Below the pieces are notes generated by a model, which was not told where the DNA came from, did no database searches, and saw only the letters and a list, made by a program, of their open reading frames with translations. From Paramoeba atlantica (taxonomy: Eukaryota > Protista > Discosea), in contig CDRNVI010000067.1 in the NCBI GenBank assembly GCA_977017575.1, positions 1 to 64,000 on the forward strand: DNA of 64,000 nucleotides, written 5' to 3'. Numbering within the stretch: position 1 is the first letter of the stretch; each line of letters opens with the position of its first letter. Shown here piece by piece: positions 1 through 64,000 of the stretch. The position numbers and the translations under genes were made by a program.

Positions 1-174
1 CCCCTAGCCCCCCCTAGCCCCCCTAGCCTCCCGGGCCAATATTTATCATTTATTATGCATACTGTGTTCCTCTTTATACGTTCCTATGTTCCTCTTTCAC
101 TTTGTTTTCACTTTTTTCAACATTCGAGCGGTAGTATGCACATCGAGCGGTAGTATAAACACAACCACCGTAAT
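1..174 (+). mobile_element. 3' end of the hairpin-ended non-autonomous (HINE/Helentron-like) repeat family, variant copy
   Basis: C-run/CTAG repeats (1-28), then tattatgcatactgtgttcctcttt...tcgagcggtagtat x2...acaaccaccgtaat. Homologous to 13810-13947 and 59275-59447. Confidence 0.6.
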
Positions 175-233
175 TTGCACTTTTACTAGGCAGTTCCGTC
201 TTTATTAGACACTTTTACTAGTTACTCTTATCC

Positions 234-2157
234 ATGCTCCGTGTTCGACCTCTACCTGCTGCCTCAAGCCACTCGTTCGCGGTTCCATGTTGGCTCGCTA
301 AACATTCAAGATTAAGTGTTCCGAAAAAGATTGGTTACCTTACGCTCAATCCTCTGCGAATGTCAGTTTCGTCCATTGCGTCCTCCGATATTTCCCATTC
401 TACAAGTTTTTATCAAATTCGCTCTTGTCACGACTGGACAAACGCCTTCTTGCATCACAAAGAGGAAGGTGCTTCTCGAAAGAAAAAACTTAAAGAACGA
501 AGCAAGCTAATTCCCGACAAACATGCCTTTAAAAAAGACGAAAACCATAGCACCGACAAGAAGGAAAAGCATCATTCTAAAATGAAGACGAATAAGTACG
601 TAGGCGAACCTACTACACAGAAAGCGCGAACCCACACAGAAGCCATTTCTAAAGTACATGAAAAAGGCTCATTGACTACAGAAGCAAATCCTGCAGTGAA
701 CCTCTCGGCACGCAAAAGCACCCCACAAGAGCACTCCAAGACGACAAATTCTAAATTGATTACACCTCTGTCATCCGTAAAGGAGTCACAAAACTATGCA
801 AAGGCAAAAACTAAGGGACATCAAAAGAAAAAAGCTTCTTCCTCTGTTTCGACAGTAACTTTGTCCTCGGTTGCTAAGCCAATAGGGAAGAGAAGTGTAG
901 ATATGGTGTCTGAAGACGAACCTACATCAAAGGCCCCTACAAAAAGTAGTTCTCAGGCACATTCAACGGACGCTTCTGGTAGAAAAGAAAAATCTGCGAT
1001 GAACCCTCTGACACGCAAAAACAATTCACAAGGGCCCTCCAAGGTCACGAACTCTGAAGCAAAGGCGTCACAAACCTCCGCAAACGCGAAAGTTAAGGAA
1101 CAAAAGAAAAGGGGCTCCTTGCCCTGGTTCGATTGTAAAATTGTCTTCGGTTGCAAAGCCAATGTGGAAGAGCAGTGCAGATATGGCGTCCGTGAATATA
1201 CCTGCGCCAAAGGCTCATACAAAAACTAGCTCTGGGGAGCTTGCAAAGGCCGCTTTTACTAAGGAAGAAGAACCTGCCGTGAAGCTCAAGACACGTAAAC
1301 GCAATCCACAAAAACACTCCAAGGTGGCTATCATTGATGTAATTGCATCTTCGTCACCCATAGAGGAGTTACAATGCTTCGCAAATGTGAAAACGAAGAA
1401 AGAAAAGAAGAAAGCTTCTGCCCCTGTTTTGACTGCGGGGTCGCTTTCCATTGGGAAGACAATGGGGAAGAGTAGTGCAAATATGGCGTCTGTAGACGTA
1501 ACTGCACCAAAGGCTCATACCAAAATTAAATCTGAGACGCATGCGAAGGGTTCTTTTACTAAAGAAGCAAAACCTGCGGTGAACCTTTCTGCACGCAAAA
1601 ACAATCCGCAAGTAGAAAATTGTAAAGTGATTGCATCTCCGTCATCCGTAAAAGAATCACAAAATTCTGTGAAAACAAATGCTAAGGAAAAAAGCGTAGG
1701 TACTAAGAAAAAGCTTCCGCTCCTGTTTCGACATTGAAATCGCCTTCCATTGCAAAGCCCGTGAGGGAAAACAGTGCAGATATCGCGAAGAGCCCAAGAG
1801 AGCTCTCCTTGTCGTTTTTCTCCTTGCTCTGCTATTTGCGCCACAGGCTGTAAGATTGCCCACTTTCTACGTGTCTATGGCTTGGGAGGTATGCTTCTTT
1901 ACTCTTTTCTACATTTTGGCACTTCCGTGGCTTTATTGATTGCATTGTTGTTAGGAATCGATGTGATTGCTCTTTTTCGTTCCTATGATATTCCGCTAAC
2001 CGTGGCTACAGAACCCGAGGGAGACATGCTGACAAAGATTTGGTTTGCCGATGCTTTAAGCAACTCGTTTATTCCACTGTACCTTGCGTCCACGGTTTTG
2101 CTTTCTCCCTTTTATGCACCCACGCTAAGTCGTGCTGTACTGAATCTATTTAGGTAG
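234..2157 (+). pseudogene. Frameshifted FAM210/DUF1279-like paralog with a K/S-rich ~290-bp tandem repeat region
   Basis: ORFs 234-1229, 1141-1737 and 1774-2157 continue one repeat unit (KKKASxxVS..S+AKP..KxSxDM) across frames. The C-terminal YGLGGMLLYSFLHF...LGIDVI...FIPLYLASTVLLSP closely matches the intact gene at 2654-3391. Confidence 0.6.
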
Positions 2158-2653
2158 ATAGCATCATTAAATAGAGCTGCAACATGGCAAGGAATGAACC
2201 ATTTCATTCTCGTCACTTAGCACGAAGTAAAGAAATCCAGAGAAAATCATTTTTGGGAGTACTATGTTTCGTTGTATTTCGTAGTATTTCAACAATAGTT
2301 GCTTGTGCATACAATGTAGTTTAAAAATGTGTACAGATGTAGTTTAAAAACATGTAAAGAACGGTATATCTTCACGCCTTTTTTTTGGAGGCATACGTAG
2401 CAGTTGTCTGGAGGTGAGCAAATAAATTTCCAATATCTACTTTTGCATATTTTTTCGGGACACGAGCTCGGTCGAGCACAACTGGGCATTGATTTGTTTT
2501 TGCACAAGAACTTAAAATCAGTAATGTGATCATGCACAAGTAAGCGTATCATACTGTATTCGGGCATGTAAAACTTGTAATACATGGGATATTTCAAGCG
2601 TAATTTTGTACAGTCCAGGTCAGGTTTATTATTCCCTAAACGTATTACCACCA

Positions 2654-3391
2654 ATGCTACGCGCTATTCCGAGCCGAATGTCGCATCGTGCCGCTTTTCG
2701 TTGTGTTGCAGGACATACACGTACATGTACGTTCGCCATGCAGGCTACACATTTTAGACGCCATAGCGTTATCCCACACCCGTTCGGTAACGTGCAAAAG
2801 AAACCATTGGTATCCTTGCAACTCCGTTGGAAATCGTCGCTAAACATTCCCATCTCTTCATCCCTTTCAAACAAGGGAGTTATGCAGCAGAAAAAGAAAA
2901 CCTGCTTGAAAAAGACGAAATCCAGCGACACGAATACGGCTGCCACAGAAACTATTGCGCCGAACAATGACGCCTCTAGGCAGAACGATTTTCAGACAAA
3001 ATCGACACAACTTCATACCGACTCAGCTGCTTCGATGAATTCGCAAACCGCTCCATCATCCGGCGACCCTGCCACATTGTGTTCACCCTCACTTATGGAC
3101 CAGGTGCGTAAGTATGGTTTGGGAGGCTTTCTCCTGTATTCTCTTATTCACTTCTTCTCCATGCTGCTTCTATTAGCGCTGATAGGGCTCGGTGTTGACC
3201 TTATCGGGCTCGCAAGATCTTACAATCTTCCCCTTCCTTTGGAAAGTTCTCCGGGAGGTGATCTTTTGACTCTTTTCGTATTCTGTATTGCACTGAACAA
3301 ACTTTTTGTTCCATTACATGTCTCACTCACACTCGTTCTTGCTCCACGATATGCACCCTTACTATCAAAGTGGGCTCGTTCCTTATTTTAG
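2654..3391 (+). CDS. FAM210/DUF1279-family membrane protein, probable mitochondrial presequence
   Basis: First ATG at 2654 (MLRAIPSRMSHRAAFRC, R-rich). C-terminal KYGLGGFLLYSLIHF...GVDL...ALNKLFVPLHVSLTLVLAP fits the DUF1279 pattern. Confidence 0.65.
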   Translation: MLRAIPSRMSHRAAFRCVAGHTRTCTFAMQATHFRRHSVIPHPFGNVQKKPLVSLQLRWKSSLNIPISSSLSNKGVMQQKKKTCLKKTKSSDTNTAATETIAPNNDASRQNDFQTKSTQLHTDSAASMNSQTAPSSGDPATLCSPSLMDQVRKYGLGGFLLYSLIHFFSMLLLLALIGLGVDLIGLARSYNLPLPLESSPGGDLLTLFVFCIALNKLFVPLHVSLTLVLAPRYAPLLSKWARSLF

Positions 3392-3671
3392 ACCCCCCTC
3401 TTATCTTTTTCTATTCTTAGCATTTTTTCCTCCTCTTCATTACGGCCCATGTGTCGTTACACACTATGTTATCTCATTTTTTAAAACAACGCACAGATAT
3501 CAAACCAAAACTCCTCCCCCCCCCCACCTTCCTCTTTCCTAACCCCTTTCCCCCTTTTCTCCCCATTCGCTACCCCCCATCTCTCTACTCCCTACCCTCT
3601 CCCTTTTCCATTCCACACCACCCACCCTCTATCTAACCCGCCTTACCCCCTTTTTCGCCTCCCCACCCCCC

Positions 3672-5093
3672 ATGACCTCTTCCTCCTCCCCCCTCCCCCC
3701 TCAGGAGGCACAACTCCACCACGCGGTATCCCCCCCCCACGACAACAACAGTGACACTAACGACAACACCCCGGACGACACCCACCGCAACGCCACCATC
3801 GCCTCCACCGCGGCCCACATCCTCTGCACCATGATCGGCGGCGGCCTGCTCTCCCTCCCGCTGGCCTTCGCCCAGGCCTCCCTGCTCCCCGGCATCCTCA
3901 TCACCCTCCTCAACGCCCTCCTCGCCTGCCTCTCCGTCTACTTCATCTGCAAGAGCTGCGACGCCACGCAGGTCTACTCCTTCCGCGGCCTCATCCTCCG
4001 CGCCTTCCCCCACACCAACCCGAAGCTCCTGGGGATCCTCACCGAGGGCCTCATCCTTGCCTGCAACACCTTCATCCTGATGATCTACACCACCGTGATC
4101 ACCGACGCGATGCCCGACCTGTGCCACGGGCTGTGGGGGGGCGGGGTGTGGTCCACCAAGTGGTTCTGGATGCTCACCTGCGGGGGGGTGTTCGTGGTGC
4201 TGAGCCCGATACGACGGCTGCACGAGCTGCTGGTGGTCTCCATCCTCGGGTTCGTCGCGATGATCGTGGTGTGCCTGGTGGCGTATGTGCATCTCGGGGA
4301 GGTGAGCGTGTTCCCGAGCGGGGGGGAGTTGGAGTGGTTTACGCTCGGGGATGGGGTTTTGCCGGCGTTCGCGGTGGTGTGTGCGGCGTATACGTTTCAT
4401 ATGAATATCCCGCCGTTGTATGGGGAGTTAAAGAACCCCACGACGGGACGGATGATGACCGCGACGGTGCTGTCGGTGGCGATTGGCGCAGCGATGTATA
4501 TCTCGGTGGGGGTTTGTGTGTATGTGGCGTTTGGGAAGAGTGTGGTGATGTCCGCGGCGGCGGGGGGGAACTACCTGCGGCATTTCTCGGATACCCATGG
4601 GTGGGCGAATGCGGCGCGTGGGATGATTGTGTTTCACATTATTTGCGCGTTTCCGATTTTTGCCATCGTCGCGCGACGCTCGTGGTACATTATGATGACG
4701 GGGAACGAGCAGGAAGAAAGTTTGTGGAAGCGAGTGGTGATGGGAGTGACTTTGGTCGTGTTCGCGGTGTGCATCACGTTGGTGATTCCGGGACTGGGGG
4801 TACTGATGGCGTTCACCGGGGCCCTGTTCGGGACCTCCATTGAGTTTATCCTCCCTGCCCTGTTTTACTATCGGTTGCACGGCTCAAAGCCGTTGGAGAA
4901 CAGGCACGCGGAGGAAACCACGGAAGAAAAGGCAGGCGAAGTTGCGATCCCTTGCGAGCCCGTAAAGAAGACGTCGTTGGTACAAGTCGCCGTGGGAAGT
5001 CGAGGGATGCGCTATGCTGCCATTGCCGTGGCACTTTTCGGGGTGGTGGATATGGGAGCTAGCCTTGCGGTAGTGATTAAGGATTTGTGTTAG
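3672..5093 (+). CDS. Amino-acid transporter (AAAP/SLC38-like, Aa_trans)
   Basis: 473 aa with ~11 hydrophobic segments; TMIGGGLLSLPLAFAQ and AYTFHMNIPPLYGEL motifs. Confidence 0.9.
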   Translation: MTSSSSPLPPQEAQLHHAVSPPHDNNSDTNDNTPDDTHRNATIASTAAHILCTMIGGGLLSLPLAFAQASLLPGILITLLNALLACLSVYFICKSCDATQVYSFRGLILRAFPHTNPKLLGILTEGLILACNTFILMIYTTVITDAMPDLCHGLWGGGVWSTKWFWMLTCGGVFVVLSPIRRLHELLVVSILGFVAMIVVCLVAYVHLGEVSVFPSGGELEWFTLGDGVLPAFAVVCAAYTFHMNIPPLYGELKNPTTGRMMTATVLSVAIGAAMYISVGVCVYVAFGKSVVMSAAAGGNYLRHFSDTHGWANAARGMIVFHIICAFPIFAIVARRSWYIMMTGNEQEESLWKRVVMGVTLVVFAVCITLVIPGLGVLMAFTGALFGTSIEFILPALFYYRLHGSKPLENRHAEETTEEKAGEVAIPCEPVKKTSLVQVAVGSRGMRYAAIAVALFGVVDMGASLAVVIKDLC

Positions 5094-5488
5094 AAATAGT
5101 AAATCATGAGGTAATGTACTTGGACTAAAACGGTGTTAAGAGAATGTAAGTCGATGAGCGTAAAAATCAGTTTGGGCGGTTTTCCTTTAGTATCTTTCGT
5201 GTCAGCTAAAATTTTCATGGTTACTGTATTTATTTTTATAAGCACCTAGTAAAAAGTTATCCCATTATTTCTTTTCCCAAAGACGATTTCATCTGATTCT
5301 TTAACATTTGAACTGCATTTCTTCAAAAATTTCATTTTTACACTATTATTACATGCTTTTTGTTCCTTTGTTTTTTGGGCTAGCTTCAGTGGCCTTCGCA
5401 CCGTCCCATCAAACTTCACTTTTTAGCTGTTACCTCTTTTATTGAATGCCGTCTTGCATTTCATTTTTGACACTTTTTTTCTTCCTTC

Positions 5489-6379
5489 ATGTGCCACGTT
5501 CTTTGTAAGGACGACGGTTCGGATCTTAAACTTGGACGGGTTAATCTTTCACTCGTTCCGCAGGAGATTCTTATGGAGCGCTTTATTGATGGGTTGCATG
5601 TCACACCACCGTCTTGGAAGTTTACGAAGAAACGATATTTAGGACTTTCCTCTACCCATGTATCGATTTGCACCTGGGAAGGCATTATTTGCGACAAGGA
5701 TCAAATCGTTCGGCGGGTTCTTTCTGGTAGTCATAATCTTGCAGGATCCTTGCATTATCAGTATTTGCCTCGAGGTGTCCACGAGCTCCGAATTGGTCGC
5801 AAGGGACCTGATATTAGCGGAGATCTTGATTTGCTATTTCTTCCCGAATCATTAAAAATAATGTCGGTACAAGGCAATGCACATAACAGCACAATCTCAC
5901 TGGGAAGTCTTCCTAGCTCGTTAACTCTTTTAAACGTTTCCGACAATCAACTCCACGGAGAGCTTGATCTCACACATTTGCCGGATAATTTAACGCATTT
6001 GCTACTCAATATGAATCTATTTTCAGGTAGTATTTCTCTTACCCAACTACCAGAAAAATTGAAAGTGTTACGACTAGACCATAATCATATTGAAGGCCCT
6101 GTAGATCTCACTTCTCTTCCCCCGAACTTGACAGATCTGATCCTTGTGCAAAACAGGTTTTCCGGCACCATCTCCCTAGAAAAGCTTCCTCTAAGTCTTC
6201 TGAGGATGCGGCTAGATACGAATCGTTTGCAAGGCCCTCTGAATCTACAACCTTTGGCACGTTACGAATTTCTTTTTGGTTTCTCGTTCTTGGAAAATTA
6301 CTTTTCAAAAGACGATGCAGCGACCGCTCCATATGGGTTTCAATTAGGATCCCAGCGTCAACCTCTAAAGAAGTGCTGA
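5489..6379 (+). CDS. Leucine-rich repeat protein (LPxxLxxLxLxxNxxxG type)
   Basis: Repeats of LxLxxLPxxLxxLxLxxNxFSG; N-terminal LGRVNLSLVPQEILMERFI and ICTWEGIIC cap. Confidence 0.9.
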   Translation: MCHVLCKDDGSDLKLGRVNLSLVPQEILMERFIDGLHVTPPSWKFTKKRYLGLSSTHVSICTWEGIICDKDQIVRRVLSGSHNLAGSLHYQYLPRGVHELRIGRKGPDISGDLDLLFLPESLKIMSVQGNAHNSTISLGSLPSSLTLLNVSDNQLHGELDLTHLPDNLTHLLLNMNLFSGSISLTQLPEKLKVLRLDHNHIEGPVDLTSLPPNLTDLILVQNRFSGTISLEKLPLSLLRMRLDTNRLQGPLNLQPLARYEFLFGFSFLENYFSKDDAATAPYGFQLGSQRQPLKKC

Positions 6380-6395
6380 AAGCACGTTTCACGAG

Positions 6396-7040
6396 TACCG
6401 TATACCCCCCCAGTAGTAGACCCCCCCAGTAACAAGGATTTGACCCTTTTTTGGCCGACCCCCAGTAACAAGGATTTGGCTCGGGAGGGTCGCTGGAGGG
6501 GGGAGGGGGTGTTTGAGGGGGGTGCGGGCGGTTGCGCGGGAGCGAATTGCGTAGTTGCGGGATTGGCTGGACAGAAAATCAACGCTCTCATGAACAAAAA
6601 AGACCTTTTCCCACCAAAAAAGCATACCCCCCAGTAACAAGGATTTGGCTCGGGAGGGTCGCTGGAGGGGGGGAGGGGGTGTTTGAGGGGGGTGCGGGCG
6701 GTTGCGCGGGAGCGAATTGCGTAGTTGCGGGATTGGCTGGACAGAAAATCAACGCTCTCATGAACAAAAAAGACCTTTTCCCACCAAAAAAGCATACCCC
6801 CCAGTAACAAGGACTTGGCTCGGGAGGGTCGCTGGAGAGGGGGAGGGGGTGTTTGAGGGGGGTGCGGGCGGTTGCGCGGGAGCGAATTGCGTAGTTGCGG
6901 GATTGGCTGGACAGAAAATCAACGCTCTCATGAACAAAAAAGACCTTTTCTCACCAAAAAAGCATACCCCCCAGTAACAAGGATTTGATCATTTTGGTCC
7001 AAAATCGATTCTTACACTGGGGAGGGGGTACAGGGTATAG
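6396..7040. mobile_element. MITE-like element carrying an internal 170-bp tandem array
   Basis: Left end TACCGTATACCCCCCAGTA is the reverse complement of the right end of the related copy at 38101-38121. The right end here (7011-7040) is degenerate. Confidence 0.5.
6461..6990. repeat. 170-bp G-rich tandem repeat, ~3.1 copies
   Basis: Unit ccagtaacaaggatttggctcgggagggtcgctgg... restarts at ~6462, 6631, 6801 and 6971; near identical. Confidence 0.95.
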
Positions 7041-7148
7041 GAATGTGTTTTTGCGAATAATAGTAGAGGGGCAAGTAAAGTTTAAGAAGATTATAGATAT
7101 ATACACCTTTTTCTTTGCCTTTTGTTTAGCACACTTACTATCACCCGA

Positions 7149-8297
7149 ATGTCCATAAGACCATCTCATGCCTCTTTTTCAAGGCTTCCGCCCAACTTCG
7201 TCTTTTTGAATAGGACTCGATCTCAATCCACCCTTACATCACCTACTCCTCATTTGTTAGGGGCATTGACTTCTGCCTCTCCTCACAATAAAATTCCCGT
7301 GACTCGTTCCGACGCTGGAGATTACGTGCGGCATTATTTCCGACCTGAACTGGCTATTCCGGGCCTGAAACCCTCTTTGAATATTGTAGACTTGGGGGCC
7401 ATTCACGGAGAGAACCTCCATGAGGCCTACACCTTTCAGGACTTTACTTTAGCCGAGTTAGAGGCGACGGGGGATAAGCTGCTTGGGTGGCGTGTCCAGG
7501 GAAACAGCGAGGCGACGCGCCGAAAACTTCACTACCGCGAGCTCTATTGTGGCCCATTGCTGCGCTCCATGACGCGAAACTACCACGAACCCACGGAATG
7601 CACAAAACAAGCCAATGAGACTAAATCAACGAATGAAACCACCGTTCCAGATGATTCCACCCCGATATTAAAAACAAGCGAAAACGAACACAAAAACACC
7701 GAAAAAACATCTGCAGAGCCCGCGGCTTCGAAATCACTCACTCCAACGCAAACACTCAAATGCTCTCTGCCCAACACAGCGGAGTGCCGCCCCTCTGTCT
7801 CTCGCCACGGCCTCCTGGACGCGGAGCTGCACGTCGCGTTCCGCATCTACGACCCCGTGATTCCCTCCTTGCTTGCGCCCGGGGAGATTAACGAGTACCT
7901 TGGGGTGATGTATCCCGTGCTGGAGCTCACCGCATGTCGGTACCCCCTGCGCCCCACCAACGTACCCGCCCATGTGGCGGATATGGCCGGCGCAGGGTTT
8001 GTGTTTTTCGGGGACCCAATCCCAAGCGAGAAGTGGGCAGGGCTCGAACTCAGCGAGCTCAAAGCTGTGCTGCTGCACAATAATATCCCTGTGGCGATTG
8101 GGAAGAGTTCCGCCGTCGTGGGTACGGTAATGAGTGCGATTAAATTTATCGCACGCCATTTGAAAAGTCGTCCACGGCCGCTCCAGGAGAACCAGGTGGT
8201 GTTGTGTGGCTCCATGGGGTGCACACAGGTGAAACCGGGGCACATCACGGCGCACTACGGCCCACTGGGGTGTGTAGAGGCGTTGGTGGATGAGTAA
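7149..8297 (+). CDS. MhpD/HpcG-like hydratase/decarboxylase (fumarylacetoacetate hydrolase superfamily), probable mitochondrial presequence
   Basis: GWRVQG, ELYCGPL, DAELHVAF, YPVLELTACR, VADMAGAG, GKSSAVVG, QVVLCGS follow the FAH/MhpD motif order. R/S-rich N-terminus. Confidence 0.7.
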   Translation: MSIRPSHASFSRLPPNFVFLNRTRSQSTLTSPTPHLLGALTSASPHNKIPVTRSDAGDYVRHYFRPELAIPGLKPSLNIVDLGAIHGENLHEAYTFQDFTLAELEATGDKLLGWRVQGNSEATRRKLHYRELYCGPLLRSMTRNYHEPTECTKQANETKSTNETTVPDDSTPILKTSENEHKNTEKTSAEPAASKSLTPTQTLKCSLPNTAECRPSVSRHGLLDAELHVAFRIYDPVIPSLLAPGEINEYLGVMYPVLELTACRYPLRPTNVPAHVADMAGAGFVFFGDPIPSEKWAGLELSELKAVLLHNNIPVAIGKSSAVVGTVMSAIKFIARHLKSRPRPLQENQVVLCGSMGCTQVKPGHITAHYGPLGCVEALVDE

Positions 8298-8436
8298 CAG
8301 TTTTTTAAACCACCATGGATTATGCCAGCTAGGCCAAGTACTTTAGCGACACATAAAAACATTTGAAACACCTTGGCTTTTTATTTACCCTTTTTCAACT
8401 TAGTGCTTGATTTTCTTGCTCCTCATTTTTATCCTA

Positions 8437-11022
8437 ATGCTTGGCCGTTTCCGTTTGTCAAACTTGCAAAGGAATCAGAAATCGGCTTTGTGCCTAGCCG
8501 TCAAGCTTGCGAAATATTTACCTGTGATCAACGCTGCCTCCTCTTCGCTCCCTCACACCTTGTCGAAACCCGAAGCGTCTTCTCAAAAAACCATTACGGA
8601 CCACATGGACCGCACAACGAAAACATTTATCGCTCCCCGTTTATTTTTCTCCCCAAGAAAAATCTTCCCGAACGCGATTACCCCTACACAGCCTTTATAT
8701 TACTCTTCCCTACGTTGTTTCCAACACAGCTCCTTCCAACACAGCTCTTCCTCTTCCTCCTCCATACCACCCACCACCGCTCCTCCTTCCCCTGTCCCCC
8801 CCTCCGTCTCCCCCCCACCACCACCCGAGAGCTTATGGCTCAGCCGCGCCCACCTCACCCGTCTTCTCTCCTACATGTGGCCCTCCCACCGCCCGGGGAC
8901 CCGACTGCGTGTCGCCTCTGCGGTGCTCCTGATGCTCGCGACCAAACTCCTCACCGTGTGTGTCCCGCTGGTGTTTAAAACCCTCGTCGACGCCCTCTCC
9001 AGTGAGGAGCTGGTCCGGGCCGCGGCCTACAACCCCTTTGCCTTCTCCCTCACCGCCGTGGCCCTGTGCTACGGCGCCGTTCGCACCGCCCAGCACTTCG
9101 TCCAGGAACTTCGCTACGCGATTTTTATGAATGCCAGCCAGAGCGCGATGAATGAGATCCACGTCCGCATGTACCGCACCCTGCTCGACCAGGACCTCTC
9201 GTTTCACTTAAAACGACAAACCGGCGCCCTGGTGCGTCAAGTCGACCGCGGCATGCGTGCCGTGAACACGCTGATCTACGTGCTGCTGTTTAATCTCACC
9301 CCGACACTGCTGGAGCTTGGGCTGGTTTGTTATATTATTGCGAATACGGCGCCTGGAGGGCCCGCGGTGGCACTCACGTGTCTCTCCTCGATGGCACTCT
9401 ATACGGTTTTTACGTTCTGGATGACGAAATGGCGTATTGGTTTTCGCAAGGAGTTAAACGCGATTGAGAGCCAAACCAGCCAGAGGTTGCATGAAGGGTT
9501 GACGAACTATGAGGCGGTGAAGTTGTACAACAAGGAGAGATGGGAACTGGACCGGTATGAGGGTTTACTGGAGCAGTTTCGAGGGTACAGTGCGAAGAAT
9601 AACTGGTCGTTTGCGGCGTTAAATTTCGGACAGGCGTTTATTTTCTCTGTTGCGATGGCGCTGATCAGTGCGCTGTGTGCCTCCCACGTGCAATCCGGGG
9701 CGATGACGGTAGGGGATCTTGTCATGGTGAATGGACTGATGTTGCAACTGTCGTGGCCGCTTCACTTTTTGGGAACTATTTATCGTGAATTGACGCAAAG
9801 CAGTTTAGATATGCAAACGCTTTTTCGTTTATTCGACCGCACCACTGAACGAGAAAAGGAGAAAAAGAAACGAGAGGAACATTTTCCTCTGTTTTCTTAC
9901 CGCCCTTCTGGTGGGGGCATTGAGTTTCGCAATGTCTCGTTTCGCTATCCCACAGAAAAAGACGAGGCTTCCATCATTATGAACCCACAAACAAACTCAC
10001 CAAGCTCTGCTTCCTCCCCCACAACAGGAACACCCCAAAACCAATGCACGGAAAAACAAGAAAAATCAGCGACCTCGGTAAATTCCGATGCCATTCTCCG
10101 TGACATCAGCTTTACCGTACGCCCTGGCCAGGTCGTCGGGGTTGTTGGACCCACGGCCTCCGGCAAATCCACTCTTCTCCGGCTGCTCGCTAAGTTTTAC
10201 GAGCCCACGGAGGGTACGATATGGCTGGACGACCAACCCCTTCACCGGCTCACCCCGGACTCCGTACGAAAGGCTCTGGGTTATCTCACGCAGGACATTG
10301 TGTTGTTCAACGACACTGTCCGGTTTAATATTGCCTACGGAGCCGAGGAGCAAGCCCGTGAGAAAAATACTAACGAGACAACGACTTCTTCCCAAACTAA
10401 CGGAGAAGAGGTAGGGAATGAGGCGAAAGAGAAGGGCAAAGAAAGTGAAAAGCGGACAGCTGGAGGGAGAGATGGAGAAGCCATGTCTCCGTCTTCGTGT
10501 CCTGATCCTTTTTCCCTTTCCCATGTCCCGTTTTCTGCCATCCAACACGCCGCGACACGTGCGGATCTCCACAACGGCATCTGTGCCCTCCCCCAGGGCT
10601 ATGACACTCTCGTAGGGGAGCGAGGCCTGCGGCTGTCCGGGGGCGAGAAGCAACGCCTGGCACTGGCCCGTATGTTGTTAAAGGACCCCGTGATTCTGCT
10701 CGCGGATGAGGCCACGGCCTCGCTGGATACCCACACGGAGGCCAACGTGATGAACGCGTTAAAACAAAGTGGCCGGACTGTATTGCTCGTGGCACATCGG
10801 CTCACGACGGTGAGAGATGCGGATTGTATTGTCGTGTTGGACAAAGGCAGGGTTGTGGAACAAGGGACACATCAGGAGCTGTTGTGTGGGGTGGCAAGCG
10901 GGGGGAAGGGGTATGAAGGGGCGGAGAATGGAGAGAGAGGGAAAAGGGCGAAGGGATTGTATGCACAGATGTGGGAAAAACAGTCGCTGGAGAAAACAGT
11001 GAGGTGTGAGGCAAAGGAGTAG
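8437..11022 (+). CDS. ATM1: Mitochondrial ABC half-transporter ATM1/ABCB7
   Basis: TMD with LSFHLKRQTGALVRQVDRG and NYEAVKLYN; Walker A GPTASGKST, signature LSGGEKQR, Walker B ILLADEATASLD, H-loop VAHRL. Confidence 0.92.
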   Translation: MLGRFRLSNLQRNQKSALCLAVKLAKYLPVINAASSSLPHTLSKPEASSQKTITDHMDRTTKTFIAPRLFFSPRKIFPNAITPTQPLYYSSLRCFQHSSFQHSSSSSSSIPPTTAPPSPVPPSVSPPPPPESLWLSRAHLTRLLSYMWPSHRPGTRLRVASAVLLMLATKLLTVCVPLVFKTLVDALSSEELVRAAAYNPFAFSLTAVALCYGAVRTAQHFVQELRYAIFMNASQSAMNEIHVRMYRTLLDQDLSFHLKRQTGALVRQVDRGMRAVNTLIYVLLFNLTPTLLELGLVCYIIANTAPGGPAVALTCLSSMALYTVFTFWMTKWRIGFRKELNAIESQTSQRLHEGLTNYEAVKLYNKERWELDRYEGLLEQFRGYSAKNNWSFAALNFGQAFIFSVAMALISALCASHVQSGAMTVGDLVMVNGLMLQLSWPLHFLGTIYRELTQSSLDMQTLFRLFDRTTEREKEKKKREEHFPLFSYRPSGGGIEFRNVSFRYPTEKDEASIIMNPQTNSPSSASSPTTGTPQNQCTEKQEKSATSVNSDAILRDISFTVRPGQVVGVVGPTASGKSTLLRLLAKFYEPTEGTIWLDDQPLHRLTPDSVRKALGYLTQDIVLFNDTVRFNIAYGAEEQAREKNTNETTTSSQTNGEEVGNEAKEKGKESEKRTAGGRDGEAMSPSSCPDPFSLSHVPFSAIQHAATRADLHNGICALPQGYDTLVGERGLRLSGGEKQRLALARMLLKDPVILLADEATASLDTHTEANVMNALKQSGRTVLLVAHRLTTVRDADCIVVLDKGRVVEQGTHQELLCGVASGGKGYEGAENGERGKRAKGLYAQMWEKQSLEKTVRCEAKE

Positions 11023-11687
11023 CGAAACGTTGAGGTTGATAAAAGGAGAGTTGTGGTGCGCACGTGTTCGGGTCTCAGAAAGAAAGGACGATGAAGCTGT
11101 TGAGGGTCCCGTCAAATTGAGTGTGAGTTCACTGGGGTCTTATGTTTGTGAAGGCGTAAAAAGTTATGTTGTAATTGTTTTTTTCTCGTCACATACCAGT
11201 GCGTTCATACTCACCAGTATCACCTTTGCCTCGAAGCCCCTTTACCTTGATGCGTGCCTGCTACAGATCTAGAGCAGGCTGTTTTTTACCACACTGATTT
11301 TTTTTTTGCAAAAGAGCAAGGGTTTTGTACCACCACCAGAGGAAAAAGCTTTGACACGTGTAGCTATCTGGGACATGCTCCGATACCTTTTATTGTACTT
11401 GATTTTTAGCAGCAGACCGCTTGAGTGAAGCCCTCACTGCATGAACCAGAGCAGGACCTGAATCTTAGGCAGTTAGCTATTTCCTCTCCTTCCTTAGCTA
11501 GTTACTCGTACTGTACAGTAGCTAGTCTACTGTAGTACAGTAGATAATCTACTGTGAGCGTTGAATACTGAAAAAATATAAAAGACTATTTTAAAGATAT
11601 TCTTTGTTTCAATTCATATTTTTTTTCTTTCAATTTTAGAAAATTTCTTTTTCGCATTTTTATCCCTTTTAGACTTTACTTTCTTGC

Positions 11688-12308
11688 ATGGTGTATTTTT
11701 ACACTTTAAAAACTGCCCCGGATCTTGTCTGCTATATGGGCCGAGATAAGTATGAAAACGAAGATCTGATTGAATACGGATTGGACGAGGACGTTTGGTT
11801 TCATGTTGATGATTACAGTAGTGCTCATGTCTACCTCCGATTAAAGGAGGAAGAATCATGGGAAAATATTTCTCCCGAAACATTGGAAGAATTAGGCCAG
11901 CTAACGAAACACAATTCAATTACAGGATCCAAACTTGCGTCTGTGAATATTATTTACACGCCGTGGAAGAATCTTCACAAGGGAAAGGATATGGAAATTG
12001 GTGCAATTGGATATCATAATCCGAAAGCCGTCAAAACGTTGCGCATTTCCAAGAACAACGATATTGTAAAACCTATAGAGAAAACAAAGCGAGAGAAGTC
12101 AGATTACAATTTGAAATCCTTGCGTGAGAAATATGATAAGAACAAAAGAGAAAAGGCACGTCTTATTCAAAAACAGCAAAAAGATGAAAAAGAACGTCAA
12201 ATCTCTGAGGCGAAAAAGGCAGCAGAGCTTCGAAATTATTCATCATTAATGAAAACAGTTGATCGGAGTGCTGACCAAACGCCAATCGATGAGGATGACT
12301 TTATGTAA
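11688..12308 (+). CDS. CCDC25: CCDC25 / NFACT-R (DUF814) protein
   Basis: YMGRDKYENEDLIEYG...DVWFHVDDYSSAHVYLRL...IIYTPWKNLHK; charged C-terminal coil. Confidence 0.92.
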   Translation: MVYFYTLKTAPDLVCYMGRDKYENEDLIEYGLDEDVWFHVDDYSSAHVYLRLKEEESWENISPETLEELGQLTKHNSITGSKLASVNIIYTPWKNLHKGKDMEIGAIGYHNPKAVKTLRISKNNDIVKPIEKTKREKSDYNLKSLREKYDKNKREKARLIQKQQKDEKERQISEAKKAAELRNYSSLMKTVDRSADQTPIDEDDFM

Positions 12309-13054
12309 TTCATTATTGAGAAATTTTGAATTAATTGAAGCCATCCCCACTTAAATACCTGAGGAAAACTATCGAAGCCGTGAAGAGATTCAACTGAAAG
12401 CTTAAAAAGTTGCACTGGTTCATGACACCACTATTTATTATGAAAGTGTTATTCCCGACGCAAAGCCTACTACATTTTATTAGTGTATGGTTTGCTGTAT
12501 TTATTTTTCTTTTGGAACCTGTTTTATCATTGGAGAGTATGCAGTAGGTCTGTGTAAGTCCGCGACGAGCTGTGGTACGTGGTAATCCGTGTAGATTCGT
12601 GAATGTTCGTGTAGAATTTTTCGGTATTTTTTAAGAGGGCTTAATGGCTCGGCCGCTAGGATGATTGCATGTAGGTAAAACAGACCGAATTAGTTAAAAC
12701 ACGTCACTCTGAATGAAAATTTAAATAACAGCTGAAAGAATAAACCCACATAGGCACTAATACTAATAATCCTTGTGATGGGAATAGTCGTTGGCTTTAG
12801 CACCACTCACTCTTTACCTTATTTGGTGCCACTTATCTTTACTTTTTCATTAAATCTCTTTTACCATCTTAAACCTCTTTTTAGCTTTATAACTTGAAAC
12901 ATCACGCACATTGCGAGAAGCGACGTTCTTTTTGCACTTTTTTAAAGATTCCATCTTACGGGAACCTTCTTCATCTTCGACTTCAATATGTTGTGGGCCA
13001 CGTGAACCAAACGTGGTTCATCATTATCTTCGGTGGGATTGAACGAATAATGTA

Positions 13055-14021
13055 CTCCCCCTGTCATTAATAATTTCTTTTTTAGGCTTTTCGTTAAATG
13101 CGGTGGTTGTTTTCAACTTAGAAGTCCCTCATGCTGCGCTCTTCGCGTTGAAAACTACCTCCGCGTTTAACGAAGAGCCCAAAAAAGAAATTTGGCCTGG
13201 AAAGGTGAAGAAAACGGAAAGATTATAGCCAAAAATAGCCGATTTTTGGGTAAAAATGGGGTGATTTTTGCGTATTTTTGCTCTCAGAGCACTAAATCTG
13301 ATATTTGCGTGTGCGAAATCACTCGTAGGCGTGAATGCAAGCCTACTGAACGTGTTGGGTAGAGAATGCGACTCCAACCACACCATTCTTCCAACACAAA
13401 AAGGCCTCTTGGGGTCCGAAAAATACTTTTTCACCTTTTTTAGTCAAAAATGGACCATTTTCGCGGGCATACCACGGCTCGAAGAAGAGATACCTTGCGA
13501 AAACAACTGGGCGGAAAGCTAGTATAGGTCCCAAACTCAAAATACAATAGGGGAAACGATTTTTGGAAAAATAATTTTTTTACCATCTTTTTCGCCAAGT
13601 TGAATTTTTTTTCAAAATTTTTTTTCCGAAAAAATCCGAACTTGGCGGACCCGTCCTGCGGCTACGAGGGGGGGTCACCCCGGGGTACGGGGGTGGAAAA
13701 TGCGCGCCAAGACCCCGGCTACCCTTTCTGCGGGTTTGTTTCGAAAAATCATTTTTACAAAAAAATTTCGTGCGGTATGCCCCCCCCCCCTAGACCCCCC
13801 ATTTTTTTCAATTTTGGACCACCGGAGCCCCCTTTTATATTTTTTTCTTCTATTATATTACTGTGTTCCTCTTTATATTTTCACTGTTTTTGTTCACCTT
13901 TTTTTCAATAATCGAGGGTAGAGCGGTAGTTTTACAACCACCGCAATGATAATGATAATCCTCAAGAATGATAATTTTTTGAGATTTTTATTATCATTAT
14001 CATTATTAATGGCAGGGGGAG
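13055..14021. mobile_element. TA-flanked TIR element (CTCCCCCTGTCATTAATAAT termini) enclosing a HINE-like copy
   Basis: ta|CTCCCCCTGTCATTAATAAT at 13053-13074 and ATTATTAATGGCAGGGGGAG|ta at 14002-14023 (19/20 inverted match). A solo right end lies at ~17890-17910. Confidence 0.7.
13075..13947 (+). mobile_element. Apparently complete ~870-bp non-autonomous Helentron/HINE-like element
   Basis: 5' long palindrome (13081-13180), internal C-run microsatellite, 3' hairpin gcggtagttttacaaccaccgc. Other copies at 53387-53897(-), 59221-59447, 41560-41755, 62480-63075 and 63215-64000. Confidence 0.65.
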
Positions 14022-14396
14022 TACTCCTCTTCTCATTAATTTATATAAACGCCATTCCTAATTTTTCAGAAAAAAATATAGATTTTCAAAAAATTATGTT
14101 TTTGAAGAAAAAAACAGGAAAAGCTAGGATAGAGGGGAGGACACCGCAGAAAAATTTGACCCTCACTTCCGACAAGGACCTTGGATCTCACGTTCTGCAA
14201 TAGCTTATCGCAGAAAAATAGCGTTTTTCCATCAGGCAAGATCATTAATCAGGACTTTTTGCCTAACCATTCTTATTAATTTCTATAAATATAAATATAA
14301 ATTTTCTTTTTTGTTACAATATATAAACCCCTGGCCACCAATAAGGCACCCCCCCCTTATTTTTTGCATGAGGGGGTATGGTAGGGTTAACATACC

Positions 14397-14960
14397 ATGT
14401 TTTCGTTCAAAATTTTGAGATCTGTACGTTCCCGCTGTTTTTTTGATACAAACGATAATCGAATGAAAATGTGGGTAAAAAAAGGAGAGACCCCTGCAAA
14501 GAGACTAAAGGTGCGCTGGGCGCCTAAGTGCCAGGTGTGGGGTGCTATAGGAATTAACTGGAGATGCTTAAAAATTTTATCCAGCAGGACCTCTATTACC
14601 CACGAAACATACATAGACACACTAAAACATGTTTATTTCCCCCGCAAAAGAATATTTCAACAAGATGGTGCCACCGCTCATACGGCCAAGGCCACCATAA
14701 ATTACCTGAACAAACGAAAAATTAATCTACTAAAAAATTGGCCCCCAATTTCTCCCGATCTTTCTCCCATTGAAAACATATGGTCAATGGTACAACAAGA
14801 CGTAAGTGAAAAGCTACCATCTACAGTTTCCGAACTGCAAAGGTGTATTCTAAACACATGGAGTTCTTTACCGACTGAAATGATAAATGATACCATCTTA
14901 AGTTTCGATCGTAGACTGAAGGCCTGCGTCGAACTAGGTGGCGAAAAGGTAAAAAAGTGA
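14397..14960 (+). pseudogene. Tc1-like transposase C-terminal half (DD35E)
   Basis: CQVWGAIG, FQQDGATAH, NWPPISPDLSPIENIW; 35 residues counted between D and E. N-terminus deleted. Confidence 0.9.
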
Positions 14961-15709
14961 TAAATACAGGGTCGTTCAGCATTTTTTGAGCAATTCTTAC
15001 AAGTGTATGTTTTGTTCAATTTTTTATATACAAATGTACCTCAATAATCATATGTACCTCAAAAGATAGGCGCGAGCCTCCTCTAGAAAGGAAAAATATG
15101 ATGCCTTGTCGCCAAGCGCGGTTCAGACACTAATATTTTTTTTGGTAATATTTGACGCCTTTCGTCCAGATGAGCCGCTAGAAAACGTCTTGTTTTTAAA
15201 ACTCTTCGAATCGTGAAAGAAAAGCTTGTCTTTACTCACACGTATTTGAATCATGCGTTCATATGTATTCGAAGCATCCGATAGAGTAAGAATTTGATAC
15301 TATCAAATGCAAAACGTGTTTTGTTGTAGAATTGCCAAATTGCGTTTTTTTCTTTACTTTCTTGGAACATGCCATTGCAACTGGACGAGGAGTCCAGTTA
15401 CTGTATTTCCCCTCGCTCTGATGCTAGCTCAATTTCAGATTTGAGCGTATCAACACCATCCTCACTCGGTGATGACCCGGATTGGACTTTGAGTGATTTC
15501 TCCGTAGATTCAAGCGATAACTCTCTTATTAGTGAAGATGAGTGGAGTGATGGGGAGGGCCTTGTAGCATATGGCCAATTAGCTGTAACGTCGAACGCGG
15601 TGAAGATGAAAGTTTCTTAGATTTTATCTCACGAATAAAAGGGGATGTTTCATCTCGCGCGAGCTCTATCCCCTACGAGAAAATCTCACCCCCAAAAAAT
15701 TATGATCTA

Positions 15710-17261
15710 GTGGTTGAAGAATTGATTGGCAATAGTCTTTCTTCTCAGCAACCAGAAGAAGAGGTTCTAAGAGCAGAACCTCCGGACGAGATCGAGCCGA
15801 GAACTTCAAATGTACAACCAAGTCACGACGAGGAAAAAATTCAAACAGAAGTAACGGCGGATGAGGTGCGAAGCAAGAGGAACGTCGAACGTACTCTACG
15901 AAGACGTATCGAAAGCTTACAACACAAACTGCGTTTGCGCACACGACAGTTACGAAATGCTGTAAATCGTAACTGCAAGCAAGAAACGCGGTATGATGAA
16001 ATATGTGAGAGGGTAAACGCAAGCATGAAAAACAGTGAGTTCACTTGCAAAGAGGCTGAGATTCGATGCTCTCTGTTAGAAAACGAACTGAAGATAGTAA
16101 AGGAGGAAAGAGCACTTCTTGAAGTACGATACAGGGAAGAGGAGACTGAAAAATTTCAAATAATTAAATCTTTGCAATTATTGCGCAGCCAACAGCACAT
16201 CCAGACATTTGAACAAAAGCAACAGGGAAAACGAGGCCGACCCATGAAAAAAAAAACAATGAACAGACGAACCGCAGTTCAAATATATAGAACTAGAACG
16301 CGGTTAACAGAAACAGATGTAATGGCTATAAAATTGTTTCACAGGAGCGGCGTTTACCGGCACGCTGACCTTTGTTACATGTTTGCTTTGCCCCGTTCGA
16401 CGTGCACTTATGTTCTGAAAAGTTCTAAGGCTGGAGAAAGAGGAAGAAAGAGGAAGAAAGAGGAAGAAAGAGGAAGAAAGAGGAAGAAAGAGGAAGAAAT
16501 TGTCTCTCTCCCAAAAAAAAATGGACGCAAGAGTCGCCTTTTGTCAATCAATGTTAAAAGAGAACGAGGCAACCGAAGGCATATTTTTTAAGCGATTAAT
16601 ATTTTCTGACGAATCCTGGATGGAAGCGGGGGACATGTCCAGAGGTGCTTGGCAAAGTCCGACTGACATTGTGTATAAGTCAAGGACGCATCATCCAACG
16701 AAAGTAATGATTTGGGGTGCTATTGCGGGCGACGGACACGTTTTTTACCACTGGTGCGATTTCACCAAGTTTTACAAGGATGAAGCTTCGCGTGAATTGC
16801 TACCTGGGGAAAAGCGGGAAGAATTTCCTCAGGAATTAAAACTCGGATCGTTATATTACCGCAAGTCGATATTGGAGCCCCATTTTTTGCCTTACGCAGC
16901 CACTCATGAAAACATTATTCTTATGGAAGACGGTGCTCCCGCTCATCGGGCCATACTTACAAAAAAGTGGTGAAAAGATCGAAAGGCGATGAACTTGTCA
17001 CGGTACGTGAGTACAACTGGAGAGTTAATGCTTCGCTGGCCGGCGGATTCCCCAGATCTTAATCCAATTGAGAACTTGTGGAACCAAACAAAGCAATTCA
17101 AGAACCGTAAATGCCCCATTTCTGCAGGTGAAATTAAGCGCGTATGTGAATCATATTTGGACTCCGTAGAAGCGAAGGAGTCGATAAAGAAGCTGCATGT
17201 CTCCTTCAAAAAAAGACTCGAGTTGTGCATATTATATAAAGGAAAGAAGATTCCTTACTAA
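15710..17261 (+). pseudogene. Second Tc1-like transposase (coiled-coil + HTH N-terminus, DD46E catalytic domain), broken by a frameshift and one in-frame TGA
   Basis: FSDESW, KVMIWGAI, MEDGAPAH, TKKW*KDR (TGA at 16971-16973, same frame continues), RWPADSPDLNPIENLW. HTH-like RLTETDVMAIKLFHRSG...LPRSTCTYVL lies upstream. Confidence 0.8.
16441..16500. repeat. 10-bp tandem repeat AGGAAGAAAG x6
   Basis: Directly visible; last unit ends in T. Confidence 0.95.
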
Positions 17262-18369
17262 ATACTGTATGTGTACTAATGTTAAAATAAGTGATTTCTG
17301 GGAAAGGGGAGAAACTCAGTACTAAAAACTAAAGTTTATCGAAAAATAATGATAAAATACTTGGTCAATTTTGCCTGAGATTGCCTTTTTGGACCATTGC
17401 ATCTTTTGGGTACAGGGGCCCATGTGCGTAGAAAATATTTTTCCCTATCTGCTTGTGTTCTAAACTAACGCTTTCCGCACATTTTATTTGAATTCGACAT
17501 CATGTGCAACCTGTGGAATTGTTCAACTTTGACATAAACGGCCCTGTAGTTTCCACTTTATAAATAGCTATAGGACTAGTGACCAAGTGTGGGAGGACAT
17601 AAATCCCGAACTGAGATCTGCAAAATGCCATTGAAATTAGCTCAAACAAACAAAGCATCGAATTTTTAGAGGGGGGTGCCTTATTTTGGCCAGGGGTTTA
17701 TTTATAGAAATTAATGAGGAGGAGTACATCGTTTTCGACAAAAAAAAAGATTTTCATGCCAAAAATGCGAAATTTTGGGCGAATTTGGGCCGTTTTTGAA
17801 ACCAAATACAGTTGATAATTTTTATAGATACAGTTGATAATTTTTTAAGAGTCTTCATCACATAGAATAATAATTTTTTTAAGATTATCATTATTAATGA
17901 CAGGGGGAGTACACTTTCTTAAAATAATTTCAAATTTTTATGAAATCGTTTTTTGTGTTCCCTAGGCATACGCTAACTAGTAAACTAGTAATTACTATAG
18001 TAATTACTATGAGCTACTACTTTTGAGTCTTCCCATGAAGGTTGTTACCATTTTAAAAACACAGTTATTTTTGAAATTTCATTTCATTGTTTTATGGCGG
18101 ATATGTTATTAACTTTAGCGGTATCTGCAGTGTCTCTCATATTAATAAAATTATTAGCTATTGACTTCTTATTGTCTGTCTGGAAGTTGAACCAATCGTT
18201 GAAAGGGAACCCGGAAATGAAGTTTCTACACCTGTGCCAAGCAACACTCGTCGACGACAAAGGCCTTCTGCAGAAGAGCATCGCGAGCGTGCTGTTGCCA
18301 TTTCTAATCGACTTAAAGAAAATCCCACTCAAGTTGCCCTTACTAATGAAGCCCATGAAGCCCACGGCG

Positions 18370-18490
18370 CTCTCCCGCCGTGCTCCCCGCCACGCTCCTG
18401 CCGTGCCACCCGCCACGCTCCCGCCGCGCCACCCGCCACGCTCGTGCCGCACCACCCGTCACGCTCCCTCCCCGCCTCCACTTCCGCCGC
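18370..18490. repeat. GC-rich imperfect ~21-bp tandem repeat (ccacccgccacgctcc...)
   Basis: Repeated cccgccacgctc units. Confidence 0.7.
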
Positions 18491-18494
18491 CCCC

Positions 18495-18800
18495 CTAATG
18501 CCCGGCAAAAGATCCTGGCGTCACCCAGCTAGCAGTACGGACTGAGTCCAAATACTTCTTTTGCTGTGCATGTGTGACCGCAAAATCTAATACCATGCCT
18601 TTCGCCAGAACCCCTCTCTCAAGAGAGCCAGTGGGCAGAAAAACGTCCGCGGGTCTAGTGAGAGCGCCTCCTGGGCCACGGTTTCCCAGACTCTTTTCTC
18701 TCTGTGGTTGAAGAAAGGCCTTGCTGCGGAAAGATGCGAATTGGTGTGCCAGGGCGTTGTGTCGAGCTATCAAACCGTGTCCGTTTTTACATAATAATCA
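18495..18800 (-). pseudogene. C-terminal restriction-like endonuclease fragment of a CRE/SLACS/R2-type non-LTR retrotransposon
   Basis: LCKNGHGLIARHNALA...E...RPADVFLP...VLDFAVT matches the RHN / RPAD / D-x-x-V pattern of RLE domains. Confidence 0.6.
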
Positions 18801-19029
18801 TACCCTGGACTTAGCTCCGAGTAAATTAAGCATCATTAAGCACAACTAAACATTTTTCTCTTCCATGTGTAAGTACAATTATGTTTTGCATATATAACCC
18901 CCCAATGAAAAGTGACCTACCCCTTTATTATAATGGGTACCTGGTTGGGCACCATAATCATTGCAAAGCGGGTTCGAGCCTCCATACCAAACCACTCCTC
19001 GCAACACATCGATCCCGAGAGTAACCCGC

Positions 19030-19815
19030 CTTCTATGAGTCAGAGCTTGACTCCAATACGTCAGAACGGGGCAGGAGAGCGAAGAGAAATTTCAACCGCA
19101 GTGGAAAAGAATATTGGTACCTACAATTCGTAGGTTCATGCAGCCAAGCGGCTGTAACTGCTTCGCAGTTGAAAACACCGCGAAAACCAACTTCATCAGC
19201 CCGTCGCTCCGGAAATGTGGACCCTTTGCGGTACAATTTTGACGAGTGCCGCCCTGAATGGCTTCGTAGACACAGTGAAACCAGGGCCTGGGTGGGGTTT
19301 GGGTTCTAGTGGACTTTTAGACTTCCACGTAGACAGAATTTCACGGACAGTCTTTCTGTCCCTGCCAAAATGTTTAGCTAAAGTATGAATCGAATTTCCT
19401 TTTTTATAATGGCGGACAATTTCAAGGCGCTCTGGGAATGCAGGTAATAGGGGGGTCTTACAGGTAATAGGGGGTGTCTTGTTCTTCGGCGAGTTGGAGT
19501 ACTGCCCTTTAGTAGATTTAACGGGGGTATCCCTCAAATTTATAGAATTAGAAACCATATTTGAATAAAAAACTCCCAAATTTTTGAAATATTGGGATTG
19601 TTTGTAAAATTATGCTATTTTTTCGTGTTCTTTTTCTAAATAGCCAGGCAACGCTAGGATAGGGGGGATAGTATTTTAGACCCAGGGGGGGTGATGGGCA
19701 AACGAACGGCCGGAAACGCTCTAGTTTTTCGAGATCTGTTGAATGCCGAAGGAATTAGGTCAAAAGCTCTTATGGTGTGCTCAGGAGCCTGGGGGGGAAA
19801 CCAGTACCTGGTCTG
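19030..19815 (-). mobile_element. Truncated Tc1-like element: TIR end plus N-terminal HTH of the transposase
   Basis: TIR ...ccagtacctggtctg|ta ends at 19815; PERLEIVRHYKKGNSIHTLAKHFGRDRKTVREIL HTH. 19405-19815 is the inverted copy of 20770-21160. Confidence 0.75.
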
Positions 19816-20578
19816 TAGAATGGTATGATCTCGAAATCACAGAATACCAAAATTCCTCGTTTAAGCCACATGTACACTTTTACCAGTTGTAGGAAGGAAA
19901 ACAGTGTCCCTGTATTAATAATCTATATGCCCAAATTATCACGGCCGAGTTTAAGGTTCACCGAATTGCATTCTTTAGTTATTCGAAAAAAATGGTAGCC
20001 ACAAAAAAGGGAGGTACAATTAGTTATTCTTTTTTTTTCCTTTTATGTCACTGCAATATCGATAAAACCCATCCTCCCTACACACGGTTCAGCCGCGCGC
20101 CACCACGAATGCACACCACATCACTTCGGAGGATTCGGAACACAAGACCCAGAGAAAGAAAATAGAAAGGGAAAGGGAAAAAATTAAGTTCCTATGATTT
20201 AATGACATACCTTCCGCGTGTAAGTGTGTACGTACACGTGTAAGTTAGCCACTTACACACTTTTCTTGTAACACTGTTTTTGTTGATGGGAAAGCGATCT
20301 CGTGTAAACAGGCGCGGAAACACATTCAGTTTAGTTCAATGTAAGGATATAAAGTTCATGTGAAAGGTTTTTAGTCTACACAACTCGCACTTTCTTTTGG
20401 GTTAGATCCTGCAAAAAAACCCGCATGGTGAGGCACACGTACAAATTGACTGAAAAGAAAAGTCATCCCTCTCGGGGAGTAGTACCCCGAACGTGTTCCT
20501 TCTGGATCTCCCGAATTTCGCTAAGTCTTTGCCGTTGGAGATGCACTGGGTGCGGGTGGGTGCGGCTGGGGATGTTTC

Positions 20579-20766
20579 AACCCTCTAAAGTGGACAAGGG
20601 AGATACTAAAGGCACCTTTGGAAAACCACCACAAAACTGGAACCCTCCCGGTTTGTAGAGCATTCTGATGTAACGAAAGGATCTTTAACGGGAGATATCG
20701 TTCCAGTTTTGTGGTGGTTTTCCAAAAGTGCCTTTAGTATCTCCCTCGTCCACTTTAGCCTGGGTA
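20579..20766. mobile_element. Palindromic MITE (~58-bp arms)
   Basis: taaagtggacaagggagatactaaaggcacc...aaaactggaac / gttccagtttt...gtgcctttagtatctccctcgtccactttag. Termini shared with 44958-45139. Confidence 0.75.
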
Positions 20767-20769
20767 ATA

Positions 20770-21555
20770 CAGTCCAGGTACTGGTTTCCCCCCCCCCCCC
20801 CCAGGATCCAGAACACACCGTAAGAGATTTTGACCTAATTCCTTCGGCATTTAACAGATCTCGAAAGACTAGAGCGTTTCCCGCCGTTTGTTTGCCTATC
20901 AGCCCTCCTGGGTCAAAAATATTTAGGAAAAACACGAAAAAATAGCATAATTTTACTAAAAAATCCCAATATTTCAAAAATTTGGGAGTTTTTCATTCAA
21001 ATATGGTTTCTCATTCTATGAATTTGAGGGATACTCCCATCAAATCTACTAAAGACCAGTACTAAAGGCCAGTACAACTCGCCGAAAAGCAAGATACCCC
21101 CTATTACCCATAAAACGTCACGAAATGCACTCCCAGAGCGCCTTGACCGAATTGTAAAAGAAAATTTGAAACCAGGGACTGAAAAACAGCTCCGGAAGGC
21201 GATAAAGAAAGCCTTTTGTGATGCTTAAGCGTCATTCTTATCGACGCCAATTCTTAATTTGTATAAATTCAGTTCCTAAACGCTTGCGAATTGTGCGGAG
21301 CATTCAAGGAGACCAATGTAGGTATTAATATATAGGAATCTATACACATTTTTTTCATTTTTTACCCCCCCTCGAAATTTTTTTTTGAAATTTGCCAACT
21401 TTCACCACGCCCACCTAGGACCCAGGGGGGGTGATGGGCAAAGCAACTGTGGGAAACGCTCTAGCTTTTCGAGATCTGTTGAATGCCGAAGGAATTAGGT
21501 CAAAAGCTCTTACGGCGCGCTCTGGAGCCTGGGGGGGGAACCAATACCTGGACTG
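20770..21555 (+). mobile_element. 786-bp internally deleted Tc1-like element with long TIRs and TA TSD
   Basis: ta|CAGTCCAGGTACTGGTTTCCCCCC ... GGGGGGAACCAATACCTGGACTG|ta; ~135-bp inverted termini. Transposase start PERL is joined to the C-terminal INSVPKRLRIV. Confidence 0.85.
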
Positions 21556-21729
21556 TATGCCGAAGAATAACTTTATGGTCGAATAGCGCCTATCGGGAGC
21601 ACAGACCGTGAGAACATCGTTTTGGAAGTAACTTCTCATTGCCCTCGTGATTGTAACCATTTTATATACATCAGTCAGCCCATATTCTGTAACGATTTAA
21701 ACTTTTGTACATATCAAAAAAAGTAGTAA

Positions 21730-21905
21730 GTCATAGTAATTACTGAGGACTACTTCTTCCTTAGTAATTAGGAAACTTAGGAAGGTTCTTCCTTAGTACT
21801 ACTTCTACCTTAGTACTACTTCTACCTTAGTAGTTCTTCCTTAGTACTACTTCTTCCTTAGTAATTAGGAAACTAGAGAACTACTACTTCCTTAGTAATT
21901 ACTGA
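21730..21905. repeat. AT-rich minisatellite (cttagtactacttcttc / tagtaattag units)
   Basis: Repeated ccttagta(c/a)t... units. Confidence 0.75.
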
Positions 21906-22886
21906 AAGCTTGCGTAAGTAATTCATAAACGGGTGGGTATAATAAGATAATAGGGATACATACGTATTTTCTATAAATTGTCTAGTATCCATTTTGTACT
22001 GTTCATATCCAGATAAAAAATTTCATATCCAGATAAAAAGGGGCGGGTGCGGACGGCCCTTTCGTTAGTTAGTAATTAGTTATTCGGAGACCAAATCAAA
22101 ATTGAGAAGAAAGTTATAAATTTAGACATTAAAAGCTGAAGCGGGAAGTCATGTGAAATTGAATTCGAGCAAGTCATCTATATACTATATATCTTTCATT
22201 TCATGGATCACGCACGAGCCTGTGCCCCCGAATGTCAATTATATAGTAATTACTAGCCGATTAGTAGCAAATTAGTAATTGCTAGTTTACTACTGTAGTT
22301 AGGGTATGCCTAGGGTGATATGTATGAATTTTTTGGATTACTTAGTCAATTTTTTTCTTAAGATTACGGCTAGTATTGCCTTTCTATGGTTTCAATGAAC
22401 TGCAGAGGTTGCCCCCGTTTTGAGTGTGCTGCTCAAATTCGCTTGACTTCAGTCGGCTCTGCCACAGAGGAAACGTGTACGCTGTGGATGCTAAACCACA
22501 AACTCACTGTTAACCAAGTGTATTATGCGCATTATGTTCCGCAGTAAGAAGCATTTTTCTTGTTAGATAATGATCGAAGGGAAAATATCGTCTTTTTAAA
22601 AATTCTGAAAACTGAATTCAAAATTTTGTACATTATTCGTTCAATCCGACCTTATCTTCTTTATCCCTTACAACTTTCAGTTCCTTGAGAATGGAAGATA
22701 AATCTTCAGAGGAAAGAGTCTCATCCTGAAGAACAGAACTGACACGATGTACCTGATTTCGACGAATAAAAATCCTTCCTTCACGATTGCGAAGGCGGTT
22801 TTCTATCGCAGAAACCAGGTGCTTTTACGCTTTGTGAGTCTTTTCCAAAAGTCGTCCAAACTGTCTTCGATAAGAGCTTGATGTTA

Positions 22887-23833
22887 CAGGGGTGAACAGA
22901 AATCTTGCCCCCCCCCCCGTTTTTTTATCCGTTTTTGCTCATCTTTGCAGCATTGGAGAGATCTCGCTTTCCTAGCGAAGGGCTTTGCCGCCTTTTTTTC
23001 GTAGGGACCCCCTGGGACCCCCTAGGTCTAAAAAACATGGTTTTTTGATACCGTTTTTCTGGAGCGCACCCATTTTTTTTACATTTTTTTATGTTTTATA
23101 AAATTATCCCCTTCGCATTTTAGCTCGTTTTAATCGCGTTTGATGAATCTAATTCTCATAGCGAATAGTCTTGCTGCATTTCTTTCTTAATGGCTCCTTA
23201 GAGCTCTCATGGGATAAAAACATGATTTTTAGCAATTTTTTTTCCCTCACGTACATTTTTCCCTTTTGTGAAACTATGAAAACAAGATGTACAAACCCTA
23301 AACCCGGTGAGTATGTTGAGGCATGGAGCGACAAAAGAGAGGACACCCCCTGATATCACATAAAGGCACTTTTTCTGTACCCCTTTCTGAACAACATTGT
23401 GTGGAACAAATTTAAGCCACACAACCACGAAACACTCATAGAGGCCGTAAAAAAGGCGTTCAATGCCATAAAAAGATCCTCAGAAAAGCAAAAAGTAATG
23501 AATACAATCAACTCAGTTCCCAAAAGACTCCGAATAGTATTAGAAAATGACGGCGGACATTCTGGGTACTAATCTATAAAGTTTATATCACGTATTAGTT
23601 CTTACTGATCGGCATCCGCATTTTTCCATGTAATTTTCAAAATTTGAGTTTTCTAAAATCTTGTTTTTGGTCGATTTTCGGGTCGCCGTATGAGCACCAG
23701 GGGGTCCCTACGAAAAAAAGGCAGCAAAGCCCTTCGCTAGGAAAGCGAGATCTCTCCAATGCTGCAAAGATGAGCAAAAAAGGATAAAAAAATCAAATTT
23801 CCAAGGGGGGGGCAAGATTTCTGTTCACCCCTG
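22887..23833 (+). mobile_element. 947-bp non-autonomous Tc1-like element with ~130-bp imperfect TIRs and TA TSD
   Basis: ta|CAGGGGTGAACAGAAATCTTGCCCCCCCC ... GGGGGGGGCAAGATTTCTGTTCACCCCTG|ta; 22921-23015 inverts to 23697-23792. Transposase tail VWNKFKP...INSVPKRLRIVLENDGGHSGY* at ~23400-23572. Confidence 0.9.
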
Positions 23834-24080
23834 TATCATCGTGCAATGAGCGGTTCATCCAACGAGCCACAGCTTCGGCTGAGCGAATGAACGTCTTGCT
23901 GGGTTCAGTAGTCTTACATTGACGAATAATACATAAAATATTCGCCGCATACGTAAAACACAGTGGCGTACTTTACGCCCGTATACAGAAGAAAATATTA
24001 TAAACTTATTAGGAATTAAAATATTAAGAAAAACACCGATTTAGCTTTGTTTCTACTCTTACAACACACCGTCTCTCCCC

Positions 24081-24677
24081 ATGATCGTTTCCCCACCACT
24101 CCTACATTTCTCCGATGCCCCGCAGCCCCCGCTCAAGTCATCCAAAACACGCAACGTGGAACTCCCAGACGAATACAATCTTGTGCGTTTTATTGCCAAC
24201 ATCACCAACCCCCACGCCTCATGGACCACACACAACAAGCAGTGGGATGGCGCGGAACGCGACCTAAAAGGTGCAACCCGAGTCATTGATTGGTTCAGCC
24301 GCGGCCTTAGTGGCACTCTCCAGTGGGAATATCTACCGCGCTCCCTCAAGGAGTTAAATTTTTACGACAACAAGCTATATGGGAGTGTGGATTTTGTCGA
24401 CCTCCCCCCAGGGCTCGTGGTGCTGGATCTGTCCTATAACCGATTCTCCGGGTCGCTGGAGTTAACAAAATTGCCGGAGACCATGGAGGAGCTAATCCTG
24501 TCCGAGAATCAATTTGCAGGATGGGTGGATCTAAACCGTCTGCCGCGGCGTCTAAGTACGTTTGCGGTGCGGAATAACGCGGAACTGACGGGGAAACTGG
24601 AGCCGGAAAAGCTGCCGCGGGATATGTCCTACCGGGCGCTGTGGGATACGAAAATTTTAGTCTGTGATCTAGATTAA
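24081..24677 (+). CDS. Short LRR protein (GxxRGxxLPxEYxL family)
   Basis: KTRNVELPDEYNLVRFI, LQWEYLPRSL, LxLSxNxFSG repeats. Confidence 0.85.
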   Translation: MIVSPPLLHFSDAPQPPLKSSKTRNVELPDEYNLVRFIANITNPHASWTTHNKQWDGAERDLKGATRVIDWFSRGLSGTLQWEYLPRSLKELNFYDNKLYGSVDFVDLPPGLVVLDLSYNRFSGSLELTKLPETMEELILSENQFAGWVDLNRLPRRLSTFAVRNNAELTGKLEPEKLPRDMSYRALWDTKILVCDLD

Positions 24678-24790
24678 GTATGACAGGAAATGTGAGAATG
24701 CAAGTGACGGAATTTCGTGCACTTACAAATGTGTATCATGTACTGTGACACTCCCCCTTGTACTTCGTTGAAAAAAACTGCTTTCACCTA

Positions 24791-25755
24791 AACCGGGGGT
24801 CAGTCTAATATTAAGATTGAAAACGCTAATAAACCCCGCGTCATCAATAAGCGAATCGCAGGGTTGTCATAATCACTCGCTTGGATAATACTGAAATTTT
24901 GTTTGAGAAGCCACCATGAAAAAAATTCAAGTTTTTTTGGGGGGAAAAAAGTCCCCTTTCACCGAAATTTATTACAGTAAAAGGATATAATCATTTTACA
25001 TGATCTGGTGCACCGTTTCACAAGCCTTCTTGATGCCACGTGTTAATTCAGAATAGTTTTGCAACTGATTTTTGTTGCTAATATGAATACGGGAGTTTGG
25101 AAATCTGCCTTTAATCCATTTGTTCAACACTTGTATGGATCCATACTTGCGTTGTATCTCTACACTCCAGCTATCCCACACACGTGAGATCGCCCGCTTG
25201 ATTTTGGCCGTAGATTCCACTCGAACGCGAACACCATTATCTTTTGCTTGCTTTTCGTAAGGGCAAATTTTAGTTCTATCCACATTTTTTGAAAGTTCAC
25301 CTGAATCCTCTGAATCTCTGTCATTCGATTTTTCATCCGATTCTTCGGAGCTTTCAGAACCATTATCTTCTTCGGACTCGGCACTGTCACTCGGCCGACT
25401 TTCAGAGTCACAGTTTTCAGATTTATAAAGCAGAGAATCGCTCAAGTCGGAGGGTTGCATACACCTTCGTCATCCTTAAGAGAGCAAACCTCAACATAAT
25501 CTTCGACGACTCTGTAACATTCGTTGATTACTTCTCCGTGGCTACGCAGCGATAGTGCCGTTAATTGTGAAGCAATAAGGTCCACCAAAAAAATCAGAAA
25601 AATTAAAGAACCAAAGAAAATCCTTAAAAAAATCAAATCTTAATATTGAAGTGAATCTTAATATTAAAGTGTCATTTTAATATTAAAGTGCCAATCTTAA
25701 TATTAAAGTAGATCTTAATATTAAACTAACCTTAGTATTGAACTGACCCCCGGTT
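24791..25755. mobile_element. 965-bp TIR element with TA TSD and subterminal tcttaatattaaagt repeats
   Basis: ta|AACCGGGGGTCAGTCTAATATTAAGATT ... AACCTTAGTATTGAACTGACCCCCGGTT|ta. 5-6 direct repeats at 25638-25725. Minus-strand remnant KIKRAISRVWDSW resembles a Tc1 C-terminus. Confidence 0.8.
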
Positions 25756-25875
25756 TACATGTTCTGTAGTAAATATTTTTTTCAGTCTTTCATACAAAAA
25801 ATTTGATAGGAAGTGCCAAGCGAATATTATGTTTCTTTGGCAGGCTTTTCCTTTTTTTCTTCTTTGTGAATATTA

Positions 25876-27540
25876 ATGCCTGAAGTTCCCCAAAATGAGC
25901 CAGTTGAGGTTTCCTCTATGTGCCCTGCTTGCGAAGGAAGTGGCATGACACGAATGCTTCTCACAACTATCCCACATTTTCGCGACGTTTTACTTTCGAG
26001 CTTTAGTTGCGACGACACAAAAGAATGTGGACATACGAACCGAGAAGTACAGTTCGTGGGGACGTTTCCCCCAGAAGGCATAGAAATTACACTGTTGTGT
26101 AAAACTCGAAACGATCTCAACCGTCAAGTGGTGACATCTCCTCATGCAGAACTTAGAATTCCTGAACTGCAATTAGAGATTCCCCCAAGTTCAAGCATGC
26201 GTGGTTCCATTCGTACAGTGGAGGGTGTCCTGAAGCAAATTTACAGCGACGTAAAGGAGAGCACGGACCAGCGAACGGATATTGGAGACGAGGAGAAGGC
26301 CACCCTGTGTGCTTTTCTTGCTCGTGTCGAAGAGTTCATGAACCTCCGGGACGAAACACCTAACCCTTTTACTTTGCTCATAAACGACCCCAGCGGAAAT
26401 AGCAACATCGAGGCCATCTACCATACCGGAAATCTAGACCCTCAACTCTCGGAGCGGCACTTTTTCCGTACCCCTGTCCAACGTGAGGCCTTAGGACTGG
26501 CCTCCGAACCCCCTGAACCTGAATACATGGCCTCCGAGTCAACCCCTCCCCCCAAAGACACAACCCCCCAACCAAACAATAAAACGCCTTCCTCATCACC
26601 CCCTTCCTCATCACCCCCTCATCTCTCTGAGATACCCAACCCCCCACCCATCTCCACAATCCCAACAACCAACCCCACCACCACCCGTACCCCTTCCCAA
26701 AACCAATACATCAACGCGGGCCAACTCCCCCCCACGACCTCCACCACCCACCCACCCCCTACTCCCACTCCCACTCCCACTCCCACTCCCACTACTACTA
26801 CTACCACCACCACCACCACCAACCACGAACTCCCTACTCCCTCCACTCCCCCCACCCCTCCCCCCGACCCCCCCTCGGTCTACACCCTCTCCGAGTCCTG
26901 CCCCTCCTGCGCCTCCCTGGGCGCCTGCACCATCCACCCCCTCGCGATCCCCCACTTCGGCGACGCCCTCCTCCTCGGGTACGCCTGCCCCCACTGCGGC
27001 TACCGCAGCACGGAGGTCAAGCGCGGCGGGGGGATCGCCCCGCACAAGACCCGGCTCACCCTCACCGTGCGGTCCCCCGCGGACCTGAACCGGGACGTGC
27101 TGCAGAGCGAGACCGCCCTGGTGCGGGTCCCGGGGCTGGAGCTCGAGATGCACCCCGGCGGGGGGTGGCGCTCGGGGTGCTTCACCACGCTCGAGGGGCT
27201 GCTGACCCGGATGGGGGAGACCCTCCGGGGGACCGCGGCCGCGTTCGTGGCCGGGGACAGTGGGGAGGCGGAGAGGGGGCGGCGGTGGGAGGGGCTGATG
27301 GGGGGGCTGCGGGGGCTGGCGAGCGGGGAGGGGCCGTACCCGTTTCAGGTGGTGCTGGAGGACCCCTCGGGGAATATTTACGTGCAACGGAGGGGGAGGG
27401 AGGGGGTGGAGGTGGGGGAGAATGGGGATGAGCAGTTGGTGGAGGAGAGGATGGTGAGGACGAGGGAGGAGGATGAGGAGTTGGGGATTTTGGATATGAA
27501 GACGGAGGGGTATGAGGAGGAGGAGGAGGGGAAGGTGTGA
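25876..27540 (+). CDS. ZPR1: Zinc-finger protein ZPR1 (two ZnF + A/B modules, P/T-rich linker)
   Basis: CPAC..TRMLLTTIPHFRDV..SFSC..CGH and CPSC..IPHFGD..YACPHCGYRSTEVK; DPSGN motif in both modules. Confidence 0.93.
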   Translation: MPEVPQNEPVEVSSMCPACEGSGMTRMLLTTIPHFRDVLLSSFSCDDTKECGHTNREVQFVGTFPPEGIEITLLCKTRNDLNRQVVTSPHAELRIPELQLEIPPSSSMRGSIRTVEGVLKQIYSDVKESTDQRTDIGDEEKATLCAFLARVEEFMNLRDETPNPFTLLINDPSGNSNIEAIYHTGNLDPQLSERHFFRTPVQREALGLASEPPEPEYMASESTPPPKDTTPQPNNKTPSSSPPSSSPPHLSEIPNPPPISTIPTTNPTTTRTPSQNQYINAGQLPPTTSTTHPPPTPTPTPTPTPTTTTTTTTTTNHELPTPSTPPTPPPDPPSVYTLSESCPSCASLGACTIHPLAIPHFGDALLLGYACPHCGYRSTEVKRGGGIAPHKTRLTLTVRSPADLNRDVLQSETALVRVPGLELEMHPGGGWRSGCFTTLEGLLTRMGETLRGTAAAFVAGDSGEAERGRRWEGLMGGLRGLASGEGPYPFQVVLEDPSGNIYVQRRGREGVEVGENGDEQLVEERMVRTREEDEELGILDMKTEGYEEEEEGKV

Positions 27541-27704
27541 GGGATGGAAACTGGCTTAGTGAAGAAAGAAGAATTTGAAAAAAAAGTGTTTCAAAAAAGA
27601 TGATTTCGGAGTGGGCGTGTATGTTGTTTAGGTAGTGGAAGGGAAGCGCATACTATTGACTTTGTATTACATGCTTTACCGTATTTTTGTCACACCTTTT
27701 CTTT

Positions 27705-28376
27705 ATGAATTTGCAGGAACTTGGTGCGGCACTACTCCCGCCTGCGAAAGAAGAAATAGATTCTTACCCAACATCGACTTCAGAGGCTGCTACAACAACT
27801 TTACCTGATGTTACAGTATCGGATTTTCCCTCACATGCGGAACCAATTGAAGTGGAATATTGTCCAAGTTGTACACTTCCCTTTGAGTATTGCGAATATG
27901 GAGGCGTTTGGGCTTCCTGTAAGCCCCATCTGATTAAAAAAGGAATTGATGTAGCCGATCGAAAAGATCGTTCTCGTAAAAAACGTGGCGCAAAGGTGCT
28001 ACCGGAAAATACCGAAGAGAATGAGGAAACTGCAAAGGATGATTCAAAAGGAAAATCTTCTCATAAGAAGACTCCCTTACCCAAAATTACTATTTCTGTG
28101 CTACGAAGAAGCCGCAACAAATATGTTACGGTTCTCAAAGGACTCTTATCGTTTCCTGAAATCTCTTTAAAATCCTTTAGCAGTGATATGAAAAAACATT
28201 TCTGCTGCGGTAGTACAGTGTCAGCCGAAGGATTTGTTGAGATTCAAGGGAATGTAGCATCTCAGTTGTTTGAACTGTTGCCCCGTCGGTACGGGCCAAA
28301 GCACAATATTTCACGCACATCTCTCAGCGTGGGAAAAGTTGAGGTGGAGGGAGGAATTGTGATTCCTGAAGAATAG
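27705..28376 (+). CDS. DENR: Density-regulated protein DENR/Tma22 (SUI1 domain)
   Basis: VEYCPSCTLPFEYCEYG zinc motif plus RNKYVTVLKGL...HFCCGSTV...VEIQG SUI1 fold. Confidence 0.88.
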   Translation: MNLQELGAALLPPAKEEIDSYPTSTSEAATTTLPDVTVSDFPSHAEPIEVEYCPSCTLPFEYCEYGGVWASCKPHLIKKGIDVADRKDRSRKKRGAKVLPENTEENEETAKDDSKGKSSHKKTPLPKITISVLRRSRNKYVTVLKGLLSFPEISLKSFSSDMKKHFCCGSTVSAEGFVEIQGNVASQLFELLPRRYGPKHNISRTSLSVGKVEVEGGIVIPEE

Positions 28377-28674
28377 CAACAAGGCGTGGTACGAGCGCTT
28401 CCCCCCAACGGAGAGAGCCCTTTCCACGAGATTTACTTTCACAAATTCTCACATTCGACATTTTTGACAAACTTTCACACTTTCCACAATTGATTGAACT
28501 TTAAAGAGACTGGATCGACGAGTTGTGCTTGTTTTGTTCTTCAAAATATACTCGTATATAGTTTTTCATTTTCACTGGAGAAAAACTTTAAAAACACAAC
28601 ATCTTGTTTCAAAATTTACCCTTTTCCAATACTAACCATTCCATTTTCTCATTCTCTCTCTCTCTCTCCTTCCA

Positions 28675-29199
28675 ATGACCAACCCCCACGTCTTTTTCGA
28701 CATCTCCATCGGCGGCACCGCGGCCGGGCGTCTCGAGTTCGAACTCTACGCCGACGCCGTCCCGAAGACCGCAGAGAACTTCCGGGCCCTGTGCACCGGA
28801 GAGAAAGGATCCGGTCGCTCAGGCAAACCGCTGCATTTCAAAAACAGTGCCTTCCACCGCATCATCCCTGGATTTATGTGCCAAGGCGGGGACTTCACCG
28901 CGGGGAATGGCACCGGGGGAGAGTCCATCTATGGCGCGAAATTCGCCGATGAGAGCTTTGCCGGGAAAGCGGGCAAGCACACCGGGTTCGGGTGCCTCTC
29001 CATGGCCAATGCCGGCCCCAACACGAACGGGTCGCAGTTTTTTATATGCACCGCCCCGACGGACTGGTTGAACGGGAAGCACGTGGTGTTTGGCCAGCTG
29101 AAGTCTGGGGAGGGACTGCTGAAGCAGATGGAGGCGGAGGGCTCGCAGAGCGGGTCGACACGACGCCCGGTAGTGATTGCGGGATGTGGGCAGGTGTGA
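28675..29199 (+). CDS. PPIA: Cyclophilin A peptidyl-prolyl isomerase
   Basis: [61 protein letters not shown]. Confidence 0.97.
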
Positions 29200-29725
29200 A
29201 AAAAGGGATGAAGAAATGACGTAAAGGGAAAAAAGAAGAGAGTAAATAAATGTTTCTTTAAGTGTAAAAAAGTATTTTCTTTTTGTGCGGAGAAGAAAAA
29301 AGGAATAAAAAAGGAATAAAGTTTGCTGCCTTTAAACATTTCTTTTGTCAAATTTGATGCTCCGATTTTTTTTCGAAATGTTGTTTTGACGTAGGGTTTA
29401 GACTTGTAAGTAATATTCAGTGATAAGGTGAGAGTAGTTTAGGCCGAGAAACTATAGAAGTAGGACTGGTATTTTGGCTATACAGATTGTGGCACATTTG
29501 GAAAACGACACGAACTTTGGCAGATAGATCATCGGCAGATTGACTAGTAAATAGCTAAGTTATAGTACATTGTGGCGCATTGACGAAGGAAACATTTGGT
29601 TCATATATAAGTGAATGATCAGATTTTGGCTTCATAAGAGATATTCGAAATAGTTCAGAACTTTCCTATCTCAAAAAAGGCACGTTTTTTTATTAGTACG
29701 CTCCTTGTCTTTTTTTGATACTTAA

Positions 29726-30040
29726 TTGATGAAATTTAGAAATTACGTTCCCATTGACCCTTCTCTTGCGGACTTCGATTCCACCGAGGCGCAAACTGAA
29801 AGTGCTGAATCCCCAAATGAAGACAATGATCCCTACCGCCGTTTTTGTTCCTTTCTTGAAGACTGCTCGAAGGAAACTGCACAAGATTCTTTTTTGAAAG
29901 ACATTCTTGACTTTGGTGCTTTTTCTTCCACAGAAAGAGCTTTGCTGGGGGAAATGCATCACATTACAGAGACTTTGAAAAGTAATGAAAATGTGAGTGG
30001 TGGAAATTCTACCACCACACTGAAGGATTCAAACGTTTGA
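29726..30040 (+). CDS. Small hypothetical protein (weak N-terminal resemblance to Cwf18/CCDC12)
   Basis: 104-aa ATG ORF on the coding strand. KFRNYVPIDPSL resembles the Cwf18 LRNYxPxDxxL motif, but the Cwf18 C-terminal motif is not evident. Confidence 0.45.
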   Translation: MMKFRNYVPIDPSLADFDSTEAQTESAESPNEDNDPYRRFCSFLEDCSKETAQDSFLKDILDFGAFSSTERALLGEMHHITETLKSNENVSGGNSTTTLKDSNV

Positions 30041-30164
30041 AAACGTATTTGGTGAGTGAAAAATTTTATTGCGTTACTTTGAGATAGAAGGGATCAATTT
30101 TTTTTTCCTTCTTTGTGTTATTAACTAAAATCGTTATTTGATTCACGTTTTTACACCACAAGTC

Positions 30165-30752
30165 ATGAACACTGAAGACGCTCCCACACCTTTGAGTCGC
30201 GCTGGACGAACGAGAGGCTGCCAATTTCCGCAAGAATTTGACATCATGCAATTTATTAAGAACGTCTCATGTGTCCACAGTTCATGGACGAATGAGGTTC
30301 CTGTTTGCAGTTGGGATGGAGTTGCGTGTAATAGGGATGGTAAAATCTCAGATATCGATTGGTCCGAGCGACTTTTAAAAGGCCGTTTTCAATGGTTATA
30401 TCTTCCTTCTTCCACTTTACAATTTTACGCCACAGGAAATTATCTATCTGGCAAGTTGCCTCTTGGCGCCCTGCCTCAGAATTTTCAAATTCTGAATATC
30501 GGTAAAAATGCCCATTTTGGGGAGCTTGACTTTACCCAACTTCCACCTTTAATGGATACCCTCTTTCTTTTTGAGAATTTTTTCACGGGTGTGGTTGATT
30601 TTTCAAAGCTTCCCTCTACACTCCGATTTCTTAATGTGAACGAGAATTCTGGACTTGAAGGAGTATTGAACCTATCAGAAATAGGAGATGATCTTTGCCT
30701 CTCAATAAAAGGAACACAGATTCGAATTGTCGTACCGGATTCTGAACAGTAG
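30165..30752 (+). CDS. Short LRR protein (GxxRGxxLPxEYxL family)
   Basis: AGRTRGCQFPQEFDIMQFI, CSWDGVAC cap, FQWLYLPSS, LDFTQLPP repeats. Confidence 0.85.
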   Translation: MNTEDAPTPLSRAGRTRGCQFPQEFDIMQFIKNVSCVHSSWTNEVPVCSWDGVACNRDGKISDIDWSERLLKGRFQWLYLPSSTLQFYATGNYLSGKLPLGALPQNFQILNIGKNAHFGELDFTQLPPLMDTLFLFENFFTGVVDFSKLPSTLRFLNVNENSGLEGVLNLSEIGDDLCLSIKGTQIRIVVPDSEQ

Positions 30753-31063
30753 AAATTCTCCCCAAAAATTGCACATAAATTTTAGAGCAATAAAAACGAC
30801 GCATTGCGTTAATCGCTGCATTGTTCTTACTCGACCTCTATATAAAAAAGTCCTAAAAGAATAACTAGAACGAACGGTTTGCCATTTTGTTCTCTTCCTG
30901 CCAAATTCCCAATAAAGATTTTTTTTAGATTCCTTCCTTGAAGGATTAGAAAAAAATTATCTCCCATGCTCATTTTTATTGCTTGCGATGCAATAAAAAA
31001 GTATCGAAACCGTTTTTTAAAACCTAGCTCAATCCATTTCTTCACATCTTTTCTCACATCACC

Positions 31064-32932
31064 ATGTCTACCCCCGCGGACGTCACCACACCTCTCAGAC
31101 CCACACCAACCCAAATTCCTCCCAATTCACTTCCCCTTAACTCCCCGATAGCAGCCACGGAAGCCCCCACTCACCCCTTCCCCCCTGTATTGTACTATCC
31201 CCTCCCCACGACCACGCTGCCTCCCTTTTCAGCTCCTCCGCATACAAGTGCGTTTTCCCCATTTCCGCTATCGATGCCTCAGGGATTTTATCCACAAGGA
31301 AATTTTGTTCCCGATGCTCGTTGGCTATATCCCATGATGTCTTCCGCTTCGTCAAGTCTCTTACCCGCACAGGAACCTGAAAAATTAGTTTCGCAAAATG
31401 CTTCACATTCCCGTTCTGTTGCGCTGGAAAGTTTTATTTTGGATTATTTACATCGCAATGGGCTTGAAAAAGCCCATGCGTTGTGTACGGAGAGCTTTCA
31501 CACGGAAGAAAAAAATAGACAACCCTCGAGTGTGGAAAAGCCGCTAGGGCCTTCACATTCCGCAAAGGGATCGCGAGAGCTCGATACGGAATCCTTGGCT
31601 GTTTCGCCGAGAAAAGGAAAGAAGAAGGCAGTCCAAATAACCGACGACGATAAGGAAAATCAGAAATCGGGGATCACGTCAAAGGAAGAAACATTGAAAT
31701 CATTTGGTTTATCCAGTGCCGCGGTATCAGGTAAAAGGGAGATTCAACCGGAAAATGATTTGTCAACAGCAATGGAAGTTGCACCTCAATTGCTAGGGAC
31801 ACACAAGACTAAGAAATCTCGTGATTCAGAAAGAATGAAAGATAAAAAAAAGCCACAAAAACAAAAAGATGAGATACCCCAGGTAAGTGGACATGCGTCG
31901 CACACCACGAAGACTATGAAATCACATTCTCCAAAATCTGCCAAAGCGACAGATGCTGAAACAAAAGCAAAACCAAAGGACATGGAGGTGAAATCAAAGC
32001 ATTCTGAGCTCAGCCCCTCAGAAGAAGATTCTATTCCCTTTGTACAATGGGAAAAAGCCCAGAACTTGCAGGCAACTTGGAAGGTGCTCCACAAAAAAGA
32101 TGATGTCAGAGCTTCCGAGGACAATATTATCAGCAATGTTGAGGCGACGTCAAATTCAACCGGATGGAATTGCTTATTACCCGCAGATGTTTCTGCATCG
32201 GCCGAAGAGGTGAAAAAGAAAAAATCTAAAAACAAAGAAAGACAAGAAAACGCCTTGAGGCCTCGAACGGATATTATAATTCTCCAAGAGCAAGAAACAG
32301 CGAGCAAGAACGTTAAAAATTCAGTGATTGATAAATTCTTTTCTCCCTCTAAAAAGCCTCAGATCGCCGCCCAGCCTTCGTATGCTGAGTCTCCCGTTGA
32401 GAGAAAATCCTCCAAAGAAAAATCAAAATCAACAAAGCGCGATAGAAAACAGGGAAACCTTGAGACATCCGCCTCTAAATTACTTCTCGACGCCTCCCCG
32501 GTAGTTCTACCATCCAAGCATACAAAGAAATCGCGCATCAAAACGGGTGTCACTTTACCAGATCCAGTGGGACTTAACTCAACACCGTCAACAAACGAAA
32601 AGCTTCCTGCAACCCGCGAAAAAGTAGAAACAAGAAATATTTCTCCCCGCAAAGCCCTGCGATTGGGTACAAAGCAAATCACTGAGGCGGTTCAGCGTAA
32701 ATTCCAAGAGAGCACAAAACGCGCAGGACGTTCTTCCTCAACACCCGAGGGCACGAGGCCTGACCGTTTATCAAACACAAAAACCCAGCCTACTTCAGGC
32801 GCACCTCAAGGGTTTTATTTAGCTGGGGAGTCAGATGGGACGGATAGTTCTGAGTGCACATCCGATTCGGACTTGAGCTCCGATGGATCGCTTTTATTTC
32901 AAAGTCACCACGTTCAAAAAATCAAAAAATGA
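31064..32932 (+). CDS. LisH-motif, K/S-rich low-complexity hypothetical protein
   Basis: 622 aa; LESFILDYLHRNGLEKAHALCTES fits the LisH consensus. Confidence 0.65.
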   Translation: MSTPADVTTPLRPTPTQIPPNSLPLNSPIAATEAPTHPFPPVLYYPLPTTTLPPFSAPPHTSAFSPFPLSMPQGFYPQGNFVPDARWLYPMMSSASSSLLPAQEPEKLVSQNASHSRSVALESFILDYLHRNGLEKAHALCTESFHTEEKNRQPSSVEKPLGPSHSAKGSRELDTESLAVSPRKGKKKAVQITDDDKENQKSGITSKEETLKSFGLSSAAVSGKREIQPENDLSTAMEVAPQLLGTHKTKKSRDSERMKDKKKPQKQKDEIPQVSGHASHTTKTMKSHSPKSAKATDAETKAKPKDMEVKSKHSELSPSEEDSIPFVQWEKAQNLQATWKVLHKKDDVRASEDNIISNVEATSNSTGWNCLLPADVSASAEEVKKKKSKNKERQENALRPRTDIIILQEQETASKNVKNSVIDKFFSPSKKPQIAAQPSYAESPVERKSSKEKSKSTKRDRKQGNLETSASKLLLDASPVVLPSKHTKKSRIKTGVTLPDPVGLNSTPSTNEKLPATREKVETRNISPRKALRLGTKQITEAVQRKFQESTKRAGRSSSTPEGTRPDRLSNTKTQPTSGAPQGFYLAGESDGTDSSECTSDSDLSSDGSLLFQSHHVQKIKK

Positions 32933-33114
32933 TCAGGTGTGTTTTCTGTGTTTCATGCTTCAATTCTTTGTTTAAGCCATTCACTAGGCATTATTCTGTT
33001 TATGTAACATTGTTCCTTAGCTTTTAGAAGTTTTCTGTGGATCTTTCCATTAGATATATTTGAGCTTGTAAGCATTCTTCCGAATTTTTGCGCGTTGTAA
33101 TGCTCGTTTAGAAG

Positions 33115-33212
33115 TTTCGTTAAACCTGGTGGTTGTTTTCAATGGTAAGTTCACCGGCATTGTCTGCACGTTGCACAAAGCTACCGTTGTATTTAACGAA
33201 AAGCCTAAAAAA
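33115..33212. repeat. Degenerate copy of the HINE-like 5' palindrome
   Basis: ttcgttaaacctggtggttgttttcaa...aaagctaccgttgtatttaacgaaaagcctaaaaaa, compared with 63228-63330. Confidence 0.65.
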
Positions 33213-33235
33213 TGGACACATGAGGGGCTGCGGGT

Positions 33236-36200
33236 ATGATCTCACGTGATCTCGTTTTGACATCGTCCAACCGCCCTCCCGAGCCAAATCCGCTCCCGGA
33301 GATCTCGCGGAAGGAGAAGTTGTCCATAGCGACCCTGAATGTGACCTCATTAAAATTAGAGGGGGGGGATTTGTTTTCTATTCGATCGTGTGTCCGATTG
33401 AAGGAAATATTGAACCTTATGAGTAGCAAGAGGATTCACATACTGGGGTTGCAGGAAACGAGGTTCCGTTTTGATTCTCGTCTCTTTGGTGAGATTCTAC
33501 GTCAGCAAACGGAGGACACCGGCGTTACGTATTACTTATATTTTTCCTCAGCAACGTCCGACCGTTCTTACAACGGAATGGCGCTCGTTAGTACTTTTCC
33601 ATTGGAAAAGGTGCGGGTTATCTCAGAACGGATTATGACTGCACAGTTTCCTTGGGAAAACGGGAACGCTACACTATTCAATGTGTACGGTCCCATTAGG
33701 GATTCTTCTAAGGAAATGAAATCTACCTTCGACGCTTCTTTAAGAAAGGCCGTTCGCGATCTTGAATCCACGAACCCCCAACGACCTACGATCTTAATTG
33801 GAGATTTTAATTCCCCTTTAACGCTGGTCAACAAAACTGCTGAAGACAAAGCAGCTGTAGCTCGATTTCGCGCCTTACTTGTAGACGTTGGTTGCAAGTC
33901 TGCCCACACTCTCTCACCAAGCTCTCGAAAGTGGACTTGTAAACTTCCCAATGGCGCTGAGAGACAATTAGATCATATTATAATTTCCAATCGATACGCG
34001 TCAGCAATACAACATCATAAAGTTTTACTTGCTCCTTTCCCAACGCAGCACTGCTCGGTTGTCACCCGTCTCAAGATTAAGTGGAAAGCGCATGAAACAC
34101 AACCTGGCAATCATTTGCCATGGTACAACCTAAAATCAGAAAATATTTGCAAGGAATTCAATAAATGTACCCAACAAGCTGTTTTCAAAGTAATCGGAGA
34201 GGGAAGACCCGACCCGTGGGAGGTTTTATCAGAGGGGATACTATATGCGGCACAGAAAACACTTCCGGATTTCGATGCACCAAGTGACTTAAGTAAATCC
34301 AATGGGCAACGAGAAGAAACAAACAAACAAGAGGAAATATTATCACTCAGCGCCCTGTACAAATCTAGTCGAAATGCGCATACATTCAAAGGTCTTGTAG
34401 ACAAGAGCCGTGAGCAAATTGAGGACACAATTGAAGCTGAATGTGCAATTCTCCAAGAAAAACTACGGAAAAACCATTCCAGCCCTTGGAGATTCATTCG
34501 CGAAATATGCGGAATGAGGAAAACAGTTTTTAATTATTGCGCAGGTCAATCAAACCGGAAACGACTAGCAGCCGTTAAGGACTTCTTCTCTAAAATTGCT
34601 AACCGAGGTGTTGGAGACACAAAAGTTGAATTTGATGAGGCCAAAAACTTTGAAGGAGAAATCATGGATTCACCTTTCACAGAAGATGAACTTGCATGCG
34701 CTGCGCGTAGACTTAAACGAGGAAAAGCTCCAGGACTCGACGAGATACCAGCGGAAGCGTACATATCCATACTCGAAGAAAATTCTTTACGCCATCTCCT
34801 TCTTGGAATCATCAACAAAGCCCTTGAAACGGGAAAGACGCACCATCTCTGGAAAACCGTTCTGCAAGTCCCCGTACCGAAAAAAAGTGATCTTTCCGAG
34901 CTGCGGAATTGGCGCCCAATATGTCTTGTCAACGTTATCCTCAAGCTAATTAACGGTATGATTTTGAATCGTATTCGGCCCTCGACCGAGCGAGTTCTAC
35001 GGGAAAATCAATATGGTTTCCGCCCGGAGAGGTCCACCTGTGGAGCCCAAATTATTCTCAATGAAATCCTCACGAAATCAAGACGGAATCGAAGTCACGA
35101 AAATGTCATGATTGCTTTCATCGACTTCGCGAGTGCCTTTCCATCGCTTTCACACTCATCTATCAGGGCAGCGTTACATTCGTTCCACGTAGGACCTCGA
35201 ATGACAACCCTTGCAATGTCGGCCTACGAGGGCTTAGAGGCCATTGTACGTACCCCGTTTGGGAAAACCAGCTCCTTTCCTATTACCTCGGGTATTTTGC
35301 AAGGGGATGTGCTGGCTCCGTATTTATTTATCATGGTTCTCGATCGCATCCTTCACGCGGCATTGAAAATTAAAGATGATGGACTAACGCTGAGCTCCGC
35401 CGGAACCAGAAAACGTGGATATAAATCAACACGAGTGACTGATATTGATTACGCTGATGATTTGATCCTGTTTTCCGACTCCAAACGTTCATTAGAAAGG
35501 ATGGTCGACAGCGTCGCTACTGAAGCATCCAAAGCTAATTTGAGTATAGCCGCTGGTGTCAACAAAACGGCATGGATGTCCATCTCGAAGAATGAGAATA
35601 AGGATGGCGATCTCCTTTCATCAACTTGTGGGAACATTCCGAAAGTAAAATCGTACCGCCATCTGGGGCATGTTCAGCATGAAACCGAGCCTAAATTAAC
35701 ATTAACCGACAGATTACGTTTGACGTGGGCGTGTTTTAGCAAACTACGAGGTATTTGGATCTCGCCTCTTCGCGTAAAGGCTAAGCTTCGAATTTTTGAC
35801 ACCCTTGTCTATCCCATACTAAACTACGGTACGTCATCCATGGTGATATCGGCATCGCAGGTGAGAAACGTTGAAGTACAAGTAAACAACATGAGGCGCA
35901 TCGTGTGTGACGCCGTAGGAGTTGATGAGAATGGGCATTGTTATCCTATTGAATCTCTGTACCACAACACGCTACATTTCAATACAATACATCGTATTAA
36001 TCGGGCGCGCCTTGTGGGTCACCAAATTAGGCACTCTGAGATCTACCGCTCTTTAGTAGGATGGGGCTCCCGGGAAAAGGCGAGATTTCCATCGCCTTCC
36101 GAAGCATGCGCACAAGACCTTGGGATTGAGATGGAAGAAATGCTTGTATATGCCTCTGATCGCGCACACTGGGCCAAATTAATTGAAAACCTCTCAGAGA

Positions 36201-37009
36201 GACTCGAGCCCTCAGAGTCTTATATTGGCTACAAAAGTCCTAAATGGAAACTAGCATACAAAAACGCTTTAAAAGAAACAGTGTGTAATAAATTACAATT
36301 TATCGAAGAAGGGGAAACCCCTTTTCCTGTAAAACCAGAGGAAATGCATGCGTACGTGAATGCTTCTATCTCCGATGATACGGACACAAGGGTAAAGGTA
36401 GCAGTTGGATGTGTAATAGTAAACGCAGAGAAGCATGAAAGTTTTTCGTCCTCCCTATCCTACCTGGAAACCAAATCTCCTGAAAGAGCCGAAATTCACG
36501 CTGCCCTATTTGGTTTGAGTAAACTAAAAGAAGTTGAAAATGTTGTTGTACACACAGATTCGTATTATGTGTGGAATTTTGTAAATATGCGCCGAAGGAA
36601 AGATCGACTGGTTGGTTTTGAAGGATCGAATTCCGATCTGCTTAGTTTTCTGGATAGTTTTATTCGATCAGCGCATTGTCAGGGGAGAACCATCACCTTT
36701 ATTAAGGTCCGAGGCCATTGTGGGAATAAATGGAATGAAGAAGCGGATACCTTAAGTAAAAAGCTCGTTAGTTCGGAACCTATTTCTAAACGAAGAAAAA
36801 ACCTGAACCGAGGAAATGAATCGGCCCACTCCGAATATGAGTGGATAGCGTGCCTTAAAACAATAGAAAAGAAAACCACGAACCCAACCCGTGAGGAGCG
36901 TCGGATGCGGCGTAAGAGAAAAGGTAAGTTACTAGACACCGCGTCTTCGCTTGCTAACGCAGAATTTGAACAAAGCGAAAAGAAACATTTCCGAACATCC
37001 AACCTGTAA
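33236..37009 (+). CDS. LINE polyprotein: AP endonuclease, reverse transcriptase, RNase H
   Basis: Uninterrupted 1257 aa. ATLNV/GLQETR/GDFNS/LDHIII (APE); KAPGLDEI, WRPICL, QYGFRP, FIDFASAF, GILQGDVLAP, DYADD (RT); RAEIHA, HTDS, KVRGH, NEEAD (RNH). Confidence 0.93.
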   Translation: MISRDLVLTSSNRPPEPNPLPEISRKEKLSIATLNVTSLKLEGGDLFSIRSCVRLKEILNLMSSKRIHILGLQETRFRFDSRLFGEILRQQTEDTGVTYYLYFSSATSDRSYNGMALVSTFPLEKVRVISERIMTAQFPWENGNATLFNVYGPIRDSSKEMKSTFDASLRKAVRDLESTNPQRPTILIGDFNSPLTLVNKTAEDKAAVARFRALLVDVGCKSAHTLSPSSRKWTCKLPNGAERQLDHIIISNRYASAIQHHKVLLAPFPTQHCSVVTRLKIKWKAHETQPGNHLPWYNLKSENICKEFNKCTQQAVFKVIGEGRPDPWEVLSEGILYAAQKTLPDFDAPSDLSKSNGQREETNKQEEILSLSALYKSSRNAHTFKGLVDKSREQIEDTIEAECAILQEKLRKNHSSPWRFIREICGMRKTVFNYCAGQSNRKRLAAVKDFFSKIANRGVGDTKVEFDEAKNFEGEIMDSPFTEDELACAARRLKRGKAPGLDEIPAEAYISILEENSLRHLLLGIINKALETGKTHHLWKTVLQVPVPKKSDLSELRNWRPICLVNVILKLINGMILNRIRPSTERVLRENQYGFRPERSTCGAQIILNEILTKSRRNRSHENVMIAFIDFASAFPSLSHSSIRAALHSFHVGPRMTTLAMSAYEGLEAIVRTPFGKTSSFPITSGILQGDVLAPYLFIMVLDRILHAALKIKDDGLTLSSAGTRKRGYKSTRVTDIDYADDLILFSDSKRSLERMVDSVATEASKANLSIAAGVNKTAWMSISKNENKDGDLLSSTCGNIPKVKSYRHLGHVQHETEPKLTLTDRLRLTWACFSKLRGIWISPLRVKAKLRIFDTLVYPILNYGTSSMVISASQVRNVEVQVNNMRRIVCDAVGVDENGHCYPIESLYHNTLHFNTIHRINRARLVGHQIRHSEIYRSLVGWGSREKARFPSPSEACAQDLGIEMEEMLVYASDRAHWAKLIENLSERLEPSESYIGYKSPKWKLAYKNALKETVCNKLQFIEEGETPFPVKPEEMHAYVNASISDDTDTRVKVAVGCVIVNAEKHESFSSSLSYLETKSPERAEIHAALFGLSKLKEVENVVVHTDSYYVWNFVNMRRRKDRLVGFEGSNSDLLSFLDSFIRSAHCQGRTITFIKVRGHCGNKWNEEADTLSKKLVSSEPISKRRKNLNRGNESAHSEYEWIACLKTIEKKTTNPTREERRMRRKRKGKLLDTASSLANAEFEQSEKKHFRTSNL

Positions 37010-37182
37010 ACTCAGTGGTGTACTCAAAACGAAAGTAATGGAAAAATATATCTACCAATAGGGCGCACGATGGTGTGGGAATCAAATTCTATTAGTTCTA
37101 GTTTTAGGAGCATATATTTAGTGAAGCTTGAACAGTTTCTCAACTGAAGGGTAATGCCTTCAGTGTTGTGTGTGTGTGTGTG
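33254..37182 (+). mobile_element. Non-LTR retrotransposon (APE-RT-RNase H, single ORF) with 17-bp TSD and (TG)n tail
   Basis: TSD TGATCTCACGTGATCTC (33237-33253) / TGATCTCGCGTGATCTC (37183-37199). 3' hairpin ctgaagg-gtaatg-ccttcag, then (TG)n. Confidence 0.85.
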
Positions 37183-37879
37183 TGATCTCGCGTGATCTCA
37201 AGTGATCTCTTTTTGGGCCTCACTCGCAGCTCCTCACATGTGTGAGATGTTGTGGGTAACGAGCAAACTGAGATCACGCAAGCTTAAGTGTGACACCCAC
37301 AACCCTTCATATGTCTACCAAGAACTGTCTTTTCTGGACGAAAAGATCTGCCATGTATGAGACGGAATTGTAGTCAAATTTTATATTTCGTTCTATTTTT
37401 GTATCCTCTTAGGTAGATATAGTACAACTGATTATTCATAATCCTTTGCAAATTTGTGCTTGTCTGAAGTCGCCTTCGTTCAACGAATAGTCAACGACGT
37501 TGACTCTAATTTTTACGCGGTTCGTGTTTTTTTCCCTGCAGTAGAAAATCACAAGAAAGCTTTTTCCTTTAGCACACTGCAGATACTTCCTGCAGTAGCT
37601 CGCACCACTCACGCCCAGGGAAGGTGCGCGGAGCACAACTACCGCGAGAATATGACTTAACACATTTTCTGGAGGGCACTGATACTCTTAACCTTTTATG
37701 TATGTCCGTTTCCGGCTGGCGCTAGGGCCGGATACTCTTCTTTCCGTTGAAGAGGGGCCGCCGCTCCGCACACCCGTGCAGCGCGTCAGACGCGCCGAAT
37801 GCCCCCGCTGGATGGACGGCGAGGAGAGCCTCTCAACGACGCTGCGTAGCCGAAAGGCTTCTTGCAGCCTCTCAACGAG

Positions 37880-38121
37880 TGGATTGGCTCGGGAGGGTGG
37901 TTGGAGTGGGGAGGGGGTGTTTGAGGGGGTGGGGGTCGCTGGGCTGGGTGAGGGTGGTTGCGCGGGAGCGAATGGCGTAGTTGCGGGGTTGTCTGGACAG
38001 AAAATCAAAGCACCCATGAGCAAAAAAGTTCTTTTCCCACCAAAAAAGCATACCCCCCCCAGTAACAGAGATTTGACCATTTGGGTCCAAAATCGATTCT
38101 ATTACTGGGGGGTATACGGTA
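37880..38121. mobile_element. Single-unit copy and right TIR of the 6396-7040 MITE family
   Basis: ggattggctcgggagggtgg...aaaaaagcataccccc...tccaaaatcgattct, ending tactggggggtatacggta. Confidence 0.7.
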
Positions 38122-38280
38122 ATAAAGAAGAAAAAGTTGGAAGAAAAAAATATAAAAGGGGGCCCCGGTGGTCCAAAATGGGGCGTCTAGGGGGGGGGGG
38201 TCTATGGGGGTTGTCCATGGGGGAGTGGTTCATGGGGGGGAGTCCATGGGGGGGTCCAGGGGGAGATCTAGGGGGAGAAG
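38122..38280 (-). repeat. HINE-like 3' fragment (microsatellite region), inverted
   Basis: tataaaagggggccccggtggtccaaaat plus G-run/TCCA repeats; reverse complement of 13785-13860. Confidence 0.65.
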
Positions 38281-38294
38281 TTTACATGTCTGGA

Positions 38295-38435
38295 GGCAAG
38301 GCCCAACTCGCGTAGCCCACGTCCGGAGGCAAAAGCCCCTGTTTGCGAGGAAGGCTAAACTGTGAGCGAAGCCCACATCTAGAGGCAAAAGCCCCCGTTT
38401 GCGAGAAGGGCCCAACTGTGAGCGTAGCCCTGGGG
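38295..38435. repeat. ~56-bp tandem repeat, ~2.5 copies
   Basis: gaggcaaaagcccc at 38326 and 38382. Confidence 0.75.
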
Positions 38436-39034
38436 CATAATTATACTTTTTGGCGACCTGCGTCGAACCCATGTCTGCCACTTCCGCAGGATTGTGTATT
38501 ATTTAGCGTCAGAACCTGGCAACAATTTACTCCCCGACTGATTAATTTTGATAATGATAAATGATAAATGTACACAATTTATTATTATTATTTATCAAAA
38601 TATACTAGAATGGAATGTCGAATTAACTAAAAAGATTGAGAACTCAGACAAACTTTTCTTCATCCGTGCAACCTGCAGCAATGTACAATGGCTCATATAA
38701 TAATTGGGGCTAGTGATTGCGCGCAAAATAATTTAACCGTTCGAAAAGATAAAGAAGAGTTACAAAATTAATACCCCATTCAGAATCAAAAAATCATATT
38801 CCATACCTGAACGCCCATTGAAACTTACATCTCCGAGAGATTATTTTTATTTTATTGCAGAGAGACCCACGGAGGACAGAACATCTAGTTCTGAGAAATT
38901 TCGACAAAATCTGGTTCTTGCCCCTCTTCTTCTGCTTCTGATGGGATACCGTTGAACAGGTTGCGTCTACGGGCCCATGCTTCGGTTGTAGTCGATGCGT
39001 CGCTCAAGGTATTCAAGCTAATGCCACACCGTTC

Positions 39035-40957
39035 CTATGCATTTACAGTCGCTTGTACTTGTTTCGGGGATGTCATCCACTGGAATGCCTCGCCAATAGC
39101 AAACAACAATTGCCCCTTCGATATTCGAGCCCCAAGGGATTTCGCATCTCCAATGCGTTCACCACGCAGACGTTTCTCTTTGCAATATTTGAAAAGAACG
39201 CAAGTTCTGTGATATCGGATTTGAGGTTTCAGACGATTAAAAACTCCAACATCGCACGGTTGGAGCTTTCCAGGGCAATTTTCTGGGACATACATGTATA
39301 AGACACGAATCCAATAAAATTTTCCGCCATGGCGACATTCATTGACTATTTGAGATTTCGTGGCTTCCGAGATGTGCACGCTGCAACAGTCTATCAAAAG
39401 TATTAGCGGTTCGTTGTTTTTTAAATGAAGCTCAGAAACCTGCTCAATGTAATAAGGGTAGAGAATTTTTTCTACATATTCAAGAAGCGCGCCTGTTGAT
39501 ATACAGGCATAACCAAAAAAATACAGGCCATAACCATGTATAATGGTTTTCCGTTTGGCATTGTACTGTGTCCGTACATGTTTGTACATGAGCTCCGCGA
39601 TGGCGCTCCTTTCCATTCCAAATTACGAACGGAAGAAGAATACATCCATTAAATGCTGCTGTAGCTATCAGCGTTGCGCTTCTTTTGTCAGCGAGTGCCA
39701 TACTGCCGACTTGCAGTCCGCTCGGAGCGAGGGTACGCTCAGGTAGACAATTGTAGGCTACAGAGGTTTCGTCCATATTGACAAGCAAAGACGTGAATAT
39801 TTGTCCATTCCACTCTTGCCGAACTAGATCGCATATACGAAGGAGCACGTTTCTTCCGAGCTCCTCAATATTTGCGGGAAATGAACTTTGCATCGTGGCT
39901 TTGGCACTCTTAAAATAAATGTTCATTTTCTTGAGCCAAGATACAACCGTAGGATATGAAGGACAGAAAGGCGCAATAAGTTCTGTACTTTCACTGTTGA
40001 GTGAATCGTTTTCTTTTTGATTTTCGAGAGATGCATCTAATATTTTAGAAACTATATCCTTCCATTCTTCACTAGGTTCTCGCAAGGTCTCGCTCATTAC
40101 AACCCAAAGAAGACATTTGCTCACTGGAATGCCATGAAGGCATAATTCAAGCAGTAGTGCACTAATAAGATCCACATAATGAGAGAATATGCTTGGGCGC
40201 TTGTTGTTGATTGTCAAAGGTTGAAGAGATTGCGCGTACAAATTGCGCCTTTGCCACCAACGACGAATACACTGATAATCGATGCGATCAGAAAATGAAA
40301 AAAAAGTTCCTTGATTCGTGGGCAAATGTTTGTCCAATGCGATTCATTAATGCTAGGCCTTCGGTTACGCACAAATATCGAGCTTCAGCTCATTAAAAAG
40401 TCAACGGCATCGCACACCGACTGCTTTACCTCTAAAGATAGGTTTTTGCGTACTGCAACTCTGTTTTCGTTTACTTCTTCCGGTTCGATTTCGACCTGCG
40501 GAAGATTATTATTTGCATGAGGATGGTGAATACCTAGTATTTGGAACTGCATTCGATTCGTCTTTTTATCCCAAAAAAGAGGTAAACCATCTGCTTCAAT
40601 AGAATGCAACTCACCGAATGATTTACACAGAATGAAGGTTCTTTCAACTCCTTCTGCTTCAGCTATACTTTTCGCCTCCGAGGCATGGAAAAGACCCACC
40701 TCCACCATAAATTAGTTTACGGAAGCATCGATATAACTTTGTGCAAGGCGTTCGAACGGAAAAAAAACCTCTGTTGCCAAGTCATTGTTTCCGTCTCTTT
40801 CGAACAGAGAATTAAGCCACCTATTTTTTTTCATTAGCCAACTGAGTGCAGGACGTCCTCCTATCGACGTAAATTCGTCCATGCCACCCATTTCATGTGA
40901 CATGCGTTTCCGAGGCATTTTAAAGCGATGAAACTTACTACCAAAAAAAATTATCAT
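39035..40957 (-). pseudogene. pogo/Tigger-like (DDE_1) transposase pseudogene, DD45D
   Basis: VVSWLKKMNI (HTH end), LLVNMDETSV, LILLIDCCSVH, PENCPGKLQPCDVGVFNRLK. One in-frame stop and at least two frameshifts across four ORFs. Confidence 0.85.
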
Positions 40958-41559
40958 TTTTTAAAACACAAAACTTTTGATAAAAAAAATGCTTCGAAAT
41001 GCTCAAAAAAATACCATTTATCAAAATTAATCAGAGGGGGAGCTGACCACGGATGCACCACGGAAGAAAGTACTCATCCAAACTACCATGTGCAGGGGTC
41101 GTTTCGATGAGTATTTCCATTTTCGTCGGAGGGCGGTGATAGTAAACCATGTTCCAGGATAGTATACCTAGTAGGTATACTAAGTGGATACGGTATACTA
41201 AATTTTGTCTAAAAAGCAGAAAAAAAATCGCGCCGTTGCTTATCTGCAGTTGCTAGAATAATGGTGTCTTGACCTCAAAATGCGACTTCTTACCGTGTGA
41301 TTGCTAGAAAAGTTGCTCTGTTGCTTCTAAAAAAGGGACGTCTCCCGCTCCTGTTGCTGGGAGGGGGGTAGATATACTAAGAGGGGTGACTCTGGGTGGG
41401 AGCGCCTAGGATATCTTTCGTCAAAATTTTCTTCCTTAGTTTCTTAATATTTTTTGCTTCAATCGGAAATACAGAAATCATGTTACTGGTATTGTTATTC
41501 TGCAGAACTTAAACGAGGGTTTCGACATGTAATAAACCATGTTAATAATACATTGTGCT

Positions 41560-41755
41560 TAGAGGGGTGACTCTGGGTGGGAGCGCCTAGGATCCCGCCT
41601 AGGATTTTTTCCAACTTTTTTTTCGTGAAAAATCCGAACTTGGCGGACCCTTCCTGCGGATACCAGGGGGGGTCACCCTCACGTGGGGGTGGAAAATTTG
41701 TTCACTTTTTTTTAATAATCGAGGGTACATCGGTAGTTAAACAACCACCGCAATA
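41560..41755 (+). mobile_element. Internally deleted HINE-like fragment with 3' hairpin
   Basis: aaatccgaacttggcggacc...ggggggtcaccc, then aataatcgagggtacatcggtagttaaacaaccaccgcaat. Confidence 0.7.
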
Positions 41756-42546
41756 CACATAACGTTAAGGACCGTCCAACCGGTGGGATTTTCTTGGTCG
41801 AATGAGCAGAGTGTTGTAGTATCGGACTGCGTCAGGGACTCTGCTAGCTCACCCGCTAAAACTCCACTACCCCAGATTGTTAGTCCGGGACGGTCCTGAC
41901 TGGAGAAACGAAGTTTTTTACGCCTCCACTCCTCCGGAGATGGGGTGGGATTCGACCACAGCTTGCACGAGTGCAGTTCCACCTCCATCGAGGTTACAAG
42001 GTTGGCACGCGAGAAAAGGTGGTGCTAACAACGTATTCCTGGAGATGGACCTACCACGCCGTCTTACAACCCCGGAACGCGGTTAACGACTCCGCGAGTA
42101 GGGGTTAAGCAGGAATAGTAATGGATAAATCCCTGCAGCTAGCTGGAAGTCCTTACTTCGGAAGGCTGGGGTCGCCATGCCCCATCACGGACGACAGCCC
42201 AACGCCGGACTCCCTTTCTATCTCTTTGTCATGTTAGCCCAGCATGTTCCATCCAAGGGGCATTGAGGATTCCGGACCTCTTTGAGAAAAAATCATTTTA
42301 CCAAGTCGGATCTCCGTAGAAGTTTACTGGGAGCGCCCGGGCAGGAGTCACCCCTCTAAGTGGCCTTGGGACACTTAGTAATCACCCTCCCCCCTTTATA
42401 GGTTTCATTGGGCAAAAGCGAGGCTATTATAAACGGGGTGGTACAGTAACTACCGTTTACTTGTAACTACTGTTTAGTGCACATTACTTTTGAGGAGGAA
42501 TTTATTCGTCTTTTATTCTATCAACACTTTTTGCGTTTTTCGCGTA

Positions 42547-43155
42547 ATGTTTCTCACAGATCTGCAAAGTCGTGTACCTACAAATCCAGGTTTTTTGTGC
42601 CGTGACACTCACCCCCCTTTAGCAGGTAAGGTACGTGGAGTTCAACTTCCTTCGGAATATGAACTTGCTCGTTTTGTTCAGACCTTCGCAAATAGACATC
42701 CCACATGGGACGCATCGGTATCAACAGGTTCCTGGAAAGGTGTTGTGTGCGACAAGAACGAAAATGTGCAAGATATTTATTGGTATGGATATAAACTTAA
42801 TGGAAACGTTTCATGGGAATATATTCCGAACTCTGTAAAACACCTAAGTTTGGCGAACAATGAGCTTCATGGCTCGGTTGATATCGTTGCATTGCCACGA
42901 AATATGAAGGGGTTGCAGCTACAAGAAAACGAGTTTTCTGGAGTACTTGAGCTTGAGGCACTGCCGCCTACCATCACGGACGCAAACTTTTCTTTGAATA
43001 AATTTAGTGGGACGGTCGACTTGTGTCATTTACCGCATAGTATGAAAGAATTACGTTTAAATGATAACATAGACCTTTCCGGTTTTGTATACATACGTGA
43101 CCTTCCGGATTCACTTAGGACGTTTGGGTGGCAAAGAACTAATATATTGGTCTGA
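42547..43155 (+). CDS. Short LRR protein (GxxRGxxLPxEYxL family)
   Basis: AGKVRGVQLPSEYELARFV, SWKGVVC cap, VSWEYIPNSV, LPxxLxxLxLxxN repeats. Confidence 0.87.
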   Translation: MFLTDLQSRVPTNPGFLCRDTHPPLAGKVRGVQLPSEYELARFVQTFANRHPTWDASVSTGSWKGVVCDKNENVQDIYWYGYKLNGNVSWEYIPNSVKHLSLANNELHGSVDIVALPRNMKGLQLQENEFSGVLELEALPPTITDANFSLNKFSGTVDLCHLPHSMKELRLNDNIDLSGFVYIRDLPDSLRTFGWQRTNILV

Positions 43156-43978
43156 ACCTTAAAGTTTAATATCGGGAGGTGGTTCGCTCAAAACCAACTT
43201 TCGATACCTTTTTGCTGACAATATCTGCGAAGAATTCGATGGAAAATATCTGTATGCAACACTATTTCTTCATTCATACATCGGGGTTCCATGGAACACG
43301 GAACACTGTTCCGGGAACAGGAATATCGCTGTCCCGCATTTCGGTCCTATTCAAAAAAATTGGGGTACGAGGACACTTCCGTGAGTACTCATCAAAACGC
43401 CCACGTGTCAAAACGAAAATCATTGAAACGAAAGAAACTCATCGAAGGTGATTTTAATTACTTTTGAGGTGGTTTTCGACTCGGGAGTAAACGCATGTGC
43501 AGTCATGATGATGGCTAGGCCATTTGTCACGTAGGGATGTGGGTGCAGTCATGAAAAAAAAACGTTACGAAAAAAAAATGTAGAAACGTGAAAGCAAAAT
43601 AATATCCGTGACTCTTATTAGAAATGTGATTTTCCATTGATTTAAAGATCGTGATACCATATTAAATATAGAAGCGCGCGCAAGTTAATCAAAAAATTAC
43701 CTGGACAAAGAAATCCTAGGATTCGCACGGCACCAAGAAAACCACAGAAAACTCAGATACGAGACAAAAGAATATGCGCAAAAAACCGTTGCTGTGGACG
43801 GAAAAGCTCGGAAGGCGGGGGTCGCTAAGCCCCTGCATTGTATACAATGCCCCTGGCCTATGGCCACTTTACAGTAGCCATGAAAAAAATATGTGCAGAA
43901 AATAGAATTGTAGATCTAAAATTATAATAACACCTAAACCGTTGCTTCGCAGCCCGATTAACCCGGGGTGCGGAAATA

Positions 43979-44910
43979 AACCCCCGCTCACGAATAAGTG
44001 ACCCCCCCTTATTTTTAGCACATGGGGGCGTGGGTGGGTTATCATACCACGGTTTCGTTCAAAATTTCGAGATCTGCACGTTCCCGCTGTTTTTAGCTCA
44101 TTTTAAAATTTTAAAATTTAGTCAAAAAAAATAATTGGCTTTTCAACTTTTTCTTCCAAAAATGACCAAATCACCATATCGGCTTCCAAAAGGGGCGCTT
44201 ACGGATAGTGGTAAGGTTCTTTTGAAGATGAGACATGCAGAAGGTGTTCCGATAAAACAATTATCCCGTGATTTTAACGTCTCTAGAAGGATAATCAAAA
44301 AATATCTGAACGAAAAAAAATCTAGCGGGGAATACACTTTGAGTCCTGTGGGTGGAGGTATTTGTTTATTCTACCAAATGACACATCTATTACAAGTAAG
44401 ACGTACATAGAAACATCAAAACAGGTAGATTTCCCCCCTAATAGTGTATTTCAACAGGATGGGGCAACGGCACATACTGCCCGTGCCTCCAAAGAGTATA
44501 TTGAGAATCGAATGAGTGATGTTCTAAGAAACTGGCCCCCCAACTCGCCCGACCTTTCCCCCATAGAAAACGTCTGGTCTATGGTCCAAGAGGCGGTAGA
44601 CGAACAAACGCCATCGGACAAGCCTTCACTTATCCGATGTGTACGTAAAGCATGGTCTTCTTTAACTCAAAAAGTGATCGACAAAACAGTATTAAGTTTT
44701 GATTCTCGACTTAAGGAGTGTATAAGATTGAAGGGCGAAAAAGTAAAAAAATGTTAATTCTTCTCTAAATTGTGCGTATTCGTTTCTTTTTGTCTCATTT
44801 CTTCACGCGCAAAGTCCTTGTGTTGAGATCTGCAAAATGCAACAAAAATCAGCTCAAACGGACATTTGTACGAAAAAAAAGTGGGGGGTCACTTTTCGTG
44901 AGCGGGGGTT
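43979..44910 (+). mobile_element. 932-bp internally deleted Tc1-like element (DD35E) with TA TSD
   Basis: ta|AACCCCCGCTCACGAATAAGTGACCCCCC ... GGGGGGTCACTTTTCGTGAGCGGGGGTT|ta. HTH (VPIKQLSRDFNVSRRII) is joined to FQQDGATAH...NWPPNSPDLSPIENVW. Confidence 0.9.
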
Positions 44911-44957
44911 TATATGTAAATACGGATTTAAGCTTCATTTCGGGAGTCATGCGAGGC

Positions 44958-45139
44958 AACCCAGGGCAAAGTGGACGAGGGAGATACCAATAGTTTAGCT
45001 GCGGCAGTTTCCAAAGGAAAAACGGCATCTCTACCGTTTTAGGCGCTTGCCTTCATGCCATAAGGGAGATACTGTTTTTCCTTTGGAAACTGCCGCACCT
45101 AAACTTTTGGTATCTCCCTCGTCCACTTTGCCCTGGGTT
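44958..45139. mobile_element. Palindromic MITE (~73-bp arms, ~35-nt loop)
   Basis: aacccagggcaaagtggacgagggagatacc...ggaaaaacggcatctc / gagatactgtttttcc...ccactttgccctgggtt. Confidence 0.85.
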
Positions 45140-45469
45140 ACATAGGAAAAACATGTTCCCTAGGACTCCATACAGCTTCCCACGCGAGGAAGTCGTCGTC
45201 TCTGCGGCAAAAAGGCGGAAGGCTCCGCCTTCTGCCTTTTGCCTTGCGCCTCCCCCTTCCTCTACGGTCTTGCGTATCCCAAACTTCAAGTTGCAAAAAT
45301 CATACGTGGGAAATTCGGGTTTGTAAATCGCTTCCGAAGGGGGTCTCGAGTCGTCCAAAAGGTGCGTTTTTCTTTCCTAAAATTCTTCTTTCCTTATGGT
45401 GCTGCCTTTGGTTCTTTGCGAAAAAAACCTTTTCCGGAAAAACTTTTTTCGGGCCAAATTTTATTAATA

Positions 45470-45760
45470 CTGGGTAGCGAGGGAGTAGTATCTCCCTCAA
45501 TAAGGTAGTTATTTGTTCTTTGGTTATCGGGCGCGCCTGTCGCAGCGGTATCGACGCGCTGGACCGGACCAGCGTCTTTGCTAGCAACTCCGAATGGGTT
45601 GCCGGTCTTTGCGCTTTTGTTAGCACTGAAATGAGGTGCTTCAAGTAGGTGTGTTTGTTCTGTATTGTCACCTGCAGTCCCGAGATAAACGACACCAGGT
45701 TGTCGTCCTTTAGATGACTTTTAACGAATATACATTTGTAACTAAATTTTGTAGAACGCA
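45470..45760 (-). pseudogene. Possible tyrosine-recombinase N-terminal fragment (TATE/VIPER/DIRS-like)
   Basis: YLKHLISVL...LAKTLVRSSASIPLRQARPITKEQITTLL resembles the 'A..P.RQA.PIT.E' segment preceding YR catalytic domains. No catalytic residues seen. Confidence 0.35.
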
Positions 45761-45805
45761 CCGAAAAAAGATTTAAATTGGCTGATAAAACAAAAATATG
45801 GCTAC

Positions 45806-46657
45806 TCATGCCAACTTATGCCAATTCATGCCAACTTGTGCCAATTCATGCCAACTCATGCCAACCAAGACTTGCACAGTCTCCTTTGAATGAGGCAGTA
45901 TCAGCCTATTAGTGCGACTGTCATAAAACCTCCCATCCGCAAGAGCGCGAAGATTGCATTTCGACAAAAAACTGAGGACCCCGCTGTGATCTTGAATAAC
46001 TGCATCCGAAGATGCTCCACAATACAAAGTGTCAGATGTGAAGCAAACAAATCCTGACATTGTACACGCCACGAGAGCCTTAACTACGTGCGTAGCGTAC
46101 TTTGGCTGGTAACAACGAGGTAAGCTATCAACAAAAAGAAGGACAGTGCCCAAAGCCACTGTAACATCTTTATCCCAGAAAGGAAATGCAGTGTTAGCTT
46201 CGTGAAAAAGAATATCAGAGTCAAGGGACAACCAAGATTCTTTCATATTCTGATACATTTTCTTGAAAAAAGCCGGTATTTTGTCGGCACAAGAGCGTTC
46301 AGACCATCCTGGGCCAAATTTTAACAGCATAAGTTCAGAGGTGATGTCGTAACTACCCCCGCATCGTAAAAAAAGAAAGCTGGCAAAAATTTCCTCGAAA
46401 GGGTAAAAATGCCTTAGCAGGGCAAGAACTCGGTGGCTTAGCCCACAGAGAGAAAGCTCAGAATACTTCATCTCATATGGGGCATCAGGTTCACGTGCAT
46501 CCGGTTCCACATCAGATTCAGATGGAGGGACAGAGAAAGGTTCGGGATTCGAGCCACTACTCAGCGCCGAGGTATCTGAAAAGGGCACCATAAAGATAAA
46601 AGAACAGAACAGAAGAGCAATGTAGTCTTTGTTAATAACAATACGTTTTAAAACCAT
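45806..46657 (-). pseudogene. ISL2EU/PIF-Harbinger-like (DDE_Tnp_4) transposase remnant, copy 1
   Basis: FLFLRCG (HTH_Tnp_4-like), Y.PKYATHVVKALVACTMSGFVCFTS, GASSDAVI..SGVL, LADGRF..LILP. Truncated at a catgccaact decamer repeat. First D is G in this copy. Confidence 0.7.
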
Positions 46658-46917
46658 GTGTCAAGGAAATAGCATTTTAATACACAATATAAATTATTTG
46701 TATATCTTGAACATAATGTACATAAACTGTTGTATCTTAAACTTGCTTGAACAATCTTATCTTGCACTTACAATGCTTCCTTTTCCATGCCTTACAGCTT
46801 TACTTTACTTACTGTTTTTAAAGTGAAGAGTATGTGGAGAACGGGTTTAGGCAATACTGTCGCTCCGATGACGTTTCGGACCGCTAACCTCGTTTCTTCC
46901 ATTTGTATCGCGTATTT

Positions 46918-47541
46918 CTACGATTTCAACCTCAGCTTCTGCGGAGATGGAACTACGAGGCGGAGGTCTCGCAACGTGGAAGAGGTGGAAGTTGTCAGTC
47001 TTTCGGTCTTTGATGATGCGACGTTGCAGAAGGTCATCTTTAAGGGATTAGACTTCACTTGCTTCCAGTGTTGCCGAAAGTTTATCCTTGACATCACCTT
47101 GAATTTGATGAACAAACTTTCGATCAACTTCAAGGTTTGCATCCCCCAAAGTCGATAAAAAGCTTTCCACCAAAGCTACTTGATCGTCGCGTAGTCTCTT
47201 TTTCTCGTTCGCACGCACACCTTCGTACATGCGCCACATGTTTCGAAGAAATTCTTGCAAGGAGTTGCGTTCTTCGGGGTGAAGAGGGTGGTTGAAGTAT
47301 GCGCATATTGCTTCCGCAGAGAGAGAGAGATGGCACTGGGCAGAAGTCGTTCCGAGTCCTGTGGAGCATTGCATAGAGGACAGTAGTTCGTTCCTATGAT
47401 TACCGAGACCCTTTGACATTGGATGCAAGGATCTTTTGCATCACTTTTAATGGTGCATGCACACATTACACACCGTATAGGTTCCCCCAAAGATACGTGG
47501 CGGTCCACCTTGCAGCGAGGACAATACATTTTTCCCATCAC
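46918..47541 (-). pseudogene. Cys-rich (4x CxxC) zinc-ribbon ORF with frameshift(s), upstream of the Harbinger-like transposase
   Basis: CPRC, CVMC, CIQC, CPLC. The frame appears to shift at the (GA)n run ~47320-47331 into a helical segment (NSLQEFLRNMWRMYEG...). Confidence 0.45.
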
Positions 47542-47689
47542 AATAAATTTGAATAGGTGGAGAGTTCGAATCTAGAAAATAATAATAATGATTATCATTT
47601 TGCATCACAAGGGAGCAACGTTTAAGAAATAGCAGTAACAATCCATATTTGATCAACTAAACTTATACTAAATGATCAACAAAGACCAG

Positions 47690-48520
47690 TATCAGTGCTA
47701 CACTTTGGCCCACCATGGCCCCTAGTGGCCCACCGTGACCCCGAGTGGACCCGGGTGGACCCGAAAAAGACGCCAAATTGCAGGGGGTCCACTACAATCC
47801 AGTGCCAACTTGTGCCAGCCAGTGCAAGCCACAACGGCCATTATTCTAGGGGACCCCACTCGCACCTTTATCTGGCATAAAAAGTGGCCACTTATATTGC
47901 ATACTAATCTGCACCTTTATATTGCATAATGCACCTTTACATATATATTAAGCTGCACTTTTATATTGGATAAATTCTGCACCTTTATCTGGCATAAAAG
48001 TTGGAAAAAAATCGAGCTCTTAAATTTTTTTCGAGCCCGTAGAAATTTTTCGACCCCTTAAAAAAATTCACCCCTTAAAAAGTATGATCATTTTTCGTTG
48101 GTTTTCGCGAAATTTGAGGTTGACTGGAAATTTTAGGTTTTTCACGTTGCCAAAAAATGGAAATAAATAAATTCACTTTTGCTCCCGGTGAGGCCCCGGA
48201 GTTGCAAGAGGGCACCCGGACATTTATAATGCATATTAAGCTGCACATTGCTAATGCATATAGCACATTTATAATGCATATAGCACATTTATAATATATA
48301 TCACAATAGTGAATTTCTTTGACACCTCAACTTAATTTTTTTTGCAGCATTCACCAGTTTATGTCGCAGACGGGTAAACAAGGTCTGGGTTTATTGGCCC
48401 GGCCGGCCCCTCCGTGCGTTCGACCTCTCATATTCCCCAAAACAACTACCACCTTCCCCCCATTTATCAGGGGTCGCTCACGCGACCCCCGTTAAATAGG
48501 GGGGGAGGTTGTCACTCAGA
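47690..48520. repeat. Composite repeat (ATGCAT/gcaccttt minisatellites, ctcccggtgaggccccggag motif, terminal hairpin)
   Basis: 48181-48210 matches 58006-58037 and 60070-60100(-). 48385-48515 is the inverted copy of 58050-58172. Confidence 0.65.
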
Positions 48521-49456
48521 TTCGTCCTGTACTACAATCTTGCTGAAGGTAATGTTTCAGTTTCATACGGGGCGAGCCGGCAGAGCATTTTCCTGTCGTA
48601 TGACGACCGTTATCAACGGCCATTACAGCGCATTCAACGCCGGTCGTACGCAGAGATTCGGCCGGCTATGTCTCTACTTCGTTGACCCGTCAGCGAGTGT
48701 GATTTGATCAACGCTAAGACCTGTTACATTTGCGATCTGCAAAACTGTAGAGGAAGGAGGAGGCGCAAGGCAAAAAGCAGAAGGCGGAGCCTTCTGCCTT
48801 TTTGCCGTAGCGACGACGACTTCCTCGCATAGGAATCTGTAAGGATCCCAACAACAACAAGGAGCCTAGGATCTGCTTTGGAACCGCGGAATTGGGGAGC
48901 TGTTAGGATTGGGTGAAAATTATAATTCCTGAAAATCTTTCATCGACTCTGAGACCCAGCTGCGGTTCCGCTCTTCGGTCAAAGGGCCCCGAGAATATGG
49001 TCTAGGAGTTCTTTAATGTGCGGTGATTGTCCGGCTTTAGTACGACTGGTTTACCTTCAGGAAACATGGTTATTTTAGCCGGGGAGGCCGGTCTTCGCGC
49101 CTTGTAAGGGAGAGGCGTGGCCGGTTTACTGGACCCAAAGTGGCATGAAGAACACTTCGTGTGTTTCATTTTGAATGGAGAAAAATGTTTATTGCAGACA
49201 GCACAAGGCTTTTTGAGTTGGAAGGCCTCAGCGGTAAGGAGGATTTCTTTTTAAAGTCTGGATCTGGAAGGCCAGTGTTCTCATGCTATGCTCCAGGAGA
49301 GCTATGGTCTATTTCTTATCACTGGGGCCACGTTTCTTGCTCTGTTGAGCACACTTTTCGCAGAAACGGTGATGGGGGAGATGGGGGACGAAGTATGTCT
49401 CACAATCTGAACATACTCATGTAGAGATCGTGAAAAACGTGTCATGATAAAAAAAT

Positions 49457-49489
49457 CAACAAGGTACAGAAACTGTATCTTTATCGTTA
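49457..49489 (-). other. Spliced-leader (mini-exon)-like sequence without following GT intron
   Basis: Minus strand reads TAACGATAAAGATACAGTTTCTGTACCTTGTTG: kinetoplastid SL core ACAGTTTCTGTAC, upstream TAACG and a 7-nt tail ending TTG. Followed by ATTTTTTTATCATG, not GT. Confidence 0.55.
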
Positions 49490-49627
49490 AAAAATATAGT
49501 TTTGAGGAAAAATGTTTAGGGTCATTTATGAAAATTAATGAGGGGGGGAGTATATAAAACGTTTAGAGACATTTTTTACTATACGGGTTGTTAATTGTGT
49601 AAACGTTTTGGCAGAAAGGATTGTACT

Positions 49628-52156
49628 ATGATGCCAGTGCACTCGAATTCGATGCCCCAGCCAGCCGAAAATCCACACGTACAATTTCCAATCGAAATTT
49701 TCTGCGAACACGTTGAACGCAGAATGCTATGGCAAAAAAACATCAAAAGAAATTTACCCGCACTGTGTCCTTCAGGTGACACCTCGGTGTCAGTTTCATT
49801 TCCTGCTGTCCTTAAAATAGCCTACCCAGTATTTACGGTTCAATGGATAAACTCTACCGTTTTACTGGTAGCGGGGGGTGGAGGCCGTTCATTTGGGATT
49901 CCCAATGCCGTGCAGTACATATTTTTGCATCCTAGCCGGACGCCACCAATCTCGAATGAACATCGACTTCCTACTGAAGTTGCCCCACAAACCGACCGAG
50001 TGGCAGGCACCAAGAAGGGAGTACCTACTGATGACTGTACTCTACAGGTTTCCACAGTTTCACTGTCGCGACACCAATCTGTGTGGGATTCACTAACCAC
50101 GCAAATACCAGACGAGAGACATGATTATGGTCTGGAACCAAATTCCACTCGTATACCTTGCCTCTCTTCTACGTTTCTTTCCGCACTCAGCCACCCAAAA
50201 GGTCTTTCTTTCCGAACGATGGAGTTAGCCGCTTCGTGTAGTCGACACACGAACAAGGAAGACGGTCAACGAAGCAGTGTAAGAAACCCTGTTTTCGACT
50301 CCCAGGAAATCAACGTTCTCGACCTCACCTCTACTTCTCTCATGCAGCCCAATAAAAAGTGCATTGCCTTGGTGTCTGTCCAACACGCGGACCCTTGCGG
50401 GCGTATGACAACGCTGGTTCGCTATGTCCTCTCCCAAGACGATGGCGGAATAAAGGTGATCGAGGTCAGCCTCGTGGCATCTCGCACGGAAAACACACAA
50501 TCGTCTACTTTGTCTTCCTCTGCCCGTATTTCATCTACGTCTTCTACTCTATCACACCTTCATGCGACATATCTCCCCTGTGAGAAGCGAAGTTGTCGAG
50601 CTCGACGCCATCACTTTCTTTCCAGTCCTAATCGCTGTTCATACGCCACAAAAGAAGCCACTACAGAGTCAAAAGAGGATCCAGAATCCAAAACCCCCCT
50701 TTCCCCGTCTCAACAGGAGTTGCGGAGAAATAGTCGGAGAGACCATGCTGCATCGAAAGACGATCCCAGGAGAGAATTGGACCGGAACACTATTGCGAAT
50801 ATTTACCAGGACGATGAACTTCCCACCGGGTTGCGTTCCGAGTCTCACACCTCTTACTGTTGCGGGTGTGAGGAAAGTCCATCGAATCATGATACCCCTT
50901 CGACACGCCTGGCACCTTCCCGTTCACTTCCCTACGTACTGGATATGAACACTTTCCTAGGAAGAGGTGCCGGCTTCGAGCAAAGGCGCAGCGAGAACCC
51001 AGACACGAATCTTCACGCTAAGTGCAGCTCTAGGACTTCGGCGAAAACCTTGTCAGAGTCTTCCCTTGGCGAGTCCAACATATCAGAGAGTAGAACATAC
51101 CCACGTAGCACATGCATTCAAACACTCCTGGCCGTCACTAGTTCTCGTGGAGGGGTGTTTCTGTACGTTCTGTGCCCTGCCTGCGCGGCCATGACCCTGC
51201 TGTGTAGTTACCACACCCTCCCCCCGGAACTCAGCTCTCCTCACGGTGTGTCCACTTCCCTTGTCCCTTCCTCCTGGTTAGCATCTCGAAAGCCAACCTC
51301 TTCCTCACCCGTGCGTTGGTCACACTGCCGATTTGATCCACAAAACGGAGAGACGCTTTACGTGGTGCTCAACCACACATCCACCGGGAGTGTGCTGCTG
51401 GTGTTGGGGCTCGAGCGTGCGCACACGACTTACTCGCCTTTGACAAAGCCACCCACGCCCCATTTCTGCGACACAGAGAACAGTTTTGAAAACCAACACA
51501 TCCGACTACGGTACGTCCGTAGCTCGTTTTTAAGCAAGGACAGTGTCACAGCATTGACCTTTTTTCCTGCGTTGCTGGAACAAAGCGACGCATTACCTTT
51601 GGCGTGTACGCCGTCATCTGTGTCACCTCTTCGCTCCAACGACACAGAACACAAATTCTTGACTTGTACTTCGTGTACACACGAGATGAGGTGGTCCCCA
51701 CCCCGGACTTTTACGTCAAAAAAGAAAACGACAACACAACCAACCCCTTATGGATTGCTTCTCGGCACCAGCGAAGGGACCGTTTTTCGCGTGTACCTCC
51801 CCTGGGGGGTCTGCCTGGGACCTCACGCCCGGCTCCATCACGCCCCCATCACGAGCCTATCCCTCTCTTGTGTGGAGCACGGCGACGGGGGTGAGAAGCC
51901 TTTTGTTCCGAGTCCCACAGCCCGGTGTACAACGACTCCACTGCTTGCCAGTGCGGATCTCACACGCGTTGTGCGACTGACACCGCTGAGTGCCACTGAG
52001 TCGTTTGCGACGCGTTGGGTGGAATACCTCACAAAAAGTCAGAGGGAGGCTTGTATGATGGTCCTGACCAGAACGACATGGGTGGTTGCCCTTCTCCTGT
52101 GGTGGGTACTGCTGCCACTAATTGGGACGTTCCTCGTATTACGACTGTATGGATAA
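49628..52156 (+). CDS. SEC12/PREB-like WD40 Sar1 GEF with large insertions and C-terminal TM
   Basis: YPVFTVQW...LLVAGGGGRSFGIPN (K-loop GGGG motif), WD-like blades (LLLGTSEGTV, LHHAPITSLSL, LASADL), C-terminal hydrophobic anchor. Confidence 0.65.
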   Translation: MMPVHSNSMPQPAENPHVQFPIEIFCEHVERRMLWQKNIKRNLPALCPSGDTSVSVSFPAVLKIAYPVFTVQWINSTVLLVAGGGGRSFGIPNAVQYIFLHPSRTPPISNEHRLPTEVAPQTDRVAGTKKGVPTDDCTLQVSTVSLSRHQSVWDSLTTQIPDERHDYGLEPNSTRIPCLSSTFLSALSHPKGLSFRTMELAASCSRHTNKEDGQRSSVRNPVFDSQEINVLDLTSTSLMQPNKKCIALVSVQHADPCGRMTTLVRYVLSQDDGGIKVIEVSLVASRTENTQSSTLSSSARISSTSSTLSHLHATYLPCEKRSCRARRHHFLSSPNRCSYATKEATTESKEDPESKTPLSPSQQELRRNSRRDHAASKDDPRRELDRNTIANIYQDDELPTGLRSESHTSYCCGCEESPSNHDTPSTRLAPSRSLPYVLDMNTFLGRGAGFEQRRSENPDTNLHAKCSSRTSAKTLSESSLGESNISESRTYPRSTCIQTLLAVTSSRGGVFLYVLCPACAAMTLLCSYHTLPPELSSPHGVSTSLVPSSWLASRKPTSSSPVRWSHCRFDPQNGETLYVVLNHTSTGSVLLVLGLERAHTTYSPLTKPPTPHFCDTENSFENQHIRLRYVRSSFLSKDSVTALTFFPALLEQSDALPLACTPSSVSPLRSNDTEHKFLTCTSCTHEMRWSPPRTFTSKKKTTTQPTPYGLLLGTSEGTVFRVYLPWGVCLGPHARLHHAPITSLSLSCVEHGDGGEKPFVPSPTARCTTTPLLASADLTRVVRLTPLSATESFATRWVEYLTKSQREACMMVLTRTTWVVALLLWWVLLPLIGTFLVLRLYG

Positions 52157-52421
52157 AGGGAAGAAAAAAATAATGTTGGTAAATTGTTGTTTAGTTAAAT
52201 ATTAGCTACTCAACTAGGTTTACGCAATTAACGAGAGTAAAAAGGAGGTGCTGTACTCATGTTGTTTATCTTGCTTGTCACGAAATATCGTCAAAAAGCG
52301 AATCACTTCGCCTTATTCATAGTAGGACAGCTACTAGTACTTTTGGTTCCAACTAAAATTCTTCTACTCTTACTAAAATTTCAGGTTTTCTAAGATTTCC
52401 TATACTGTTTTGGCGAAAAGG

Positions 52422-52997
52422 ATGGATATTTCTGTGATTTCAACTTCGCGTGCAGGTAAAGTCAGGGGCATGAAATTACCATTAGAGTACGACCTTGCCA
52501 AATTCATTAGTGAAATTGAAAATCCGTATCCCTCATGGAGTACTGCTACGCCTGCCTGTGAGTGGGATGGAGTGAAGTGCAACGATAAGGGTGATGTTAC
52601 TGAAATCAATTGGAGTTCTCGACAGTTACGTGGTGTGTTGCATTGGGAACATCTACCCCAATCACTTATTTTGTTGAACATTCATAACAACCAGCTCTGC
52701 GGCAACGTAGATTTTTCTGCGCTACCCCGGGGATTGCAGAGAATGTGGATTGGTGAAAATTTGTTTAGCGGAGAATTGCATTTTAAAGATCTTCCTCCCA
52801 CGGTTACTGTTTTGAATGCGTCGAGTTGTCGTTTCAGCGGTCATGTCGACTTTTTAAGCATTCAACATTCATCTCTTGCAAAAACCGCGTCAGGTTTCGA
52901 CCTACTGAATAACCCTGCTCTAAAGGGTACAGTCTCCAGAAACGTAATTCCTCAAGATGCTTATTGGGGGATTCCCGACTCATGGATTAAAGAATAA
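52422..52997 (+). CDS. Short LRR protein (GxxRGxxLPxEYxL family)
   Basis: AGKVRGMKLPLEYDLAKFI, CEWDGVKC cap, LHWEHLPQSL. Confidence 0.87.
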   Translation: MDISVISTSRAGKVRGMKLPLEYDLAKFISEIENPYPSWSTATPACEWDGVKCNDKGDVTEINWSSRQLRGVLHWEHLPQSLILLNIHNNQLCGNVDFSALPRGLQRMWIGENLFSGELHFKDLPPTVTVLNASSCRFSGHVDFLSIQHSSLAKTASGFDLLNNPALKGTVSRNVIPQDAYWGIPDSWIKE

Positions 52998-53386
52998 TCG
53001 CTTTGACGTTTTCACATTTGTTCAAGAGCCATTAGAGATAGCCATGAAAAATTAGATTCGGACTGTCAGCTAAACACTGTAAGCTTGCGAAAGTAATTTT
53101 CGCGCAATTGTACAACTGGGCTGAGGTGAAGTGTATTGTACAAGGGTAAAATGCGCATACATAATTTGCGGTAATTGTACAACTACAGTAAATGCCACTA
53201 TTCTGAGAGTCGCTAAAAATGAGAATTGGGCTGTCAACGTACAACTGGCTAAAATGAGAATGCACTTTGAAAAATGAGAATAATACAAACAAGTGTGTGT
53301 CAACGTTCACTTGTATGTCAACGTTCAATTGAATTCGACACTAAAAGCTCGGGGGGAATAAAGCTGTATAAAGCTGAATATTCATC

Positions 53387-53897
53387 GCCGCTCTACCCTC
53401 GATTATTGCGGTGGTTGTATAACTCCCGCTCTACCCTCGATTATTGAAAAAAAAGTGAACGAAAACAGTGAAAATATAAATAAGAACACAGTAATAATAG
53501 AAGAAAAATATATAAAAGGGGCTCCGGTGGTCCAAAAATTTTCAAAAAAATTCGGAATTTTCAAAAAAATAGCCGGGGTCCTGGCGCGTATTTTCCACCC
53601 CCCTACCCGGGGGTGACCCTCCCTGGTATGCGCAGGGCGGGTCCGTCAAGTTTAGATATTTTCGGAACTTTTTTGAAAAAATTTTCAACTTGACGAAAAA
53701 AATGGTAAAAAAATATTTTTCCAAAGTTGTTTCGCCTATTGTGTTTTTATAGTTTGGGACCTATTCTAGCTTTCTACGCCATTGGTTTTGCGAGGTGTCG
53801 CTTCTTGAAGCCGTGGTACGCCTCCCAATATGACCCATTTTTGACCAAAAAAAGCGAAAAAGTAATTTTCGGAACCCAAGGGGTCTTTTTGGGTCGG
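53387..53897 (-). mobile_element. 3' terminal ~510 bp of the HINE/Helitron family, directly downstream of the Helitron ORF
   Basis: Reverse complement of 13390-13947; partial duplication of the terminal motif at 53387-53404. Confidence 0.8.
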
Positions 53898-53899
53898 AA

Positions 53900-56800
53900 C
53901 GTAATCTCTTCGTATTGATTACTGCGAGCCAGTGGACGATCCTCTTTAAAATGAGCTCTGTCCACAGGTGCACTTGGCTCAGATTGAGCCGAAGTTGCAA
54001 GTCGTTCGTTTTGAATCATTTCAGCATAGCGCTTTCGCGCATTTATGACTGAAATATTGGACCTCGTCCTTGTCCTTGTCGATGCAAGATCAACATTTTC
54101 TTCAGAGGAGTTCTCAGTAGAACCTCCTAACGCGGCCGTTAAAGCTCGCGTTTGTAGTTCGCAGTATGCATTCTGCTGAACCAATCGCTCTTCATTGACC
54201 ACTGCAGTGTTCTGCTGTGCTTCAAGAGTATCTTGAAGATGAGGTTCAACCTCGCGCACTTCAAGCTCATTTTCGTACGCAATGTTCCGTGCTAATACTG
54301 CTTCTTCCAGAGTGCAAGCATCTTTGCGTCGATACAAATCTGCCGCGTTCTCTGTATTCTTCGAAGCATGTAAAAGCCGAAGAAAGTTGCACATTGTGTC
54401 ATACTTTCCAGGCGTATTTACTTTCGCTTCATTGAGAAGCTTTTCAAACCCTTCTGGGGTCATTTCATGGCTCGGTGAGCCTTTCGTCCATGGGGAAAAC
54501 AATGCCACCATGTGTTTCGCTACTCGAAGCTGGCTTCGAGCTTGTGTCCCAGGTTCTTTTGAAGAACTCAATATGGGAAAACCTGGTACAGCTGGCACAG
54601 TGTGCAAAGAGCAGGCAACTGTTGCTCAACAATATCTCCAGGCTCAAATTCCGGGAGGCCGTCAATGTCCTCAAAGGCGTATCTCCCATTAGCACGACGT
54701 CCGCGACGACGTCTTCGATTTGTCCCTGACTCAAAATCTTAATCACGATCGGGCTCTTCTTGAGCTAGCTCAGCTCTTTTCTTCTTTACGCTGACAATGC
54801 CTGCATAGGAATACAGGTCAAGGTCTTGAAGGTCTTCGCCCCTGTGCATGTAACGCACATGGAGTGGTGCAAGAACTGCACAATCATGTTCGGTGATCAT
54901 TAGAGCTCTACCATACCGTTGTCGAACTCTATATCAGAGTCTTGTGACGAATCATCGTCACTGATTTCTAGATCTCTGTGATCTGACTCACTTGAGATGT
55001 TTGCCAGGAACTTCATTACAGGTTCACATTGATCCATGTGAAGTACGGCTCATGTACTCGGAGGGTTGGCCGAGACAAAAGGCAGTTGCCATTTCGATTG
55101 AAGCTTCCGATGTGTCATATTCGACAATTCTCTTTCGATGTGTCATGTTCGACAATTTCTGTAAAAGTAAGCGTGCCATCGGAATGCCAGTTTGCACTCT
55201 GTGCTCTGAATTCAGACCCCTTCGAAGGTGGTCATTGGCTGCGCGAAGTGCTGGTACAATGTACACAGGTGGACCAATGTCCTTGCTCATATATTTTATG
55301 AGATATTGCATAATTTTTATGCCGGGGCCTTCGCTTCCAATGAAAACTACACATGTATTGCATCTTACGCAAGCAGTGAGTGTCTCATTGTACGGAACGA
55401 TGATGGATCCCCGTTTAGTGTCTTGTGTCGGGTCCTGGTTATTGCGCAGAAGCACAATCAGAGACCGTTCATCAAGTACTGACCAAATGGTATCATTTTT
55501 AATCGGCCGTGTTGGAGGCTTGAGCCAGAATTCCGGTTGTCCAGATTCATCCATCTGAACCTCAACCTCTCTAACTTCCGTTTCATTTTCATGAAGTACA
55601 GATTGTACGGATGCAATGCCATATCGGCATTTGTTCTTGTTTATATTTCCTTTCATTTTGAAACACATGGGTCTGTGACCAACGTGCTGCTGAACATCAA
55701 CAGCACATTTGGCCACATGTTCCCTTAAATAATCATCTTTTTCATCAGGAATGATATGTAGTCCTCCGCGATACATCGTCGGGCGTTGCAGGGCCGTAAA
55801 GCTCCTTACTGAACTTTGCGCCCACTCGGGCAGATCAGAGCGCATCGTCGTACCCAAAGACTTCGCGAGACCATCGTGCTCCTTCACAATGTGAATTCAT
55901 TCGAAGACGTAGTGTGGACTAAGATTCGTCCATAGCACACTATGAAAGTGTAGCGCACCTCTTTTCTGGCATTCTACGACACCAAAAAATGCTCGAGGTC
56001 GACCAAAGAGGCCTTTAAGAACGTCACGTTCCTTCTTTACCTCATCTACATTCGACATTCCATACAATTCGGTAAGAAGAGTACGGATTTGCCGTTCGAA
56101 AATGCTGGTGGATCTGACGGGATTCCCTTGCACAAGCTCAGATCGCTTGAGAAGGTTGGCCCGCATTTCCTGCATTTTTTCGCTCTCATCATTAGTGATG
56201 ATTCTTAGAGCTAGAACGTTATCGTTCATGTTTGGACTCACTGTGATCCAGTAAGTTGGCAGTCCGTATCGCCTGCATAAGGCGTAGATCTGACCTTGTG
56301 ATGCCTTTCGCTTTGCTGGCGAAAAGGGTATCGTTTTTGCGCATATTTGCACAAATGGCAGAAACTTTGTTTCCAGAAGTTTCGCCTCGGAACTGTTTGG
56401 GTTCCTTATAGCCTGTTGTACAATGTGATAGAAAGCATCAGCATTGCAAAAATTAACGAGGCTTCTGTGCATATCTTTGTTATACTTCAGATTTTGCACT
56501 ACCGCTGATGAGACTGCACGGCGCCGAAGCACATCGTAGCAGTAAAATATGAATCCAGCATTCTTTGCAAATCGGGAATCCGATTGCTCTAGAATTGTCT
56601 TGATTTCATATGGTTCAAACGTAGAACCCTTAAAAGGGTACTTTTGCATCAGAGTCGGAAATGCTCCGAGCAAGATGTTTCCATGTCGATATACTCATTG
56701 AGTAAACCTTCTTTTTGTTTCAGTTGCATCGCCACGGCGTGCGTAATTTGCGCACCCGCCGGCGCATTGCTTACAGGGCAGTGATCGGTTACAAAAGCTC

Positions 56801-57137
56801 GTGTGATCTCACCGCGAGGATCGCGATGTGACGTATCGGAAGCCACTGCTTGGGTGACCATACTGTTGATGGCGTTTTCACCCTCCTGGGAAACGGATCT
56901 ATCCCAAAGATGTGAGACAACGTCTCTACAATGTTGCTCGGTAACAACGTTGATTTTTCCTTCCTCTTTCAGTTGAGCATACACTTGGTTATGCTCACAG
57001 AGGAAGTCTACCCAGGTGTTCAGAGTCTCTGATTTCACCCCGAATATGCCACTCAGATGTGCAGAACATAGTCTTTGACTACGTTTTGTTCGCCGTTCGT
57101 TGGCTATCCAAACAATTTGGATGTGCTTAATCGCCCT
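53900..57137 (-). pseudogene. Degenerate Helitron Rep (HUH endonuclease) ORF; helicase absent
   Basis: WVDFLCEHNQVY and LLNEY..GAFPTL, VLRRRAV, PTYWITVSPN (motif 1), FFGVVECQKRGALHFHSVLW (motif 2), YLIKYMSK (motif 3), YMHRGEDLQDLDLY, MVALFSPW. Several frameshifts. Confidence 0.88.
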
Positions 57138-57760
57138 ATCTGGGGATTTTGGGGGAAAGTCCAAAACAACGACTTCGTTTTCTTTAAAGGTTCTAAAACT
57201 GCCATTGTGGCAAGGAGCATTATCCGTAGCAACCCGGGCCCCGCTATGACGCTTTAAGAAACTTAAAAAACCCCCTCTTTTTGTCATCGCGCATTTAAAA
57301 ACATCTGAAGTGATGGTAATTTTCCCATTACTGTCCCTGTTTGGAAAAACATGATAAAAAATTCCATAAATAAAGCTTATACCCATCCAAACGTTCACTC
57401 CATCCCCCCCAAACCACTTGTGCGAAGCTTTTAGAGGTGGTTTCGGGGGGTCACTTGCTCTGCAAATGTACGAGCGGCTTTCCTGTCCAAGCTGGCAAGT
57501 GAATTTTTTTTCGTCACACCAAATTATGTGACGAAGCTGTGCGACAGACCACTTCTGCATTTTCAATGCAAAGGTTAGTCGCTTGGCCTTATGAGATTCA
57601 GTTAAAAAAAGGCCTTTCGAAAAAGAACGTTGGATTATCCCTGCGTCCTTCAAAAAATATACTACAGTTGGCCTGCTGCAGGTGAAACCTCGTTTCCTGA
57701 CCTCTCGAAGTATAAAATTCCAGGAGGGACAACCGCGTGTGCTTGACGTGTTGGCCGTGT
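57138..57760 (-). pseudogene. Tc1-like transposase fragment (HTH to SPD), in frame with the Helitron ORF
   Basis: CSRPTVVYFLKDAG, HKAKRLTFA, IIWCDEKKF, VWMGIS, TDNAPCH, DFPPKSPD. Stops just before the LNPIE glutamate. Confidence 0.85.
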
Positions 57761-57769
57761 CAATAATCT

Positions 57770-58175
57770 TGTCCCACTGATAATGCATATTGTCCCACTG
57801 ATAATGCATAAAAACTCGCACCCTTATAACGCATAAAACTCGCACCCTTATAATGCATATTTTTTGCGAGCCCCTCAAAAAAAAAGTGACCGCCCCTCGA
57901 AAAAAAATCGACCCCATGAAAAAAAAGTGGAGGGGGGGAAATAAGTTAAAAAGAAAAAAAGTGGAGGGGAGAAACAAGTTAAAGAGCGCTAGTATTTCAT
58001 TCCTGCTCCCGGTGAGGCCCCGGAGTTGCGAGAGGCCTGCATATCCCACAACTACCACCTTCCCCCCCTATTTAGCCGGGGTCGCGCGAGCGACCCCTGA
58101 TAAATGGGGGGAAGGTGGTAGTTGTTTTGGGGAATATGAGAGGCCGAACGCACGGAGGGGCCGGCCGGGCCACTG
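57770..58175. repeat. Minisatellites plus ~35-bp-stem hairpin repeat
   Basis: cccactgataatgcat x2, aaaactcgcacccttata x2; hairpin caactaccaccttccccc...ggggggaaggtggtagttg at 58049-58125. Confidence 0.75.
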
Positions 58176-58182
58176 AGTCTGA

Positions 58183-58530
58183 CGTTAGTGGGAAGCAATT
58201 TGCGAAGCTCAACTTTTCCATCATACCCGACCCCTAGAAAAGCCAAGACTTTGTTTACCCGTCTGCGAGACACAAATGTGTGTCGTTAGTGGGAAGCAAT
58301 TTGCGAAGCCCAACCTTTCCATCATACCCAACCCCTAGAAAAGCCAAGACCTTGTTTACGCGTCTGCAAGACAAAAATGTGTGTCGTTAGTGGGAAGCAA
58401 TTTGCGTAGCCCAATTTTTCCATCATACCCAATCCCTTACAAAGCCAAGACGACTGAAGCCCAACTTTTCTGACTGAGCCCAACTTTTCCACCATACCCA
58501 ACCCGTAATAAAGCCAAGACCTTTTGAAGC
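58183..58530. repeat. 101-bp tandem repeat, 3 copies plus decayed units
   Basis: cgttagtgggaagcaatttgcg at 58183, 58284 and 58385. Inverted relative at 63088-63195. Confidence 0.9.
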
Positions 58531-58677
58531 CCATATACGTAAAGAAAACGACATTCAATGCAAGAACGCACACGAAATGCAAATATCCAATACAAACAAG
58601 GCCGCACAGTTTCATAGGAAATTAGTGTTTTATGACACAATATTTGAAGTAAGAAGCCCACGCACACGAAAAGAGAT

Positions 58678-59200
58678 TTAAGATTCCTGCGAGCTGTCCA
58701 AGAGAATTTGCGGTCGAATTTTCCGTAAGTTTTGCACAAACTCAGATGGGGACTGGTCTTGGAGCACCACTTTCGGTCGAGCATTGATATTGCTGGATAC
58801 GGAATCAAGGTCTGCTTGGGATATATTACTGAAAGGATGAGACTTTGGGTAGAAATCTCTGACGACGCCATTGAAATTTTCGACACCACCCTTTTCCCAG
58901 CTCGCGTACCGTTTACAAAAGTACGACGAGCAATTAAGGGAACGATTTACGCTCTCGTGCTTCGCGAATTGCGTTCCATTATCATATGTGAGTGTCCGTA
59001 CCAAAAAGCCTTGAAGGGCGCTGGTGATAGTCTCTGCTACAAGAGTCGATTTCTTGCATGATATCTTTTTCAGGATCCCGAAACAACTTTTGCGCTCAAC
59101 CAGGGTAAGAAAGTATCCACTGTGGCGTGTACCTTCTATTAGATCACACTCCCAATCACTGTATCGTTCCCGATGTTAACAATGCTGGGAGATAACGATG
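58678..59200 (-). pseudogene. IS30-family transposase catalytic fragment (DD33E)
   Basis: RERYSDWECDLIEG...FLTLVERKS...TLTYDNGTQFAKH...YFCKRYASWEKGGVENFNGVVRDFYPK...NARPKVVL..SP; 33 residues counted D to E. N-terminus lost. Confidence 0.85.
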
Positions 59201-59220
59201 CTGACAGATAAGGGTGCGAG

Positions 59221-59447
59221 TGGGCCCCCCTGGACCCCCCCCATGGACCCCCCATTTTTTTCAATTTTTTTTTCAGTTTTGGTCCACCGGAGCCCCCTTT
59301 TATATTTTTTTCTTCTATTATATTACTCTGTTCCTCTTTTTATTTTCACTGTTTTTGTTCACTTTTTTTTCAATAATCGAGTGTAGAGCGGTAGTTTTAC
59401 AACCACCGCAATCGAGTGTAGAGCGGTAGTTTTACAACCACCGCAAT
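59221..59447 (+). mobile_element. HINE-like 3' end with tandemly duplicated terminal hairpin
   Basis: atcgagtgtagagcggtagttttacaaccaccgcaat present twice in tandem (~59377-59447). Confidence 0.8.
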
Positions 59448-59868
59448 TATCCGGTTACATTATGCATTATCAGGTACATTATCGGGTTACATTATGCGTT
59501 ATCAGGTTACATTATACATTATCAGGTTACATTATGCATTATAAGGGTGCGAGTTTTATGCGTTATAAGGGTGCGTGTGCCAGGAAAAACACCTCCCCGT
59601 TCTCTTTTTTTTTCATGCATTTTTGGGTAACTTGTACATTTTATGGCTACTTTCGAAAACCCAGTTTTCGCGTACAATTTGTGGTAACTTGTACAATTTA
59701 TGGTAACTTTCCCCCCCTTTTTTATCAACTTTATATTTTTTTTGGAGATGGAAGTGGTGGAAGCAACGCATTTTCGTTCAACAAACGTAATGCGCATTGC
59801 GAGCGTCGTACGCTCCGAGTTGAGGTAACTCAGCCTGTGGTTCCCCACGGTGGAAGTCAACGAATATT

Positions 59869-59965
59869 GCATAAGTAAAGGAATAATGCATAAGTAAAGG
59901 AATAATGCATAAGTAAAGGAATAATGCATAAGTAAAGGAATAATGCATAAGTAAAGGAATATTGC
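59869..59965. repeat. 19-bp minisatellite GCATAAGTAAAGGAATAAT x5
   Basis: Period 19. Further arrays at 60527-60578(-) and 62685-62740. Confidence 0.9.
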
Positions 59966-60619
59966 TTTTTTGCTTTATTGGATGTCGCAAAGTGATGTAA
60001 ACTGGAGCTGTGAAGGCTGTGATCATTTCGAATGCGTTAACAATATATCATGTAGTTGTGGGGTATGGAGGCCTCTCGCAACTCCGGGGCCTCACCGGGA
60101 AATCATCACTTTGATATAAGGGGTGACCCTCCAAAAGTGGCCTAAAACGGGCCAAAATGAGCATTTCTCGAGAAAATCGCCCAAAATGACCGTTATTCGC
60201 TGTTTTGGCGGACCTACTCTCTATATGAAAAGTCTTACTTGTATGTAAAACTAGTGCATAGTGACAGATTTAGAACCCAACTAGCCCGTATATATATTTA
60301 CTTTGATTTTACAATCGGTAACCAGGCATAGTATACCCGACCATTTTCCAAAAAGATTTTTTTTGGAACAAATGTCTCGTCTCTAGTCTGGCCAAACTTT
60401 GTTCATAAACTTGAAAAAGACAGGGTTCTTAGGTAGTATAAGTGTAGATCTCCACATGGCTTCTATTTATTTTTCAGAATCAGAGATCTCATATAAGGGG
60501 GTCGGGGGTCAAAATTTCACTTCTGCATTATTCCTTTACTTATGCATTATTCCTTTACTTATGCAATATTCCTTTACTTTGACCGTTCCCCACCATGGGT
60601 ATAAAAGGGTACTGTCAAT

Positions 60620-61230
60620 AAAAACTGTCAACAAAAATATGGCTACTCATGCCAACTTATGCCAATTCATGCCAACCAAGACTTGCACAGGCTCCTTTGA
60701 ATGAGGCAGTATCAGCCTATTAGTGCGACTGTCATAAAACCCCCCATCCGCAAGAGCGCGAAGATTGCATTTCGACAAAAAACTGAGGACCCCGCTGTGA
60801 TCTTGAATAACTGCATCCGAAGATGCTCCACAATACAAAGTGTCAGATGTGAAGCAAACAAATCCTGACATTGTACACGCCACGAGAGCCTTAACTACGT
60901 GCGTAGCGTACTTTGGCTGGTAACAACGAGGTAAACTATCAACAAAAAGAGGGACAGTGTCCAAAGCCACTGTAACATCTTTATCCCAGAAAGGAAATGC
61001 AGTGTTAGCTTCGTGAAAAAGAATATCAGAGTCAAGGGACAACCAAGATTCTTTCATATTCTGATACATTTTCTTGAAAAAAGCCGGTATTTTGTCGACA
61101 CAAGAGCGTTCAGACCATCCTGGGCCAAATTTTAACAGCAAGTTCAGAGGTGATGTCGTAACTACCCCCGCATCGTAAAAAAAGAAAGCTGGTAAAAATT
61201 TCCTCAAAAGGGTAAAAATGCCTTAGCACG
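60620..61230 (-). pseudogene. ISL2EU/Harbinger-like transposase remnant, copy 2
   Basis: Near identical to 45780-46440. Retains the first catalytic D (ALDTV); small deletion at ~61140. Confidence 0.7.
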
Positions 61231-61408
61231 GCAAGAACTCGGGGGCAAATCTCTCGTTTGCCGCTGGAATTAGGTCAAACCGACGAGCGACCGAAAAATA
61301 AAGGGCGGGGGCTTAGAGCTGAACGATAGTGTATATCCGCCCCCCCTTTACAATCAGCCGCTGATTCAATTGCAGGCAGTAAACGGCCGTGTAATGCTTG
61401 CCCGAAAA

Positions 61409-61491
61409 TGACAAGAGAGGGGTTCGAACCCTCGCCCACAGGGTGGAAGAGATCTTGAGTCTCCCGCCTTAGACCACTCGGCCATCTTGCC
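61409..61491 (-). tRNA. tRNA-Leu(CAA)
   Basis: GGCAAGA/TCTTGTC acceptor stem, GGAGA-CT CAA GA-TCTCT anticodon arm, long variable arm, GGTTCGAACC T-loop. Confidence 0.95.
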
Positions 61492-61583
61492 TGACTGCAG
61501 TATGTTCGAATGAGATGCGTACCCGGGAGAGATACGTAGAGATGTAACTGGGTAAAACAAACGTACTGCGCACCCGGTTCAGG

Positions 61584-61655
61584 GCCACGTTAGCACAGTG
61601 GCAGTGCACCAGTCTCGTAAACTGGGGGTCGCGAGTTCGATTCTCGCACGTGGCT
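61584..61655 (+). tRNA. tRNA-Thr(CGT)
   Basis: GCCACGT/ACGTGGC acceptor stem, CCAGT-CT CGT AA-ACTGG, GTTCGATTC, T-run terminator. Confidence 0.95.
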
Positions 61656-61678
61656 TTTTTAGACCGTGCGAGCGAAAA

Positions 61679-61749
61679 TGCGTTGGCCGGGAATCGAACC
61701 CGGGTCAATACCTTGGGAGGGTACCATGTTGCCACTGCACCACCAACGC
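61679..61749 (-). tRNA. tRNA-Gly(CCC)
   Basis: GCGTTGG/CCAACGC acceptor stem, GTACC-CT CCC AA-GGTAT, GGTTCGATTCC. Confidence 0.95.
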
Positions 61750-61835
61750 TTCCCTGGAGAGTATGACACGTTGCTGTGGGATGGAAATTTTACGTAACTT
61801 CTTACGTTAGCAAGGCTGCACCAGACACCTCCTAG

Positions 61836-61907
61836 GCCTGTTTAGCACAGTGGTAGTGCGTCGCTCTTGTAAAGCGAAGGTCACGAGTTCAATCCTCGTA
61901 GTAGGCT
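61836..61907 (+). tRNA. tRNA-Thr(TGT)
   Basis: GCCTGTT/AGTAGGC acceptor stem (two G-U pairs), TCGCT-CT TGT AA-AGCGA, GTTCAATCC, T-run. Confidence 0.92.
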
Positions 61908-62249
61908 TTTTTGCAACGTAGCACTTGCAGACATTTTTGATGGAGCCTCATTTAATTCCCTGTTCGAAAATCCAGTTTTGATAAGTGAGGGGCTGCGGGT
62001 GCTGTTTCAACTCGGTTTCGGGCGGTCTGAGCACGGTTTTGCGCGGTTTCAAAGAGACTCGAAGGACCTTTTTCGATCGAGGTGGGATGATGCATGTAGC
62101 AACTGGATATTTTTTCCATAAGAGCCTCGTTGCTCTCTATTTAGGGCATTATGTACTGTTCGAATAGTTTTAGTCTCGATGTTGTGATAGTTTGGATAGG
62201 GACTCCCTAGTGCTCATATGATGACACGAAAAACAGCCAAAACCAGATT

Positions 62250-62440
62250 TTTGATAAATACGAACCTTGAAAGGAAGTCTAAAACCATGTGTTTTGGACC
62301 CAGGGGGTACCAGGGGGCCCCTACAAAAAAAGGGCAGCAAAGCGCTTCAGAAGAGAAACGAGATCTATCCAATGCTGCGAAAATGAGAAAAAAACAGACA
62401 AAAAAACTCAAAATTCCGCAGGGAGAGAAGATATCTTGAA
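62250..62440. repeat. Diverged subterminal fragment of the 22887-23833 Tc1-like family
   Basis: ccagggggcccctacaaaaaaagggcagcaaagcgcttc...gagatctatccaatgctgc, compared with 23697-23770. Confidence 0.65.
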
Positions 62441-62479
62441 ACCACTGTATTAGAAACAGTCGATTTCTGGACGTTTTTG

Positions 62480-63075
62480 CTCTCAGAGCACCAAATCCGA
62501 TATTTGCGTGTGCGAAATCACTCGTACGCATGAATTCAACGCCACAGAGCGTAACGGGTAGAGAATGCAGCTCCAACCACACCATTCTTCCGACACAAAA
62601 AGACCCCTTTGGGTACCAAAATTACTATTTCGCATTTTTTGGTCAATTTGGGGAGGGCGAAAATAGCGGTGGAAGTCAACGAATATTGAATAAGTAAAGG
62701 AATATTGCATAAGTAAAGGAATAATACATAAGTAAAGGAATCTTTTTTATGCTCTTCGTTAAACGCAGTGGTTGTTTTCAACTTAGAAGTCACTCATGCT
62801 GCGCGCTTTGCGTTGAAAACTACCGCCGCTTTTAACGAAGAGTATAAAAAAGATTCCTTTACTTATGCAAAATTTAGCCTGGAAAACGGAAAGATTATGG
62901 CCAAAAATAGCCGATTTTCGGGTAAAAAAGGGGTGATTTTCGCGTATGTTTGCTGTCAGAGCACTAAATCCGACATTTGCGCGTGGGAAATCACTCGTAG
63001 GGATGAATGGAAGCCTACCGAACGTATTGGGTAGAGAATGCGACTCCAACCACACCATTCTTTCGTCACAAAAAT
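62480..63075 (+). mobile_element. Rearranged partial HINE-like copies with extended 5' palindrome
   Basis: Internal segment at 62480-62660, 19-bp minisatellite, palindrome 62722-62868, then 5' body to ~63075. Confidence 0.7.
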
Positions 63076-63214
63076 GCCCCTTTTAACTAACGACACACAT
63101 TTTTATCATGCAGACGGGTAAACAAGGTCATCTCTCTGCTAGGGGTTGGGCATGGTGGAATTGTTGGGCTTCGCAAATTGCTTCCCACTAACGACACGGC
63201 GCCCGCACATTGAT

Positions 63215-64000
63215 AAAATTTCTTTTTTAGGCTCTTCGTTAAACGCGGTGGTTGCTTTCAACTTAGAAGTCACTCGTGCTGCGCGCTTCGCGTTGAAAAC
63301 TACCGCCGCGTTTAACGAAGAGCCTAAAAAAGAAAATTTAGCCGGGAAAACGGAAAGATTATAGCCAAAAATAGCCGAATTTCGGGTACAAATGGGGTCA
63401 TTTTCGCATATTTTTGCTCTCAGAGCACTAAATCCGACATTTGCGCGTGGGAAATCACTCGCAGGCATGAATGAAAGCCTACCGAACGTATTGGGTAGAG
63501 AATGCGACTCCAACCATACCATTCTTTCGACACAAAAATGCCCCTTTAGGTCCGAAAAATACTTTTTCACCTTTTTTAGTCAAAAATGGGTCATTTTGAG
63601 GGGCGCACCACAGTTCGAAGAAGTGATACCTTGCGAAAACAACTGCGTAGAAAGCTAGTGTAGGTCCCAAACTATCAAAATACAATAGGGGAAACGATTT
63701 TGGAAAAATATTTTTTTTGTCATTTTTTTCGCCAAGTTGAAATTTTTTTCAAAAAATTTTTTCCGAAAAATTCCGAACTTGGCGGACCCGTCCTGCGGAT
63801 ACGCGGGGGGGTCAACCCCGGGTAGGGGGGTGGAAAATGCGCGCCAAGACCCCGGCTACCCTTTCTGCGGTTTTTTTTCGAAAACTAATTTTTTCGAAAA
63901 AATTTGCTCGACCATGCCCCCCCCCCCCTGGACCCCCCCCCTGGACCCCCCCCCTGGACCCCCCCCATGGACCCCCCCCATGGACCCCCCATTTTTTTCA
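63215..64000 (+). mobile_element. HINE-like element running off the window end
   Basis: Colinear with 13075-13810: 5' palindrome 63215-63338, expanded (C)nTGGA/(C)nATGGA microsatellite at 63915-63990. Confidence 0.8.

Follow-up and report, generated by a model that had tools for sequence, protein, structure and literature searches.

A decayed Helitron Rep fragment and the inverted 5' part of a short non-autonomous relative in a contig of Paramoeba atlantica

The window analysed here is the first 64,000 nucleotides of contig CDRNVI010000067.1 (C67) in the Paramoeba atlantica assembly GCA_977017575.1. On its minus strand, positions 53900-57134 hold a decayed internal fragment of an autonomous Helitron of 12.86 kb. 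In a DNA search of the same assembly, homology to the full-length copies of this element spans exactly 57134 to 53900, minus strand, at 94-95% identity to the copies on contigs C43, C41, C52, C109, C34 and C82. The remnant is 3.2 kb long and corresponds to positions 6061-9282 of the full-length element, which we call the master, and to about amino acids 1430-2504 of a 2975-aa frame that is open on C43. In brief, it contains the C-terminal half of DUF6570, the entire Rep domain and the linker, and the helicase is absent.

The coding capacity of the remnant is divided over three minus-strand ORF pieces, 55897-56673, 55024-55887 and 53774-54607. The first of these matches the Pfam family Helitron_like_N (PF14214) with an E value of 4.1e-24 (86.3 bits), and immediately upstream of this match lies a weak one to DUF6570 (21.9 bits, under the cut-off of 24.3 bits). 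Rep motif 1, YWITVSPN, is encoded at 56230-56253, the HUH motif, LHFHSVLW, at 55930-55953 and the two-tyrosine motif, QYLIKYMSKD, at 55279-55308, all on the minus strand; their counterparts in the C43 frame are found at aa 1725, 1826 and 2041, respectively. Compared with the open C43 copy, the remnant carries 170 substitutions in 3314 aligned positions (5%) and at least seven frameshifting indels, located at 56680, 55814, 55777, 55044, 55020, 54905 and 54614. It breaks off 43 nt short of the point where PIF1 starts in the masters, and no PIF1 match was found anywhere on C67. The original prediction, a frameshifted minus-strand Rep ORF with all three motifs and without the PIF1 helicase, is borne out in both respects. 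The remnant is a dead internal fragment. Judged from its sequence, the region from 53.4 to 57.1 kb is transposon wreckage that holds no functional unit, and the remnant itself is predicted to be incapable of Helitron activity. An Rfam scan of the window gave four tRNAs only, and no structured RNA within the 53387-57137 feature.

Positions 53408-53899, directly adjoining the remnant, correspond to a short non-autonomous copy over its 5' ~560 nt. This piece is on the plus strand and runs opposite to the Rep remnant; it starts with GCGGTGGTTG preceded by TT and has a degraded mini-hairpin, and its 3' hairpin is truncated off. In front of it, at 53388-53407 (plus strand), lies the remainder of a "stutter", a 38-nt stretch in which the 5' terminus is partially duplicated; in comparison with a second contig, C100, this stretch has lost its first half together with 160 bp of flank. 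Position 53387, originally predicted as the start of the element, is in fact a deletion scar of 177 bp relative to C100.

Upstream, the remnant is bounded by a 635-bp dispersed repeat with a Tc3-type HTH, at 57138-57772, which is unrelated to the Helitron. A TIR search on this repeat gave nothing convincing, and the master sequence does not resume directly beyond it. A further minus-strand piece at 59225-59444 consists of the first 189 bp, counted from the 5' end, of either a master or a non-autonomous copy, together with a 35-nt stutter, and has 5' ends at 59409 and 59444. The part from 59225 to 59412 is 97.4% identical to master positions 1-189 and shares its strand with the Rep remnant, and this 5' terminus may be a leftover of the same dead master. 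The fragment is missing from the collinear position in C100, which differs by 5.1 kb upstream of the remnant. Since other repeats bound position 57134 and C100 shows this 5.1-kb difference, a minimum of one additional rearrangement has to be assumed on this side.

A six-frame search of the 45.7-Mb assembly gave 29 places with Helitron_like_N. The original prediction had proposed that an intact Rep-helicase copy bounded by the same termini be looked for genome-wide, and such a copy was found on C43, with further copies on C41 and C52. On C43, positions 152882-161806 form one uninterrupted frame of 2975 aa, with DUF6570 at aa 1360-1485, Helitron_like_N at aa 1611-1831 and PIF1 at aa 2519-2712 (E 8.5e-25); no Pfam family was matched by the first ~1350 aa. 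A domain search for these three families had also been suggested for the reconstructed ORF in the window; Helitron_like_N is strong there, but DUF6570 stays below its cut-off and PIF1 is lacking, whereas the C43 frame has all three. The corresponding frames are split in C41 (2257 and 574 aa) and C52 (1614 and 1228 aa). The nearest full-length public protein, P0001, is 32% identical.

The full-length element occupies about 12.86 kb, at C43:151112-163973. The alignment of C43 with C41 extends from C43-local position 3098 to 15974; the last 10,007 bp are 99.76% identical and the flanks are unrelated. The right boundary is common to C43, C41, C52 and C109, and the alignments of C34 and C82 stop no more than ~210 nt short of it. 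Along the coding strand, the master begins after TT with GCGGTGGTTGTAAAACTACCGC, a mini-hairpin with a 9-bp stem (-8 kcal/mol), and ends with a hairpin of ~110 nt (-38.9 kcal/mol, z -9.6) followed by TAAAA. The 5' GCGGTGGTTG is repeated in inverted orientation 20 nt from the 3' end, which gives a 10-nt exact asymmetric terminal inverted repeat (ATIR). The first 1.67 kb of the master consists of two units that resemble the short non-autonomous copies and have truncated hairpins.

The short non-autonomous repeat, or passenger, is ~875 bp long. Our reference full-length copy is at 13072-13946 of the window, minus strand (the repeat interval extends to 13950), the 5' end being at 13946 and the terminal hairpin of the 3' end at about 13072-13192. 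The palindrome of ~120 nt folds with -38.8 kcal/mol (z -8.7), and the opposite end is a mini-hairpin of 9 bp. The termini of the intact masters are not unrelated to those of the repeat: between the reference copy and the C43 master the identity is 97.9% over the 5' 146 bp and 90% over the terminal 190 bp, and the masters on C43, C41 and C52 all open with the 146-bp 5' end of the passenger and close with its terminal hairpin. Because it has the same two termini as the master, we consider the ~875-bp repeat to be a non-autonomous derivative. It should be noted that the polarity originally assigned to the repeat, with a 5' palindrome and a 3' hairpin, has to be reversed. The mini-hairpin end is upstream of the ORF and the palindrome end downstream in six of six near-full-length copies (C43, C41, C52, C109, C34 and C82), and since the coding strand ends in the large hairpin in these copies, the supposed 5' palindrome is actually the 3' end. 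The original prediction of a ~870-bp hairpin-ended repeat with at least eight copies was right in that the repeat is real and has nine related intervals in the window, but only two of these (13072-13950 and 63214-63990) are near full length. Non-autonomous copies also form head-to-tail tandem arrays.

At the insertion sites, TT stands before every 5' end seen (33/33), while the 3' tails are ragged and stop at varying points in the outer arm of the hairpin. In a comparison for target-site duplications, the flank pairs have no shared repeat of constant length or offset; the longest shared word has a mean of 7.5 nt, compared with 6.6 nt when flanks are mismatched. In a single copy there is a 12-nt direct repeat, offset by 15 nt, for which we have no explanation. 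No empty site was recovered for the passenger at 13072-13950, the flanks of which match only C67 and C100, both filled, all other matches being paralogous repeats that end before the site. The same was the case for the C43 master, where each flank belongs to a different repeat family and the two are nowhere contiguous. In a BLAST search with the joined flanks of eight copies, the joins were spanned only by tandem-array artefacts among the sequences searched.

Several features of the family are those of Helitrons, namely the Rep HUH motif with two tyrosines (in the remnant in the window and in the open C43 frame), a PIF1 helicase C-terminal to Rep (in C43) and termini that are common to autonomous and non-autonomous copies. 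By homology, the RepHel protein would nick the 5' end, unwind in the 5' to 3' direction and terminate at the 3' hairpin, and short copies that have both of these ends would be mobilised in trans. Canonical Helitron1 elements start with 5'-TC and end with CTRR-3', have a small hairpin located 10-12 nt before the 3' terminus and insert between A and T. The present family is like them in the fusion of Rep (HUH, two tyrosines) with PIF1 and in that the strand carrying the ORF has the hairpin at its end, but its termini are TT followed by GCGG... and ...GAGCCTAAAA(AAGAAA) rather than TC and CTRR, and an ATIR is present.

Helitron2 elements, in contrast, have an asymmetric terminal inverted repeat and hairpins at both termini (PMC5148889). 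Based on this terminal structure, an ATIR with hairpins at both ends, we assign the family to the Helitron2 type. It shares with the Helitron2 elements FoHeli1 and FoHeli2 of Fusarium oxysporum (PMC5148889) one Rep-helicase protein that lacks an endonuclease, the ATIR (here the inverted copy 20 nt from the 3' end) and the terminal hairpins, insertion sites flanked by T, and non-autonomous copies with shared ends. It differs from FoHeli1 and FoHeli2 in that the ~110-nt 3' hairpin is very large, reaches the terminus and has a ragged tail; in its length of 12.86 kb and its frame of 2975 aa, of which the first ~1350 are without a Pfam match; in the two hairpin-truncated, passenger-like units that make up its first 1.67 kb; and in a host that has a kinetoplastid-type spliced leader. 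The many short, non-coding, hairpin-ended derivatives, their head-to-tail tandem arrays and the insertion beside T are also found in Helentrons and their HINE/DINE-1 derivatives (PMC4067079). Unlike in Helentrons (PMC4067079), the master frame is without an apurinic-endonuclease domain; Exo_endo_phos (PF03372) gave no match in the 2975-aa C43 frame at E<=0.01. A distant public relative, P0003, does carry an Exo_endo_phos domain.

The two halves of the locus meet at an illegitimate junction at 53897-53900, where position ~558 of the non-autonomous copy is fused to position 9282 of the master in antisense. The junction is blunt, with a microhomology of at most 1 nt. When a 401-bp probe spanning it was compared with the assembly, the left half (53700-53897) matched the 3' regions of masters on the sense strand, e.g. 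C43:163535-163732 (+), and the right half matched the antisense strand, C43:160190-160393 (-). With one half in sense and the other in antisense, the passenger piece is inverted relative to Rep, and on the Rep strand the truncated Rep is followed by the 5' half of the element in reverse complement. The original prediction, in which Rep was joined in the correct orientation to the 3' 510 bp of the repeat, cannot be upheld, as 53408-53899 is the 5' mini-hairpin half, on the plus strand and inverted to Rep. It amounted to an autonomous Helitron that had been deleted internally and had kept its own 3' terminus, the Rep ORF running straight into the 3' end of the family. Such an origin would agree with the repeat homology starting exactly where the Rep homology stops, and with the ORF at 53774-54607, which crosses the junction. 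We nevertheless find it highly improbable, for in the six near-full-length copies the coding strand starts at the mini-hairpin and finishes in the ~110-nt hairpin, and the stretch 53408-53899 is without a large hairpin and bears a 5' terminus on the opposite strand.

Among the scored matches in the assembly, the junction is present only in C67 and C100. C100 is collinear with positions 46953-57772 of the window at ~99% identity, including ~6.4 kb of left host flank with an LRR gene. Contig pairs with identical matches, of which there are many in this assembly, look like haplotigs, and we regard C100 as the same locus, duplicated or allelic. Helitrons are known to capture flanking DNA through terminator bypass (background in PMC5148889), and a passenger 5' end that lacked its terminator could in the same way have read into antisense Rep DNA and transposed as a composite of the gene-capture type. 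The second copy of the junction, on C100, would at first sight agree with such a mobile chimera, but this is hardly credible at all given the ~6.4 kb of left host flank, LRR gene included, that C100 shares with C67; moreover, no correctly oriented 3' hairpin downstream closes the composite, and the scored matches include none in which unrelated sequence flanks the junction. As C100 has its host flanks in common with C67, we rejected the possibility that the composite had transposed there independently. As the junction is limited to C67 and the flank-sharing C100, it arose once and has not been mobilised. The locus is not, as had originally been predicted, a parent with an end of its own.

The two halves of the locus have diverged to different degrees. 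The passenger piece is 82-93% identical to its relatives and the Rep piece 95% identical to the masters; when the matching parts are compared with the C43 master alone, the figures are 83% for the plus-strand passenger piece and 95% for the Rep piece. This unequal divergence indicates different ages and fits two separate insertions, although the order of events is unproven. We suggest that the wreckage is very probably a pseudogenised internal fragment of a Helitron2-type element, fused tail to tail, via a single deletion, with a passenger of which the 5' ~560 nt remain. A passenger copy and a master would have landed tail to tail, with their 3' ends facing each other. The facing 3' parts would then form a long quasi-palindrome with homologous arms of ~620 bp, for which instability is expected, and one deletion of ~4 kb, with its ends at position ~558 of the passenger and position 9282 of the master, would have taken out both 3' hairpins. 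A layout resembling this precursor exists on C41, where a full passenger at 228622-229509 on the plus strand and the 3' hairpin of a minus-strand master, ending at 229597, face each other at a distance of 88 bp. No undeleted allele of the junction locus was seen. The junction is most simply explained by such a deletion.

The junction links sense to antisense of positions that are 3.3 kb apart in the master, and an inversion within one element, or a fold-back strand switch during rolling-circle replication or repair, could likewise have led from the master-equivalent position ~12621 in sense to 9282 in antisense. The 5'-terminus fragment at 59225-59444, upstream on the Rep strand, would be in keeping with a single element of this kind. 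However, the reciprocal junction expected of an inversion is absent, the plus-strand piece combines a passenger-type 5' end with a 3' region and is 83% identical to C43 as against 95% for the Rep piece, the junction is without inverted microhomology, and the event is unique, so that no recurrence backs a mechanism. We consider this explanation unlikely and rate it below the deletion because of the lack of a reciprocal junction, the unequal divergence and the unique event. More doubtful still is the specific proposal that the rolling-circle replisome switched strands between the large 3' region and the Rep-helicase linker, or that fold-back synthesis primed by a hairpin joined them, and that the junction is the trace left behind. 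If it were true, the giant-hairpin Helitrons of this genome would be a place to study template jumping.

As to the host, CAGTTTCTGTACCTTGTTG has one copy in the window, at 49457-49475, and 781 copies in the genome compared with 0 for the reversed control. The 14 kinetoplastid-type spliced-leader consensus sequences given in PMC3795323 all have its first 12 nt as an invariant core, and "kinetoplastid-like" is a fair label for the genome. A parent/derivative pair of a rolling-circle system in such a genome was part of the original prediction; the shared termini in C43, C41 and C52 and the spliced leader speak for it, but the junction studied here does not serve as evidence. From the sequence data, we conclude that the parent-derivative system is real and of a known kind, the Helitron2 type, in a lineage where it is unexpected. 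Published surveys describe kinetoplastids as lacking Helitrons. The open 2975-aa RepHel frame, the near-identical masters at different sites and the passengers, beside a kinetoplastid-type spliced leader, point to a wider host range of Helitrons. This point rests on the other loci and not on 53387-57137, which contributes the corrected polarity of the family and an example of element decay. In a survey of 57 trypanosomatid genomes class II elements were absent, and only Merlin, from Bodo and Perkinsela, is cited there (PMC12278014). Helitron-like ORFs are mentioned in the diplonemid Diplonema papillatum (PMC10161547).

The autonomous Helitron2-type element (the master, approximately 12.86 kb) on contig C43 opens with two passenger-like units, that is, units resembling the approximately 875-bp non-autonomous copies that share its termini. 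These units make up its initial 1.67 kb (C43:151112-152783, L030:3113-4784), and in each of them the terminal hairpin is missing its outer half. On contigs C41 and C52, additional complete passengers adjoin the 5' end of the master in head-to-tail orientation. Together, these arrangements suggest that the long master was built by terminator loss and read-through.

The N-terminal part of the 2975-aa frame of the C43 master (aa 1-1350, L046:883-4930) contains internal tandem repeats of approximately 267 bp. These N-terminal approximately 1350 aa matched no Pfam family, whereas P0001, the closest public relative at 32% identity, has a ubiquitin-hydrolase domain in their place.

On contig C41, a near-intact master and a complete passenger also lie tail-to-tail, with 88 bp separating the passenger from the master's 3' hairpin (C41:228622-229597, L031:3622-4597). 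The passenger and the 3' hairpin side of the master form a quasi-palindrome with arms of approximately 620 bp.

At least five independent copies carry a 35-38-nt partial duplicate of the 5' terminus, here called a stutter, immediately before the real 5' end. Stutters are found in the window, at 59410-59444 and 53388-53407, as well as on C109, on C34/C82 and on C100, a contig approximately 99% collinear with part of the window. A passenger on C109 (C109:31934-32880, L034:3934-4880) has a 12-nt exact direct repeat, AATTGCCTTTAA, on both sides, with one unit 15 nt ahead of the 5' end and the other immediately past the 3' tail. This repeat may reflect chance or an atypical integration.

Many contig pairs gave identical match scores (C2/C12, C39/C40, C10/C58, C34/C82, C62/C50 and C67/C100). 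For many regions, both haplotypes appear to be present in the assembly, and copy counts are thus inflated.

The window also contains a 635-bp dispersed repeat (57138-57772) encoding a Tc3-type HTH (E 5.6e-8). Its copies occur at 97-99%, with a second set at 85-86%, and their exact boundaries are identical; a search of the repeat for terminal inverted repeats found no convincing ones. Within the repeat-rich zone, four tRNA genes are clustered at 61409-61907, with their strands alternating. The spliced-leader core CAGTTTCTGTACCTTGTTG, located at 49457-49475, occurs 781 times genome-wide on both strands, apparently scattered rather than arrayed among the places listed. This number is far above expectation for SL RNA genes alone.
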